Assembly (NCBI GenBank): GCA_963789985.1
Contig: CAWBNA010000031.1
Coordinates: 136,043-200,042, forward strand
Direction of reading: 5' to 3'
DNA from: an uncultured Bacteroidales bacterium
Lineage (GTDB): Bacteria; Bacteroidota; Bacteroidia; Bacteroidales; VadinHA17
Length of the DNA stretch: 64,000 nucleotides
The notes under the pieces were generated by a model. That model was not told where the DNA came from, did not search any database, and saw only the letters and a list, made by a program, of their open reading frames with translations. Numbering within the stretch: the first letter of the stretch is position 1; each line of letters opens with the position of its first letter. Below are positions 1 through 64,000 of the stretch, one piece after another. Position numbers and translations under genes: made by a program.

Positions 1-8
1 TATTCCAT

Positions 9-134
9 GATTGTGGTAAAATGGATTGGTGAACCTTTATGATCTCCTTTGCGGACCCTTATGGTTAAAGAATTTTTGTTTAATCACAAAGTCGCCCTAA
101 GCTCTCACCAAGTGATACAAAGGTAAATCCAATG
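9..134. repeat. Word-array palindromic intergenic element, copy A (CTTTG/CAAAG-type words; may be truncated by the window edge)
   Basis: Left arm words are GATTGTGG, GATTGGTG, CCTTTATG, CCTTTGCGG and CCCTTATGG. The centre is GGTTAAAG..TTTAAT. Right arm words are CACAAAG (85-91), CCCTAAG (95-101), CACCAAG (106-112), ACAAAGG (117-123) and CCAATG. Word spacing is about 10-11 nt. The arms are only imperfectly complementary. A T6 run follows at about 143-148. Confidence 0.5.
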
Positions 135-183
135 AACAACTGTTTTTTAAACATACACTTATTGGTAAAATAAACTTATAAAA

Positions 184-837
184 ATGCAAAAGAAAATATT
201 TTCATTAATATGCCTGATTATTTTCAACTCAGTTTTTTATATGATAAAATCACAGGATATAGTCCTTTCAGTGCCGGACAAAAAAGGCGGGATGCCTTTT
301 ATGGAGGCACTGAATGAAAGGCATTCGACAAGAGAATTCACAAAGGAGAATCTCACTCTGCAGCAGCTTTCCGACCTTCTCTGGGCCGGATGGGGCTATA
401 ACAGGCCTGAAGAAAAGAAAAGGACGGCACCATCGTCAAAGGACATTCAGGAAATAGATGTTTATGCGGCAATGCAAACCGGTCTTTACATCTATGATGC
501 CGAATCAAATATCCTCAGGCAGATCCATAAAAGGGATATCAGGAAATTATGCGGGACCCAGGATTTTGTTGCCACAGCTCCACTTAACCTTATTTATGTA
601 GCCGATATGGGCAAACGGGGGAAAAAGGAAGGAGATTCAATCAATGATGGCGATCTTCTTTCTTCCTGGGCCAATACCGGTTTTATCGCGCAAAATATTT
701 ACCTCTATTGCGCTTCAGCAAAACTCGGATGCGTTATAAGGGCTATGATATCCAGAGATGATCTTGCAAAGGAAATGGGGTTGAAGTCAAATCAGAGGAT
801 AATCCTGTCGCAAACCATAGGCGTCCCGGTGAAGTAA
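184..837 (+). CDS. Nitroreductase-fold (SagB/ThcOx-like) flavoprotein with N-terminal signal-peptide-like segment
   Basis: 217-aa ORF. The motifs RHSTREF and LSDLLWAGWGYNR, and the overall length, are typical of the nitroreductase/SagB-type dehydrogenase fold. The hydrophobic N-terminus is MQKKIFSLICLIIFNSVFYMIKSQ. Confidence 0.7.
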   Translation: MQKKIFSLICLIIFNSVFYMIKSQDIVLSVPDKKGGMPFMEALNERHSTREFTKENLTLQQLSDLLWAGWGYNRPEEKKRTAPSSKDIQEIDVYAAMQTGLYIYDAESNILRQIHKRDIRKLCGTQDFVATAPLNLIYVADMGKRGKKEGDSINDGDLLSSWANTGFIAQNIYLYCASAKLGCVIRAMISRDDLAKEMGLKSNQRIILSQTIGVPVK

Positions 838-859
838 CAGGGTATAATTTTACAAGAAA

Positions 860-950
860 TTAACCACGGTGTTACACGGAGTAAAAACACCGGGTTGAAT
901 CCAATAATACGGTGTAGCCTTGTTAAACTCTGTGAAAATAAGTGGTTTAA
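860..950. repeat. Word-array palindromic intergenic element, copy B (CACGGAG/CTCTGTG words)
   Basis: The element runs from TTAACCAC (860-867) to GTGGTTTAA (942-950). CACGGAG (875-881) pairs with CTCTGTG (928-934) with one G-U wobble on the + strand. ACACCG (887-892) pairs with CGGTGT (910-915). It lies between convergent genes. Confidence 0.7.
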
Positions 951-969
951 TGTTTTGTAATAAAAGTTC

Positions 970-2430
970 TTATTCTCCCGGAGCAAGGTACAATTCTGCA
1001 TTTGAGATCAGTGGGCAGGCTTTTGACCTGATAATTGTTATTTTGATCCTTGCAGTTTTTACGGTCTGAAACTTCCTTATAATTTTATACCCAATTGTCG
1101 TGCCATCTGCTATTTTCTTCCATTCCCCGTTCACCATGGCTTCTGCTCTGAACTCCTGTACCCTTTGCCCGAGTTTTATGTATTCCTGCAATAATAACCT
1201 GTTCACTCCGGTTTCCTTACCGAGATCTATCACAAAGCTTGCAGAAGTCACATCATCAGGGGTTGCCCAGTAAGTTTCAGGATTCCCGTCATTGATATTA
1301 GATGCCTTGTATTTTTTGTCACGGACGCTTGAGGAAGTCACTTTGCATCCTTTTGCCAGCTCATTCGCGAACTCTTTTTCACGCAGATCCCTGAACGCCA
1401 TCAGCGATCTGATATCATTTTCAGGAAGAAGGCCTCTCCGGTCCGGGGGGACATTCAGGAGAAGGTTACAGTTCCTTCCCACAGAGGAATAATAAAGCTC
1501 CATCAGGTTTTCAGGAGAACGCACAAGCGAATCCTGAGAGGCATGGTAAAACCATCCCCTGCGAATTGATACGTCCACTTCTGCCGGCACCCAGTATTTT
1601 CCATTTTCCTGACCGGCTCCGAGCATGTCTGCAAAATTTCCCCCGGGATACATTTCATCCCTGTTGAGAAGTGACCAGTTGGTAAGGCTTCCCATACCAC
1701 TTTCATTTCCGACCCATCTTACATCGGGCCCTGCATCGCTGAATATCACTGCTTGTGGCTGAAGTTCCTTTACAATGCCATTGGTGACCGGCCAGTCATA
1801 ATAGGTTCTGTTGTCGATCTTTCTGGTTTCCCTGGCGCCTCCGTAAAATCCATCACCGCCATTTGCCCCGTCGAACCAGACTTCAAATATGTCGCCGTAA
1901 CCGGTGAGAATCTCGTGAAGCTGATCCCAGTAGTAAACAAGGTATTCCGGTGTTCCGTAAGCCGGGTTGTTCCTGTCCCAGGGAGAAAGGTATAATCCCA
2001 TCTTAAGTCCGTATTCTGAACAGGCTTCACTCAGTTCCCTGAGAACATCACCCTTACCATCCTTCCAAGGTGAGTTCCGCACTGAATGTCCTGTAAACTG
2101 CGAAGGCCACAGGCAGAATCCGTCATGATGCTTCGCGGTGATTATTATTCCTTTCATACCGGCTTCCTTTGCCACCTTCGCCCACTGGCGGCAATCAAGG
2201 GCGGAAGGATTGAAGACAGATTCCTTTTCATCTCCGTAGCCCCATTCTTTGTCTGTGAAAGTATTAACCGTAAAATGAACGAACATATAATATTCCATTT
2301 CCTGCCAGGCGAGCTGGTTCTCAGACGGAACCGGACCATAAGGTTCAGGTGGTTCAACTTCAGAACATGAAACCAGAAATAAAATTATAGCCGGATAAAA
2401 AAAGAACTTCTTCATAAAATTAAATATCAA
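970..2430 (-). CDS. Alpha-L-fucosidase (GH29) with C-terminal F5/8 type C (discoidin) domain, secreted/lipoprotein
   Basis: 486-aa ORF. GH29-like motifs include YYMFVHFTVNTF, AKHHDGFCLWPS and WFDGANGG. The C-terminal ~130 aa (SNINDGNPETYWAT...) is typical of F5/8-C. The signal peptide has a Cys (LVSC). Confidence 0.85.
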   Translation of the reverse strand: MIFNFMKKFFFYPAIILFLVSCSEVEPPEPYGPVPSENQLAWQEMEYYMFVHFTVNTFTDKEWGYGDEKESVFNPSALDCRQWAKVAKEAGMKGIIITAKHHDGFCLWPSQFTGHSVRNSPWKDGKGDVLRELSEACSEYGLKMGLYLSPWDRNNPAYGTPEYLVYYWDQLHEILTGYGDIFEVWFDGANGGDGFYGGARETRKIDNRTYYDWPVTNGIVKELQPQAVIFSDAGPDVRWVGNESGMGSLTNWSLLNRDEMYPGGNFADMLGAGQENGKYWVPAEVDVSIRRGWFYHASQDSLVRSPENLMELYYSSVGRNCNLLLNVPPDRRGLLPENDIRSLMAFRDLREKEFANELAKGCKVTSSSVRDKKYKASNINDGNPETYWATPDDVTSASFVIDLGKETGVNRLLLQEYIKLGQRVQEFRAEAMVNGEWKKIADGTTIGYKIIRKFQTVKTARIKITIIRSKACPLISNAELYLAPGE

Positions 2431-4165
2431 ATATTTCCCTTACATAAATATCTCTGAATTCCAGACCTGTGCCATGAGCCTGAAGCTCGATCGGGCCTTT
2501 AGGGAATATCGGTATTTTGCGGTCCCAGTAATTCTCCATGACTACCTTGTCGACCACAAGCACACCATTAAGCCACACTGATACCTTGTCTCCGATCATC
2601 ATTATCCTGAAAGTGTTCCAGTCACCTACGGGGTTATCAGCAACTTTGAGGGGCTTCGAAGGGCCAATCTGGTTGTTATACAAGCCACCTGAACCCACCC
2701 TGGCTCCCACATCAGTTCTCGATGTGTCCCATATCTGAACCTGTGGAGATCCCCTGAGATAGATCCCGCTGTCGCCATTTTTTGTGATTTTCCAGTCAAC
2801 AAGCATCTCAAAATCACCATATTCTGTGACCGAGCAAAGATTGTCTCCCGTGCCGTTGAAAAAGATGCATCCGTCTTTGACACTCCAGTTTAAAGGAACC
2901 TGCTTATCTGCCTCTGCCTGCTTTCTTTCAAGTTCTTCTTTTGACATCTTTGACCTGGCAATTGGATTTTCGACAAGTCCATGCCATCCGGCGAGGTCCT
3001 TGCCATTGAACATAGGCTTAAAGCCTTCATCAGGAGGCATAGCTGCAAGATACTTATCAATCTTTTCCTTTTTGTAAACATTTTCCGGTCCTGTCAGTTT
3101 TAATGTTGCCTTTGATAGAATATCCCGCACAATAGTCCCATACATGCCAGCTTCCAGGCCGACCGAAGGCAGAGCAATATTCATGGCAGCATTTGCCGCG
3201 GCCAAAGAGGTTGCAGGATCATCAAGGTAGCCGGCAACAAAAAAAAGGGACTGGTATGTTTTCAGAGTGCCTGTCTGTTCAATAATCTCATTTTTACGTT
3301 CCTTATTGCGGGCATAGGGCATTATTTTCCGGAGCAGGAGAAGCTTCTGTTCATCAGTCATTAAGGCTGACTTTAAGCGGTTTACATATCCTTCAAAAGC
3401 AGGCTCCTCAAATGTCTTGTTTCCGGATGCGCAAATGTCATATAAAGCTGAAACGGCACTGTTGTCTTTCCATGAGATCAGGGCCCTGAAACAGGTATCC
3501 CTGGTTTCTGAATTTCCGTTTTCAAATTCCTTCATCACAGTTATAAGTGCTTTCCTTCCACCCGTTCTGGCGAGAACAGGAATTATTTTTTCTTTTTGAA
3601 CCTTACTGTTCATTGTTTTAATAAGTTCGTCTGATCTTTTCTCAGGATCACTGATCTTTCCTGATGCGGAAGCCAGTGCAGACCGTACATAAGCGATGTA
3701 AACCTTATCATTTGTTGAAGAAAGAAGGTCAATAAGCATCGATATGTCAGCAGGCTCAGCAAGATCTGCAAGCGCCCTGTAAGCTACTTTTCTGACAGTT
3801 TCATCGTCAGATGAAGTATAAGGCAGAACATCCTTAAAAAATTCATTTCCACTGCTCCACGCCATTAATTCGATCACACTCCTCTTTTCCGCAAAAACGC
3901 CATCTTTTAAAACAGGCCTCAACAGTGCAATCTCACTGCGTCCCGATTCTGTCATAAGAATTGATTTAGCTGCTGCCTGATCGGTAGTGTCAGAGAATTC
4001 ATCAAGATATTCAATAAGAGCATTTAAATATGTCTTATTATCGGAAGGAAGCCTGGCAAGCAGGTCGGTAACCTTTGTTTCAATTGCTCTTTTGTCCTGT
4101 GCATTTGTTCCGGATCCGATCAAAAAGCAAGAGAGAACAACAGGCAGGTATTTTAGTATTTTCAT
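2420..4165 (-). CDS. Secreted HEAT-repeat protein fused to a DUF1080 (3-keto-disaccharide hydrolase-like, concanavalin-type) domain
   Basis: 581-aa ORF with a signal peptide. The N-terminal ~380 aa is alpha-helical and repeat-like. The C-terminal segment GFKPMFNGKDLAGWHG...WSVKDGCI...GDFEMLVDWK...NSGIYLRG...ELQAHGTGLEFRDIYVREI matches the DUF1080 pattern. The stop overlaps the start of the fucosidase gene by 11 nt. Confidence 0.7.
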   Translation of the reverse strand: MKILKYLPVVLSCFLIGSGTNAQDKRAIETKVTDLLARLPSDNKTYLNALIEYLDEFSDTTDQAAAKSILMTESGRSEIALLRPVLKDGVFAEKRSVIELMAWSSGNEFFKDVLPYTSSDDETVRKVAYRALADLAEPADISMLIDLLSSTNDKVYIAYVRSALASASGKISDPEKRSDELIKTMNSKVQKEKIIPVLARTGGRKALITVMKEFENGNSETRDTCFRALISWKDNSAVSALYDICASGNKTFEEPAFEGYVNRLKSALMTDEQKLLLLRKIMPYARNKERKNEIIEQTGTLKTYQSLFFVAGYLDDPATSLAAANAAMNIALPSVGLEAGMYGTIVRDILSKATLKLTGPENVYKKEKIDKYLAAMPPDEGFKPMFNGKDLAGWHGLVENPIARSKMSKEELERKQAEADKQVPLNWSVKDGCIFFNGTGDNLCSVTEYGDFEMLVDWKITKNGDSGIYLRGSPQVQIWDTSRTDVGARVGSGGLYNNQIGPSKPLKVADNPVGDWNTFRIMMIGDKVSVWLNGVLVVDKVVMENYWDRKIPIFPKGPIELQAHGTGLEFRDIYVREIFDI

Positions 4166-4713
4166 TTTTTCAGATTTTCAGTTTTCACATTTTCAAATTC
4201 TTAAATCCGGCACCTGTGTTATATTTCCCATGGCCTTCACAATGTTTTTTTATCAACATTTCGGTTCCATATTCATTAATACACGGTTGCCTGACCGGAT
4301 CATAGATCAGGTTGCCGGGAAACCAACTTGAGGCCCTCAGACTCTCCTCATGCAATTTGTAGGATTTATGGCAAAGTTCAAACAGAAAAATGACATTTTT
4401 AATATGAAAAATGCCCCCCGGTTCATTTTACAGATGGTTCTGTGAATAACAGAGGCTGGGGGGCAATATTCTCCGGAGTCAGGGGGAAGTGGGAAAGTAA
4501 GACTCCGGAATCACACTTTTTCACCGTCATGTTTTACAATGACAGGACTTAAATTCATTCGAAGATAGTCAAGAAAATGCCAACAATATTAAACTACCAA
4601 TCCTATTGTATAAGCGATATTGTTGATTGTATAAGGAGTATCCTATGCTGGATAAAAAGGCATTTCTTCTAAAAAGAAAACTCATTGATTCCCTGAAAAC
4701 AAGACCAAAAAGG

Positions 4714-5466
4714 TCAATGCTGGTCCCTTATTTTATCGGAAAGAAGCTTTATCCTGTCGTGCGAAATTTCGCATTCATGCTCTTTTCCGTTGTTGTAAAG
4801 AATGCACTGATGTTTCGTGGAATTTATTTTTTTCAAATAATCAAGGTTTATTATGCATGCCCTCCCGGTACGGAAGAATTTGTCGGGCGGGAGCTGTTCT
4901 TCGACTTTACCGAGAAGGATTGTGACAGTTTCCGTCCTCCCCGTGCTTAAAGAGAAGACAGAATAATTTCCTTCGGCTCTCACGCACATGATTTCGGTTG
5001 GATCGATAATTACCATTCCCGAAATATTTTTGTATATAAGCTTTTTGTAATTATCAAGAAGCATTTCTGCATTCTGTGCTGTTCCTGCCATCAGGCGGTT
5101 CATGGCCCTCAGCAAACTGTCCGAAAGACGTTTTGGATCGACAGGTTTCAGAAGATAGTCAAACGCGGCATATTCAAATGCCCTTATGGCAAACTCATCG
5201 TAAGCGGTCGTAAAAATTATATATGGATTTACCGTTCTTAATTTCTTCAGGTCATCGAGCACTTCAAAACCGCTTTTGCCTGGCATTTTTATATCAAGAA
5301 ATACAATGTCAGGCTGGCAACTGACAATGATCTTAACAGCATCAGCCGGATTTGTAGCTGAAGCTTCAACAGTTGCAAGCCCTGTCCATTCAATAAGATC
5401 CTGAAGCAGCAAAAGTGATTCTAACTCATCTTCAACAATCGCTGTCAAAAGCTTTCTCTTTTTCAT
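4714..5466 (-). CDS. LytTR-family response regulator (REC + LytTR DNA-binding domain)
   Basis: 250-aa ORF. The receiver motif is DIVFLDIKMPGKSGFE. The C-terminal ~100 aa has the LytTR pattern (IIDPTEIMCVRAEGNYS...). The start overlaps the kinase stop (ATGA). Confidence 0.85.
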   Translation of the reverse strand: MKKRKLLTAIVEDELESLLLLQDLIEWTGLATVEASATNPADAVKIIVSCQPDIVFLDIKMPGKSGFEVLDDLKKLRTVNPYIIFTTAYDEFAIRAFEYAAFDYLLKPVDPKRLSDSLLRAMNRLMAGTAQNAEMLLDNYKKLIYKNISGMVIIDPTEIMCVRAEGNYSVFSLSTGRTETVTILLGKVEEQLPPDKFFRTGRACIINLDYLKKINSTKHQCILYNNGKEHECEISHDRIKLLSDKIRDQH

Positions 5467-8438
5467 TTCTCATTTAATTCAACAAAAAAGTTGTTGTAAT
5501 CATAATTATCCGGAATAATTATTCTGACTTCCGTTCCTGAAGGAATTCCTTCTTTTTCCAGGTCGATAATATCAATGCATGCTTTGTTTTTATTTGCTTT
5601 ATTCATCTTTTCTATGATCGCACTGATGATCCTTATACTCTGACCGGTTCCACCTGTCTGAATTTTCATTGCAGCAGCCCTTCCTATTCCATTGTCACGT
5701 ATCATAAGATTCAGATTAGAATCATTCTTCAGAACTTCAACATCAACTCTTCCCCCTTCAATCTTATGCTCAATCCCGTGCTTAATTGAATTTTCCACAA
5801 AAAGCTGAATTCCCAATTTAGGTATTTCCAGGTTATCATCTACATTTTCATGCACGGTCACCGAATAGCTGAGTCTTTCCTTAAACCTGAGCTTCTGAAG
5901 CTCCAGATAGTTCCGGACAAAGTCCAGTTCTTTAGAAAGAGGTATTGTGGCATAACCATCGGCATTCAGGACGGATCTGAGCATTCCGGAGAATTTTGCT
6001 ATATATTCATATGCTGCTTTTCTGTCTTCTTTCATTATAAGGGAGCCGATAGATGATATGACATTAAAGGTAAAATGGGCATCAAACTGTTTTAAGATCG
6101 ATTTTACCTGTATCCGCATTACTTCAAGTTTCAACTTTTGTTCCTTGGCGATTCTTGCCTGACGGCTTTTGAACAAGTACCATGTACCAAGAATGTTGAT
6201 GCCAATAACCATGACGATCATAATAATCAGGAAAAGCGGCGTCTGCCAGAAAACCGGTACATTTCTGAAGGCAAGTCTCAGGGGTTCAGGTGTCTGAATT
6301 CCATCGGCATTGGCTGCAGTCAGTTCAAAGATAAACTTGCCGGGAGGGAGCTTTTCATAGGTTACAGACCGTTCCCTGACCGGTTGGGACCATTCCTCAT
6401 TAAATCCGGAAAGCCTGTAACGATATGTCACTTTTTCAGGATTTGTAGTGGAAATACCTGTGAAGGTTATTTTCAGACTTTTCCAGCGGAGGCAGAAACT
6501 TATCTGCTGTGGCAATCCATAATAAAAGCCCTGTTTTATGACCGGCTTCCATTGAAGGGAATCATTCTTATAAAAAATACCTGTAAGGTGCAAAATCGGA
6601 GGCAACTTATTCACCTGGAGTCTTCCCGGATTAAATTTAACCACCATATCTGAGGTGAGTATCCAGAAATTACCGTTTTTGTCCCTGATGATTCCGTTAT
6701 CAAGACAATCGTCTCCCTCAAAACCATCTGTTTTATCATAAATTCTAATTCCGTCGCTCCTGTTCCTGTAGTACTTTTCAAGATCAATTACACAAATGTC
6801 AGAAACCCTGCCTGCAATTAAATGAGTACTATCCATAAGGATAATGCTGTTTGCCGGCCTGATGGGAGATTCAGGGACAGCCATTGTAAATTTATCTGAC
6901 GATTTTCCTTTGAAAAAAAGCCCTTCTTCGGAGGTAACCCAGATACCACCGTACATATCAGTAACCAGGGTAAATGAATTTATATGCGGAAATTGTTCAT
7001 CCTTTAAATATGTAAGTTTATCCCCGTCCATCACTACCAGACCCTTGTGCCCTGATAACCAATATTTTCCTTCAGAGTCCCTGGTAATTCCCTCTACATC
7101 TCCGAGGTCGTTATCATTCAATTCTTTTCTGCAGGTAATAGTATTGTTTTTAAGAATAAACAGGCCCCTGTCGGTACCGATCATTATTTTCTTTTCTTCA
7201 GGGTCCTCATAAATAATGCATACCTGTGTTCCGGGAGGAAGTGATTTAAGTTTTGAAAACTTTTTCCCGTTCCAGATCAGCACTCCTTTATTTGTAGAAA
7301 ACCAGAGTTCACCTCCCGACAATCTTATGCTCCCTTTATAAAATGCCGTCTGATTGTCAAAAATCAATTTATATTCATTTCTTTTCTTAAAATTCTTCCC
7401 GTCGTATTCAACGAGGTCCCCATAAAGTGATCCGAACCAAAGGTGTCCGTCATTGCTTTCCAAAATTGTCCATATATTCCCGATTCCTATTTTAATTTCC
7501 CTGAAGGAAGAAAATGCAGTAGAAACAAGTCGCTGAACATTCCTTTCAGAAGGGAACCATAAAATTCCTTCCCTGTCGATAAATGTCCGGACTGGGGTAA
7601 ATGGCAATTCTATCCTGTTAATGGACCTGCCGTCAGACACTGTCAGTTCCTTCCCCGGAATAAGATAATTATATTCTGCACTTACCTTTCCCAAATAGTT
7701 CATTTGCGGCCTGAGTTCAAGCTTTCCGTTTATGTACTCATAAGCTTCGCTGCCCTTCTTTAAAACCACATTGCCATCCTCTGTGTACATATCATCAAAT
7801 TTCATCTTTGAGACGAGAGTGAATAAGCTATCCTTTAATGCCCATACATTCCCGTATTTATCAAAGACAATAAAAGCATCATTTTTCCCGGACATGCATG
7901 CATCAAAGATGGACAGGGTATCCAAGGACTTGAGGTGTGATGAAAAGTCGGTATAAGTGCCATTACTGAATTTAAATATTCTAAAGTTAATTTTCCCCGG
8001 CCTGTTACCTAAAAAATAAATTACATTTGATCCGTTCTTCCCCGAAACAGGATTCTTGTCGAGAATGTTTTCCAGGGGGTAACTCCTGAATCCGATGCCG
8101 TCATATGTTGAAAGTCCGCTTTTTTCTGATCTTGCCCAGATTATGCCAAGGCTGTCCTCGAAAACTCCCTGAACCTCATTTGAGATCAAACCTTCCTTCC
8201 GGGTGTAATTCACAAACTCTATTCCGTCAAACCGGGATAATCCATTCCTTGTCGGAATCCATATATATCCCCTTCTATCCTGAAATATCATGTTCGCCTG
8301 GCTCTGGGGCAGTCCGTCCAACGAGCTGTATTCACGGAACGGATAATCCTGTGCCTGCAGGCAAGCAATAAAAAAAATTTCAATAATTGCCGACAGGAAA
8401 ATCAATTTTATAACAGGCTGTTTTATTTTTGCCAGCAT
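5463..8438 (-). CDS. Sensor histidine kinase: periplasmic beta-propeller repeats + Y_Y_Y domain, one TM, LytS-type His_kinase + GHKL ATPase
   Basis: The ORF track extends to 8492. I prefer the ATG at 8438 (MLAKIKQPVIKLIFLSAIIEIFF..., signal/TM). Repeated G.IW..T..GL..FDG motifs appear along the sensor part. The Y_Y_Y-like region is YRYRLSGFNEEWS. A TM follows, then the FDAHFTFNVISSI and QLFVENSIKHG motifs of LytS-type kinases. Confidence 0.8.
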   Translation of the reverse strand: MLAKIKQPVIKLIFLSAIIEIFFIACLQAQDYPFREYSSLDGLPQSQANMIFQDRRGYIWIPTRNGLSRFDGIEFVNYTRKEGLISNEVQGVFEDSLGIIWARSEKSGLSTYDGIGFRSYPLENILDKNPVSGKNGSNVIYFLGNRPGKINFRIFKFSNGTYTDFSSHLKSLDTLSIFDACMSGKNDAFIVFDKYGNVWALKDSLFTLVSKMKFDDMYTEDGNVVLKKGSEAYEYINGKLELRPQMNYLGKVSAEYNYLIPGKELTVSDGRSINRIELPFTPVRTFIDREGILWFPSERNVQRLVSTAFSSFREIKIGIGNIWTILESNDGHLWFGSLYGDLVEYDGKNFKKRNEYKLIFDNQTAFYKGSIRLSGGELWFSTNKGVLIWNGKKFSKLKSLPPGTQVCIIYEDPEEKKIMIGTDRGLFILKNNTITCRKELNDNDLGDVEGITRDSEGKYWLSGHKGLVVMDGDKLTYLKDEQFPHINSFTLVTDMYGGIWVTSEEGLFFKGKSSDKFTMAVPESPIRPANSIILMDSTHLIAGRVSDICVIDLEKYYRNRSDGIRIYDKTDGFEGDDCLDNGIIRDKNGNFWILTSDMVVKFNPGRLQVNKLPPILHLTGIFYKNDSLQWKPVIKQGFYYGLPQQISFCLRWKSLKITFTGISTTNPEKVTYRYRLSGFNEEWSQPVRERSVTYEKLPPGKFIFELTAANADGIQTPEPLRLAFRNVPVFWQTPLFLIIMIVMVIGINILGTWYLFKSRQARIAKEQKLKLEVMRIQVKSILKQFDAHFTFNVISSIGSLIMKEDRKAAYEYIAKFSGMLRSVLNADGYATIPLSKELDFVRNYLELQKLRFKERLSYSVTVHENVDDNLEIPKLGIQLFVENSIKHGIEHKIEGGRVDVEVLKNDSNLNLMIRDNGIGRAAAMKIQTGGTGQSIRIISAIIEKMNKANKNKACIDIIDLEKEGIPSGTEVRIIIPDNYDYNNFFVELNEK

Positions 8439-8620
8439 ATAAACCTGATTTCTATTTTCTTTCCAACGATCAGTAGTACGACAAAAATACAAAAAAATGA
8501 TCTTCGCCGGTCATCAGTCAGTGCTTAGAAAAAAGTTACCTCTATTCCGTGTCCGGAACTGCCGTGAAAATGACCTTTAAAATGTCAACGTTCCGCTTAA
8601 AAGATCGACATCTCCGTAGA

Positions 8621-9793
8621 TCATGCAAACTTTTGCCGGTTCTGCTTTTTCAGGCAGTAGAGAGACACTGCCCAGAGATATATCATGCATAAAACCAGTA
8701 TGGACATACCCCATGCAATGCTGCTCAGGTCGCTTATCCATCCTATAAGCAAAGGTATCACGGCACCTCCCGAGATAGCCATCATAACAAGCCCGGAAAT
8801 TTCATTATTCCTGTCAGGGAATTTCTCAACCGCAATTGAAAACACGAGCGGCCAGATATTTGCAACAGCAAGACCGATAAGGAATACCAGTACCCAGGCC
8901 ATTGCCGGTAAACTGACAAGAAGAATGGCAATCAGACATATTATTCCGAGAACCGAAGTCCAGACATACAATTTCCTTGATGAGATCTTTGTAAGCATTA
9001 TGGCACCAAGGAATGTTCCGAGCATACGGCCGAAGAAATATACGCTGCGTCCTGATTCTGCTGCTGTCCGGTCGATATGAAAATGTTTGATAAGGAACTG
9101 GCCCGAGTTGGAGTTAAAGCCGACATCAACGCCCACAACAAGAAAAATAGAAAGCACCAGCAAAACCACGAAGCCGTTTCCTAAAAGCCTGAATGAAGAT
9201 GCAAAAGTAGCTTTATATCCCTCCACCTTAGTCTCCTCGATTTTAGTTGTGCCCAGCCAGACGACTGAGAGGATCGATACAATACCGAATACGAGGAACA
9301 GTATTTTCCAGTTGCCGAATCTGGCGGCAAATAATCCTGCAAGAGGGGCTCCGAGCATTGACCCGATTGCCTTGACAAACTGAGAGAAGCTCAAAAAACT
9401 CGATGCCCTGTTTCCTGGTACTACATCAACCATCAAGGGATTTGCAGAGACCTGTACAATCGTATTACCTGCCCCCAGCAATGCAAAGCCTGTAAGCACC
9501 ATAGGAAATGAATATAAAAAGAAAGGGACAAGCAATCCGAGTGCTGTTACCCCCATGCCGATGTTCAGCATGGCCTTCTTCCCAAGCCGCGACTGCAGTA
9601 CTCCCACAGGAACTGAAAGAATAAAAAACCAGAGAAAGGCAGCCGATGGAATAAGCTGTGCAACAGTGGCACTGAGGTTCATATCCTTGCTGACACGATC
9701 CACGCCTATTCCGACCAGGTCGACAAAGCTCATGACAAAAAATGCCATGAGGACCGGTGATATTTTGGAGATGTTGATTTTTTCTGTTGCCAT
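8621..9793 (-). CDS. MFS sugar transporter (glucose/galactose/fucose-permease-like)
   Basis: 390-aa ORF with about 12 predicted TM segments. The composition is typical of the FucP/GluP-type MFS subfamily. It lies immediately downstream of a ROK kinase on the same strand. Confidence 0.75.
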   Translation of the reverse strand: MATEKINISKISPVLMAFFVMSFVDLVGIGVDRVSKDMNLSATVAQLIPSAAFLWFFILSVPVGVLQSRLGKKAMLNIGMGVTALGLLVPFFLYSFPMVLTGFALLGAGNTIVQVSANPLMVDVVPGNRASSFLSFSQFVKAIGSMLGAPLAGLFAARFGNWKILFLVFGIVSILSVVWLGTTKIEETKVEGYKATFASSFRLLGNGFVVLLVLSIFLVVGVDVGFNSNSGQFLIKHFHIDRTAAESGRSVYFFGRMLGTFLGAIMLTKISSRKLYVWTSVLGIICLIAILLVSLPAMAWVLVFLIGLAVANIWPLVFSIAVEKFPDRNNEISGLVMMAISGGAVIPLLIGWISDLSSIAWGMSILVLCMIYLWAVSLYCLKKQNRQKFA

Positions 9794-9836
9794 GATGAAA
9801 AGGGTTATTTCTAAGGTTAAGGTCTGGATTAAAGGT

Positions 9837-10772
9837 TTACATTAACGGAAGCGCATGCTGTATGTCTTTCCAGAAATCAGGATCCATCAGGTAAGCGCTG
9901 CCAATGAGGGCCGCATCTTCTTTCAGCCCTGAAAGCGTTACCCTGCAATTACAACCTTCCTTTTTGAGGCTTTTCTCAAAAAGATCTCCGAACAAGTCAT
10001 AGGCAAATGAAATATTTCCTCCGACAACAACTATTTCAGCCCTGAATTTCTTAAGCCATGGAGCAAGAAATGCTCCCAGGTTTGTACCAAATTCAGTGAA
10101 CAGATCCCTTATCACCTTATCCTTCGGGGCAAGCTCCGCCATCTCCTTCACACCAGAAAGTTCCCTGCCTGTAACCTTTTTGTAGCTCCCGATAAACCAT
10201 CTTGTCGAAAAATAATCATCTGCAATATTATCACCGTAAGGAAGATGGTAAACGCAACCAAGCTTCGGAACCTCCGGGCCGTCAACAATCGGAATGCGGT
10301 TGTCGATGAAGGCAGAACCGAAACCGGTTCCCAGGGTTATTGACATTGAACGCTTTACCTTTGAGGCTTTTCCCACAAGCGCTTCACCGACAGCAAAGGC
10401 AGAGACATCATTCATGAATCTCACGGGGAAGTCTTCGGAAAATCCCAGATTATCTGAAACAGCCTTCTTTACATTGCATCCATAAAGGTTCTCATATTTT
10501 GCCACGCCTTTAATGTAGCTGATACCCTTTACATAATCGAACGGACCTGGCATTCCAAAACCGATCCCTTTAACCCGACCTCCTTTGGTTTTCTTAATGG
10601 CATTTGAAAGCGCCCTGGACCACACTCTTATTATTTCATCAGCCGGCGCCTTATTGTCAACCGGTTTCTCAGTGATGGTCTCCCTCAATACGAGGAATGA
10701 CTCAAGGTCGACTGCTGCACAAGTAATATGGCTTCCACCGATATCTGTCCCTATAGCGAGCTTTTTATCCAT
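9837..10772 (-). CDS. ROK-family sugar kinase (glucokinase-like)
   Basis: I prefer the start MDKKLAIGTDIGGSHITCA at 10772; the track start at 10820 adds 16 unlikely residues. It has the DIGGS ATP-binding motif and GTGFGSAF, but lacks an N-terminal HTH, so it is a kinase rather than a repressor. Confidence 0.8.
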   Translation of the reverse strand: MDKKLAIGTDIGGSHITCAAVDLESFLVLRETITEKPVDNKAPADEIIRVWSRALSNAIKKTKGGRVKGIGFGMPGPFDYVKGISYIKGVAKYENLYGCNVKKAVSDNLGFSEDFPVRFMNDVSAFAVGEALVGKASKVKRSMSITLGTGFGSAFIDNRIPIVDGPEVPKLGCVYHLPYGDNIADDYFSTRWFIGSYKKVTGRELSGVKEMAELAPKDKVIRDLFTEFGTNLGAFLAPWLKKFRAEIVVVGGNISFAYDLFGDLFEKSLKKEGCNCRVTLSGLKEDAALIGSAYLMDPDFWKDIQHALPLM

Positions 10773-11017
10773 ATAATAAAACTGTATTTGTATATGTGTT
10801 TTTGAATACTGGAAAAACAAACGCTGAAAGTATTGAAATTTGTTTGCAATGCAAAAAAATAAGATTTAAAAATGAAAACGCAATATCCTTTTAAATTGAT
10901 TTTTCTCATGGATAATCTGGTTTATTAGTCGTAATTTGGTAAAATGAAAGCTGATAGATAAATTGTTGCAGATTTTAAATAAAGTCACCGTTTTAAGTAT
11001 CCTAAATTCATACATCC

Positions 11018-12325
11018 ATGCCAAAAGTAACAAAAGAAGATGCTCTTCTGTACCACAGCCGCGGTCGCCACGGGAAAATAGAGGTCATCCCGACAAAACC
11101 ATATTGCACCCAGTTTGACCTAAGTTTGGCATATACGCCGGGAGTGGCTTATCCCTGTCTCGAAATTGAAAAAAACCCGGATGATGTGTACACCTATACC
11201 GCCAAGGGAAACCTTGTTGCTGTGATATCAAATGGTACTGCGGTTCTTGGGCTTGGCGACATAGGGGCCATGGCCGGAAAACCTGTCATGGAGGGGAAAG
11301 GACTCCTCTTCAAAGTATTTGCCGATGTTGACGTATTTGATATTGAGGTGAATGAAAAAGACCCTGATAAGCTTGTTGAGATTTGTGCCAAAATTGCTCC
11401 GACTTTCGGCGGCATCAACCTCGAAGATATTAAGGCACCCGAATGCTTTGAGGTGGAAACAAAGCTTAAGAACATTCTTGATATCCCTGTCTTCCATGAC
11501 GACCAGCACGGGACAGCAATCATATCCGGCGCAGGCCTGATAAACTCCCTTGAAATAACCGGCAAAAAGATCGACGAGATAAAACTGGTGGTCTGCGGAG
11601 CAGGAGCTGCAGCAATATCGTGCTCAAAATTATACTTGTCGCTCGGAATCAGGAAAGAAAATATTGTGATGGTCGACAGCAAAGGCGTGATTAACAGGAA
11701 AAGGAAAGATCTCAATAAATACAAGCAGGAGTTTATTACCAACCGCGATATTGACACCCTTGCTGAAGCTGTCAATGGAGCTGACATGTTTCTCGGTCTG
11801 TCGACAGCCGATATGATGACAAAGAAGATGCTGGCATCAATGGCTGAGAACCCGATTGTATTTGCCATGGCAAACCCGAATCCCGAAATAACCTATGAGG
11901 ATGCAATGGCAACAAGGAATGACCTGATTTTTGCTACAGGCAGGTCAGACTATCCAAACCAGATCAATAATGTCCTCGGTTTCCCGTTTATTTTCAGGGG
12001 AGCTCTTGATGTAAGGGCAAGAACAATAAATGAAGAAATGAAACTTGCTGCTTCAAAGGCGCTTGCAGCCCTGGCAAAAGAGCCGGTTCCTGAATCCGTT
12101 CTCAAGGCTTACAATGTCGACAGGCTCACCTTTGGTAAAGAGTATATTATCCCCAAGCCTCTTGATCCGCGACTCATTTCATGTGTCGCTTCATGTGTTG
12201 CAAAAGCAGCAATAGATAGCGGTGTTGCCCGTCAGCCGATAACCGATTGGGATGCCTATAAAAACAGCCTTGATAAACGTCTTAGCGTACATATAAAAAA
12301 GGTAGGCGATATAGGCGAATTTTAA
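11018..12325 (+). CDS. NAD(P)-dependent malic enzyme (short form, no phosphotransacetylase-like domain)
   Basis: 435-aa ORF. Motifs [30 protein letters not shown] and FANPNPE are diagnostic of the malic enzyme family. Confidence 0.9.
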
Positions 12326-13044
12326 AATGCCGATTTCATCTTTTGCCTTTCGGACATTTGCCTCTGAACTTTCTTATCGTACATTGAAACAATGAGTTCA
12401 GAAATCTCCTGAATGGTGAAAGATGACCGGTTCATGGTCACATCAAAAAGAGAATCAATATTTTTTGTATTCTTATCAAGAAAAGTCTGGATCAGCTCGA
12501 ATCGTTTTTCATCAGTTTCAAGTACATATTTTTCGGCTGTCTCCGGATTCATGTTTTTCTTTTTCATCACATTATTGACTCTCCAGTAAAAAGGCCCAGT
12601 CAGGCGTACATGAAGTGAATATTTTATATCGCGCGCGATAGAAACTCCGCCTCTTCCGACAATGACTATATAGCCTTCCTTGCATATTGACAGGACCACA
12701 TCCCTGATTGCCTTTTTAACCCTCAGGTCGCTGACAAATCCACCGGAAAAAGCCATTATCATTTCAGACAGGTTTGAGAGCTTTATTCCGGAATAGTAAT
12801 TTTCAACACGCTGTTTATCAATATTCAACTCTTTGGCAATGTCGTAAATGATGTCTTTGTCGACCCATCTCCACTTCTTAATGCCATATTTTGCATTAAG
12901 GCAATTGACTACGCATGATGCAGTTTCACGTGCATCACAACCTGTCAACCTTGAAATTGTAATTACGGGCCCGTCTTCAGATGAGGGGCCTTTCAGCACA
13001 GATTCCCTGTACCTTTCATCAAAATAATCGAAGAATTTTACCAT
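12322..13044 (-). CDS. Cytidylate-kinase-like family protein (function unknown)
   Basis: 240-aa ORF. The N-terminal [13 protein letters not shown] resembles the ITISRE.GSGG start of the cytidylate kinase-like family, but the Gly-rich loop is degenerate. It converges on and overlaps the malic enzyme stop by 4 nt. Confidence 0.55.
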
Positions 13045-13346
13045 TCTGCCATTCTCCTTTTTTCAGGTGAAATTTGCAATACTACAAATCCTGATCATAA
13101 TTAAGTGTGCGTAAATCACTTAAGCAACAATCCCGAAGTCAGATAACACCCGGGAACAAGGTCAATTCCAGTTCTTTAAAAACTCATTTAAGTTACAAAA
13201 AAATTATGATAAGTGAACTATTTTGCCCCAACTTTGACTTCAGTCAGAAAAAACTGAAATGGGGCATTCTTCAAAGATTTTATATGTTTTTTCTTATCTT
13301 TACTTTATTCAAAACATAATTCCGCTATATTTTTAAATCTCCAGTT

Positions 13347-13802
13347 ATGAATTCGTCAATTTTTTCAAGGCCGGAAATTATATGGTTTTTCATAGGCCTG
13401 CTGCTCTTCCTGGCCGAACTTGTTCTGCCGGGGTTTGTAATATTTTTCTTCGGTTTGGGTGCCTGGATAACTGCTCTTGTATGCCTTATCACCAATCCCG
13501 GAGTAAACCTTCAGATCCTGATATTTGCAGTCAGTTCTGCGGTCTTGCTTCTTGCATTGAGAAAAATGATCCAGAAGAGGTTCTTTTACAGGGACGAAGG
13601 CCGTTCTGAAAAAGTTGAAGATGAATTTACCGGGAAAGAAGCCATTGCGCTTTCTGATATTGAACCCGGCAAACAGGGCAAAGTTGAATTCAAAGGGACA
13701 ACCTGGAATGCAGAATCTGCTGTCCCTTTGCATAAAGGACAAATAGTGATAATAAAGGAAAAACTGGGTTTTAAACTGAATGTTGAACCAAAAAACAATT
13801 AA
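13347..13802 (+). CDS. NfeD-family membrane protein
   Basis: 151-aa ORF. It has three or four N-terminal TM helices and a C-terminal OB-like soluble domain (GKVEFKGTTWNAES...). It sits immediately upstream of an SPFH gene, which is the classical NfeD-SPFH pairing. Confidence 0.75.
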   Translation: MNSSIFSRPEIIWFFIGLLLFLAELVLPGFVIFFFGLGAWITALVCLITNPGVNLQILIFAVSSAVLLLALRKMIQKRFFYRDEGRSEKVEDEFTGKEAIALSDIEPGKQGKVEFKGTTWNAESAVPLHKGQIVIIKEKLGFKLNVEPKNN

Positions 13803-13803
13803 T

Positions 13804-14763
13804 ATGACAGCATTATTAACGTTGGCGGTAACAAATTCCAGCTCAACTATCATTCTGATTGGTGTAATCATACTTGCATTCATCCTTATTGCATCAATGA
13901 TAAAAGTAGTCCCTCAGCGGACTGCTATTATTGTCGAGCGTCTTGGAAAATTCCGGGCTACTTATACAGCCGGATTCCAGATACTTATTCCTTTCATAGA
14001 CAAGATCAGGTACAGGCACACCCTGAAGGAACAGGCGATTGACGTAGCTCCACAGGTATGCATTACGCGCGATAACATTGCTGTCGAGGTTGACGGGATA
14101 CTCTACCTACAGGTGCTGGATCCGCAGAAAGCTTCATACGGCATTGATAATTACCGTTTTGCTTCGATACAGATTGCCCAGACAACCATGAGAAGTGTTA
14201 TCGGTAAGCTTGAGCTTGACAAGACATTTGAGGAACGGGAAACAATAAACGTGACAATCGTTGATGCAGTTGATAAGGCAAGCGAACCCTGGGGCGTAAA
14301 GGTAACCAGGTATGAAGTCAAGAATATTTCTCCGCCGCAGAGTATAAAAGATGCCATGGAAAAACAGATGAGGGCTGAGAGGGAGAAAAGAGCTGTTATC
14401 GCTGAATCAGAAGGAACAAGACAGGCAAAGATAAACAATGCTGATGGTGACAAGCAGGAATTCATCCTGAAATCGGAGGGTGAAAAACAAAGGCGCATCA
14501 ATGAAGCCGCCGGCCGCGCCTCTGAAATTGAACAGGTTGCCGTCGCAACAGCCAATGGATTAAGGGCCATATCCGCAGCTATCTCCGAGGAGAATGGCCT
14601 TAACGCAGTAAACCTGAGGATAGCTGAACAATATCTGGCTGCATTCGGGAATCTTGCAAAAACAAATAATACCATGATACTCCCCTCAAATCTTTCGGAT
14701 ATTGCAGGAATTGTTGCAACTGCAACATCGGTATTTAATGAGGTGAAGGATAAAAAGACATAA
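13804..14763 (+). CDS. SPFH/Band-7 (stomatin/paraslipin-like) protein
   Basis: The ATG at 13804 is 1 nt after the NfeD stop; the track start at 13780 overlaps NfeD. It has an N-terminal TM, then IVERLGKF...YRHTLKEQ...ITRDN..V.VDG.LY..V.DP..A.Y, which is typical of SPFH. Confidence 0.85.
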   Translation: MTALLTLAVTNSSSTIILIGVIILAFILIASMIKVVPQRTAIIVERLGKFRATYTAGFQILIPFIDKIRYRHTLKEQAIDVAPQVCITRDNIAVEVDGILYLQVLDPQKASYGIDNYRFASIQIAQTTMRSVIGKLELDKTFEERETINVTIVDAVDKASEPWGVKVTRYEVKNISPPQSIKDAMEKQMRAEREKRAVIAESEGTRQAKINNADGDKQEFILKSEGEKQRRINEAAGRASEIEQVAVATANGLRAISAAISEENGLNAVNLRIAEQYLAAFGNLAKTNNTMILPSNLSDIAGIVATATSVFNEVKDKKT

Positions 14764-14894
14764 GGTTACCTGCCTTTTTTCACGGGCGATTTTTCACCTC
14801 TCCCGAACCCCTCTGCCATGAGAGATGGGTTATTAAATTAATTAACAATCCATTACGACACTTTTCTCATGGGAGTAAAGTGCGGGCTGTGAGG

Positions 14895-17264
14895 TTAAAC
14901 CTCTTCATGTTCTGTCCTCAGGATTATCTCATTCTGAAGATCTTCTCCGAGGTCATTGAAATAATCGCTGTAACCCGCAACCCTGACAATCAGGCTGCGG
15001 TATAATTCCGGATGTTTCTGCGCATCGCGGAGTGTAGCAGCATTTACAACGTTGAACTGAATATGGTGACCATCGAGGTCGAAATAGCCCCTGATAAGTG
15101 CGGTAAGGCAATCGTAACTATCTTCATCCTCAAAGAATTGCGGTGAAAACTTCTGGTTAAGGAGAGTTCCGCCCGTTCTGAGATGATCAATTTTGGAGGC
15201 TGATCTGATGACTGCAGTTGGTCCCTGGCTGTCAACACCCTGGCTTGGTGAAATTCCCTCCGAAAGAGGTGTTCCTGCCTTCCTTCCGTCGGGAGTTGCT
15301 CCTGTCACACTGCCGAAATAGACATGCGAGGTCGTAGGCAGCATATTGATCCTGTAAACTCCTCCTCTTGCCGATGGCCTGCCGTTAACCGAGTCATAAT
15401 AGATCTCAAATGCCGTAACAGCCTGCTGATCAGCATAATCATCATCATTCCCGTACTTGGGAGTATTGTAGATCAGATCATACCTGAGCCTGTCAAATCC
15501 TTCAAAATCAGCATCAAACGCCTGAATAAGCTCAGCCCATGAATAGTTCTTCTTATCATATATATTGTACCTTATTGAAGTCAGAATGTCCGTAATGCTC
15601 CCAAGGCCTACACCCTGGACATATGAGGTATTGTACCTTGCGCCGCCATTGTTGTAATCTTTCCCGTTCCTGATGCAGTCCTCTACAAGCAACGACAGGA
15701 AAGGTGCCGGAAGCCAGTCAGCAAATATCCTTTCAATAACATTGTTGCCCCTGATCTTGATATCGGCAAAATATTTCACCTGAACCCTGAAAGCCTCAAT
15801 AAGTTCCTCAAATGTTTTATAATCAGATGCAGAACCCGTTTTGAGGCCGGTCTGTACACCTGTTCTCCTGTCTTTTCCATCGTTTAGCGTCAGCTCAAGT
15901 ATTTTTGGAAGATTGAAATAGCCTGTCAGCCAGTAAGCTTCAGTTCCGAAAGCGCCGGTTTCAACGCAGCCCGAGCAACCCCCGTTTCTTGCATCGACAA
16001 TATTCTTACCCTGCCTGAGAAGCTCCTGTATTATTGATTCGGTGTTGAAGCATGAAGGTTGGCCGAACCCCGTCTTTATTATGTCAAGTGCCTTGTGTAT
16101 AAATCTGTCAGGGTTCTTTCTGCTGATCTGGATCATGGAGCTGGGCTGAAGGATTCTCATCTCCTTTATCACATCCAGCAGAATATACGACATCTCATTC
16201 ACGGCATCGGTGCCGTCGGCCTTTACTCCTCCAAGGTTTATAAGGCAGAAGTCGGTATAGGTGTTGCTTTCGCTTGCAGTGACTCCTATTTTCGGTGGTG
16301 ATGGATGATTATTGAATTTAATCCAGAAACAGCCGAGAAGATCGAACAGCTTTTCATCTGAAATAGTTCCCGCCTCGACTTCCTTCCTGTAAACAGGGCA
16401 AAGGTGCTGATCGAGCCTTCCCGGATTAAAGGAATCCCATGGATTAAGCTCTGTTATCACTCCGAGATGGATAAACCAGTAGTGCTGAAGCATTTCGTGA
16501 ACTGTTTCAGGGGCATTTGCAGGTACTTTCCTGCATATCCTGGCTATTTCGAGAAGCTCAGCTTTCCTCTCGGGATCTTTCTCTGCTAATGCAAGATCCT
16601 CAAGCTTATCAGCATATCTGCCTGCAAACATGATAATTGCATCGCAAGCTATATCCATGGCTTTAAGTTCCTCTGACTTTTCAAATGCCTCTCTGTCGTT
16701 GAAATAGTCAAGACCGGAAATGGTCTCCCTGATCTCCTCCTTCAGTTTAAGGAATCCGGTATGGAACATCTTGTAGCCTAATACTGTATGTCCGGGAGCA
16801 CGCTGTTCCTGAAATTCCGTGAATATTCCTGACTTATAGGCGTAAAGCCATTCAGGAGTCATACGGCTCATAATCCTGTCGCGGTTGCTCTTGCCCTGCC
16901 AGTAAGGGATAATCTCTTCCATGTAGATCCTTCTGGTCTCCCCGTCAACCTCAAAAGAGACTTTCTCTCTTGAACTTAAAATATCCAGATCTTTAAGCGA
17001 ATGTAGGCTTATTTCAGGATATGTAGGAGTTTCCTTGGGTGCAGGGCCCCTTTCCCCAACAATAAGTTCACCATCGCTTACGAACAGTTTCTTGCTCCTG
17101 AGAAGATATTCAAATGCTTTTGCCCTGCGGACCGGAGCCGATAATTCGCACGATTCATTGCTTTTGTAAAACTCAGTTATAAGAATAGCCCGTTCCGGGG
17201 TTATCTTTTCGACCGCGTTAAGGCTCTGTTCCCGCAGTTTTTTTACTCTTTCTGAAATTATCAT
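14895..17264 (-). CDS. hypD: Glycyl radical enzyme, PFL-like eliminase class; closest by motif to trans-4-hydroxy-L-proline dehydratase
   Basis: 789 aa from the ATG at 17264; the track start at 17324 runs through an intergenic repeat. The glycyl radical motif VRVAGYSDYF lies near the C-terminus. The catalytic Cys loop is GGCSGCVETG. The motifs EQRAPGHTV, NPWDSFNPGRLDQHL, YTDF, LTGYFNLPKILELTL and MLPTTSHVYFG match my recollection of characterised HypD. The substrate assignment still needs an alignment. Confidence 0.8.
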   Translation of the reverse strand: MIISERVKKLREQSLNAVEKITPERAILITEFYKSNESCELSAPVRRAKAFEYLLRSKKLFVSDGELIVGERGPAPKETPTYPEISLHSLKDLDILSSREKVSFEVDGETRRIYMEEIIPYWQGKSNRDRIMSRMTPEWLYAYKSGIFTEFQEQRAPGHTVLGYKMFHTGFLKLKEEIRETISGLDYFNDREAFEKSEELKAMDIACDAIIMFAGRYADKLEDLALAEKDPERKAELLEIARICRKVPANAPETVHEMLQHYWFIHLGVITELNPWDSFNPGRLDQHLCPVYRKEVEAGTISDEKLFDLLGCFWIKFNNHPSPPKIGVTASESNTYTDFCLINLGGVKADGTDAVNEMSYILLDVIKEMRILQPSSMIQISRKNPDRFIHKALDIIKTGFGQPSCFNTESIIQELLRQGKNIVDARNGGCSGCVETGAFGTEAYWLTGYFNLPKILELTLNDGKDRRTGVQTGLKTGSASDYKTFEELIEAFRVQVKYFADIKIRGNNVIERIFADWLPAPFLSLLVEDCIRNGKDYNNGGARYNTSYVQGVGLGSITDILTSIRYNIYDKKNYSWAELIQAFDADFEGFDRLRYDLIYNTPKYGNDDDYADQQAVTAFEIYYDSVNGRPSARGGVYRINMLPTTSHVYFGSVTGATPDGRKAGTPLSEGISPSQGVDSQGPTAVIRSASKIDHLRTGGTLLNQKFSPQFFEDEDSYDCLTALIRGYFDLDGHHIQFNVVNAATLRDAQKHPELYRSLIVRVAGYSDYFNDLGEDLQNEIILRTEHEEV

Positions 17265-17299
17265 ATATGATATTTTTAAACTTCTGATAAAAAAAATAA

Positions 17300-17390
17300 G
17301 AACCTTGTGTTGCCTTAGTGTCACCCTTTCAGGTGCTTTATGGTTAAACTTCTTTCACCACGAGGGACACAAAGGATACCACAAAATTGC
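17300..17390. repeat. Word-array palindromic intergenic element, copy F (CCTTGTG/CACAAAGG words), between activase and glycyl radical enzyme
   Basis: Left arm: CCTTGTG (17303-09), CCTTAGTG (17313-20), CACCCTTTCAGGTG and CTTTATGG-TTAA. Right arm: CACCACGAGG (17356-65), CACAAAGG (17368-75) and CCACAAAA. On the transcribed (minus) strand the hairpin is followed by CUUAUUUUUUUUAU (A8 on the + strand at 17289-17296). Confidence 0.6.
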
Positions 17391-17427
17391 TTAAAGTCAG
17401 AACACTTGTATTCATAAGGGTTCTTCA

Positions 17428-18228
17428 TTATCCTCCTATTTTCACTTTAATACCCGTTCCGGAAAAGAAATCCCTTAACTCCTTCATTCTTTCAGCAGAA
17501 GGTTGTTTTGTGTCTTCCATCCTGTAAGGCATGCCCAGTTTTCTGTACTTCGACTCGCCAATCCTGTGAAAAGGCAGGAGGCTGATTTTTTTCAGGTTCC
17601 CGCATGCTGATTCAAGTAAAAATTGCCTCAGTGCTGACAGGTGATCCGGATCGTCATTTATACCCGGGATTATTGGTATTCTGAGTATTATTCCCTTGTC
17701 GCTTTTCAAAAGCATTTTAAGGTTTTCAAGGATCCCTTTGTTTGAGACTCCTGTGTATTCTATGTGCTTTGCATCATCAAGGTGCTTTATGTCGAAGAGA
17801 AAAAGATCTGTGAAAGGCATGATTGCCATATAATTCTCTTTTGGCGAGTATCCCGAAGTATCGACCACGGTATTATATCCGGCCGACTTGCAGGCTTTCA
17901 GTGCTTCAAGAAGGAATTCTGTCTGAAGCATAGGTTCCCCGCCGGAGAATGTAACTCCTCCTCCTGACTGCTGAAAGAATACCCTCTCCTTCCCAGGGAT
18001 CTCAAGAATGTCATCTGCGGAATAGTATCTTCCCACTTCTTCATTCTCAGAAAACTCCTTATCTCCTACTTTTTTTGTCCGGACTATTGTCTGCCAGTCA
18101 GGTGAAATTCCCTCAGGGTTATGGCACCACCGGCAGGTAAGAGGGCATCCCTTCATGAAGTATGTCACCCTGATTCCCGGACCATCATGTACCGAATACC
18201 GTTTTATGCTGAAGATTAAACCTTTCAT
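17428..18228 (-). CDS. Glycyl-radical enzyme activating protein (radical SAM), short PflA-like form
   Basis: 266-aa ORF. Motifs are SVHDGPGIR, the CX3CX2C cluster motif GCPLTCRWCHNPE, and GGGVTFSGGEP. There are only five Cys in total, and no CxxCxxCxxxC ferredoxin-type insert. Confidence 0.9.
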   Translation of the reverse strand: MKGLIFSIKRYSVHDGPGIRVTYFMKGCPLTCRWCHNPEGISPDWQTIVRTKKVGDKEFSENEEVGRYYSADDILEIPGKERVFFQQSGGGVTFSGGEPMLQTEFLLEALKACKSAGYNTVVDTSGYSPKENYMAIMPFTDLFLFDIKHLDDAKHIEYTGVSNKGILENLKMLLKSDKGIILRIPIIPGINDDPDHLSALRQFLLESACGNLKKISLLPFHRIGESKYRKLGMPYRMEDTKQPSAERMKELRDFFSGTGIKVKIGG

Positions 18229-18653
18229 ATTAAAGGGAAAGTAATTTTTTTTAAAGGGAAAGAAGGGGAAATAATAAAGACTATCTGTATAATATGCAGA
18301 CTGATATACAGGGATCAGATGTCGTAAAACATAAGGCAGTGATAAAGCCTTCGTCCAAGGCGCTGCATCATGAAGCTGTATTTGAGTTTTGAAATCATAA
18401 CTGTTTATATGGACGAAAGTTAGGAAAAGATTTCAGATAGCGTCAAAAATTTAAGAAAAAACAGCGAAAACATTAACATAAGATTAACAAAATGCCCTGC
18501 AACAAAATCATAATTTAAGCGTCTATATAATGTGTAAAAAAGGTGAAATAAAAAGTAGATATTTTGACAGTTCTTTTAAACAATATACAGGATACTAAAG
18601 ATCTCTTTATCGGCCGTTCGGCCAAATTCTACGATCAGGTTTAGGTTAATGAA

Positions 18654-18691
18654 GGAAAGATAACTCCCAACTATCTTTCCTTTTCTTTTTT
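18654..18691 (+). terminator. Orphan Rho-independent-terminator-like hairpin (no annotated upstream + strand gene)
   Basis: GGAAAGATA (18654-62), a 9-nt loop, then TATCTTTCC (18672-80), followed by TTTTCTTTTTT (18681-91). Confidence 0.4.
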
Positions 18692-18866
18692 ATATTGGAG
18701 CATTCATTGAACCGCAAATACAAAAACGTCAGTATTAACATATTATTGCATTTTCATTGCGTCAGTAACTTAAATAACCTCCTGAAAAAGCATTTTCTGC
18801 CTTTTAAAAAGGGATGTCTCCGGATTGAAAAAAAATTATCTTTGATGACAATTATTGACCTGATCA

Positions 18867-20936
18867 ATGGGATACCGCATTATTACCCTGCTAATGCTTT
18901 TAGCTTCAGTTTCGGGAACTGTATCTGCTGAAACGACGCCCGTTGCAAAAAAGGGTGTCATTGATCTCAGGAAAATTGAGAATGAGTCAAAATTTATTAT
19001 AAAGCTTAATGGCGATTGGGAGTTCTACTGGGAAAAGTTATTGCTTCCGGATGACTTTGCCTCGCCCGGCAAATACAAACCAGACCTTTACGGGAAGGTT
19101 CCTTCATACTGGACTGATTATAAACGGGCGCCGGTGAAAATCACCAGGATGGGATACGCCACGTACAGGCTGAAAGTGCTGATGCCGCCGGGGTTCAGGA
19201 ATTCGATTGGTTTTGACATGCCGGTTTTTGATTCATCATATGAAATATATATTGATGGCACGCTGATGGGCGTCAACGGGAAACCAGGAACTTCTGAAAC
19301 CGGAACAAAACCAGGCTACGTCAGAAACTTCTTCAGGTATAATCCGTCATCTGATTCAATTATAATACTTATTAACGTCTCCAATTTTAATCATCGCCGG
19401 GGAGGTTTCTGGATCCCAATTAAGATGGGAACTTTTTCGGAAGTCCAGAAACGAGTGGCAGCATCATGGGCTCTTGACTGGTCCTCGGTAAGCCTGCTTC
19501 TTGGATTCTCACTTTTTTTCCTGTTCTTCTTTATTGTCTATCCAAAGGACCAAATTACAGGCTTTTTCAGCCTTGCTGCAAGCGGGCTTGCCCTGAGGCC
19601 TTTCTTCACGTCAAATTTTCTGATCCATAATATTATGAACATCAGCTGGGTATGGATAGTAAGATGCGAATATATAGGTTTGTACATTACGCTTGTCGGA
19701 TGGTACTGGTTTACCCTGAACTTATACCCTTCAAAGCCGTTCAGAAAAACCACTTTGGTTGTAACATATTTATTTTCAGCAATATTACTGTCGACCACTT
19801 ATCTTCCCGTTAAGATTTTCAGCTACGCTACCTTTATATATTATCCCGCGCTTATTGTTCTCATAGTATATGCATTTGCCAAGAGCATAAGAGGAATCCT
19901 TAACAAAAGCAATCTTGACTTCATCTATTTCCTTACATTCCTGATGCTTTCGGTGGCTGCCATACATGATGTCTGGATTGCACGCGGAAAGGAAATAAAC
20001 CCTCCCGGGTATATACTTTCTTATGTGCTTGTCATTTTTGTTTTTGTGCATGCCATCATGCTCCTTTACAAATGGGTAAAATCATATTCAGAGAAAGAAA
20101 AGTTACAGGATGACCTCAAATACCTCAACCGGAACCTGGAGATTATGGTTAATGAAAGGACCCAGGAGATAAACAAGCGTAAGGAAGAAATTGAAAAGCA
20201 AAATGTCAGGATTGCCTACCAGAATAAGCAGTTTTCTGAGACAATACAACTTAAGAACAAGATATTTTCAGTAATAGCACACGACCTTCGGAGCCCCGTA
20301 GTAAATATTCTTTACATGCTGAACCTTCTGAAAGAGGAGGAATACAAGGAAAAATACGACTCATTTGCCAATGCAAGCATTCAATATGCCCAGCAGGTGA
20401 TTAACCTCCTTGAGAATATGCTGGTATGGGGTAAAGGACAGGAGGATAAGATTAAATTTTCACCTGATAGGATCGACCTTGCAGATATCATTCTTACAAA
20501 CCTCAGTATTTTTAAAGAGTCGGCCGACAAAAAGGATATCTCCGTTAATTTTACGCAGATAGGCAACTCGAAAGCATATTTTGACAAAGACCTGATGGAT
20601 ATAATCATCAGGAACTTGCTGTCTAACGCGGTGAAGTACACCCACCGTGGAGGAAGGATAAGTATTCTCCTGAAAGACAAGACGCTGACCAATGAAGGAA
20701 TTGTACTGAAAATATGCGACAATGGTATTGGTATTCCTCCGGGCAAACAGAAATACCTTTTTACGGCTTCCGAGGTGGAGAGCACGCCAGGCACTGAAAA
20801 TGAAAAAGGCACCGGTTTCGGCCTGAAGCTTTGCTACGAACTGGTCAAGATCAACAGGGGTACCATCACGATTGAGAGCAATGAGGGTCAGGGCACATGC
20901 TTTATAATCACCCTTCCTGAAGATAAGCCTGCTTAA
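18867..20936 (+). CDS. 7TMR-DISM-type sensor histidine kinase (extracellular DISMED2 domain, 7 TM, HisKA, HATPase_c)
   Basis: 689-aa ORF with a signal peptide. The LNGDWEFYWEKLLLPDDF pattern is typical of 7TMR-DISMED2. About seven hydrophobic helices follow, then a coiled coil, the H-box FSVIAHDLRSPV, and the N/G boxes NLLSNAVKYT and GTGFGL. There is no adjacent response regulator. Confidence 0.8.
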   Translation: MGYRIITLLMLLASVSGTVSAETTPVAKKGVIDLRKIENESKFIIKLNGDWEFYWEKLLLPDDFASPGKYKPDLYGKVPSYWTDYKRAPVKITRMGYATYRLKVLMPPGFRNSIGFDMPVFDSSYEIYIDGTLMGVNGKPGTSETGTKPGYVRNFFRYNPSSDSIIILINVSNFNHRRGGFWIPIKMGTFSEVQKRVAASWALDWSSVSLLLGFSLFFLFFFIVYPKDQITGFFSLAASGLALRPFFTSNFLIHNIMNISWVWIVRCEYIGLYITLVGWYWFTLNLYPSKPFRKTTLVVTYLFSAILLSTTYLPVKIFSYATFIYYPALIVLIVYAFAKSIRGILNKSNLDFIYFLTFLMLSVAAIHDVWIARGKEINPPGYILSYVLVIFVFVHAIMLLYKWVKSYSEKEKLQDDLKYLNRNLEIMVNERTQEINKRKEEIEKQNVRIAYQNKQFSETIQLKNKIFSVIAHDLRSPVVNILYMLNLLKEEEYKEKYDSFANASIQYAQQVINLLENMLVWGKGQEDKIKFSPDRIDLADIILTNLSIFKESADKKDISVNFTQIGNSKAYFDKDLMDIIIRNLLSNAVKYTHRGGRISILLKDKTLTNEGIVLKICDNGIGIPPGKQKYLFTASEVESTPGTENEKGTGFGLKLCYELVKINRGTITIESNEGQGTCFIITLPEDKPA

Positions 20937-20978
20937 TTGTAAATATTATCTGCTATAATCATCAGGAGCCGGGGGATA

Positions 20979-21236
20979 TTATTGCTTTCCCTTTGCAGCA
21001 ACCATCCGAGCAGATTTCAATCCTCCTATTGCCATTCCGCCAAAATCGACCATTTCGCCTTTTACGGTTCCACTGAGCACTATCATAATCTAAATTACAG
21101 TCTCTCCTGCCTGGGCAATGACTGACTCTGCCCTGAATTTTTTCACCTGGTACGGCAAACCAGATAAAAGATCCTTTATCTCGTCAGCTGAAATTTTATT
21201 AAAAAGAGGAGCATTTTGAAGAAGTATGTAATTCAT
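20979..21236 (-). pseudogene. Remnant of a Crp/Fnr-family (cNMP-binding domain) regulator gene, interrupted by an in-frame TAG and truncated
   Basis: My hand translation of the minus strand gives MNYILLQNAPLFNKISADEIKDLLSGLPYQVKKFRAESVIAQAGETVI, then TAG (21090-21092), then I-MIVLSGTVKGEMVDFGGMAIGGLKSARMVAAKGKQ and a stop. The pattern LF..L..EE...L......F..G..I...GE.....I.L.G.VK is the N-terminal half of a cNMP-binding domain. No HTH half follows. Confidence 0.45.
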
Positions 21237-21272
21237 ATTTTCCTAATTTGGTACAATAAAAATCCGAAAATA

Positions 21273-22775
21273 ATGAAAAAAATCAAGATTATTCTGATAA
21301 CAATATTGTTATCAAATATTTACATATTAAATGCACAGGATGATTTTGAAACAAAGCTGCTTACTCAGTTTCATAAAATCAGAAGCGAAGAGATGATGAC
21401 CTGGATAGAGAAACTATGCTCCCCGGAATACAGCGGCAGACTGACAGGGACTCCCGGATTTATAGCAAGTACTGTATGGGTTGCTGACAGGCTTAAGGAG
21501 TGGGGAATAAAGCCGGCGGGTGATAACGGAACTTATTTCCAATGGTTTCCGGCACCATATTCAGATGTGAATGATGCCGGTAGTCTTACTTTAAATCTCA
21601 GGCAGTCTGACGGAACAGTAATTAAAAAAACCTACTCATACCCTGATCAGTATTATCCAGGAATGAATTCAGGAAATGGCGAGATAACCTCAGAGGTGGT
21701 TTTCGTGGGATATGGGGTAACGGCCCCTGAACTGAATTACGACGATTACAAGGGAATTGATGTAAAAGGGAAAATCGTGCTTATGAACAGGGATGTGCCT
21801 TATACAGATCCCGGAAATCCCGAATATAAGAACTGGGTGAAATACTGTTACCACCAGTTCAAGCTTGAAAATGCAGTAAAGCATGGTGCTGCGGGAATGT
21901 TATATATTGAAGGTAATCTGTCAAATCCAAACATATCGCACGACTCGTTGATTATTGTCTGCGGAATAGGTCCGGAACCTCTTGCAGATATTTTTGCCGG
22001 ACTGAAGATCACTAACAAAGATGTAACTGAAAAGATAAAAAAGACGATGAAGCCTGTTTCCTTCAATACAGGCAAGAACATGACAATCAGGGAGAACACT
22101 ACCTGGCATCCTGAAGGAAGGGGTTGTAACGTCATAGGTCTGATTGAAGGCACTGATCCTGTATTGAAGAATGAGGTGATAATCATCGGAGGGCATCTTG
22201 ACGCAGCCGGCAAGGCTGGTGAAATAGTTCCCGGTGCACTTGACAATGGCAGCGGTGTCGTTGATATCATGGGAGCAGCCAAAGCAATGGCTCTTTCGGG
22301 GATCGCACTCAGGAGGTCGGTTATGTTCCTTTTTATGGGAGGTGAGGAGAATGGTCTGCTGGGAAGCAAGTATTACTCACAACATCCTGTTTTCAGTCCT
22401 GAAAAGACAATTGTTTACATTAACCTCGACATGGTTGGCACGGGAAACGGACTTGCTGTAAACACATCAGCTCCCATAAAAGCTCTCTTACCCTATTTCG
22501 AAATTGCAAACTCAAAATATATCCACAGGCCGTTTGCCGGATCAGCACCCGAGCCCAGGGCATATTATGGCCGTCCCAGGACTGACTCCTTCAACTTCAG
22601 CTCTGCCGGATTCAGGTCCATGACGATCGGAACGACAGGAGACTATAAGAAAATTTATTATCATGTTCCCGGAGATAATCCGGATAATGTGGCAATAGAT
22701 ATAATGGAGGATGTGTCAAAGATGATCTATGTTGCCCTCACCAATATGGCGAATGATCCCGGATTAAAATTTTAG
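21273..22775 (+). CDS. M28-family aminopeptidase with PA (protease-associated) insert, secreted
   Basis: I prefer the ATG at 21273 (MKKIKIILITILLSNIYILNAQ, a signal peptide) over the TTG at 21216. Motifs NVIGLIEG, IIIGGHLDA, GALDNGSGV and FLFMGGEENGLLGS are the M28 metal ligand motifs. Confidence 0.8.
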   Translation: MKKIKIILITILLSNIYILNAQDDFETKLLTQFHKIRSEEMMTWIEKLCSPEYSGRLTGTPGFIASTVWVADRLKEWGIKPAGDNGTYFQWFPAPYSDVNDAGSLTLNLRQSDGTVIKKTYSYPDQYYPGMNSGNGEITSEVVFVGYGVTAPELNYDDYKGIDVKGKIVLMNRDVPYTDPGNPEYKNWVKYCYHQFKLENAVKHGAAGMLYIEGNLSNPNISHDSLIIVCGIGPEPLADIFAGLKITNKDVTEKIKKTMKPVSFNTGKNMTIRENTTWHPEGRGCNVIGLIEGTDPVLKNEVIIIGGHLDAAGKAGEIVPGALDNGSGVVDIMGAAKAMALSGIALRRSVMFLFMGGEENGLLGSKYYSQHPVFSPEKTIVYINLDMVGTGNGLAVNTSAPIKALLPYFEIANSKYIHRPFAGSAPEPRAYYGRPRTDSFNFSSAGFRSMTIGTTGDYKKIYYHVPGDNPDNVAIDIMEDVSKMIYVALTNMANDPGLKF

Positions 22776-22821
22776 GCTCACAAACTCAGGCATCTCCAAT
22801 ACTCTAAACGGGCGCATTGTT

Positions 22822-23712
22822 TCAGGCTAGTTCAGCATTTACCCTGTCCCGTTCAAACCTCGTATTCAGGTCCCTGAGCGATCCGAGGCTTTCCATAAGA
22901 TCGGGCAGGTAGTCAGTCTGACCGATAAAAGTCCAAAGGTAAGCAACAACCGAATAGATCCTTCCGGTGCTAAACCTGTCAACATCGACACATATAAAAA
23001 GAACAGCAATGAATATTACAATAAGGAGGATTTTTACAGTGGAGTAAGTGAAAGTATTCCAACGTGCTATTTTTGACTTCGGAGGTATCATATTCAGGAA
23101 AAACTTATGAATAGTCGATGTATCCTTGTTCTCAATAAGCTTATACAACTCCTCCTGGTTATCATGTATATCCTTCTGCAGTGTCGTCACTTTCTTCCTG
23201 CTAAGATTATTGATATAAGCAATCGGGAAAATGACAGCCAGACAAACCAGTGCAATACGATAATCATAAAAGAAAAGCGCTATGACAGCCCCTACTGATG
23301 CTGAAAGCTGCCATAATGCTTCAGGCAGTTTTTCCCTGAAAAATGTTACATACTCCTTTACCAGTTCAGACCGTACAAGCATCTTGGAGTATTTGTCACC
23401 TCTCGATTTTGACTCTTCAATTACACCGGTTGCTAAATCCGCATACATTTTTGAATAGGTCGGGCCTGTATAAAATCTATGGAGGCTTCCTCCCACAACA
23501 TTCAGCATATAGACAAAAATCCATACGAAAAGAGGAAGGAAGATATTTATATTCTTCTGATCATAAAAGTGGTCGATAAGGGCATCAAGAAGCTTACCAA
23601 AAAAGGTAGGTTCAATGATCCATGCAATGTTCTCCACAAGTACGAAAGAGAGCAAAAGTCCTATTGAAAATTTGTATTTCAAAATAATATCCCTTGTCGT
23701 CATAAGCTGCAA
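22822..23712 (-). CDS. Stand-alone ABC-transporter-type six-helix transmembrane domain protein (no ATPase domain)
   Basis: 296-aa ORF. The helix layout and the N-terminal pattern (ENIAWIIEPTFFGKLLDAL) resemble the ABC exporter membrane domain. No Walker motifs are present. Confidence 0.5.
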   Translation of the reverse strand: MQLMTTRDIILKYKFSIGLLLSFVLVENIAWIIEPTFFGKLLDALIDHFYDQKNINIFLPLFVWIFVYMLNVVGGSLHRFYTGPTYSKMYADLATGVIEESKSRGDKYSKMLVRSELVKEYVTFFREKLPEALWQLSASVGAVIALFFYDYRIALVCLAVIFPIAYINNLSRKKVTTLQKDIHDNQEELYKLIENKDTSTIHKFFLNMIPPKSKIARWNTFTYSTVKILLIVIFIAVLFICVDVDRFSTGRIYSVVAYLWTFIGQTDYLPDLMESLGSLRDLNTRFERDRVNAELA

Positions 23713-23841
23713 AATATTTTACATTGACCAAATTAGAAAAAAGAATCCACATGACGTGAAAACAGACTTCACTACACCTTAGCCCTTTTAAAAAAACAAA
23801 CAATTGACAAATTATTGTTAAAATAATAGTTTAATTTTATA

Positions 23842-24714
23842 ATGAAAACAAATTCACCTTTGAAAATGAAAAAGCTGTCAGTTTTAATAGTGATCATTTT
23901 ACTGATTTGCGGTTTTAAATGTCCGAAGAAGACAGGAGGCATTTACAGGTATTTCTTGGGTACAAAAGATAATTACAAGATCTGGATCATCGACGGCAGT
24001 AAAGTCAGACAAAAAATATACAAGGAGTTTCTTTACGGTGGCAATGAACAGCGCTATATTTTTAATCCGAAAGGAGAAATCTGGATCGACAATGCTATTT
24101 CATGCGAAGAGTTCGACCTTACAGTTGCCCACGAGCTGAATGAACGCCATCTGATGGCCAAATTCGGGTGGACCTATGACAAGTCACATGATTCATCCCT
24201 GATGGTAGAGCAGGTCATCAGAAGAAATAATGAAATAGCCTGCCGCGCTCATGAAGCTTCACTGAAAAAAGTAGGTGTAACCGATTCCTATAACATAAAG
24301 GAAATTCCTTCCCTGCCTGACAGTATACGCCTTTCGAGTATTTACCGGATCCCTGAGGGATCAAGGGATGGCATTTCTTTATGGGTGGTCGATGGTTATC
24401 TTATCCGTAAAAATATTTATCCTGATTTCGGATTCAGCGGAAATGACCTGGCTTATCATTTTATACCTCCAAAGGAAATATGGATTGACGGACAGGTTTC
24501 ATGCGAAGAAACAGAGTATTCCGTTGCCCTTGAAATGATGGAACGAAAGGAGATCCAGGAAGGCAAAACATACAGCGACGCTTATGAAGATGCTGTCGGG
24601 ATGGTTCAGAAGATGAGAAATGAAATGGAAAAGCTCATTGATAAACAACCAAGAACGGTCATTCCTGATTCCCTCGACCGTGATTCAGGAGTTATTGATC
24701 CCGGCGAAAGATGA
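23842..24714 (+). CDS. Hypothetical lipoprotein made of two tandem copies of a ~115-aa domain of unknown function
   Basis: 290-aa ORF. The signal peptide has a Cys (LLICGFKC). The two halves are YKIWIIDGSKVRQKIYKEF..GGN..RYIFNPKGEIWIDNAISCEEFDLTVAHELNERH and ISLWVVDGYLIRKNIYPDF..SGN..AYHFIPPKEIWIDGQVSCEETEYSVALEMMERK. Confidence 0.6.
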   Translation: MKTNSPLKMKKLSVLIVIILLICGFKCPKKTGGIYRYFLGTKDNYKIWIIDGSKVRQKIYKEFLYGGNEQRYIFNPKGEIWIDNAISCEEFDLTVAHELNERHLMAKFGWTYDKSHDSSLMVEQVIRRNNEIACRAHEASLKKVGVTDSYNIKEIPSLPDSIRLSSIYRIPEGSRDGISLWVVDGYLIRKNIYPDFGFSGNDLAYHFIPPKEIWIDGQVSCEETEYSVALEMMERKEIQEGKTYSDAYEDAVGMVQKMRNEMEKLIDKQPRTVIPDSLDRDSGVIDPGER

Positions 24715-24777
24715 GCATGAATACTTTAGCAAACAGGTCGCAGCACAGGTTATACTCTTATTCAAATAAGCGGAAGT

Positions 24778-27700
24778 ATGCTACAAGACCATATAGCTAA
24801 AGTCAAAAACGGACAAAAGGTCTATCTTGGACTGGACATCGGATCTGTTTCGCTCAATACGGTAATTCTGGATCAGAGTTACAAGATCCTGGAAGAACAC
24901 TATGATTATGTACACGGGAAACCGTTCAATGTCCTGAAAGAAAGACTTGATTCGGTTTTTTCAGCAATTTCACCTGATCAAATCTCCGGAATTGCGGTCA
25001 CCGGTACGGGAGGCAAACTTGCGACCGAACTCATAGGAGGAATATTCGTCAACGAAATAATAGCCCAGGCCACTTCAACCGGCATTATGTACCCTGAGGC
25101 AAGAACAGTGATTGAAATCGGCGGAGAGGATTCAAAACTGATTCTGCTTGAAAAAGATGCCTCAGGCGGCAATTCAAGGCTTGTGGATTTTGAGATGAAC
25201 AGCATCTGCGCTGCAGGAACAGGATCATTTCTTGACCAGCAGGCGAGGAGAATCGGAGTCAGCATTGATAAGGAATTTGGCGAGATGGCGCTTAAGTCGG
25301 TTGATCCCCCCCGTATAGCAGGCAGGTGCAGTGTGTTTGCGAAAAGCGATATGATCCACCACCAGCAGATAGCGACTCCCCTTCATGATATTGTAGCCGG
25401 TCTGTGCTTTGCACTTGCACGCAACTTCAGAAGTAATGTGGCAAGAAGCCGGGAGATAATAAAACCAGTGGTTTTTTCAGGCGGAGTCGCAGCAAACACT
25501 GGCATGGTAAGGGCTTTCAGGGAAGTGCTTGACCTTGGACCCGGGGAACTTATCATTCCAGAACATCATGCCTCGATGGGAGCTATCGGAGCCGTTATCT
25601 ATGCTCATTCAAACAAGATGGAAATGAATCATTTCCATGGAATGGACCGGCTTTGTGAATACCTTTCAGAAAGTTCCACGGCTTTTAAAAGCCTTCCGCC
25701 CCTCAGGAAAGCAGATGCAGTGTACGACAAGCTGGTACGGTTCCGGAAAAACGGTCAGGAAAAACTGCCAGTATATCTTGGAATTGATGTAGGTTCCCTG
25801 AGCACAAACGTTGTACTCATCGATGAAAAGCATAATGTGGTGGCCCGGAGATACCTGCCTACTTCCGGAAAACCACTGGAAGCGATCCAGAAAGGGATGA
25901 CGGAGATCTATGACGAAGTCGGCAGTGTGGTTGAAGTTATCGGCGCAGGAACAACCGGGTCGGGGCGGTATCTGACAGGTGATTTTATAGGCGCTGACAC
26001 GATCCAGAATGAAATAACCGCTCAGGCAACCGCTGCAATAGATTTCGATCCGACGGTTGACACGATATTTGAGATAGGAGGCCAGGATTCAAAGTATATA
26101 AGCATTGAAAACGGGGTTGTAGTCGATTTTGAAATGAACAAGGTCTGTGCCGCAGGAACCGGATCGTTCCTTGAGGAGCAGGCAGAAAAACTGAATATAA
26201 ACATAGTCGATGAGTTCGGAGAACTTGCCCTGAACTCGGAATTTCCTGTAAAGCTTGGAGACAGATGCACTGTATTCATGGAATCGGACCTCAACACTTT
26301 CATGCAGAAAGGCGCCAGGAATGAAAACCTTGTCGGTGGACTTGCATACTCGATTGTGTACAACTACCTCCAGAAAGTGGTGGCTGAACGACGCGTGGGG
26401 AACAAGATCTTTTTCCAGGGAGGCGTGACAAACAACAAAGCTGTGGTGGCAGCCTTCGAACAGGTGACGGGAAAGAAGATCACCATTCCTCCCCATTTTG
26501 ATGTCACCGGTGCAATCGGCGCTGCGATACTTGCACAGAGGTCGATGAAAAAATACCAGAGGACAACATTCAAGGGCTTTGGAATAAGGAATGTCCAATA
26601 TGTGCAGAGCATGTTCGTCTGCCAGGCCTGCACCAACCACTGTGAAATAAGGAAAGTCAGGATAGCGGGCGAGAAAAAATCACTCTTCTACGGAGGCAGG
26701 TGCGAAAAGTATGAAACCGACGGACGGAAAAAGACAAATAATAATATACCTGACCTGTTCAAAAAGAGGCTCTGTATGCTCATGGAGGGATACGAGGAAA
26801 AAAGGAACCAGGGAGCTGTGACAATCGGTATTCCAAGAGCTTTAATGGTATTTTACCAGCAATTCCCATTCTGGAGAACATTCTTTGAGGAGATGGGATT
26901 CAGGGTTGTGATATCAAAGGAATCGGATAAAACACTGGTCACCAGGTCAATCGAAACAATAGCAACCGAAACATGTCTGCCCGTTGAGCTTATGCACGGT
27001 CATGTGATTGATCTTGCTGAACAGGGTACAGATTATATTTTCACTCCTTTTATAGTTAATGCAAAAAACCAAAAAGGTAATAATACTTCCAATTGCAACT
27101 GCCCATGGATACAGACATACCCGTTTATGATAAGAGCGGCCCTCAGAGGTAAGGTTGATGAATCAAAACTGCTGATGCCGACACTGCATTTCAGGTATGA
27201 GAGAGTGCTTATTAAGGAGATGACAACTTATTTCAGCAAGAAGTTCAGCATTGACAAGAAAAGGATCAGGGAGGCAGTTTACAAAGCAGATGAAGTTCAG
27301 GTTTTATTTGAAAAAGGGCTTGTTGATTATGGCCGCAATGTCCTTAAGAACATTCCCGCAAACTGCAGACCTGTAATCCTTCTCGGAAGACCTTATAACT
27401 GCACCGATTCATTTCTGAACCTCGATCTCGTAAATAAGCTCATTGCACAGAATGTTATGCCCATTCCTGTTGATATGCTTGATCTCTCTTCCTTCAACAT
27501 ATTTGAAAGTTACAGGAACATGTACTGGCCGAACGGACAAAAAATTGTTGCAGCTGCCCAGTATGTTGCAGGGACAGAAGGATTGAATGCGGTTTACCTC
27601 AGCAATTTCCGCTGCGGACCAGATTCATTCATATGGCATTATGTTACCGAAGAGCTCAAAGGGAAACCCTTTCTTCATCTTGAAGTTGATGAACATTCAG

Positions 27701-29025
27701 CTGATGCAGGGATTGTGACGCGGATCGAAGCTTTTCTCGACAGCCTGAAAGGATCTGAAAAAAATGAAATTAAGGAAGTGAAGATTTTCAGACCACGCCG
27801 CGGTCAATCAACTCATTACAACGGCAGAACACTCTATTTCCCCTATATGCACGACGGAGCTTACATGGTCGCTGCAGCAGCCAGGAGCGTAGGCATCCAC
27901 TCGGAGGTACTTCCGAAACAGACTGATGAAGAGATTACACTGGGAAGAAAATATACCTCTTCAAAGGAGTGTTTCCCAATGATATGCACCACAGGAAGCT
28001 TCCTCAAAAAATTATTCGAACCTGGAGCTGACCCTTCAAAAATGAGCTTTTTCATGCCTGATCACAACGGACCGTGCAGATTCGGCCAGTACAATCACTT
28101 CCAGAGGATCCTTTTTGACAGGCTGGGATTCGGGAAAGCCGAGATTCTGACTCCTTCAAATGATACTTCCTATGCAGATCTCGCCGGGAAAAAGAGCCAG
28201 ACGTTCAGGATCAATGCATGGAAAGGGTTTGTTTCGTTCGATTATCTGAGACAGCTTTACAGGGAAACGCGACCCTACGAAATAAATAAAGGGGAAACAG
28301 AAGGCATTTATGAAGCTTCCCTTAAGAAAATTGAACATTGCATTGAATCAGGATCAAAAGGGCTTCACGGGCTGCTGGTGAGCGTGGCATCTGATTTCAT
28401 GGACATAAGGGTTGACAAAAGCCGCAGGAAACCAGTCGTTTCAATACTTGGTGAGATTTATATGCGCGATAATGCAGGATGTAACGGCAATATCGCAAAC
28501 AGGTTAGAAGACCTTGGTGTGGAAGTGCTCATCGGTCCTTTCTCGGAATGGATAACATATTCTACTTACCGTTATACCCGCGACAGCAAATGGAAGAATG
28601 ACAAAAAAGGAATAATTAAGTCAAGGATCCAGGAGATAGGTCAGGAAGCAATTGTAAGCTACCTTCTCAGAGGTATAAAGAAATTCACGGATCGCGGGAA
28701 AGATGTCTCTCTCCACGAAATGCTGAAATTTTGCAATACTTACGTAAATGAGTTTTACGATGGTGACCCTCCAATTGCAATGGGATCATCTGTTGCACTC
28801 GCTGAACGCGGCATTGCCGGCATTGCTGCCATACTTCCATTCACCTGCATGCCCGGAACGCTTATTGCAGCAGTAAGCGATTCGTTCCGCAAGGACCACA
28901 ACAATATACCGTTTATCAATATAGCTTACGACGGGCAGGATTCCGTATCACTTGAAACAAGGTTACAGGCTTTTATATTCCAGGTTAAGGAATATGCTGC
29001 ATTAGTGGAACCGGGAATTGAATGA
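24778..29025 (+). CDS. Fusion protein: two BcrAD/BadFG (HgdC-type) activator ATPase modules + Cys-rich 2-hydroxyacyl-CoA-dehydratase/DUF2229-like C-terminal half
   Basis: 1415-aa ORF. There are two acetate/sugar-kinase-fold modules, starting LGLDIGSVS and LGIDVGSLS. Each carries the activator cluster ligand motifs: NSICAAGTGSF/GRCSVFAKSD and NKVCAAGTGSF/DRCTVFMESD. These are followed by CQACTNHC...GGRCEKY and further conserved Cys (ETCLP, NCNCPW, FRCGPD, KECFPMIC, GPCRFG, FTCMPG). Confidence 0.85.
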   Translation: MLQDHIAKVKNGQKVYLGLDIGSVSLNTVILDQSYKILEEHYDYVHGKPFNVLKERLDSVFSAISPDQISGIAVTGTGGKLATELIGGIFVNEIIAQATSTGIMYPEARTVIEIGGEDSKLILLEKDASGGNSRLVDFEMNSICAAGTGSFLDQQARRIGVSIDKEFGEMALKSVDPPRIAGRCSVFAKSDMIHHQQIATPLHDIVAGLCFALARNFRSNVARSREIIKPVVFSGGVAANTGMVRAFREVLDLGPGELIIPEHHASMGAIGAVIYAHSNKMEMNHFHGMDRLCEYLSESSTAFKSLPPLRKADAVYDKLVRFRKNGQEKLPVYLGIDVGSLSTNVVLIDEKHNVVARRYLPTSGKPLEAIQKGMTEIYDEVGSVVEVIGAGTTGSGRYLTGDFIGADTIQNEITAQATAAIDFDPTVDTIFEIGGQDSKYISIENGVVVDFEMNKVCAAGTGSFLEEQAEKLNINIVDEFGELALNSEFPVKLGDRCTVFMESDLNTFMQKGARNENLVGGLAYSIVYNYLQKVVAERRVGNKIFFQGGVTNNKAVVAAFEQVTGKKITIPPHFDVTGAIGAAILAQRSMKKYQRTTFKGFGIRNVQYVQSMFVCQACTNHCEIRKVRIAGEKKSLFYGGRCEKYETDGRKKTNNNIPDLFKKRLCMLMEGYEEKRNQGAVTIGIPRALMVFYQQFPFWRTFFEEMGFRVVISKESDKTLVTRSIETIATETCLPVELMHGHVIDLAEQGTDYIFTPFIVNAKNQKGNNTSNCNCPWIQTYPFMIRAALRGKVDESKLLMPTLHFRYERVLIKEMTTYFSKKFSIDKKRIREAVYKADEVQVLFEKGLVDYGRNVLKNIPANCRPVILLGRPYNCTDSFLNLDLVNKLIAQNVMPIPVDMLDLSSFNIFESYRNMYWPNGQKIVAAAQYVAGTEGLNAVYLSNFRCGPDSFIWHYVTEELKGKPFLHLEVDEHSADAGIVTRIEAFLDSLKGSEKNEIKEVKIFRPRRGQSTHYNGRTLYFPYMHDGAYMVAAAARSVGIHSEVLPKQTDEEITLGRKYTSSKECFPMICTTGSFLKKLFEPGADPSKMSFFMPDHNGPCRFGQYNHFQRILFDRLGFGKAEILTPSNDTSYADLAGKKSQTFRINAWKGFVSFDYLRQLYRETRPYEINKGETEGIYEASLKKIEHCIESGSKGLHGLLVSVASDFMDIRVDKSRRKPVVSILGEIYMRDNAGCNGNIANRLEDLGVEVLIGPFSEWITYSTYRYTRDSKWKNDKKGIIKSRIQEIGQEAIVSYLLRGIKKFTDRGKDVSLHEMLKFCNTYVNEFYDGDPPIAMGSSVALAERGIAGIAAILPFTCMPGTLIAAVSDSFRKDHNNIPFINIAYDGQDSVSLETRLQAFIFQVKEYAALVEPGIE

Positions 29026-29050
29026 TTCCAAGCTCATTGGCTAACACAGC

Positions 29051-30184
29051 TTATTTTGTGACTTTGAACCCCAGCCCCTTAATGATTTTTTCGGTTTCAG
29101 CCGGACAATCTTTCAGGCAAATCTTAAATGAAGGGAATTCACGTCTTACGGGGTAATTTTCCCTCAGACTTTCAAACCTCGATGGATCAAATCTCAGCTT
29201 GACATCATCCTCGACAATATTATAGGAATGAAAAACAGCCTTCCTGATTATTTCTTCGCTGCTTTTACCTTCGCAGTCAAGATTAAGTTCTTGATTTTCA
29301 GGAGATGGAATTTCGGCCGGAAACCAGTTGCCCAGATGCTTTATCATAAAGGCTTCACTCAGAGCGCGTACTATTATTGATGTCCCGTTTGCTTTGCCAT
29401 CGGCAGAATAGCCTGCAATATGAGGTGTCGCAAGAAATGTCATGTGCATCAATGGAATATTTATTTCCGGCTCCTTTTCCCATACATCAAGCACTGCACC
29501 TCCCAGCTTGTCGAAAGAAATGGCATCCATCAATGTATCGCTGTCGACCACCTCTCCCCTGCTTGTATTAATAATCCAGCAACCGGGTTTAACCTTTCTG
29601 AAAGTCCGGGAATCAAATAAATGGAATGTCCTGTCATCCCCTTCCATATTAAGCGGTACATGAAGAGATATTATATCTGATTCAGCGAGAATACGGTCGA
29701 GACTCACGAAGTTCTTTTTCTTTTCTCTTCTCTCTCTTGGCGGGTCGTTTAAAAGAGTATTCATCCCCAGTGTTTTAGCAAGCTTTTCAACTTTTGTCCC
29801 CACATTCCCGACCCCAACGATTCCAATTGTCTTATTCTTCAGGATGAAGCCAGATTCGGATGAGATCCTTAACAGCGCTGAAGCAATGTACTGCTGGACT
29901 GAAGATGAATTACACCCTGGTGCATTCGTCCATTTGATGTTGTTTTTTTCACACCATGAAGTGTCAATATGATCATAGCCGATTGTTGCAGTTCCAATGA
30001 ATTTGACGGCCGAGCTGCCCAACAGGTCCCTGTTGCAGAGAGTTCTTGTCCTGATCAGTAATGCGTCGGCTTCATGCACTACATCACGTGTAATAAATTT
30101 AGCCGGCAAATAAGTAATGTCGGCAAATGATTCAAGGACACCTTTCAGAAAAGGAATTTTATCATCTGCGACAATTCTGATCAT
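29051..30184 (-). CDS. pdxB: 4-phosphoerythronate dehydrogenase
   Basis: 377-aa ORF. It is colinear with E. coli PdxB as I recall it: KFIGTATIGYDHID, APGCNSSSV, IGIVGVGNVG, LLNDPPR, INTSRGEVVD, LDVWEKEPE, TPHIAGYS, and the PdxB-specific C-terminal dimerisation domain (LRENYPVRREF). Confidence 0.85.
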   Translation of the reverse strand: MIRIVADDKIPFLKGVLESFADITYLPAKFITRDVVHEADALLIRTRTLCNRDLLGSSAVKFIGTATIGYDHIDTSWCEKNNIKWTNAPGCNSSSVQQYIASALLRISSESGFILKNKTIGIVGVGNVGTKVEKLAKTLGMNTLLNDPPRERREKKKNFVSLDRILAESDIISLHVPLNMEGDDRTFHLFDSRTFRKVKPGCWIINTSRGEVVDSDTLMDAISFDKLGGAVLDVWEKEPEINIPLMHMTFLATPHIAGYSADGKANGTSIIVRALSEAFMIKHLGNWFPAEIPSPENQELNLDCEGKSSEEIIRKAVFHSYNIVEDDVKLRFDPSRFESLRENYPVRREFPSFKICLKDCPAETEKIIKGLGFKVTK

Positions 30185-30453
30185 GTTTATTTTTTTTGGA
30201 AAGATAATAAATTTAAAAGGTTCATTTTCTTAATTCATTTGGTTAAAATTAACAAATCTTCTATTTATGAACATTAATCATCCGGAACGGAAAAAACAGA
30301 AACTGGCCTGTTTGTCGGCACTCCGGAAAAACCATTAACATATTGAATCACTTATTAATAGGCTTTCAAAGATTTATTTTATCAAAATCTGGATCCATTT
30401 TTAACTGACTGTAAAGCATTAATTTAAAGTCACAATATTTTAGTAAATATTGC

Positions 30454-30461
30454 TACCTTTG
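30454..30461 (+). promoter_or_regulatory. Candidate Bacteroidota -7 promoter box (TAnnTTTG)
   Basis: TACCTTTG lies 75 nt upstream of the ATG at 30536. The -33 TTTG partner is not clear. Confidence 0.3.
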
Positions 30462-30535
30462 TATTAGTGATATTTGATTATCTTAGATATGATAATTTTA
30501 GACAATAAATTATTCAGATTGCTAATTTTTTTACT

Positions 30536-31429
30536 ATGAAATCAAAAATTACCCTAATTTTATTAATGTTGATCCCCGCTGGAATAACTGCACAGAAACC
30601 TGTTCTGATTACAGAAGACAGTTTAAAGATCGGAAAAAGTCTGGCGCCTGCCCTTACGGTTTCAATTCCCGAGGTGGAATATGAAAAAACCCTCAAAAAC
30701 TGGACAAAGGAATTGCAGTCAGGGACAAAATCAAAAGTTGTCACTGAGAACGGTGAGATGTCAATCTTCGGGGCCAAGATCAAGGAAATCAGTCCAAACC
30801 CGCTGAATGTTTACAGTAAGCTTACCGCTGTCGATTCAATGGTTCAGATAGTCGTATCATTTGAAGTCAAGAAGGACGAGTACATTGAAAAAAATAGCGG
30901 TGAGGCTGACTTTGTAAAGGCCCAGAATTACCTGAAAGAATTTGCAAAGGATCAGTACATTGATGTTGCCAAAGATCAGGCAGACAGAGAACAAAAGAAG
31001 CTTCGTGACCTCCAGAAAGAGTTGTCGTCGCTCGAAAATGAGAAATCCCACCTTCAGAGATCAATCCAGTCTGATAACAATACCATTGCAAGCGAGAAGG
31101 AGAATATTGCAGTTCAGAACAATGAACTGGCAACAGTGACAGCTGCCCTGCTTGAACAGAACAACCAGCTGGATACAATTAAAGATGAGATTGCAAAAAA
31201 AGCAAAGGAAGCTGCCATAAAGGACCTCGAAAAGAGGAAAAAGAAAGCACTGAATTCCATTGAATCTTCTGAAAACCGGGTAAATAAGTCAAACAACAAC
31301 ATTGACAAGGCCAACGGCGATATCCCGAAAAACGAAAAAATGCAGGAAAAATTAAGGGATCAGATTGCCGAGCAGGAGGCTGTTTATCAAAGCTATGCCG
31401 ATAAAGTCAAAAAGATCAAATCATATTAA
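30536..31429 (+). CDS. Secreted hypothetical protein: ~130-aa globular N-domain + long coiled coil
   Basis: 297-aa ORF with signal peptide MKSKITLILLMLIPAGITAQ. The C-terminal ~165 aa is rich in heptad-like E/K/Q/L. I recognise no family. Confidence 0.6.
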   Translation: MKSKITLILLMLIPAGITAQKPVLITEDSLKIGKSLAPALTVSIPEVEYEKTLKNWTKELQSGTKSKVVTENGEMSIFGAKIKEISPNPLNVYSKLTAVDSMVQIVVSFEVKKDEYIEKNSGEADFVKAQNYLKEFAKDQYIDVAKDQADREQKKLRDLQKELSSLENEKSHLQRSIQSDNNTIASEKENIAVQNNELATVTAALLEQNNQLDTIKDEIAKKAKEAAIKDLEKRKKKALNSIESSENRVNKSNNNIDKANGDIPKNEKMQEKLRDQIAEQEAVYQSYADKVKKIKSY

Positions 31430-31455
31430 TAAGCGTTCAGTTTATTAACTTTCAC

Positions 31456-31487
31456 ATCCCCTTTACCCCTTCGAAGGGGATTTTTTT
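31456..31487 (+). terminator. Rho-independent terminator
   Basis: The perfect palindrome CCCCTTCGAAGGGG (31466-31479) is followed by ATTTTTTT. It lies 27 nt after the stop of the 30536-31429 gene. Confidence 0.7.
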
Positions 31488-31516
31488 GTTTGAGCCTGTC
31501 GTAAAATGATCCTTTA

Positions 31517-32113
31517 TCATTTGTCTTTTTTAATAAACTCTCCCAGTTCCCTGTAAACCTGGTCGATCGGAAGGCCCATCACATTGAAATATGATCCTTC
31601 AATTTTGCAGCAGGCTGCAAGGCCAATCCATTCCTGAATGCCATAAGCTCCTGCCTTGTCGTAAGGCCTGAAATTACTAATGTAATATATTAGTTCTTCG
31701 TCACTGAGTTCCGTAAAAGTCACTCTTGTGGATGAGTAAAAAGACCTTCTCTTTTTTGCCGACAGAAGGCACACACCCGTTATCACCTCATGGGTTTTCC
31801 CGGATATTGCACGAAGTATTTCATATGCATCGGCCTCATTTTCCGGTTTGTCAAGAATCCTGTCACCGCACCATACAATTGTATCGGCTGTAATTACCAG
31901 TTCATTGTCCTTAATTTCCTGTGCGAACTGGTCGGCCTTGCTTCCTGCAATGTACAAAGCTATTTTTTCACCTTTAAGATCATGAGGGTAATCTTCTTCC
32001 CAGTTTTTGGTGACAACCTCAAATCTGAGTCCAAGCTCCCTCAGAAGCTGTTGCCGTCTGGGGGAACGCGATGCAAGAATAATCCTGTATTTATTGATCT
32101 GGTCAATAACCAT
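31517..32113 (-). CDS. maf: Maf-like nucleoside triphosphate pyrophosphatase (septum formation protein Maf)
   Basis: 198-aa ORF. ILASRSPRRQQLL, TADTIV and KAGAYGIQ are diagnostic Maf motifs. Confidence 0.85.
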   Translation of the reverse strand: MVIDQINKYRIILASRSPRRQQLLRELGLRFEVVTKNWEEDYPHDLKGEKIALYIAGSKADQFAQEIKDNELVITADTIVWCGDRILDKPENEADAYEILRAISGKTHEVITGVCLLSAKKRRSFYSSTRVTFTELSDEELIYYISNFRPYDKAGAYGIQEWIGLAACCKIEGSYFNVMGLPIDQVYRELGEFIKKDK

Positions 32114-32114
32114 G

Positions 32115-33098
32115 CTACATCAGATTCCAGGTAAGGATCAGTTTCACGACAACGGAATAAAGAAGTCCGGTAACCATCACAATTTTCATAAGACTGCTGG
32201 CCTGATGAAGCTGTTTCTTCTCCCTGCCTTTTACAAGGTAATAAACAACAGAAATCAGTGGAACAGCTATCGCAAGAGAAATATATATAAGCGTAATTTT
32301 ATCGTTCAATATGAAGCCCCATACAAGATACAGCATCACAACAGTAACGATGACAAGGCATATGGAGACTATTTTTGCACTGAAAGTTCCTATAACCACG
32401 GGTATCGTATTTCTTCCGTATATCATATCACCTTCAAAATCCTCAATATCTTTGATAATTTCACGGGTGAGGGTTATCAGAAAAGAAAAAATGGCAAATC
32501 CTCCGACCCAGAAAAAAATCAGGTTCAGCTGGGGTGGCGACATAGCCTTAACTGCATAGTACCTGTAAAGGGCCGGCCATTCGTAAATGACAACAAGCAT
32601 AGGAACCATGGCAACGAGAACTGACACAATCACATTACCCAGGAGAAACTGACTCTTATAACTTGCGGAATAAAAATAAAGCAGACCCGAGACAACAAGG
32701 AAAACTAATCCCAACCAAATATACCCGGCTTTCCATGATATATAAAATCCAAGGGCGACGCCAATGGTATTTAGAATGCTATGCCACATCATTGCCATTC
32801 TTCGCGGAATTCTTGTGCCGACAATGACCTCGCCCCTGTTTATCAGGTCTGTTTTGATATCAAAATAGTCATTTATGACATAACCTCCGGCTGTGATGAA
32901 AACCGTCGCGGTTACAAGGATCAGAAAATCGTACCATGGAAACTGTAGTGTGAGTGGGACAGCCTCACCGTTCCCTTCAATCATTATTACCTGTATCTTG
33001 CTGATTACAGGTTCAATAATAGCATATCTCATCAGGATCATTGTTACTATGACCAAAAGAAGATTCTGCCATCTTATAAGGTTCAGAAATGCTTTCAT
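32115..33098 (-). CDS. UbiA-family prenyltransferase (geranylgeranylglycerol-phosphate geranylgeranyltransferase-like)
   Basis: 327-aa ORF with about 8-9 TM helices. It has the Asp-rich motif YVINDYFDIKTD and a second D-rich motif KDIEDFEGD. Confidence 0.8.
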   Translation of the reverse strand: MKAFLNLIRWQNLLLVIVTMILMRYAIIEPVISKIQVIMIEGNGEAVPLTLQFPWYDFLILVTATVFITAGGYVINDYFDIKTDLINRGEVIVGTRIPRRMAMMWHSILNTIGVALGFYISWKAGYIWLGLVFLVVSGLLYFYSASYKSQFLLGNVIVSVLVAMVPMLVVIYEWPALYRYYAVKAMSPPQLNLIFFWVGGFAIFSFLITLTREIIKDIEDFEGDMIYGRNTIPVVIGTFSAKIVSICLVIVTVVMLYLVWGFILNDKITLIYISLAIAVPLISVVYYLVKGREKKQLHQASSLMKIVMVTGLLYSVVVKLILTWNLM

Positions 33099-33101
33099 AA
33101 A

Positions 33102-33623
33102 TCACCAGCTAAATGCATCAGTATCCATCCACTTGTCGTGTAGCCGCATTACCTGTTCAATGATATCCCTTGCACAGCCTTCACCGCCTTTCTTATCAGA
33201 AACATATGACGACACCTGTTTTATTTCGCTGTCGGCATCAGCCGGACAAACAGCTATTCCTGCCTCTTTCATGACCTCATAATCTGGTATGTCGTCGCCC
33301 ATGAAAAGAACTTCAGCCCTATCGAGTCCGTTCCTGCTCAGAAATAATTTAAAATCAGTAAGCTTGGAGCGGCTGTTCAGATATACTTCATTGATCCCCA
33401 AAAGTTTAAGTCGTTTAAGGTACTCTTTCGATTTGCTGCCTGAGATGATTGCTATATGGTAACCCTTTTTAACCGCAAGCTGGAGCGCATATCCGTCGCG
33501 AAGATTCACAGTCCTGTTTGGCACGCCAAAAGCGTTGAGTGCAATGGTCTGGGTAGAAAGAACGCCGTCGATGTCGAAAACGAAAGCTTTGACTCTTGCC
33601 AGTTCCTCTTTAAAGTTGGTCAT
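33102..33623 (-). CDS. kdsC: 3-deoxy-D-manno-octulosonate-8-phosphate phosphatase (HAD-IIIA, KdsC family)
   Basis: 173-aa ORF. FVFDIDGVLS, RDGYAL, SGSKS and MGDDIPD are the typical KdsC motifs and spacing. Confidence 0.8.
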   Translation of the reverse strand: MTNFKEELARVKAFVFDIDGVLSTQTIALNAFGVPNRTVNLRDGYALQLAVKKGYHIAIISGSKSKEYLKRLKLLGINEVYLNSRSKLTDFKLFLSRNGLDRAEVLFMGDDIPDYEVMKEAGIAVCPADADSEIKQVSSYVSDKKGGEGCARDIIEQVMRLHDKWMDTDAFSW

Positions 33624-34446
33624 CCTTGGTGTTTTTGTAATTGCGTATAATCGATTCTGTCATTTCCCTATAGATCTTCTGCAATTCAGGGGAGAAAGAT
33701 AAAATATTGATATGTTTTTCAATAGTACCCATGTCAAGCCTTACCGCAGGGCCGGTTTGTGATTTCTCGGGACCCTCCTTAATTGCTTTATTAACTGTCT
33801 CACGAATAAGAGGTTCCAGGATTTCAAAAGGTAATCCGGCTTTCCCTGCAATTTTCTTCCCTTCAGTGAACATAAAATTTGTAAAGTTATTCACAAAAAC
33901 CGCTGCCACATGCAGGATTTTTCTGCGATCTTCATCAATTGACCGGACCTCTGCCCCAATTGATCCGGCAATTTGTTCCAGCTTTTCAATTGTTTCAGGG
34001 TCAGAACCATCTACGAAAACGGGCAGATTAGTGTAGTCAATTAAGCGTCCTTCTGAAAAAGTCTGAAGTGGATAAAAGACACCCTTGTGATTAATATTTT
34101 CAGGAAAAACATCCAGTCCGAGACTTCCGGCTGTATGTGCGACAATAGTATTAGTTATGCATTTTACTTCTGAAAGGATTTTTTTGACTGAATCGTCAGG
34201 GACAGCGGCAATGATCACACAGGAGCGATCATAAAAAGTCAGCTCCGGCGACCAGGAGGCATGGCATTCTTCTGCAAGCTTCCTTCCATTTCTTTCGTTT
34301 CTTGAGACAACAGTCGCTATCGGAAAGCCTGTTTTAAATAACTGTCTGCTTAATGAAGCCGCAACTCTTCCTGCTCCAATAAATGATATGGTGCATTTTT
34401 CCAAAGGGTTTATTTTTCCGAAATTTACGAAAACTGATGCATACAA
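33610..34446 (-). CDS. Rossmann-fold / DUF2520 domain protein (ProC/ApbA-like putative oxidoreductase)
   Basis: 278-aa ORF with the N-terminal dinucleotide-binding motif ISFIGAGRVA. The C-terminal region, with TGPAVR, is typical of DUF2520. It overlaps kdsC by 14 nt. Confidence 0.65.
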   Translation of the reverse strand: MYASVFVNFGKINPLEKCTISFIGAGRVAASLSRQLFKTGFPIATVVSRNERNGRKLAEECHASWSPELTFYDRSCVIIAAVPDDSVKKILSEVKCITNTIVAHTAGSLGLDVFPENINHKGVFYPLQTFSEGRLIDYTNLPVFVDGSDPETIEKLEQIAGSIGAEVRSIDEDRRKILHVAAVFVNNFTNFMFTEGKKIAGKAGLPFEILEPLIRETVNKAIKEGPEKSQTGPAVRLDMGTIEKHINILSFSPELQKIYREMTESIIRNYKNTKDDQL

Positions 34447-34460
34447 CTACCGGAGGGTCT

Positions 34461-34492
34461 AATAATAAAAAAGGTGTCAGTAGAGACACCTT
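34461..34492 (-). terminator. Rho-independent terminator ending the rpoBC-DUF3467 transcription unit
   Basis: On the minus strand AAGGUGUC-UCUACU-GACACCUU is followed by UUUUAUUAUU. It lies 25 nt after the DUF3467 stop. Confidence 0.7.
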
Positions 34493-34516
34493 TTTCCGAA
34501 TATAGATACTTTTTAA

Positions 34517-34834
34517 TCACGCCTGTGCCGTAGGTCCGCCGAAAGACATAGGCAGAACCGGCGCCGATCCCTTTACTTCCTTGATAGTGCCGTTGACTGA
34601 TTCATACTTGGCAATATTATCCTGAAGAGCCGCGACGAGCCTTTTTGCGTGTTCGGGTGTAAGGATTATCCTTGATTTTACCTGTGCCTTCGGTACTCCT
34701 GGCATGATTCTTATAAAATCTATCACAAATTCAGATGAGGAGTGAGTTATGACTGCAAGGTTTGAATAGGTTCCCTGTGCCACTTCTTCATTCAGTTCAA
34801 TATTGATCTGTCCCGAATTTTTTTGATCAGTCAT
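34517..34834 (-). CDS. DUF3467 domain protein (conserved small protein downstream of rpoC in Bacteroidota)
   Basis: 105-aa ORF. The pattern INIELNEEVAQGTYSNLAVITHSSSEFVIDFI and its position just after rpoC match the DUF3467 family as I recall it. Confidence 0.65.
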   Translation of the reverse strand: MTDQKNSGQINIELNEEVAQGTYSNLAVITHSSSEFVIDFIRIMPGVPKAQVKSRIILTPEHAKRLVAALQDNIAKYESVNGTIKEVKGSAPVLPMSFGGPTAQA

Positions 34835-34853
34835 GGTTTTATGGATTAAATCC

Positions 34854-39146
<4,293 letters not shown>

Positions 39147-39197
39147 ATACTGTAATTTATTTATTCATTAAATAACACTGATTAGGGTTCCCGGCCG

Positions 39198-42100
39198 TCA
39201 GTCAAGTATGACGCTTAAACCGAGTCCCCTGAGTTCATGCAGCAGCACATTCAGTGATTCCGGAATGCCAGGTTGAGGCATCGGTTCACCTTTAACTATT
39301 GATTCATAAGCTTTTGCACGACCTATAACGTCGTCAGACTTAATAGTCAGGATCTCCTGAAGAGTATAGGCTGCACCGAATGCTTCAAGTGCCCAGACTT
39401 CCATTTCTCCGAAACGCTGGCCTCCGAACTGGGCTTTACCGCCGAGGGGCTGTTGCGTTATCAGGGAATACGGGCCAATAGAACGTGCATGCATCTTGTC
39501 ATCAACCATATGGCCCAGTTTGAGCATATAGATAACGCCGACCGTAGCAGGTTGGTCAAACCGTTCACCTGAACCTCCGTCATAAAGGAAGGTCTTACCG
39601 TATTTAGGCAGTTTTGCCTTTTCAGTATATTCAGTTATCTGGTCAATGGTTGCACCATCAAAAATAGGAGTCGAGAACTGCAGTCCAAGCTTCTGGCCTG
39701 CCCACCCGAGGACAGTTTCATAAATCTGTCCGAGGTTCATCCTCGAAGGGACACCAAGAGGATTAAGCACTATATCGACAGGAGTTCCGTCTTCGAGGAA
39801 CGGCATGTCTTCCTGGCGCACAATCTTTGCAACGATTCCTTTGTTGCCATGGCGCCCTGCCATCTTATCCCCCACTTTTATCTTGCGCTTCTTGGCTATG
39901 TAGACCTTTGCAAGCCTTACAATGCCTGCAGGCAGCTCATCGCCAATTGTGATGTTATATTTTTTGCGCTTATAGATACCATCAATCTCCTTGTATTTGA
40001 TTATGTAGTTGTAAAGGAGCTGCTTGATGCTGTCGTTTTTCTTTTTATCGGTAGTCCATTTATTCGGATTTATATTCAGGAAATCAACCTCCTGCAGTTG
40101 TTTCAGGGTGAATTTGCTCCCTTTGGGAATAATGTCGACATTAAGGTAATCCCTGACACCCTGTGAGGTTTTTCCATTAACCAGTATGAAAAGCTTATCG
40201 ACAAGCCTTGCTTTGAGTTCATCAACATTTTTGTTGAAATCAGATTCAATCTTATCAAGGAGCGGCTTCTCGACAGCTTTTGCTTTTCTGTCCTTGATTG
40301 CACGTGTGAACAGCTTCTTATCGATAACAACACCCTCAAGTGACGGTCCTGCCTTCAGGGAAGCATCCTTTACATCTCCCGCTTTGTCGCCGAAGATTGC
40401 CCGGAGAAGTTTTTCCTCGGGAGAAGGATCAGATTCACCTTTTGGCGTGATCTTGCCTATAAGGATATCGCCCGGCATTATATGGGCGCCAATTCTTATC
40501 AGGCCGTTTTCGTCGAGGTTCTTCGTTGCTTCTTCACTGACATTTGGGATATCTGAAGTAAGTTCCTCGAGACCTCGTTTTGTGTCACGAACCTCAAGGA
40601 GATATTCGTCGATATGCACGGATGTGAACATGTCCTGCTGAACAACTTTTTCAGAGATCACAATTGCATCCTCGAAGTTGTAGCCTTTCCATGGCATGAA
40701 TGCCACTTTCAGGTTGCGCCCGAGTGCAAGTTCACCGTTTCTTGTCCCGTAACCTTCAGTGAGAACCTGCCCTTTTGTCACCTTTTCTCCCTTTCTGACC
40801 ACAGGTGTAAGGTTGATGCAGGTGTTCTGGTTGGTTTTCCTGTATTTAGGAAGAATATAACGCCTGATGTCATCATCAAAACTTACAAATTTTTCCTCAT
40901 CGGTGCGGGTATATCTTATGACTATTTCATTTGAATCGACATATTCCACAACTCCGTCGCCTTCAGCAACGAACAGGATACAGCTGTCTTTAATAACCTG
41001 TGCTTCGAGTCCAGTGCCAACGATAGGAGACTCAGGACTGATAAGAGGTACAGCCTGACGCATCATGTTCGATCCCATAAGGGCCCTGTTTGCGTCGTCG
41101 TGCTCAAGGAATGGAATAAGTGAAGCGGCAATTGATGCGATCTGGTTTGGAGCGACATCCATAAGGTCGACTTTGGTGACCTCCTCGAAAGGATAATCTG
41201 CCTCATACCTGCACTTTGCCCTCTGGTTTTCAAAATGACCGTCTTTTAGAAGAGAAGCATTTGCCTGTGCTATCATCTTCTCTTCCTCCTCTTCAGCAGT
41301 AAGCCAGACAATGCCTTCATTGCTGAAATCGACCTTCGCATCCTTCACCTTAAGGTAAGGCGTTTCTATAAACCCAAGGTCGTTTATTTTGGCATAGACG
41401 CACAAGGAAGAAATGAGTCCGATGTTTGGTCCTTCAGGTGTTTCTATCGGGCACAGACGGCCATAGTGTGTATAGTGGACGTCGCGAACCTCGAAACCTG
41501 CCCTTTCACGCGACAGACCGCCAGGTCCCAGAGCAGACATACGGCGCTTGTGCGTCATTTCTGCCAGAGGGTTGGTCTGGTCCATAAACTGTGAAAGCTG
41601 GTTTGTGCCGAAGAAGGAGTTTATGACAGATGAAAGAGTTTTTGAATTGATAAGATCAACAGGTGTAAACACCTCATTATCCCTGACATTCATTCTTTCA
41701 CGGATGGTTCGTGCCATACGTGCAAGGCCAACCCCAAACTGTGCATATAGTTGTTCTCCGACTGTACGAACCCTCCTGTTGCTGAGGTGATCTATATCAT
41801 CGACATCAGTTTTCGCATTGATAAGTTCAATCAGGTATCCGATGATCTTTATAATGTCTTCCTTTGTAAGGACCTTAACACTCATTTCGGTGTTAAGGCC
41901 AAGCTTTTTATTTATCCTGTATCGGCCAACCTCTCCAAGGTCATATCTCTTGTCGGAGAAGAAAAGCTTGTCGATCACATCCCTGGCCGTAGCTTCATCA
42001 GGCGGCTCAGCGTTGCGCAGCTGCCTGTAGATATAGATGACAGCCTCCTTCTCGGAGTTGCAGGGATCCTTCTGCAGGGTATTATATATTATGGCGAAAT

Positions 42101-43007
42101 CCGACAGTGATATATCTTCCCTGTGAAGGAGGATCATCTTTGCCCCCGAATCAACTATCATGTCGATATGTTCAGGTTCAATGACTGTTTCACGGTCGAG
42201 GATCACCTCATTTCTTTCTATTGAAACAACTTCTCCGGTATCTTCATCAACAAAATCTTCTACCCATGTTTTAAGAACCCTTGCGGCCAGCTTACGGCCT
42301 ACGAGTTTCTTGATATTGGTCTTTGATACTTTATGTTCTTCTGCAAGATTGAAGATCTCAAGGATCTCCTTATCGCTCTCGAAGCCTATGGCTCTCAGCA
42401 GGGTTGTAACCGGCAGTTTTTTCTTCCTGTCGATGTATGCATACATCACGTTATTGATGTCGGTCGCAAATTCAATCCATGAGCCCTTGAACGGGATTAT
42501 TCTTGCCGAATATAACTTTGTTCCGTTGGCATGGATGCTCTGTCCGAAGAAAACACCCGGAGATCTGTGCAATTGTGAAACCACAACTCTTTCTGCCCCG
42601 TTAATGACGAAAGTACCGCGATCAGTCATATAGGGAACTGTTCCGAGGTACACGTCCTGGATTACGGTGTCGAAATCCTCATGTTCAGGATCGGTGCAAT
42701 AGAGTTTAAGTTTTGCCTTCAGCGGTACGCTGAAGGTAAGCCCGCGTTCGATACATTCTTCTATCGTGTAGCGAGGGGGGTCGATATAATAATCGAGGAA
42801 TTCAAGAACAAAATTATTTCTTGTGTCTGTTATTGGGAAATTTTCGGTAAAGACCTTAAAGAGTCCTTCTTTTCTCCTGTTTTCGGGGGTAGTTCCGAGC
42901 TGGAAAAACTCACCGAATGATTTTAACTGAATTTCCAGAAAATCAGGATACTCCAGCTGGTTTTTCCGGGAAGCAAAACTAATTCTTTCAGTATTTTTTG
43001 AGGACAT
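39198..43007 (-). CDS. rpoB: DNA-directed RNA polymerase subunit beta
   Basis: 1269-aa ORF. Conserved beta-subunit blocks include [27 protein letters not shown]-like [11 protein letters not shown] and [18 protein letters not shown]. Confidence 0.98.
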
Positions 43008-43108
43008 TTATAAAAGGATTAAGTGAACTTATAATTTAAAAGAACGAAAAGGCCTAGTCCCGTCCTGAAAGACAGGGCTAAACCTATAACCCGGTGATCA
43101 GGTATAAC

Positions 43109-43486
43109 TTATTTAAGTTCAACTTCAGCTCCTGCTTCAACCAATTGACCTTTAATAGCTTCTGCTTCATCTTTAGATACACCTTCTTTAACCGGAGCCG
43201 GAGCAGCGTCTACAACAGCTTTAGCTTCTTTCAGTCCAAGGCCAGTGATATCTTTTACCAGCTTGACTATCTGTAATTTTTGGCCACCGGCATTTTTAAG
43301 AATAACATCGAATGTTGATTTCTCTTCAGCTTTAGGCGCTTCACCGCCGGATGCCGGACCAGCGACTGTCACTGCAGCAGCTGCAGGTTCAATCCCATAT
43401 TCTTCTTTCAGTATTTTAGCCAGTTCGTTTACCTCTTTAACAGTAAGGTTAACCAGTTCTTCTGCAAATTTCTTAAGATCTGCCAT
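43109..43486 (-). CDS. rplL: 50S ribosomal protein L7/L12
   Basis: 125-aa ORF. It has an Ala-rich hinge and a C-terminal domain with [20 protein letters not shown]. Confidence 0.97.
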
Positions 43487-43517
43487 TTTATCGATTTTTA
43501 ATTTAATTATACTTTAA

Positions 43518-44039
43518 TTACTTTTCTCTTTTTGATAGTGTTTCGAGAACACCATGAATTTTATTTCCACCTGACTGGAGGGCTGAAACAACGTTCCTGG
43601 CAGGTGACTGAAGGAGAAGGATTATATCTCCTATAAGTTCCTGTTTTGTCTTGACGGAGATAAGTGTATCAAGCATACCATCTCCTATGAATATTGATTC
43701 CTGAACGTATGCGCCTTTAAGCACAGGTTTATCATGCCGCTTACGGAATTCCTTTATCAGTTTTGCAGGAACATTTCCGGTTTGCGCGAACATGATGGAT
43801 GTGGTACCTTTGAGAACCGGATAGAGCTCTTCAAAGTTACCTTCAGACATTTCGAGTGCTCTTTTCAGGAGAGTATTTTTAACAACAATAAGTTTAATAT
43901 CATTTTCAAAACACTTTCTTCTAAGATCACTGGTGTCAGCTGCATTAAGCTGAGCAGTATCAGTCAGGTAAAAGTGGCTGTACTCTTTCAGTTTCTCAGC
44001 AAGGCTGTCGACGATAGCATTTTTTTCTTCCCGTCTCAT
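43518..44039 (-). CDS. rplJ: 50S ribosomal protein L10
   Basis: 173-aa ORF lying between rplA and rplL, with composition typical of L10. Confidence 0.93.
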   Translation of the reverse strand: MRREEKNAIVDSLAEKLKEYSHFYLTDTAQLNAADTSDLRRKCFENDIKLIVVKNTLLKRALEMSEGNFEELYPVLKGTTSIMFAQTGNVPAKLIKEFRKRHDKPVLKGAYVQESIFIGDGMLDTLISVKTKQELIGDIILLLQSPARNVVSALQSGGNKIHGVLETLSKREK

Positions 44040-44067
44040 AATTTCTTTTCGAGTTTAAAATAATCAG

Positions 44068-44763
44068 TTAATCATCAAGACCCTTGGGATCAATCTTAAT
44101 ACCAGGGCTCATCGTGCTTGAAAGGAACAGGCTGCGGATATATGTACCTTTTGCAGCAGCCGGTTTCAGCTTGTTGACCATCTGGATAAATTCCCTTGCA
44201 TTCTCGACGATCTTTTGTGCCTCGAAAGAGACTTTTCCTATAGAGGCATGAATGATTCCGCTTTTATCAACCTTGAAATCAATCTTCCCCTGCTTCACTT
44301 CATTAACAGCCTTACCAATTTCCATCGTAACAGTTCCACTTTTCGGGTTCGGCATCAGTCCCCGAGGACCAAGTATACGTCCAAGCTGACCGACTTTGCC
44401 CATAACGGATGGCATGGTTATAATAACGTCAATATCTGTCCAGCCTCCCTTGATCTTCTCAATATACTCATCAAGGCCTGCATAGTCAGCTCCTGCTTCC
44501 TTTGCTTCATTTTCCCTGTCGGGAGTGCAAAGGACCAGGACGCGCGTCTGTTTTCCTGTCCCGTGAGGAAGTGAAACGACGCCGCGGACCATCTGGTTGG
44601 ATTTTCTTGGATCGATACCTAACCTTACATCCAGGTCGACGGAAGCATCGAATTTTGTCTTAGTTATTTCCTTAACAAGCGACGATGCTTCTGTCAACGT
44701 ATAAAGCCTGTTGCTGTCGAGTTTTTCGGCAGCCAGCTTCTGGTTTTTGGTAAGTTTAGTCAT
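44068..44763 (-). CDS. rplA: 50S ribosomal protein L1
   Basis: 231-aa ORF with SLPHGTGK and [10 protein letters not shown] motifs. Confidence 0.97.
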
Positions 44764-44775
44764 TTTTTTTACTAA

Positions 44776-45219
44776 TTAGTTATTTGCCGGGAAATCTCCC
44801 TTGATGGTGATTCCCATACTTCTGGCGGTGCCAGCTACCATCTTCATGGCTGACTCAACCGTAAAGCAGTTAAGATCTTCCATCTTATCCTGGGCAATTG
44901 TTCTGACCTGGTCCCATGTCACTGTCGCAATTTTATTCCTGTTAGGTTCCTGGGAACCTTTCTTTGTTTTTGCAACGTCGAGAAGCTGAACAGCCACCGG
45001 TGGTGTTTTTGTGACAAATTCAAATGATTTGTCGGCATAAACTGTAATGACAACCGGTATGACTTTTCCAGCTTTGTCCTGGGTCCTCGCATTGAACTGC
45101 TTGCAGAAATCCATGATATTTACACCTTTTGAACCCAGTGCAGGTCCAACAGGTGGTGATGGATTTGCTCCTCCGCCACGAATTTGTAATTTGATAAGTC
45201 CAGCAACTTCTTTTGCCAT
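44776..45219 (-). CDS. rplK: 50S ribosomal protein L11
   Basis: 147-aa ORF with PPVGPALG and the FCKQFNA motif. Confidence 0.97.
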
Positions 45220-45302
45220 AATTTAAAATTTGCGTGTTTATTGCGAGTGATTGACAATTATTCAGGAAGCATTATAAATATTATAACCGTCAATATCTTC
45301 TG

Positions 45303-45851
45303 TTAATTCTCCTTTTCTACCTGCATAAAGCTAAGCTCAAGCGGGGTTTTCCGCCCGAATATTTTAACCATTACCTTGAGTTTTTTCTTTTCTTCATTCA
45401 CCTCTTCAATAATACCTGTAAAGCTGTTGAAAGGGCCATCGATCACCTTAACCGATTCACCAACAAAGAACGGGACATTAAGTTCCTCGTCGCTTGCATT
45501 AAGTTCATCAACCTTACCAAGAATTCTGTTTATTTCCGATTTCCTTAACGGCACCGGTTCACCATCCTGTGAGCCCAGGAAGCCAATCACATTCGGGACA
45601 TTCCTTAAAAGATGGGGTATTTCGCCGACGAGTGCTGCTTCGACAAGGACGTAGCCGGGAAAGAAAGTTCTCTCCTTGCTGATCTTTTTGCCTGATCTGA
45701 TCTGGTAGACTTTCTCCGTCGGGATCAGAACCTGCGAAATATATTCTTCGAGTTTCAGCCGTACAATTTCACTGTCAATATATTCCTTTACCTTTTTTTC
45801 CTTCCCTCCAATAGCACGAAGCACGTACCACTTCTTAACATTCTCGCTCAT
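45303..45851 (-). CDS. nusG: Transcription termination/antitermination factor NusG
   Basis: 182-aa ORF. It has the [15 protein letters not shown]-terminus and a KOW motif ([11 protein letters not shown]), and lies between secE and rplK. Confidence 0.95.
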
Positions 45852-45868
45852 CGGAACAGATCTCCTCT

Positions 45869-46060
45869 TTAATATAACAAACTGTATATGAAATGCATAA
45901 TATGACTAAAACCAAGATCCATCAATGCAACTATTACTGCAATGATCAGGGTTGCAATAAGCACCAGTGTTCCGCTGTTCTGAAGTTCACTCCACGTTGG
46001 CCAGGTCACTTTGTGGACCAGCTCGGTAAATGATTCTTTTAAATATTTCTTTAAGCCCAT
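45869..46060 (-). CDS. secE: Preprotein translocase subunit SecE
   Basis: 63-aa ORF with a single C-terminal TM. The [14 protein letters not shown] motif and the position upstream of nusG support the call. Confidence 0.85.
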
Positions 46061-46076
46061 TGTGCCATGTTATTTG

Positions 46077-46149
46077 CACGGGAGGAGAGGCTCGAACTCC
46101 CGACACCTGGTTTTGGAGACCAGTGCTCTACCAACTGAGCTACACCCGT
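46077..46149 (-). tRNA. tRNA-Trp (anticodon CCA)
   Basis: Hand-folded cloverleaf: acceptor ACGGGTG/CTCCCGT (one T-T mismatch at 6:67), anticodon loop CTCCAAA, T-arm GGGAG-TTCGAGC-CTCTC. CCA is not encoded. Confidence 0.9.
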
Positions 46150-46215
46150 ATCGTGTAACGGTGACAGAATCATGATTATCGTGATTCTGTTTTCCATCTG
46201 TCTGCATCCAAAACC

Positions 46216-47403
46216 TTACTTAATAATTTCCGTAACAGCACCTGCTCCAACTGTTCTGCCCCCTTCACGTATTGCAAAACGAAGTCCGACGTTAAGGGCA
46301 ACCGGGTAAATAAGGTCAACAGTGATTATAATGTGATCACCTGGCATCACCATTTCTGTTCCTTCAGGGAGAGTGATCTCTCCTGTGATATCAAGAGTCC
46401 TGATATAGAACTGAGGGCGATAATTGTTATGGAATGGCGTATGACGTCCACCTTCCTCTTTCTTCAGAACATAAACCTCAGCTTTGAATCTTGTATGAGG
46501 AGTTATGGTACCCGGTTTTGCAAGAACCATACCTCTTTTAATCTCTTTCTTATCAACGCCACGGAGGAGAAGACCTACGTTATCACCGGCTTCACCTTCG
46601 TCGAGAATCTTACGGAACATTTCAACACCGGTACATACAGTTTTACGTTTTTCAGTGCCAAGGCCGATCATTTCAAGTTCGTCGCCTGTATGAACTATTC
46701 CGGTTTCAATACGGCCTGTTGCCACTGTACCACGTCCGGTGATTGAGAATACGTCTTCAACCGGCAGTAAGAATGGTTTTTCATTTTCCCGTTTAGGAAT
46801 CGGTATATATACATCAACTGCATCCATAAGTTCCATCACTTTTTCTTCCCATTTCGGTTCTCCGTGCATTGCGCCAAGGGCTGAGCCGCGGATGACAGGA
46901 CAATTGGTACCGTCGAACTCATAAAAATTGAGAAGATCGCGTACTTCCATTTCGACGAGGTCGAGTAGTTCGGGATCATCAACCAGATCTACCTTATTCA
47001 TAAAAACAAGCACTTTAGGAACGTTAACCTGGTGTGCAAGAAGGATATGTTCACGTGTCTGAGGCATAGGGCCGTCATCGGCGGCAACAACAAGAATTGC
47101 ACCATCCATCTGTGCCGCACCTGTAACCATATTCTTAATATAGTCGGCGTGGCCGGGACAGTCAACGTGTGCATAATGCCTGGTTGCTGTCTGATATTCA
47201 ACATGAGCGGTATTGATTGTAATACCCCTTTCCTTTTCCTCGGGAGCATTATCAATTGAATCAAAATCCCTGATCTCTGAAAGTCCTTTTTTATTAAGGA
47301 CCATCGTGATAGCTGCTGTCAGGGTGGTCTTTCCATGGTCAACATGACCGATTGTACCAATATTTACGTGCGGTTTCGACCTGTCAAATTTTTCTTTTGC
47401 CAT
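46216..47403 (-). CDS. tuf: Elongation factor Tu
   Basis: 395-aa ORF with [14 protein letters not shown] and NKVD motifs. It is near-identical in layout to bacterial EF-Tu. Confidence 0.98.
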
Positions 47404-47463
47404 AACTACAAGCGTATTAAATTTACTTTATCTATATTCAGTTCTAAAATCAATTTCCCGTTG

Positions 47464-47535
47464 AGCCGGAGGGGGGAATTGAACCCCCGACCCCTTCCTT
47501 ACCAAGGAAGTGCTCTACCCCTGAGCTACTCTGGC
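47464..47535 (-). tRNA. tRNA-Thr (anticodon GGT)
   Basis: Hand fold: anticodon stem CTTCC/GGAAG, loop TTGGTAA, T-arm GGGGG-TTCAATT-CCCCC. The acceptor GCCAGAG/CTCCGGC has an A4-C69 mismatch. Confidence 0.88.
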
Positions 47536-47546
47536 ATCAAAAAGTG

Positions 47547-47619
47547 AGCGGGAGACGGAGCTCGAATCCGCGACCCTTAGCTTGGAAGGCTAATGCTCTA
47601 CCAACTGAGCTACTCCCGC
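47547..47619 (-). tRNA. tRNA-Gly (anticodon TCC)
   Basis: Hand fold: acceptor GCGGGAG/CTCCCGC, anticodon stem TTAGC/GCTAA, loop CTTCCAA. Confidence 0.9.
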
Positions 47620-47689
47620 CTGTTTTCAATAAAAGAGGTCCGTATCTTAACTACTGTATTCCTGCATTTTACGTTCAACCCCGTTTAAG

Positions 47690-47772
47690 TGGGGAGAGCA
47701 GGATTCGAACCTACGAAGGTATTCACCAGCAGATTTACAGTCTGCCCCAGTTGGCCACTTTGGTATCTCCCC
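47690..47772 (-). tRNA. tRNA-Tyr (anticodon GTA), long variable arm
   Basis: Hand fold: acceptor GGGGAGA/TCTCCCC, anticodon stem GCAGA/TCTGC, loop CTGTAAA, T-arm GTAGG-TTCGAAT-CCTGC. Confidence 0.9.
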
Positions 47773-47820
47773 CTTGAAACAGAGTTAATTCCTTTGATAT
47801 ACAGGTGTTTCTCTTCCAAG

Positions 47821-47894
47821 AGCCGATGAAGGGATTCGAACCCCCGACCTGCAGATTACAAATCAGCTGCTCTGACCAACTGAGCTACATCGGC
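47821..47894 (-). tRNA. tRNA-Thr (anticodon TGT)
   Basis: Hand fold: acceptor GCCGATG/CATCGGC, anticodon loop TTTGTAA, T-arm GGGGG-TTCGAAT-CCCTT. There is a T29-T41 mismatch in the anticodon stem. Confidence 0.88.
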
Positions 47895-47944
47895 AGTTTA
47901 AAGAACGTCCCGCAAGGGCATAATACCCCTCAAAAATCGGTCTG

Positions 47945-47976
47945 CAAATGTATGAATTAAAATTTCATTTATCAAA
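47945..47976 (-). promoter_or_regulatory. Candidate Bacteroidota promoter (-33 TTTG / -7 TACATTTG) for the tRNA-tuf unit
   Basis: On the minus strand TTTG (47973-76) is followed by a 20-nt spacer and TACATTTG (47945-52). This lies about 50 nt upstream of the first tRNA 5' end. Confidence 0.4.
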
Positions 47977-48007
47977 ATAAATCAAATTATTTTTGAATAT
48001 GGTTTAT

Positions 48008-48307
48008 TCAGACTCCCCTTTGCTTCTGTTTATGTTTGGTAATCTGTTTCTTAAGAGCATCAATCGCCTGATCGGTTGCTTCTTCGAACGATTTGCTCTG
48101 CTTCCTTGCAAACAAAGGTCCACCGGGTAACTCCACCTTAATTTCGCTAATTTTGTTCTCTCTGTCCTGATCCTTGTCAAGCCTGAGGTATACTTCAGCA
48201 TTAACAATCCCATCCCCGAACTGGAAAAGTTTCTCCAGTTTCTGGTTGACAAAATCAATTAGCTTCTTGTCGGCATCGAACCGCACCGAATGAATCTGAA
48301 TGTTCAT
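48008..48307 (-). CDS. hpf: Ribosome hibernation promoting factor / RaiA family (short form)
   Basis: 99-aa ORF. The pattern MNIQIHSVRFDADKKLIDFVNQKLEKL...EEATDQAIDALKKQI is typical of the HPF/YfiA fold. Confidence 0.85.
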   Translation of the reverse strand: MNIQIHSVRFDADKKLIDFVNQKLEKLFQFGDGIVNAEVYLRLDKDQDRENKISEIKVELPGGPLFARKQSKSFEEATDQAIDALKKQITKHKQKQRGV

Positions 48308-48337
48308 AGTAGCACCTCCTGTTTAATTGATTAATAT

Positions 48338-49225
48338 TTAAGCTCTTGGGTGAGCCTGTTTATATATTTTCCTTAGTTGTTCGAACGAATTATGAGTGTA
48401 AATCTGAGTGGCCGAAAGGCTGGCATGACCAAGAAACTCCTTGATGGAATTCAGATCGGCACCACGGTTCAGCATATGCGTCGCAAATGTGTGCCTCAGA
48501 ACATGAGGGCTCTTTTTTTCAATGGTAGTGACCATCGAAAGGTACCTCCTTACAATATTATAAACATACTTGTCGTACAATTTGTTCCCTTTATTGCTGA
48601 CAAAAAACCAGCTGTCTCTGCTTTCCGGAAATGTGGTTTTTCGCACCCCTACATATTCATTCAACTCCCTGGCAAACTCTTTCAGAAGAGGAATAATCCT
48701 CTGCTTGTTCCTTTTACCCGTTACCTTAACGGTCGCTTCAGCAATATTGACATCGCTGTCATGCAGACCTGTAAGTTCAGCTCTTCTCATTCCCGTCAGG
48801 TAAAGCATTTCTATAACCATCCTGTTCCGAACCCCTTCAAAGTCACTGCCGAAATCATTATCGTCAAGAAGTTTGTTGATCGATTCTTCCTCAACAAACA
48901 CCGGAAGCCTTTTTTTCATCCTTGGAAGTGTCACCTTCTCGATGGGATCATTTGTAACATATCCCTCCTTCCTGAGATAGCGGTAAAATACTCTTACTGA
49001 TGAAATTTTCCTGTGTACACTTGTCGCTGAATAACCATTTTCAAGAAGACTTACCATCCACGACCTTATATCATGTGATGTGACCAACCCGGCATCCTCA
49101 GGGATACCCTGACCGGACAGGTATTTGAAGAACTGATCCAGATCGTTTAAGTATGATCTAACAGTATGCGGCGAGTATCTCTTTTCAATTTGCAGATACC
49201 TTAAGAATGATTCCTTATGATTCAT
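48338..49225 (-). CDS. Tyrosine site-specific recombinase, XerC/XerD-like
   Basis: 295-aa ORF with an N-terminal SAM-like domain (FLRYLQIEKRYSPHTVRSY). Catalytic residues are RRAEL, HVLRHTFATHML and GHASLSATQIYTH. Confidence 0.8.
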   Translation of the reverse strand: MNHKESFLRYLQIEKRYSPHTVRSYLNDLDQFFKYLSGQGIPEDAGLVTSHDIRSWMVSLLENGYSATSVHRKISSVRVFYRYLRKEGYVTNDPIEKVTLPRMKKRLPVFVEEESINKLLDDNDFGSDFEGVRNRMVIEMLYLTGMRRAELTGLHDSDVNIAEATVKVTGKRNKQRIIPLLKEFARELNEYVGVRKTTFPESRDSWFFVSNKGNKLYDKYVYNIVRRYLSMVTTIEKKSPHVLRHTFATHMLNRGADLNSIKEFLGHASLSATQIYTHNSFEQLRKIYKQAHPRA

Positions 49226-49275
49226 GAAGGAACCTCTTTAAAGGACACATTATATAAAAAAATCAGCAGGAAATA

Positions 49276-49467
49276 CTACTCCTCGCTTTCCTGCATCTTC
49301 TGGACGTACTTGGCCTTCTTGATTTCTTCCCTCCGGCGCACTGAAGGTTTTACAAAAGCCTGGCGTGAACGCAATTCACGTATCACTCCGGTTTTTTCAA
49401 ATTTCCTTTTGAACTTCTTTAAAGCTCTTTCAATGTTTTCGCCTTCTTTTAACGGTACAATAATCAT
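49276..49467 (-). CDS. rpsU: 30S ribosomal protein S21
   Basis: 63-aa ORF; ERALKKFKRKFEKTGVIRELRSRQAFVKPS is the canonical S21 pattern. Confidence 0.95.
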   Translation of the reverse strand: MIIVPLKEGENIERALKKFKRKFEKTGVIRELRSRQAFVKPSVRRREEIKKAKYVQKMQESEE

Positions 49468-49494
49468 AATTGATAATTCATTTTAAACGAGGCG

Positions 49495-49525
49495 CAAAGT
49501 TAAAAATATAAAAAATCTTTTCAAA
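49495..49525 (-). promoter_or_regulatory. Candidate Bacteroidota promoter (-33 TTTG / -7 TAACTTTG) for rpsU
   Basis: On the minus strand TTTG (49522-25) is followed by a 19-nt spacer and TAACTTTG (49495-502). This lies 28 nt upstream of the rpsU ATG. Confidence 0.45.
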
Positions 49526-49704
49526 ATTTTTATGGAGTTAATTTAACCATTTTAGTTTATTTTAAAGTATTATACATTTGGTTCACACCTGGAGCAATGG
49601 TTTTCTTATTTAATAAAATTAAGATTATCAAATTTCTTTTCCAAGGGATCAGACGTTAATGTTTGGTTAAAGTTCTAGATTGTTTTATTGAAATCAAAAA
49701 TCAT

Positions 49705-49800
49705 TTAACCGCAAAGGGCGCCAGGTTTTCGCAAAGATGGCAAAGGTTGAAATTTAAGATTTTGACTTTGCGTGCTTTGTATTACTTTTTGGCTTTGCTG
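49705..49800. repeat. Word-array palindromic intergenic element, copy E (CGCAAAG/CTTTGCG words)
   Basis: Left arm: TTAACC-GCAAAG (49710-16), GCCAGG, CGCAAAG (49730-36), GGCAAAG (49739-45). A ~20-nt loop follows. Right arm: CTTTGCG (49766-72), CTTTGT (49775-80), CTTTTTGG, CTTTGC (49793-98). Confidence 0.65.
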
Positions 49801-49826
49801 TAAGATAGATCCTTCAATAGTCCCTA

Positions 49827-50495
49827 TCAGTCAAAATCCAGATAAGGCTTTATCTTTTTCGTTGTCTCCCGCGAAATAATATTGTTTCTCACCATCTCTT
49901 CCAATCCCCCGATCTTCCCCTTCAGCTCCCTGTACTTAATGATTCCCTGAATCTCATCTTTTTTGAAATACGGATGCCTGATCAAAGCCTTGTAATCAGC
50001 CCTGTTTATTTTTATTTTCCTTACAAGGAGAGAATCAGCGCAAACCTTCGGCAATACCTTTTTAAATGTTTCTTCAGACAATCCATAAACCTCCCTGAGC
50101 TGGTTAACTGAAACAAAACCGCCTATCAGATTCCTGTATTTAATGATCCTTAACGAAAGGACAGATCCTATCCCCGGCAATGCTCTCAGTGATGCTGTAT
50201 CACAGGTGTTAAGTTCAAGAATCTTCTTCTGATGGTTCTGATAGCTTTCAGTCCGTTTTTGAACCACGGTTTTTTTCGGGAAATTACCCTGCGGCTTTTG
50301 CTCAGCAACAATTCTTTCTTTAGTGTTTTCTTCAAAAATTTTCAAGGGGATCTCTTCGACTGATATAGTCCGGGCCGGAACAACAAACCTCAAACCGAAA
50401 ACAATCAACATTATAATGAGCAGGATAAATGTTGACCGTCTTTCAGGGCGGGTATAACCAAACCAGCTCTTTAACGGCTCAATAAATGGTTTCAT
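49827..50495 (-). CDS. ComEA-like helix-hairpin-helix DNA-binding protein with N-terminal membrane anchor
   Basis: 222-aa ORF with one N-terminal TM and two HhH-like segments (LRALPGIGSVLSLRIIKYR and the following repeat). Confidence 0.7.
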   Translation of the reverse strand: MKPFIEPLKSWFGYTRPERRSTFILLIIMLIVFGLRFVVPARTISVEEIPLKIFEENTKERIVAEQKPQGNFPKKTVVQKRTESYQNHQKKILELNTCDTASLRALPGIGSVLSLRIIKYRNLIGGFVSVNQLREVYGLSEETFKKVLPKVCADSLLVRKIKINRADYKALIRHPYFKKDEIQGIIKYRELKGKIGGLEEMVRNNIISRETTKKIKPYLDFD

Positions 50496-50602
50496 AGAAT
50501 TTACTTTAGCAGTGAGGCTTGCTGCAATTTAATCAAATTCGGGGACCGGCCTGCTAAAACCGGAAATTTTTTATAAGGCTGGCAGTCTGTTGCTTTTCTC
50601 TG

Positions 50603-53014
50603 TCAGAAGGGATAGCCAATCCCGAGAACAACGGTGAAATCATCGCGTAAGCTGTAGCTCCTGCTCATTATAATCCATTTCGGTCCGGATGAAATTGAAG
50701 GATCACGCAGCTTCATGCCAAAGTCCACGCGGCCTATTACGAACTTGAAGTCAAACCTGAAGCCAGTTCCGGTGCCGACGGCAATATCCTTATAAAACTT
50801 ATCAAACTTAAAGACAGATCCCTGGCGGGAATCATCGTACCTGATGGTCCAGATGTTACCGGCATCGAGAAACAATGCGCTTTCGAGTATCCAGAAAAGC
50901 TTGAACCTGTATTCGGCATTACCTTCAAGTTTTATTTCAGCCGTCTGATTGATAAACCCTGTTGAGTTCGATTTATATGATCCGGGCCCCAGGGTCCTTA
51001 CCTGCCAGGCCCTTATATCGTTTGCACCGCCTCCGAAATACTGCTTTTCAAATGGGATGGCCTTCGAGTTTCCGTATGGAATACCGATTCCAAAAAAGCC
51101 ACGGTAAACAATAGAGCTTACATCATTCACAATTACATTGTATCTGAAATCGACGTCGGACCTAATATACTGTGCAAAAGGCTGTCCGAACACATTATAG
51201 CTGCCATTCACCCTTGAAATCCCAACGACTCTGCTGAAGACCGACAAAAGGTTTCCGGAGGCTTCAGCATTAACCCTTAAGAACCAGTAATCCTTCGATT
51301 TCTGTATTTTCTGGTTGTTGAAAATAAATGAATAGTTGCCTTCGAGAATCATCACGTTCCTGTAACTGTAGGCAAGGTATGAGGAACTGTTTATTGTCGC
51401 AAGGAATGTTGAGTCAATTGACAGAAGCCTTACAAGGTTAAGCTGAATCGGGTTTACAATATGAGTCCTGTATTTATGGCCAGACCAAGAATAGCCAAAG
51501 GTCGCGTTTGCGATGGTCCGTGTATAAAGAGGCATGTTCTGATAATCAAATGCTGCAATAATGCTTGTCGAAGGGCTATAGTTCTTTACGAACTTATCAT
51601 TACCAACAAACGGGAAAAGAAACCTCGGCAGCCGCAAACTGGTCTCAAATCCATATTCCCTGGTACTCCTAAGCTGTGTGTTCTCCTGAGTAACTGCCTC
51701 AAAGGCACCTTTGAGCTTTACATTTAAGATTTCTGCTCCGTGAAACAGGTTTTTGTGCTGATATACAAGATTAAGAGCACCTCCCAGGTTACCCGCTGAA
51801 TTAGTGCCCTCAACTTCAATATTGAACGATTGCTGGCTCAGAAGAGTAAGCTGGATATTTCCATCAAGCAGTAATTCAGACCCAGGGGACCCTTCCTGTG
51901 CCTTCACCTCGTTAAAGGAGATGTTTACCAGCCTGTAGGCTTTCAATGTCAGCAAATGGTTTTGTGTACGCTCAGTGTTTGTTGCACTGTAAATGGAACC
52001 TGGCTTAAGATACAGCGACTGTATAATATAATCATATTTAATCGCCTGAGTGCCTTTTTTTGATATGAAATAATACCCTTTGTAATTTACCGTATCCATA
52101 CTTTTCAGGTAAGAGTCTCCTTCTTCAAGCATTTCTTTTGGCACAAAGTCGGGATAAATATAAATGTTCCTGATCTTGTAGGTTGAAAATGAAACATAGG
52201 TGATCCTGCTGTACTGGTCTATATTAGTGTATTTCCGTATCCCGTAGTAAATATTTACCTGCCTTTTGCCGATTGTGCTGTCGACATTAAAATATATGTA
52301 ATCGCCTGAGAAACTGTAGAAACCACGGTCCCTTATGAATCGTTCAAGACGTGAACGCTCTGCCTGAAGAACATCAACATCATAAGGCTTTCCTCTTTCA
52401 ATCAGACAGTTGGCAGAATCTGAATCAAAAAGTTTCTTAATTGTAGTGTCTTCAATATCATAATAAAGGTTGCGTACGGTATAAGGCGCTTTAAGGTTTA
52501 TGTCATAAAAAACTTCAGATTTTTTCCTGGCAATTTTGACCGTATCGGTCACTTTACTGTCAAAATAACCTTTTGATGCAACATACGACTGCAGGTTGTT
52601 TTTACTCACCTCCGTTGAAAGCGGATCATAGATGACAGGTTCCTCTCCTATTCTTCTTAGCCATGAATGCGGCCATTTTTGCTTGTTAATATTGGAAAGG
52701 TTATACAGGCCAAGGTAAAACCTTGCACCAAATATCCTCTTATTTGGCTTCTGCTTGATATATTGAGCCAGATCTGTCTTCTTGAGACCTTCCCTGCTGA
52801 CCTCCAAATGATTGTTTTCCAGAAGCGTTTCTCCTTCAGGAACATATTTTGTAGGATTACAGGAATATATTACTGAAATTATAGCTAAAAGAAGAAAAAC
52901 TCCCTGAAAAATATTTTTTTTATTTGAACTGCTTTTTTTCAAAATTTGTAATTCAAAGCCAAAGCAAAAAGCAAATATATCAATATAAAAAACAACAGCT
53001 GACCAAGGCTTCAA
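50603..53014 (-). CDS. Omp85-family outer membrane protein, lipidated TamA-like (TamL-type)
   Basis: The C-terminal bacterial surface antigen barrel ends in GIGYPF. A lipoprotein signal LLLAIISVIYSC precedes the POTRA-like region. The only ATG (53014) adds about 25 odd residues. A TTG at 52942 giving (M)KKSSSNKKNIFQGVFLLLAIISVIYSC looks like a better start. Confidence 0.75.
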   Translation of the reverse strand: MKPWSAVVFYIDIFAFCFGFELQILKKSSSNKKNIFQGVFLLLAIISVIYSCNPTKYVPEGETLLENNHLEVSREGLKKTDLAQYIKQKPNKRIFGARFYLGLYNLSNINKQKWPHSWLRRIGEEPVIYDPLSTEVSKNNLQSYVASKGYFDSKVTDTVKIARKKSEVFYDINLKAPYTVRNLYYDIEDTTIKKLFDSDSANCLIERGKPYDVDVLQAERSRLERFIRDRGFYSFSGDYIYFNVDSTIGKRQVNIYYGIRKYTNIDQYSRITYVSFSTYKIRNIYIYPDFVPKEMLEEGDSYLKSMDTVNYKGYYFISKKGTQAIKYDYIIQSLYLKPGSIYSATNTERTQNHLLTLKAYRLVNISFNEVKAQEGSPGSELLLDGNIQLTLLSQQSFNIEVEGTNSAGNLGGALNLVYQHKNLFHGAEILNVKLKGAFEAVTQENTQLRSTREYGFETSLRLPRFLFPFVGNDKFVKNYSPSTSIIAAFDYQNMPLYTRTIANATFGYSWSGHKYRTHIVNPIQLNLVRLLSIDSTFLATINSSSYLAYSYRNVMILEGNYSFIFNNQKIQKSKDYWFLRVNAEASGNLLSVFSRVVGISRVNGSYNVFGQPFAQYIRSDVDFRYNVIVNDVSSIVYRGFFGIGIPYGNSKAIPFEKQYFGGGANDIRAWQVRTLGPGSYKSNSTGFINQTAEIKLEGNAEYRFKLFWILESALFLDAGNIWTIRYDDSRQGSVFKFDKFYKDIAVGTGTGFRFDFKFVIGRVDFGMKLRDPSISSGPKWIIMSRSYSLRDDFTVVLGIGYPF

Positions 53015-53068
53015 AAAATAAGCCGATCACTAATGTAAGGATGACAGCAAACTGAAAAAATTATTCCT

Positions 53069-53836
53069 ATGATAAGCAAAAACAAACTGAATTTTGTAAT
53101 ATCTCTCCAAAAGAAGAAAGCAAGGGAGGAAGAACATCTTTATGTCATTGAAGGCGACAAGCTCGTCAGGGAGTATCTTATGAATGGTATGAAGATGAGA
53201 CTTCTGACGGCAAAGCCGGAATTCATAGGCAGTCTGCCTTCTCCGCATAAAGAGCTTATTTCGGAAATTGAACCGGCAGGATATGACGACCTGAAAAAAA
53301 TGAGTACTCTGAAGACTCCTCATAATGCCATAGCAGTTGTCCCCATACCGGACCACAGGATAACTCCGATGGAAATATTCAAGGGTTTATCTGCCGCTCT
53401 TGATTTTGTTCAGGATCCGGGCAATATGGGCACCATAATCAGGGCAGCGGCCTGGTTCGGGATAAAAACAATAATCTGTTCAGAAAGCTGTGTTGATGTT
53501 TACAACCCTAAGGTTGTGCAGGCCTCAATGGGAGCATTGCTCAATGTCAATGTAATTTTCCTGAACCTTAGTGAATTCCTGGCAATTGCAAAGGCAAAAG
53601 GAGTCATTGTTTATGGCACAGCGCTTGATGGAGAACCGATCTATTCATCCCGTCTAAGCAAAAAAGGGATTATCCTGCTGGGAAATGAGTCAAGAGGGAT
53701 TTCTCCTGATCTTCTTCAGTATGTCACGAAAAAACTTGTTATTCCAAAAAATACTGACGCAATAATTGGGATAGAATCGCTCAATGTCGGTATGGCAGCG
53801 TCCGTAGTGTTTTCAGAGTTCGCAAGGAAAAAATAG
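53069..53836 (+). CDS. TrmH/SpoU-family RNA 2'-O-methyltransferase
   Basis: 255-aa ORF. Its SpoU motifs are DPGNMGTIIR, LLGNESRGIS and IESLNVGMAASV. Confidence 0.85.
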   Translation: MISKNKLNFVISLQKKKAREEEHLYVIEGDKLVREYLMNGMKMRLLTAKPEFIGSLPSPHKELISEIEPAGYDDLKKMSTLKTPHNAIAVVPIPDHRITPMEIFKGLSAALDFVQDPGNMGTIIRAAAWFGIKTIICSESCVDVYNPKVVQASMGALLNVNVIFLNLSEFLAIAKAKGVIVYGTALDGEPIYSSRLSKKGIILLGNESRGISPDLLQYVTKKLVIPKNTDAIIGIESLNVGMAASVVFSEFARKK

Positions 53837-53910
53837 AGTAAAAATTATTCACTTCTCTTAAGGCTTACCCTCACAGTCCAGCCATATGAAACAGGTGTTG
53901 AGACATTTAA

Positions 53911-54756
53911 TTATACTATATACTTACTGAACGGGGTAATCTTTGCTGCATTTGATTTTGTATCAATACTGACCAAAAAGTCTTTTGTGCCATTCCCGTC
54001 GTAATATATTGTATCTGAAATAATTTCAGGTATTTTACCTCTCCAGTCAACCTGCACGAATCCCTCTTTCCTTTCCCTTAAAAAGCCGTTAAAAACAGGC
54101 TTGTGAACCACAAGTGTACAGGCAGGGCTGATTTCCCTGAAAGCCACCTCTCCTCCGGTGTAATTCGGATTGATCTTCATGAATGGCATGCCGGCCAGCC
54201 CTGTGGCAAGAACACCGATTGTTTCAAGAACCTGTTTCTTTTTAAGTTTTCCAGCAATGGGCAGGGGAAGAAACCATAATGAAGATCCTGCAAAAAAAGC
54301 AAGAAAAGCAAGGTAACTCCGGGTCAGGGTTCCCTGGAATGCACCCTTTGTCAGTATAAGCAGCAGAGCGGGGCAAAAGCCAAGTGAATTGACAACTCCA
54401 AGTAAAACCGGTACAAGCTTCCTGTTTTCGACAGCAGTGACAATTTTTGCAGGGCACACCTTTTTCCGGTTGCGACCTATGCTGTACCATATCAGCATTA
54501 CCGCAAATACGATATATAACACGCCCGGAACATATGTTCTGACAACCGGTGCAGTTAAAAGAGCCTTCCCGAAGTACCAGGAAAGCGTGGCAAGCACAAA
54601 GTAAATGACCAGCCTGGTAAACATAAATGCAGAAAGATCAAAAGCGATCTTCCTTACGCCTGCCGGGCCGGCAAGGATGTATGGGAACATAACCATTCCG
54701 CATGTCACCAGACAGGCTGAACCACTGCTTAATCCAAGTATGAATGAATCGGTCAT
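53911..54756 (-). CDS. Membrane protein with DsbD_2/UreH-like transmembrane domain plus C-terminal soluble extension
   Basis: 281-aa ORF with about six TM helices. Cys motifs sit in TM1 (SACLVTCG) and TM4 (GFCPALL). The ~90-aa hydrophilic tail has no family I recognise. Confidence 0.45.
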   Translation of the reverse strand: MTDSFILGLSSGSACLVTCGMVMFPYILAGPAGVRKIAFDLSAFMFTRLVIYFVLATLSWYFGKALLTAPVVRTYVPGVLYIVFAVMLIWYSIGRNRKKVCPAKIVTAVENRKLVPVLLGVVNSLGFCPALLLILTKGAFQGTLTRSYLAFLAFFAGSSLWFLPLPIAGKLKKKQVLETIGVLATGLAGMPFMKINPNYTGGEVAFREISPACTLVVHKPVFNGFLRERKEGFVQVDWRGKIPEIISDTIYYDGNGTKDFLVSIDTKSNAAKITPFSKYIV

Positions 54757-54873
54757 CTACCTTTATTGAGGCTAATTTAACAGACATTTTTAACAATCCA
54801 AAAGAATTACGGTCACCTGCCTGCCAAAAGTATAAGAAAATGACCAAAGCCAATGATATAATTGTTGATCAGA

Positions 54874-56433
54874 TCAGGGATCGATCACCTTACTTACAGC
54901 TTCTGCAGCCCTCATTCCGTCTACAGCCGAAGAGATTATACCCCCTGCATAACCGGATCCTTCGCCGCAGGGATAAAGGCCCGAAATCCTCACATGATTC
55001 ATTTTGAGACTATCTCTCGGGATTCTGACAGGCGATGATGTTCTTGACTCAACACCCACGACTACAGCTTCTTCGGTGATGAATCCTTTCATCATCGAAT
55101 CGAAAAGCCTGAATCCCACAGAGAGCCTCCGTCCGATAAATTCCGGCATCCACTCATGCAGCGAAGAGGAAGTAACTCCCGGGAAATATGAGACTTTTGG
55201 CAGTGACCACGACTCTGCGCCTTTTATAAAATCAGTAAGCCTTTGGGCAGGAGCTCTCTGAGTTTTTCCTCCCTGTTCCCATGCCTTTCGTTCAAGGGTT
55301 TTCTGCAATTCAAGTCCTGCAAGAGTGCCTGATTGACGGTAATCATTGGTATCTTCCGGCCTGACCTCAACAAGGATACCTGAGTTTGCCCATGGGGAGT
55401 TCCTCAGGGAAGGTGACATCCCGTTAACCACGATTTCGCAAGGAGCTGTGGCTGAGGGCACTATAAACCCGCCAGGACACATGCAGAAAGAATAAACACC
55501 TCGTCCGTCCACCTGTCTCGCCAGATTGTATGCAGCTGCCGGAAGATATTCACCACGCTGCTGGCCATGATATTGTATCCTATCAATCAGTTCCTGGGGA
55601 TGTTCGACCCTGACACCAATGGCAAACGACTTCTGTTCCAGATCAATGCCCCTGTTGATGCACAAGCCGTAAATATCCCTTGCCGAATGCCCTGTTGCAA
55701 GTATCACAAAAGGTGACAGATATTTTTCATTTCCGGCTGCAATGATTCCTTTTATAGCTTCTTCTTCGATAATAAAATCGATTACCCGCTTTTCAAGAAG
55801 AAAGATTCCACCGGCATCAATTATTGATTTTCTGATAGATGAAATTATTCCGGGAAGCTTATCAGTTCCAAGGTGAGGGTGAGCCTCATAAAGAATGTTC
55901 TCATTAGCTCCGTGCAGGCAAAGCAGCTCCAGAACTCTTTTGTTATCCCCTCTTTTCTTTGAGCGGGTGTACAGCTTTCCGTCAGAATAGGCGCCGGCTC
56001 CTCCCTCACCAAAGCAGTAATTGCTGTCGGGATTTACAATATGCTTACGGCTTATCAGGGCAATATCCCTTTTCCGGGATGAGACATTCTTTCCCCTTTC
56101 AAGTATTACCGGCCTGATACCAAGCTCTATAAGCCTCAGCGCTGCAAAAAGTCCGGCAGGTCCTGCTCCGACAATTATCACTTCCCTTTTGTTTGTTACA
56201 TTCTGCGGCCTGAAAGGCTCAATGACAGGCATGTCCTGATCATTGCAGGTGTAAATCTCAACTGTCAGATTAATACTGATGTTTTGCTTCCGTGCGTCGA
56301 CCGATTTCCTGATTATCCTTAAAAGTTTAATATCCCGGACTGATATTCCTGAAACCGATGTAGCAGTTCTCCGCAGTTCTTCCGGGTCAGACGCTTTTCC
56401 CGGATCGAGGTTAAACTGAAGCAGGATTGCCAT
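54874..56433 (-). CDS. FAD-dependent oxidoreductase of the COG2509 type (uncharacterised FAD-dependent dehydrogenase)
   Basis: 519-aa ORF. After an ~80-aa N-terminal domain it has the dinucleotide motif VIIVGAGPAGLFAAL. CFGEGGAGAYSDGKL and the C-terminal GLYPCGEGSGYAGGI are typical of this family. Confidence 0.8.
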   Translation of the reverse strand: MAILLQFNLDPGKASDPEELRRTATSVSGISVRDIKLLRIIRKSVDARKQNISINLTVEIYTCNDQDMPVIEPFRPQNVTNKREVIIVGAGPAGLFAALRLIELGIRPVILERGKNVSSRKRDIALISRKHIVNPDSNYCFGEGGAGAYSDGKLYTRSKKRGDNKRVLELLCLHGANENILYEAHPHLGTDKLPGIISSIRKSIIDAGGIFLLEKRVIDFIIEEEAIKGIIAAGNEKYLSPFVILATGHSARDIYGLCINRGIDLEQKSFAIGVRVEHPQELIDRIQYHGQQRGEYLPAAAYNLARQVDGRGVYSFCMCPGGFIVPSATAPCEIVVNGMSPSLRNSPWANSGILVEVRPEDTNDYRQSGTLAGLELQKTLERKAWEQGGKTQRAPAQRLTDFIKGAESWSLPKVSYFPGVTSSSLHEWMPEFIGRRLSVGFRLFDSMMKGFITEEAVVVGVESRTSSPVRIPRDSLKMNHVRISGLYPCGEGSGYAGGIISSAVDGMRAAEAVSKVIDP

Positions 56434-56435
56434 TT

Positions 56436-57281
56436 CTATTCAAAATGGAATGCAAGAATCCATATTTGGGATTTCATCTTTTCAATGGCGTTGACGAATT
56501 CCGGATGTTTTGGAGCGGGTTCATGTACCAGAACATCCCTTAATCCATTTGACATTTTGAGCTCTATGGAAAGCTTGAAGTAAGGAAGGTAAAAGTCAAA
56601 TCCGGCACCGACTTCATAGTAAAAGTCCGATCTTTTCAGCCTGATGTATATAGGCTTTTCGTCATCATATTCCTTCTTGCCTGCAAGGTCGTAGCGATAA
56701 TTAATACCGGCAATCAGATAAGGCCTGACATTATTCAGTCTGTCTCCTTTGTACTTTAATGAGAAGGGAAATTCAAGAAAAGATGATTCTATCCTCTGTT
56801 TGTCATTATAGGTTTCTGCAACCTCATCTTTCCCTGTACTGTCAGAGATTTCAAAGAATTTTATATTCCTCTGTCCAAATGAAACGCCCGGCAGAAATCT
56901 GAGATCAAAATATTTACTAATTCGTAAGTTGGTGACTATCTGAATGTTTATTCCCGGATTCAGAATACTGACGGCAGGATTTAGCCATTTGTCAGAGCCC
57001 GATCCAAGAGGTGCTTTGGAAGGAGTTATATTTAAATCCATAAAGTTCATCCCAAGGCTGAACCCGAAATGCATCCACTTATCGTCATACCATGAATCAT
57101 TCTTTGGCTTCTGCTTCTGACCGAATCCTGCGGTACTACAAAGAGCAAATAACAGGCAAATGAATAATATGGATTTTTTTCTCAAGATACCGTTCGAATT
57201 ATTATTCCTGACCAAGATAATAAACTTGTTTAAAATCCAAATATTGTATTTATTCCTTAAAGCCTGAATAAATACTGGCAA
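56436..57281 (-). CDS. Outer-membrane beta-barrel protein, PorT-family-like
   Basis: 281-aa ORF with a signal-like LFICLLFALCSTAGFGQ and alternating hydrophobic beta-strand patterns ending in ILAFHFE. A position directly downstream of ubiE is common for PorT homologues. The start is uncertain, because the ORF overlaps ubiE by 32 nt. Confidence 0.55.
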   Translation of the reverse strand: MPVFIQALRNKYNIWILNKFIILVRNNNSNGILRKKSILFICLLFALCSTAGFGQKQKPKNDSWYDDKWMHFGFSLGMNFMDLNITPSKAPLGSGSDKWLNPAVSILNPGINIQIVTNLRISKYFDLRFLPGVSFGQRNIKFFEISDSTGKDEVAETYNDKQRIESSFLEFPFSLKYKGDRLNNVRPYLIAGINYRYDLAGKKEYDDEKPIYIRLKRSDFYYEVGAGFDFYLPYFKLSIELKMSNGLRDVLVHEPAPKHPEFVNAIEKMKSQIWILAFHFE

Positions 57282-57972
57282 CCCCTAGTGTAAGCTTTTT
57301 TTGGGTAACTCCTAAAAACCCGGCTTTTCTCATCATTACCATAAATTCTTCATTATCAGGGAATTTAATGACGGATTCATTAAGATACCTGTAGGCGCTC
57401 CTGTCTTTGGAAAGTTTTTTACCGATAAAGGGCAGAATATCTCTGAAGTAGAAATTGTAGATCTGCTTAAAAAGCGGTCTTTCAGGCTTTGAAAATTCAA
57501 GAATAACTGCCATTCCTCCATTCCTGATCACCCTGTTCATTTCAGAAAGGCCTCTGCCCGGATCGGCAAAATTTCTGACTCCAAATGCTACGATGGCAAC
57601 ATCGAAGGTATTGTCCTCAAAACAGATATTTTCCGAATCGCAGTTTATAAAACTGATGATGTCCGAAAGGCCTTTGTCTTTAGCTTTTTTCCCAGCAATG
57701 CTGAGCATATTTTCAGAGATATCGATTCCGGTGATCCCTGAAGGGTCCAGCTTTAATGCAGCAATTGCAAAATCACCGGTACCTGTGGCTACATCTATTA
57801 TTTTGGGATTCAGATACTTACCTGAGATCTTACTTATTGCTTTTCCCCGCCATGACCGGTCGATGCCGAATGAAAGTATATGATTCAGGAAATCGTACCT
57901 CCAGGCTATCGAATCGAACATCGGCACCAGATGGTCTTTATCCTTGTTGAGTATTTCCTGGTTGTTATCCAT
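57250..57972 (-). CDS. ubiE: Demethylmenaquinone / ubiquinone-menaquinone C-methyltransferase
   Basis: 240-aa ORF. FDSIAWRYDFLNHILSFG, the SAM motif DVATGTGD and AFGVRN match UbiE/MenG. Confidence 0.9.
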   Translation of the reverse strand: MDNNQEILNKDKDHLVPMFDSIAWRYDFLNHILSFGIDRSWRGKAISKISGKYLNPKIIDVATGTGDFAIAALKLDPSGITGIDISENMLSIAGKKAKDKGLSDIISFINCDSENICFEDNTFDVAIVAFGVRNFADPGRGLSEMNRVIRNGGMAVILEFSKPERPLFKQIYNFYFRDILPFIGKKLSKDRSAYRYLNESVIKFPDNEEFMVMMRKAGFLGVTQKKLTLGVASIYSGFKE

Positions 57973-58081
57973 TTCAGTAAAACAAAAGGCAAAGATAAAT
58001 CATTTGCGATGAAAACCTCTTTTTCAGAAATATCGGACAAACCATTCATATAGCATATTAATCTTAAGTGAACTGTTTTTT

Positions 58082-58176
58082 CACGGAGAAAATCCGGAGA
58101 AGCACAGAAGTACCACAGAGCGATGATTTAGAAGCCTCTCCGGAATCCTGTGATCCCGATTTATCGGGATTCTGTG
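58082..58176. repeat. Word-array palindromic intergenic element, copy G (mixed CACGGAG/TCCGGAG/CACAGAG words; degenerate right arm)
   Basis: Left arm: CACGGAG (58082-88), TCCGGAG (58093-99), CACAGAAG (58103-10), CACAGAG (58114-20), at 10-11-nt spacing. Right arm: TCTCCGG (58137-43), CCTGTG and TCTGTG, interrupted by the nested palindrome ATCCCGAT-TT-ATCGGGAT (58153-70). Confidence 0.55.
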
Positions 58177-58306
58177 ACTCTATTTACAATCGCTGGCAGG
58201 GCTGTATTTACCCATTTCCGAATAAAATAAAACTCAATTATTTGTCTTATTGTTAACTTAGGACAAAGTATATATTTTGCCTATTTTTACCTGAAATAAT
58301 AAAATT

Positions 58307-59065
58307 ATGGACAAAATTATAATGATTACCGGAGCCACATCCGGGTTCGGAAGGGCTACTGCAGTAAAATTTGCAAAGAACGGATACAATGTAATGATAA
58401 CGGGCCGAAGGAAAGAAAGGCTGAAGGAACTTGAAAAAGAGCTTGCAGCTTTTAAAGTTAAAGTCCTCTCCCTCAATTTTGATGTCAGGGACAAAACGGA
58501 GGTAGGGTCAGCAATCAGAACCCTTCCCCCTGAATGGAAAAACATTGATATACTGGTAAATAATGCCGGACTGGCTGCAGGACTGGGACATATCGACAGC
58601 GGTGACACCGACGACTGGGACAGGATGATAGATACAAATTTGAAGGGACTGCTGTACGTCACCCGGGCAGTCGTTCCGTTAATGGTATCAAGGAATAAGG
58701 GCCATATATTTAACATTTCATCAATTGCCGGCAAGGAGGTTTACGAGAACGGCAATGTCTATTGCGCATCGAAACATGCCGTCGACGCTCTTTCAAGAGC
58801 TATGAGGATCGATCTCCTTACTCACAGCATAAAGGTCACCAATATAGCACCGGGGATGGCAGAAACAGAATTCTCGCTTGTCCGGTTTCACGGCGACAGG
58901 GAAAAGGCAGATGCAGTGTACAAGGGAGTCGATCCGCTTGTCGCAGAGGATATAGCCAATGTCATCTGGTTCTGTGCAACCCTTCCGGCTCATGTCTGCA
59001 TAAATGACCTTGTGATTACTCCCACACAGCAATCAGGCGTAGGACAGGTGTTCAAACGCACGTAA
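58307..59065 (+). CDS. Short-chain dehydrogenase/reductase (YdfG-like NADP-dependent 3-hydroxy acid dehydrogenase)
   Basis: 252-aa ORF with TGATSGFG, NNAG and the catalytic YCASK. Confidence 0.85.
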   Translation: MDKIIMITGATSGFGRATAVKFAKNGYNVMITGRRKERLKELEKELAAFKVKVLSLNFDVRDKTEVGSAIRTLPPEWKNIDILVNNAGLAAGLGHIDSGDTDDWDRMIDTNLKGLLYVTRAVVPLMVSRNKGHIFNISSIAGKEVYENGNVYCASKHAVDALSRAMRIDLLTHSIKVTNIAPGMAETEFSLVRFHGDREKADAVYKGVDPLVAEDIANVIWFCATLPAHVCINDLVITPTQQSGVGQVFKRT

Positions 59066-59134
59066 GATAAAAGACAAGTGGATTATTTTTATTTTAACTC
59101 TGCTTCTGTTTCCATTTGTGACTGCAGGGCTATA

Positions 59135-59890
59135 TCATTGATTCATAAATCCCTGATCGCTAAGTACCTGTAACAAAGATTTTGAAAAAGCAATATTATC
59201 AGCCTTTGTATACCTGACATCAGTGAAAACCTGAGCCAGCGTCTCCTTTCCGTTCTCATTCACAAACTGCTTTGAATCGTCCCTCCCTTCCTTCTCAGAA
59301 TAAAAATTGTCTATATCGGCTTCCGTGTAATCCTTGTATACTTCATTATGGACTATTGCCTCAAGTGGCAGTCTGTCAGGCTGGTCGGGATCCTCATCAG
59401 GCCATCCGGCTGTGACGGTCGCGACCGGAACAACACCCCTGGGAAGCTTAAGGACATCTATTATCCCCCGGGCCATGTATGTTGTTGTGCCAAGGTAGCA
59501 AATCCCCAGCCCTTTTGCTTCAGCAGCAATGCATACAGTCTGGGCAGCTATGATTGCATCAATGGCTGCACTCATTAACGACAGGAAGTTATCATAGCCA
59601 GGCTCTGCTTTTCTGAATTCACACCATTTGCTGAACCTGTTGAAATCGGCACAGAAGGTAAGCACCACTGGGGCATCAGTTATCATGCTCTGGTTGAAAT
59701 GCAAAGGAAAAAGCTCCATTTTAATGCTCTGCTCCCTTGTCACAATAATACTGTATGCCTGCATGTTCCCTGTGTTTGAACTCCTGCATCCGGCTGTGAG
59801 CAATTCATTCAAAAGCTCTTCGCTTAAAGGTTCCGGTGAATATTTTCTTATCGATCTTCTTGTAAAAAGGGAATTCATAAGAGTGTCCAT
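59135..59890 (-). CDS. Nitroreductase-family NAD(P)H-dependent oxidoreductase (NfsA-like size)
   Basis: I prefer the start MDTLMNSLFTRRSIRKY at 59890; the track start is 59941. It has the RRSIRKY motif and a CRSSNTGN segment. Confidence 0.8.
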   Translation of the reverse strand: MDTLMNSLFTRRSIRKYSPEPLSEELLNELLTAGCRSSNTGNMQAYSIIVTREQSIKMELFPLHFNQSMITDAPVVLTFCADFNRFSKWCEFRKAEPGYDNFLSLMSAAIDAIIAAQTVCIAAEAKGLGICYLGTTTYMARGIIDVLKLPRGVVPVATVTAGWPDEDPDQPDRLPLEAIVHNEVYKDYTEADIDNFYSEKEGRDDSKQFVNENGKETLAQVFTDVRYTKADNIAFSKSLLQVLSDQGFMNQ

Positions 59891-60012
59891 ATACATAAAT
59901 ATTTTATCGTGCAAAGTAAACAAATTATGAAAAGACCACATGGAATGGTGAACAGGATTTTCTTATCTTAGCATGATTCAACTAATATTTCAATAAACAA
60001 AAATATCATACA

Positions 60013-61005
60013 ATGAGCAGACCAGTAACATTATTCACGGGCCAGTGGGCTGATTTACCGTTTGAGACTGTTTGCAAAAAAGCAAAATCATTTGGATATG
60101 ACGGTCTTGAGATTGCCTGCTGGGGCGATCATTTTGAAATTGACAAAGCTGATGAAGTATACTGCAAGGCCAAAAGGAAAATGCTGGAGAAGTACGGGCT
60201 GAAGGTATTTGCTATTTCCAGCCATCTTGTCGGTCAGGCTGTTGCCGACCGGATCGACGAAAGGCATAAAAACATTCTCCCCGGCTATGTATGGGGCGAC
60301 GGTGATCCTGAAGGAGTACGCCGGCGTGCAGCTCAGGAAATAATAAAAACGGGGAAAGCTGCAAAGAGACTCGGGGTTGACCTTGTAGTCGGGTTCACCG
60401 GCAGCCCCATCTGGCATCTTTGTTATTCCTTCCCTGCAGTTCCTCCATCTATGATAGAGGATGGCTACAAAGAGTTTGCAAAACGCTGGACCCCGATCCT
60501 TGATGCTTATAAAAAGCTTGGAATAAAGTTTGCGCTTGAGGCGCATCCGACAGAAATCGCTTTCGACATTGCTTCAGCCCGGAAAGCCCTGAAAGCATTG
60601 AATAACCATCCTGCCTTCGGCTTTAATTATGACCCATCGCATCTGGGGTACCAGGGCGTTGATTATATTGAATTCATCAACATTTTCAGCGACAGGATAT
60701 TTCATGTCCACATTAAGGATGCAGGCTGGTCGGAATATCCTGCCGAAGCAGGTGTTTTCGGCGGACATACAGAGTTCGGGGCAAAGGGCAGGTACTGGGA
60801 TTTTAGAAGTCCGGGGCGTGGGAATGTCAATTTTGAAGGTATTATCAGGGCATTGAACAGGATCGGATACTCCGGACCGTTATCTGTTGAATGGGAAGAC
60901 AGCGGTATGGACCGGGAGCATGGGGCCAGGGAAGCTCTTGAATATGTTAAGGCTATTGACTTCCCGCCTTCAAATATTGCTTTTGATGCGGCTTTTGAAA
61001 AATAA
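60013..61005 (+). CDS. Sugar phosphate isomerase/epimerase (xylose-isomerase-like TIM barrel)
   Basis: 330-aa ORF. The patterns [30 protein letters not shown] and SVEWED are typical of the AP_endonuc_2 / xylose-isomerase-like TIM barrel family. Confidence 0.8.
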
Positions 61006-61020
61006 ATAAAAATCAAAAAG

Positions 61021-61140
61021 TTAACCACAGTGTGACACGGAGTTGAAATCGGAGCAACACGGAGTAAAACATTTGTTAAATCAACAAAACTCCGTGAGAC
61101 TCCGTAAAACTGTGCGCACTCCGTGGTAAATATGGTTTAA
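61021..61140. repeat. Word-array palindromic intergenic element, copy C (CACGGAG/CTCCGTG words), best-preserved copy
   Basis: The element starts TTAACC. Left arm: CACAGTG (61026-32), CACGGAG (61036-42), TCGGAG (61049-54), CACGGAG (61058-64). A 25-nt loop follows. Right arm: CTCCGTG (61090-96), CTCCGT (61100-05), CTGTG (61110-14), CTCCGTG (61119-25). It ends ...GGTTTAA (61134-40). Confidence 0.75.
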
Positions 61141-61152
61141 AACTTAAAAAAT

Positions 61153-62286
61153 ATGAAAAAAATAAGAATGGGGATGATAGGCGGCGGATTTGGTGCATTC
61201 ATCGGCGATGCTCACAGGTGCGCTTCCAGGATATGCAACGATTTTGAGCTTGTCGGCGGTATGTTTGACCCCGACCTTGAAAAGAATATGAAATTTGCAG
61301 CGGGGGAAGGAATAAGTCCTGACCGTTGCTACAGGGATGTTGACTCACTTATAAAATCAGAGCTTGCCCTTCCTGCTGACAAAAGAATTGAAGTGGTTTC
61401 AATTGTGACGCCGAACGCATTCCACTATCCCTATGCCAGGAGCCTCCTGAGTAACGGGTTCCATCTTGTATGCGAAAAGCCTATGACAATGACGGTAGAG
61501 GAAGCCCTCGACCTTGAAAGAACCGTAGCAGAAAAGAAACTCACCTTTGCACTGACCCACACCTATACGGGCTACCCGATGGTCCGCGAGATGCGTGAAC
61601 TGATATCGAAGGGCATCCTGGGTAACATACAAAGAATCGACGCACAGTACTACCAGGGTTGGATAAACTCCATCATATATGGAACGGAAAGCAGGATAAC
61701 CGGAGTCTGGAGACTCGATCCGAAAATGGCAGGGATCAGCAGCTGCATAGGTGACATAGGAGTTCATGCATTTAACCTTATCGAGTATACTACAGGACTG
61801 GAAATAAAAGAAATACTTTCGGACCTGAGCCCGGTAAAGGATGATGTCAAGCTTGACCTTGACGGTACAGTGCTTCTCAGGTTTGGAAAAAACCTTAAGG
61901 GCGTGATAAGGGCAAGCCAGGTATGCAGCGGTGAAGAGAACAACATCACAATTGCTGCTTATGGTTCAAAAGCCAGCCTCAAATGGGCACAGGAGAACCC
62001 GAATTACCTTTATTTGCTGAGCGATACAGAACCGACACGGATTTACAAGCCGGCCCACGGTTACAACGGAAAGCTTGCGGAAAGCGGACATACAATGCCG
62101 GCCGGACATCCTGAAGGTATCTACGAGGCCCTGGCAAATATATACAAGGGAGCAGCAAAATCCATCAGAGGTGAAGTTTTCGATCCGGGCGAGTTCCCGA
62201 CTGTTCATGACGGAGTAAGAGGAATGAAATTCATTCATTCCGTCGTGGAATCGAACAGGAAAGGAAACGTGTGGGTCAAGATTTAA
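61153..62286 (+). CDS. Gfo/Idh/MocA-family NAD(P)-dependent oxidoreductase
   Basis: 377-aa ORF with an N-terminal Rossmann motif (IRMGMIGGGFGAFIG) and the EKP motif (VCEKPM). Confidence 0.85.
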   Translation: MKKIRMGMIGGGFGAFIGDAHRCASRICNDFELVGGMFDPDLEKNMKFAAGEGISPDRCYRDVDSLIKSELALPADKRIEVVSIVTPNAFHYPYARSLLSNGFHLVCEKPMTMTVEEALDLERTVAEKKLTFALTHTYTGYPMVREMRELISKGILGNIQRIDAQYYQGWINSIIYGTESRITGVWRLDPKMAGISSCIGDIGVHAFNLIEYTTGLEIKEILSDLSPVKDDVKLDLDGTVLLRFGKNLKGVIRASQVCSGEENNITIAAYGSKASLKWAQENPNYLYLLSDTEPTRIYKPAHGYNGKLAESGHTMPAGHPEGIYEALANIYKGAAKSIRGEVFDPGEFPTVHDGVRGMKFIHSVVESNRKGNVWVKI

Positions 62287-62292
62287 AGAATA

Positions 62293-62388
62293 TTAACTCT
62301 GTGGAACTCTTTGCCTTCTCTGTGGCCCTCTGTGAAATTTTTTGGGTTTCACAGAGAGACACAGAAGGTATGCAGAGAAACACGGAGG
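62293..62388. repeat. Word-array palindromic intergenic element, copy D (CTCTGTG/CACAGAG words, opposite arm polarity)
   Basis: The element starts TTAAC. Left arm: CTCTGTG (62297), CTCTTTG (62307), CTCTGTG (62318), CTCTGTG (62328). A 15-nt loop follows. Right arm: CACAGAG (62350), CACAGAAG (62360), GCAGAG (62372), CACGGAG (62381). Spacing is 10-11-10 in both arms. A T-rich run follows at 62389-62406. Confidence 0.75.
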
Positions 62389-62391
62389 TTT

Positions 62392-62655
62392 TTATTTTTT
62401 CTTTTTCCGGACGAGTAAATATCCTGCTCCGGCAACAATAACCACTGCGACGACAACAATAGCAACGGTTGTTCCGCCTGATTTTTTACTCTGTTTTTCA
62501 TCCTCAGTTGAATAATATTTCTCCGGCTTTGCATAGGTATCCATGTTCACCGTATCTTTCTGCGGAGTTGGCTGCTGATTCTGAGCGCTGACCAGTGCCA
62601 GGCCACCCATTGAAAGAAGAACAACAACCGAGAATGTCATTAATGCTTTTTTCAT
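62392..62655 (-). CDS. Small secreted/membrane-anchored hypothetical protein
   Basis: 87-aa ORF. It has a signal peptide (MKKALMTFSVVVLLSMGGLALVSAQ), a ~45-aa hydrophilic Q/K/E/T-rich region, and a C-terminal SGG-TM-RKKKK tail. Confidence 0.5.
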   Translation of the reverse strand: MKKALMTFSVVVLLSMGGLALVSAQNQQPTPQKDTVNMDTYAKPEKYYSTEDEKQSKKSGGTTVAIVVVAVVIVAGAGYLLVRKKKK

Positions 62656-62671
62656 CTTATTCCCTGTTTAA

Positions 62672-64000
62672 TTACTGTTTAATTTTATTTGCAAGTTCAT
62701 CATATTTTCGTGCAACCTCGGGATCAGAAATCCTGTAAGTATCAGCGAGAGCAGTAATTGCCGGTTTATACCGCGGATTTACCTTCAGGCACTCCCTCAG
62801 AAGGCTTCTTGCCTTCATCCTGTCGGCTGGCTCAAGCAACCTCGATAATTTCACATAGGCTTCAAAGTATTTGCGGTTTATCCCTAAAACCTGTTCATAG
62901 TAAGTTATAGCCTCTGTTTTCGAATCCCTTTCAGCCGCAATGTTTCCAAGAAACATCAAAACCGGCTCTGACTCAGGGTACAGCTTAAGTCCCTCTTTCA
63001 GGATGGAATCAGCTGCTGCAGTCTGCCCATTCTTCAAAAGGGCACCGGCAAAATTAAAAAAAATCATTTCGTCTGTACAATTTTCTTTTAAGGCTTTCGT
63101 GTAAAAATCTATTGACTCTCCGATCCTCCCGTCCCTCAACGCTTTATAACCATTGTAATCGTTTTTTGATTTTCTTTCAAGAATTGTACAGATCGGCACC
63201 GAATCAGCAAAAACTGTGTGAATAGCATTTGGCGGAGGCCATTTTCTTTCTCTCAACTGATTAACCGGGATATACCTGTTGGTAATAATGGCATAGTCCC
63301 AGTCAAAGGTGCTTCGCTCCTCATTTCTCATATAAAACGTTTTGATTTCCGGGTTTTTCCTGAACTGCCACTCAACTGAATAGGTCGCTCCTACTTTTAT
63401 ATTGCCTGTCACTCCTTTTTCCTTCAGATATTTGATAAGCCAACCTGAAGCTTCGGTCTGGCCTGTATAATAATAGTCAGTTTCATAATTTCCGTACGCA
63501 CCTTTTAATCCGCCGACCAGCTGATTATAGTACATATAGGAATATACGGGATTTCTTGCCATAAAGCTTATCGGATGAACGGCGATCAACGCCATTGCAA
63601 GGAGAAGAAGCAGCTTCAGGTATCTCCTTTTCATAAGTTCAATCAGGTAATTGAATCCTGCTGAGGCAACAATAATTATTGGCGGATAAACAAAAAGAAA
63701 CTGCCGCCAGGAGCTATACAGGTTTGATTTCCCTGCTATTGCAATCAAAACCGGGAAAATGAAAGTAAAAACCACAAGCAGGTAACAAAGAGACTTACCG
63801 GAGGACAAAATTCTCTTAGGGAAAAGAAAAAAGACTGCCACGCCTCCAAGTACCAGAACCGGGATAGTGATAATCATGGATTTTAGCAGGTAATACCATG
63901 GCATAAAGTCGGACCATTCAGATCTTCCTTCAAATATCTGCCTGAATGTATCAGGGTAATGTGCCATCACCCGAAGCGATTCCAAAACATTCCTGAATGG
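62672..64000 (-). CDS. C-terminal part of a membrane glycosyltransferase-like (GT39/ArnT/PMT_2-type) protein with TPR repeats; 5' end lies outside the window
   Basis: The reading frame stays open to the window edge; the track start at 63985 is a TTG. Several TM helices are followed by a periplasmic domain and 3-4 TPR-like repeats (YYEQVLGINRKYFEAYVKLSRLL...). Confidence 0.55.
   Translation of the reverse strand, partial: PFRNVLESLRVMAHYPDTFRQIFEGRSEWSDFMPWYYLLKSMIITIPVLVLGGVAVFFLFPKRILSSGKSLCYLLVVFTFIFPVLIAIAGKSNLYSSWRQFLFVYPPIIIVASAGFNYLIELMKRRYLKLLLLLAMALIAVHPISFMARNPVYSYMYYNQLVGGLKGAYGNYETDYYYTGQTEASGWLIKYLKEKGVTGNIKVGATYSVEWQFRKNPEIKTFYMRNEERSTFDWDYAIITNRYIPVNQLRERKWPPPNAIHTVFADSVPICTILERKSKNDYNGYKALRDGRIGESIDFYTKALKENCTDEMIFFNFAGALLKNGQTAAADSILKEGLKLYPESEPVLMFLGNIAAERDSKTEAITYYEQVLGINRKYFEAYVKLSRLLEPADRMKARSLLRECLKVNPRYKPAITALADTYRISDPEVARKYDELANKIKQ

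Follow-up and report, generated by a model that had tools for sequence, protein, structure and literature searches.

Element at 61021-61140 and its relatives in the window

Within the 64-kb window (the whole stretch of Bacteroidales DNA that was analyzed), a gene encoding a xylose-isomerase-like TIM-barrel protein (60013-61005, + strand) is followed by one encoding a Gfo/Idh/MocA oxidoreductase (61153-62286, + strand). Between them, at 61021-61140, lies a long interrupted hairpin, which reads exactly as an earlier note on this DNA had described it. It will be called the exemplar, and its parts are as follows.

61021-61064, unstranded: left arm (type I, defined below), with head TTAACC (61021-61026) and words CACAGTG (starting at 61026), CACGGAG (61036), a degenerate (t)CGGAG (61049), and CACGGAG (61058)
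61065-61089, unstranded: loop of about 25 nt, containing a small internal stem, TTTGTT/AACAAA
61090-61140, unstranded: right arm, with words CTCCGTG (starting at 61090), CTCCGT (61100), CTGTG (61110), and CTCCGTG (61119), then GGTTTAA (61134-61140)

Folded as RNA, the exemplar has a minimum free energy (MFE) of -42.4 kcal/mol, as compared with -24 ± 3.4 for shuffled sequences (z = -5.4), and none of 200 shuffles equaled it. The six further copies proposed in the earlier note were all found in their places, all of them intergenic, each with words of the form C[AG]C-N-[AG]AG in one arm and the complement in the other. They are given here with the z scores of their folds.

9-134, unstranded: type II; CCTTTG/CTTATGG words, GGTTAAAG...TTTAATC, CACAAAG/CACCAAG words; z = +0.8
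860-950, unstranded: type I; TTAACCACGGTG, CACGGAG ... CTCTGTG ... GTGGTTTAA; z = -2.9
17296-17392, unstranded: type II, degenerate; CTTTGTG-like words, GGTTAAAC, CACAAAG-like words; z = -1.6
49705-49800, unstranded: type I, degenerate; word CGCAAAG/CTTTGCG; z = -1.9
58082-58180, unstranded: type I-like; CACGGAG, tCCGGAG, CACAGAa, CACAGAG / CTCTCCGG, CCTGTG, CTGTG; z = -2.3
62293-62388, unstranded: type II; TTAAC, CTCTGTG-type words, loop, CACAGAG/CACGGAG words; MFE -44.7, z = -6.3

Folding quality is thus uneven, and three of the seven copies in the window fold little or no better than their shuffles. The copy at 9-134, upstream of a nitroreductase gene, has recognizable arrays and a fold no better than shuffles. 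That at 860-950 is flanked by convergent nitroreductase and alpha-L-fucosidase genes, and its first 23 nt are the same as those of the exemplar. Apart from these 23 nt, the seven copies have no loops or spacers in common; this genome shows no sign of their descent from a common master. The copy at 17296-17392 separates a radical-SAM activase gene from a pyruvate-formate-lyase-like gene, both on the - strand, and the one at 49705-49800 adjoins the 3' side of a ComEA-like HHH gene (49827-50495, - strand). Nested in the right arm of the copy at 58082-58180 is a 14-nt mini-palindrome, CCCGATTTATCGGG (58155-58168). The last copy begins 7 nt past the stop codon of the oxidoreductase gene that follows the exemplar, and a T-rich run comes after it.

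The strict words are not in overall excess in the window (80 seen, as against about 90 expected from composition) but are clustered at the seven intergenic sites, giving about one element per 9 kb. Three further sites with two-word clusters (at 11200, 29705, and 46860) were taken as chance. Ten open reading frames (ORFs) that flank the copies are housekeeping genes, one XerC/D-like integrase among them; this set includes no transposase, no RAYT, and no other evident partner protein.

Half-modules, words, and types

The building block of these elements is an oriented half-module, S, about 30-50 nt in length. It consists of a head, TTAAC(C) or one of its variants TTGAACC and TTCACC, followed by two to five tandem 7-nt words, C-R-C-N-R-A-G, 1-5 nt apart. 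S may stand alone (solo), or it may be joined tail-to-tail with its complement (S-loop-S', type I), or head-to-head (S'-loop-S, type II). Type I takes the form TTAACC-(W)n-loop-(R)n-GGTTAA, as in the copies at 61021, 860, 49705, and 58082, and type II the form (R)n-GGTTAA-loop-TTAACC-(W)n, as in those at 62293, 9-134, and 17296. The earlier note saw one shared architecture, and in doing so pooled two types that cannot be interconverted by flipping strands. It also put the units at four to five per arm, where three to four words are usual, and the spacing at 10-11 nt; the mode is indeed 10 nt, but the range is 8-12 nt, and in GC-rich relatives the spacing is 9 nt. The suggestion that the elements maintain a helical-phase periodicity must be abandoned, given a period of 8-12 nt here and of 9 nt in other phyla. 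Example word arrays for module probes would be (CACGGAGGA)3 and (CACAAAGGA)3, with or without the head.

Across phyla, and in solo modules as well, four positions of the word never vary and two are occupied only by purines. In solo half-modules, where the partner arm is missing, C1, C3, A6, and G7 are retained and variation is confined to positions 2 and 4; the differences between orthologous solo modules are restricted to the same two positions. Because solo modules hold the word pattern while unpaired, a primary-sequence constraint must exist without pairing. Five orthologous elements tell a similar story, their words nearly invariant and their spacers free to differ. The four fixed nucleotides are probably kept by recognition of the word by a putative trans-acting factor, one that would copy the module or bind it.

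If binding is the whole story, then the elements would be arrays of sites in double-stranded DNA, their words bound by a conserved protein (nucleoid-associated, an accessory to a recombinase, or a roadblock) and their inversion enabling the array to work from both sides. The invariant and purine-only positions, the conservation of words amidst free spacers, and the commonness of both orientations relative to genes all fit such a role, as do the centers of type II elements, which resemble inverted half-sites (e.g., GGTTAA-N4-13-TTAACC). However, the distance between these inverted heads is not fixed, and the spacing of words, 8-12 nt in one genome set, is neither fixed nor helical-phased. Positions 2, 4, and 5 vary between elements and yet are uniform within them, which a shared binder does not explain. 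Finally, no known candidate protein is common to Bacteroidota, Gemmatimonadota, Cyanobacteria, and phages. An explanation by binding sites of this kind seems unlikely.

Abundance and genomic placement

Not every means of detection proved useful. A sliding-window calculation of MFE over the whole window gave no discrimination, as coding regions fold equally well, and a generic scan (for a k-mer three times with its reverse complement three times) found 40 clusters, as compared with about 20 in shuffled sequence. The generic scan being too noisy, the word definition CRCNRAG was used instead. Counts controlled by shuffling bear out the claim of a genuine repeat family: the window together with 80 related loci has 26-31 strict two-arm clusters, and related Bacteroidales DNA totaling about 2 Mb has 48 paired elements, with none in shuffles in either case. 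The nearest relatives obtained from genome and metagenome scans do not exceed 86% amino-acid identity, too distant for the copies in the window themselves to be compared between strains.

The enrichment in intergenic DNA and the preference for gene 3' ends also hold up. Although 91% of the DNA is coding, 53 of 55 elements lie outside called ORFs, and they favor convergent gene ends: 21 are flanked by convergent genes, 24 by co-directional genes, and 5 by divergent genes, against a baseline of 17%, 70%, and 13%, respectively (p = 1e-5).

A search of Rfam, one of the checks put forward in the earlier note, matched no family. In the window it found only tRNAs, to which a threshold of E <= 10 added only sub-threshold matches to miRNA and snoRNA hairpins, and it found nothing in 7 loci from metagenome-assembled genomes (MAGs) or in 8 viral loci. 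Keyword searches of the literature yielded analogues, considered below, and no description or name of a word-built family; searching it by sequence string turned up only primers. The elements are not CRISPR arrays, as had been recognized from the start. CRISPR arrays have direct repeats of 24-48 nt with unique spacers of similar length, whereas the word elements have units of 7 nt, spacers of 1-5 nt, and inverted arrays.

Correspondence between the arms

It had been claimed that the word differs between copies, that the opposite arm changes in step, and that this represents compensatory change maintaining structure rather than primary sequence. At the level of word type, the arms do change in step. 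In 48 of 79 elements, both arms carry the same type of word, while 2000 permutations of partners averaged 11.3 and never exceeded 21. Pair by pair, they do not. Variants within an element were matched at the pairing position in 259 of 351 instances, as against 262.6 ± 4.8 when the order of words was permuted, and the number of in-register matches (99 of 126) is much like that obtained by shifting one or two words (102 and 97). When five orthologous copies were submitted to RNAalifold, only 2 of 34 pairs showed a double change, and the covariation term was +0.56. Neither the register tests nor the orthologues, then, reveal the excess of covariation that compensatory change calls for. There is one clean compensated pair, CTCAGTG/CACTGAG in L020, with L238 at the half-step (across the orthologous series, three copies have UA, one has AU, and one has the intermediate UU), and this suggests some selection for pairing.

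Agreement between arms probably comes about by another route. Each element would descend from a few founder units, or be homogenized, so that all the words in both arms are of the same type, and uniformity throughout the element makes the arms complementary without compensation pair by pair. Apparent arm-to-arm compensation across copies of a repeat may therefore reflect element-wide homogeneity rather than selection on base pairs, and since the one can mimic the other, claims of covariation need controls by register or by orthologues.

These results bear on the possibility that the element is a structured RNA, its long hairpin selected as a terminator, processing site, or 3'-UTR stabilizer and its arms co-evolving by compensatory substitution. 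The strong folds of the exemplar and of the copy at 62293-62388 would be accounted for, and so would the sharing of word types by the arms, the one true compensated pair, the enrichment at convergent gene ends, and the persistence of words in the five orthologues while unpaired spacers drift. But register tests without pair-specific matching, together with the covariation term, are not what co-evolving arms would produce, nor are three window copies whose folds surpass those of shuffles hardly or not at all, nor solo modules that retain the word pattern despite having no partner. The strand that would be transcribed has no advantage: G-U pairs do not favor the sense RNA, which is the more stable in 5 cases, the antisense in 19, and modules face either way with respect to genes (56 sense, 45 antisense). 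There is no general U-tract after the hairpin, T-runs being found on 38 of 106 sides and A-runs on 34 of 106. Considering also that no Rfam family matches, we regard selection for an RNA structure as an improbable basis for the family.

Solo modules, phages, and other phyla

The pattern of TTAACC with three words occurs in at least 120 viral contigs, the reversed control pattern in none. In the viral contigs that carry it, 138 of 159 modules are solo. A BLAST search of a phage database with a 33-nt module as the query found no match. Some phage contigs have contiguous heptamer arrays directly beside S modules. Solo arrays are found within Bacteroidales too (L029, L032, and L037). The same words, head, and palindromic build appear in plasmids of Gemmatirosa kalamazoonensis, in a Bacteroides ovatus replicon (between gmd and fcl), and in replicons of Calothrix and Bacteroides finegoldii. 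The Gemmatirosa copies, some of them nested, have in common the loop GAGAACCACGTCAATGGGTTTC or its reverse complement, and two copies in L040 agree in word order and, for part of their length, in their spacers.

Perhaps the element, above all as the solo module of phages, serves translation as an intercistronic cassette, with the head ending the upstream gene at a TAA stop codon and purine-rich words that contain GGAG holding or recruiting ribosomes for the next start. In 37 of the 159 modules a long upstream ORF does terminate at the TAA within TTAACC, and in 31 modules a long ORF begins 0-10 nt past the last word. The spacers are almost always purines, GGAGG strings are frequent, two insertion alleles preserve the last codons of the upstream protein while bringing a new stop, and solo copies in Calothrix and Bacteroidales directly precede an ATG. 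Against this, some 45% of modules run antisense to the genes beside them, and the AT-rich words of Bacteroidales (CACAAAG, CGCAAAG) do not have the core of a Shine-Dalgarno sequence. Bacteroidia, moreover, make little use of Shine-Dalgarno pairing. A cassette of this kind would leave the paired hairpin forms in the window unexplained, and we consider it a poor prospect.

Gain, loss, and growth of elements

Clean comparisons of filled and empty orthologous sites are available both from phage contigs (with flanks 85-96% identical) and from Bacteroidales MAGs. One conserved intergenic site is found in six states: empty (16 nt), a type II element with CACAGAG (five genomes), a solo CGCAAAG module, a type I element with CGCAAAG, a type II element with CACAAAG, and an unrelated G/C-rich motif. 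Elements also change by slippage of word units, as where L082 has one word and L199 three, through an 18-nt insert, and whole modules, including the head, appear as discrete insertions of 40-55 nt. Several copies sit between genes that are coupled stop-to-start in relatives without the element. Direct repeats flanking the insertions are inconsistent (6 bp, TCTTTT, in one insertion event represented by four contigs; 0-1 bp in others), and so do not establish a classical cut-or-copy transposition that leaves a target duplication of constant length.

That different species have different word arrays at the same intergenic site could also mean that the arrays are born in place, replication slippage and snap-back making them repeatedly in permissive intergenic DNA, with no spread and no specific function. 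Such an origin would suit the growth of an array from one word in one contig to three in a related one, the quite different short-word arrays that relatives carry at the same sites (e.g., 8-nt purine-rich repeats), and the lack of common loops among the window copies. It is hard put to explain how the head and CRCNRAG could recur across phyla and in so many viral contigs when the reversed control does not, how dispersed Gemmatirosa copies came to have a conserved loop, or how whole modules came to be inserted complete with their heads. We therefore think it quite doubtful that the family has no other origin.

Comparison with known repeats

The earlier note saw only a general resemblance to REP/BIME elements or to MITEs. 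Several features of these are present, though the REP tag and the fixed duplication are not. Like the word elements, REPs, BIMEs, and REPINs (associated with RAYTs, in Proteobacteria) are short, extragenic, and high in copy number, favor gene 3' ends, occur singly or in inverted, hairpin-forming pairs with mosaic or nested arrangements, and evolve within genomes. The window, with seven copies in 64 kb, does have high-copy extragenic inverted doublets. The REP unit, however, is an imperfect palindrome of 20-40 nt with a GTAG or CGTC tag at one end. The word elements have no such tag, and a single arm, consisting of head and direct words, is not self-complementary. Furthermore, their word varies between copies, and the half-module spans several phyla and phages.

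Similarly, MITEs, including BrickBuilt and the Correia elements of Neisseria, are small, noncoding, and intergenic, present in some relatives and absent from others, and insertion polymorphism between related genomes was found here as well. Type I elements have MITE-like inverted ends, TTAACC...GGTTAA, but only type I has such terminal inverted repeats; the heads of type II are central, its outer ends undefined, and a solo module has one head. No target-site duplication of fixed length was found in comparisons of filled and empty sites, no transposase gene lies beside any copy examined, and the word elements, unlike MITEs, have no known parent IS. BrickBuilt, a MITE of Porphyromonas gingivalis (also in Bacteroidales), contains a minisatellite of tandem units with leader and tail ends (PMC4596501). 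As described there, the units are 23 nt in length, contiguous, and direct only, respects in which the word family differs. A 77-bp inverted repeat of P. gingivalis (PMC3969353), to judge from the text, is a different object, confined to a single locus.

Tandem heptamer arrays are also intergenic and built of 7-nt words, often lie just before start codons, are patchy across phyla, and have so far been without a mechanism. They include the STRRs of cyanobacteria, long simple sequence repeats, and the TAACTGA repeats of Beggiatoaceae, Cyanobacteria, and Bacteroidetes (PMC4679880). STRR and TAACTGA arrays, however, are contiguous repetitions of one fixed word, in direct orientation only, with a period of 7 nt. 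The word elements have a start-to-start distance of 8-12 nt (9 nt in GC-rich sets) and never 7, a conserved head, a word that differs between copies, and, usually, an inverted partner array.

The attC sites of integrons resemble the word elements in being imperfect palindromes of 60-140 nt, variable in sequence, at gene 3' ends, and their R''/R' core sites, RYYYAAC / GTTRRRY, resemble element ends such as ...TTTAAC / GTTAAAT. This identification was rejected: the copies are scattered among housekeeping genes (e.g., that for pyruvate-formate-lyase) rather than in cassette arrays beside an integrase (intI) or in a CALIN, many heads do not fit RYYYAAC, even if some ends do (GTTAAAT, ATTTAAC), and attC sites are not built of tandem words.

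Rho-independent (intrinsic) terminators likewise form hairpins after stop codons and are enriched between convergent genes, as do and are the inverted DNA uptake sequences that serve also as terminators in Neisseria. The hairpin of a word element is symmetric, and reading from either side yields the same hairpin. In contrast to intrinsic terminators, which have a G+C-rich hairpin, a short loop, and then a U-tract on the transcribed strand, its stems are long, interrupted, and AT-rich and its loops 15-25 nt. Because the elements are also found inside operons, they would not be strong terminators, and a simple terminator scan flagged none of them.

Other candidates were set aside by inspection and on background knowledge. 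Promoters of the T3/T7 phage type (suggested by the resemblance of TTAACC..CACTAAAG), of the sigma-70 type, or of the Bacteroidetes -33/-7 type have no positional support, as modules tend to abut start codons or lie antisense. An XerD half-site has only ATTTAAC in common with the elements, whose head spacing is variable. Chi sites, DNA uptake sequences, and TRAP or CsrA sites were discounted because the words show too much degeneracy or do not have the right period. Coding repeats (9 nt being three codons) do not accord with the variable spacing in Bacteroidales, and the likeness of GGTTCAA to a tRNA T-loop is not accompanied by the complementary stem.

Nature of the family

Taken together, the comparisons leave about an even chance that the elements constitute a miniature, noncoding, intergenic repeat family of the REP/BIME or MITE kind, one for which searches of Rfam and the literature gave no name. 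Related copies are found dispersed within a genome, whole elements come and go at permissive intergenic sites, and the arrays gain and lose whole word units. The paired form may be tolerated at gene 3' ends and possibly put to use as a symmetric hairpin, which could stabilize the 3' ends of mRNAs or act as a partial, bidirectional stop to transcription.

A broader possibility, which we advance tentatively, is that the half-module itself, TTAAC(C) with its CRCNRAG words, represents an unrecognized class of very small elements that cross phyla. They might be copied into gene boundaries by a nonclassical process, often bringing their own stop codon, and grow by slippage of words; or they might be read by a conserved nucleic-acid-binding factor. 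Phages would then be the carriers, and the hairpins of the window merely the paired form.

If the scans are a fair guide to the spread of the family, then a sizeable share of intergenic DNA would consist of an element that annotation ignores, in uncultured Bacteroidales and at least some Bacteroides, in Gemmatimonadota and Cyanobacteria, and in their phages. The solo modules present a puzzle: a short, oriented, word-built signal, conserved across phyla and placed at gene boundaries in either orientation, with no known reader. How intergenic arrays of short words originate in Cyanobacteria, Beggiatoaceae, and Bacteroidetes is a question of long standing, and the presence of the family in culturable hosts (Bacteroides ovatus, B. 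finegoldii, Gemmatirosa, and Calothrix) opens it to experiment.

Word hairpins in the window

The element taken as exemplar (61021-61140) has the layout given in the earlier note: TTAACC at 61021, four words, a loop of about 25 nt, complementary words, and GGTTTAA at 61134-61140. Left-arm words end in GGAG or AGTG, at a spacing of roughly 10-12 nt. The single strand folds into one long interrupted hairpin with an MFE of -42.4 kcal/mol, against -24 +/- 3.4 for shuffles (z -5.4; 0 of 200 shuffles as stable). The six further copies reported with it were also found at the given positions, all between ORFs, with folds of uneven quality relative to shuffles.

Since a palindrome L-loop-L' reads the same on both strands, copies whose 5' arm carries CACNNAG words differ in kind from those whose 5' arm carries CTNNGTG words, and both occur. 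Type I is TTAACC-(W)n-loop-(R)n-GGTTAA and type II is (R)n-GGTTAA-loop-TTAACC-(W)n, where W is the word and R its reverse complement. Both contain an oriented half-module, S, in which tandem words follow the head TTAAC(C). This half-module also exists alone (solo), for example immediately 5' of a start codon in the related Bacteroidales loci L029 and L032. (Here and below, L numbers denote comparison loci, either from Bacteroidales MAGs or from viral contigs.)

Table. Copies in the window, with type and fold z-score
61021-61140: type I, exemplar
860-950: type I, z -2.9
49705-49800: type I, z -1.9
58082-58180: type I, z -2.3
62293-62388: type II, z -6.3
9-134: type II, z +0.8
17296-17392: type II, z -1.6

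Across the window, words matching C[AG]C-N-[AG]AG show no excess (80 observed, about 90 expected); they cluster at the seven copies. Ordinary housekeeping genes flank these copies.

Table. Genes flanking the copies
nitroreductase and fucosidase
pyruvate-formate-lyase-like enzyme and its activase
XerC/D-like recombinase and ComEA-like protein
UbiE and short-chain dehydrogenase (SDR)
TIM-barrel isomerase-like protein and Gfo/Idh/MocA oxidoreductase

Table. Other features of the window
4166-4200: TTTTCAGA-like words about four times (tttttcagattttcagttttcacattttcaaa), adjoining the start of the gene at 2420-4165 (- strand)
4411-4520: two strong hairpins side by side, ATGCCCCCCGG...CTGGGGGGCA and TCTCCGGAGTC...GACTCCGGA, in a 548-nt intergenic region (MFE of 4401-4530, -48.3 kcal/mol), unrelated to the word family
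46077-47894 and 34854-47403 region, - strand: five tRNA genes

ORF sizes and gene order suggest that a large conserved cluster lies near the tRNA genes, with a putative tuf, a ribosomal-protein block and rpoB/rpoC-sized ORFs. This putative block contains no copy of the word element.

Distribution of the family

The window comes from an uncultured Bacteroidales bacterium. Its 377-aa oxidoreductase has its best relatives, at 80-86% identity, in MAGs with a Bacteroidales or Rikenellaceae label; a metagenome scan gave none closer. About 2 Mb of related Bacteroidales loci contain 48 paired elements (two inverted arms), against 0 in shuffles. Their arms mostly have three or four words, with start-to-start spacings of 8-12 nt (mode 10) and a median of 21 nt between innermost words. 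Outside called ORFs lie 53 of 55 elements, with 91% of the DNA coding. Of the flanking gene pairs, 21 are convergent, 24 co-directional and 5 divergent, against a baseline of 17%, 70% and 13% (p = 1e-5), counts that include orthologous copies and hence are not fully independent.

TTAACC plus three words matches at least 120 IMG/VR contigs, whereas the reversed pattern, of identical composition, matches 0. Among the matches listed, the contigs have a median G+C of 0.59, 138 of the 159 modules are solo, and the module has three words with 2-nt purine spacers, giving a 9-nt period. A BLAST search of plasmid records with a 33-nt module found the same elements in other phyla.

Table. Elements in plasmid records
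Gemmatirosa kalamazoonensis megaplasmids (Gemmatimonadota, G+C 0.73): type I palindromes in 10 and 16 places
Bacteroides ovatus replicon: type I palindrome between gmd and fcl
Calothrix plasmids: solo and type II forms
Bacteroides finegoldii replicon: solo form

A less likely reading makes the solo modules a translation cassette. Among the same listed matches, 37 of 159 modules (within the sense subset) have a head whose TAA terminates a long upstream ORF, and a long ORF begins no more than 10 nt past the last word in 31 sense modules; orientation relative to flanking genes is sense in 56 and antisense in 45. Such a role accounts for part of the data and fails on another part.

Matching between arms

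The majority word is identical in both arms of 48 of 79 paired elements, against a mean of 11.3 and a maximum of 21 for permuted partners. The word match described in the earlier note is thus real, but its reading as compensatory base-pair change is not supported by the register and orthologue tests: the match belongs to whole elements, not to base pairs. In 39 elements with internally heterogeneous arms, complementary matches at variable positions in the natural register number 259 of 351, against 262.6 +/- 4.8 when the word order of one arm is permuted (P = 0.79). Fourteen regular three-plus-three elements score 99/126 in register, and 102 and 97 on a one- and two-word shift. Five orthologous type II copies (L003, L020, L021, L238, L244) yield a 34-pair consensus in which only two pairs show double change, with a covariation term of +0.56. 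One pair is cleanly compensated (CTCAGTG with CACTGAG in L020, with L238 as a half-step intermediate), so there may be some selection for pairing.

A structured RNA accounts for part of the data and fails on another. Among 24 Bacteroidales elements lying between co-directional genes, 5 fold more stably as the sense strand and 19 as the antisense strand (Wilcoxon p = 0.02, which may not be robust, as the sample is partly orthologous and not independent), so G-U pairs do not indicate sense-strand RNA. A binding array in double-stranded DNA likewise explains the observations only in part. In the five-orthologue alignment, words are near-invariant while spacers and loop vary freely. Solo modules of the related phage contigs L092, L100, L104 and L111 vary only at word positions 2 and 4, indicating constraint on primary sequence without a pairing partner.

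A strong terminator role is unlikely, since copies occur inside operons, U-tracts and A-tracts are about equally common beside the hairpins, and none of the elements is picked up by a simple terminator scan. In window 48000-64000, canonical intrinsic-terminator-like sites number 13, against 14.0 +/- 3.7 in shuffles, no excess.

Gain, loss and growth of elements

Arrays expand by word units; an array with a single word in L082 has three at the orthologous place in L199, through an 18-nt insert. Between phage contigs whose flanks are 85-96% identical, discrete modules of 41-54 nt are present or absent. One insertion event, common to four phage contigs, has a 6-bp direct repeat at its flanks, and other events 0-1 bp. 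Two insertions in phage contigs fall at the extreme end of the upstream ORF, keeping the last codons and bringing in a new stop.

Whole elements come and go at permissive gene boundaries. One conserved co-directional gene pair has a 16-nt gap and no word element in L017 and L261, where the stop and start, as read, are 2 nt apart.

Table. Occupants elsewhere of the site empty in L017 and L261
five genomes: type II CACAGAG element
L037: solo CGCAAAG array
L047: type I CGCAAAG element
L229: type II CACAAAG element
some relatives: unrelated G/C-rich motifs

Copies are also dispersed. Gemmatirosa copies at unlinked sites, some of them nested, have a common loop that reads GAGAACCACGTCAATGGGTTTC or its reverse complement. 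In L040, two copies agree in word order and in part of their spacers. Birth in place, too, accounts for one part of the data and fails on another.

Other repeats at the same sites

Where relatives lack the word hairpin, tandem arrays of other short words often occupy its intergenic position (L006 11132-11330, L010, L016, L023, L029, L031, L036, L013, L012, L034, L038), just downstream or upstream of orthologues of window 61153-62286. Their period is about 8 nt and their sense strand is purine-rich immediately past the stop codon. Such words include GGCGCAGG/GCACAGGG, in about 12 repeats, GAAGACNG, in about 15, and ATAAAAGA. In L040, CACAGAG words recur with an 8-nt period.

A second family at these permissive sites is a C-rich/G-rich hairpin followed by an extra G-rich strand, for which Rfam gives no match. 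It resembles the intrastrand triplex motifs of Holder et al. 2015 (PMC4666352).

Table. Loci with the C-rich/G-rich family
CCCCTCC-nnn-GGAGGGG-nn-AGGGGTGGGTT: L006, L016, L029, L032, L036, L040
GCCCCCCAAATGGGGGGTTTGGGGGGT: L011, L019, L020, L034, L037
also: L044, L051, L219

A 14-16-nt mini-palindrome, CCCGAT(AGCT)ATCGGG (window 58155-58168; L005 12392 and 18447; L035 1496; L013 11312), lies within word elements three times, once in window copy 58082-58180, and is nested in G/C-rich hairpin motifs as well; it looks like a still smaller element inserting into others. Further nesting is seen where small G+C-rich hairpins (cccgccgaagcggg; cccgccgaagctttagcgcaggtgg) break one arm of otherwise orthologous word elements (L238 11485-11505; L047 about 8990-9015).

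In viral contigs L087, L098, L120, L128 and L130, contiguous heptamer arrays (CTTAAAA, AACCTGA, CGTTGAA/CGTTTAA) lie between solo module and start codon, recalling TAACTGA-type repeats (PMC4679880). A conserved hairpin-forming motif, TTGACAC(G/C)CC...GGCGTGTCAA, recurs between genes of GC-rich phage contigs (L082, L091, L102, L115, L122, L125, L132 and others); three of three aligned insertion sites adjoin it.

Relation to known systems and interpretation

Word elements work like REP/BIME and MITEs but fail the defining tests: they have neither the GTAG or CGTC tag nor the self-palindromic unit of the former, nor the fixed target duplication of the latter. The nearest published Bacteroidales analogue, judged by its description, is BrickBuilt of P. 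gingivalis, a MITE with an internal minisatellite of contiguous, direct 23-nt units (PMC4596501). TAACTGA-type heptamer arrays are similarly intergenic, start-proximal and cross-phylum, but contiguous and built of one fixed word (PMC4679880). At their ends, word elements bear a partial likeness to attC core sites, but they lie in the wrong genomic setting for these. For the window, and for seven MAG and eight viral loci, an Rfam search matched no family. Neither Rfam nor the accessible literature gave a name for these repeats.

The best-supported reading is that of miniature intergenic elements of REP/BIME or MITE kind, made from an oriented word-array half-module. Few founder units, or homogenisation, would give one word type throughout an element, and that homogeneity would let the arms match without compensation. 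Some trans-acting factor may read the conserved C-C--AG pattern and the head, and the paired form, as a symmetric hairpin at gene 3' ends, may be either tolerated or put to use.
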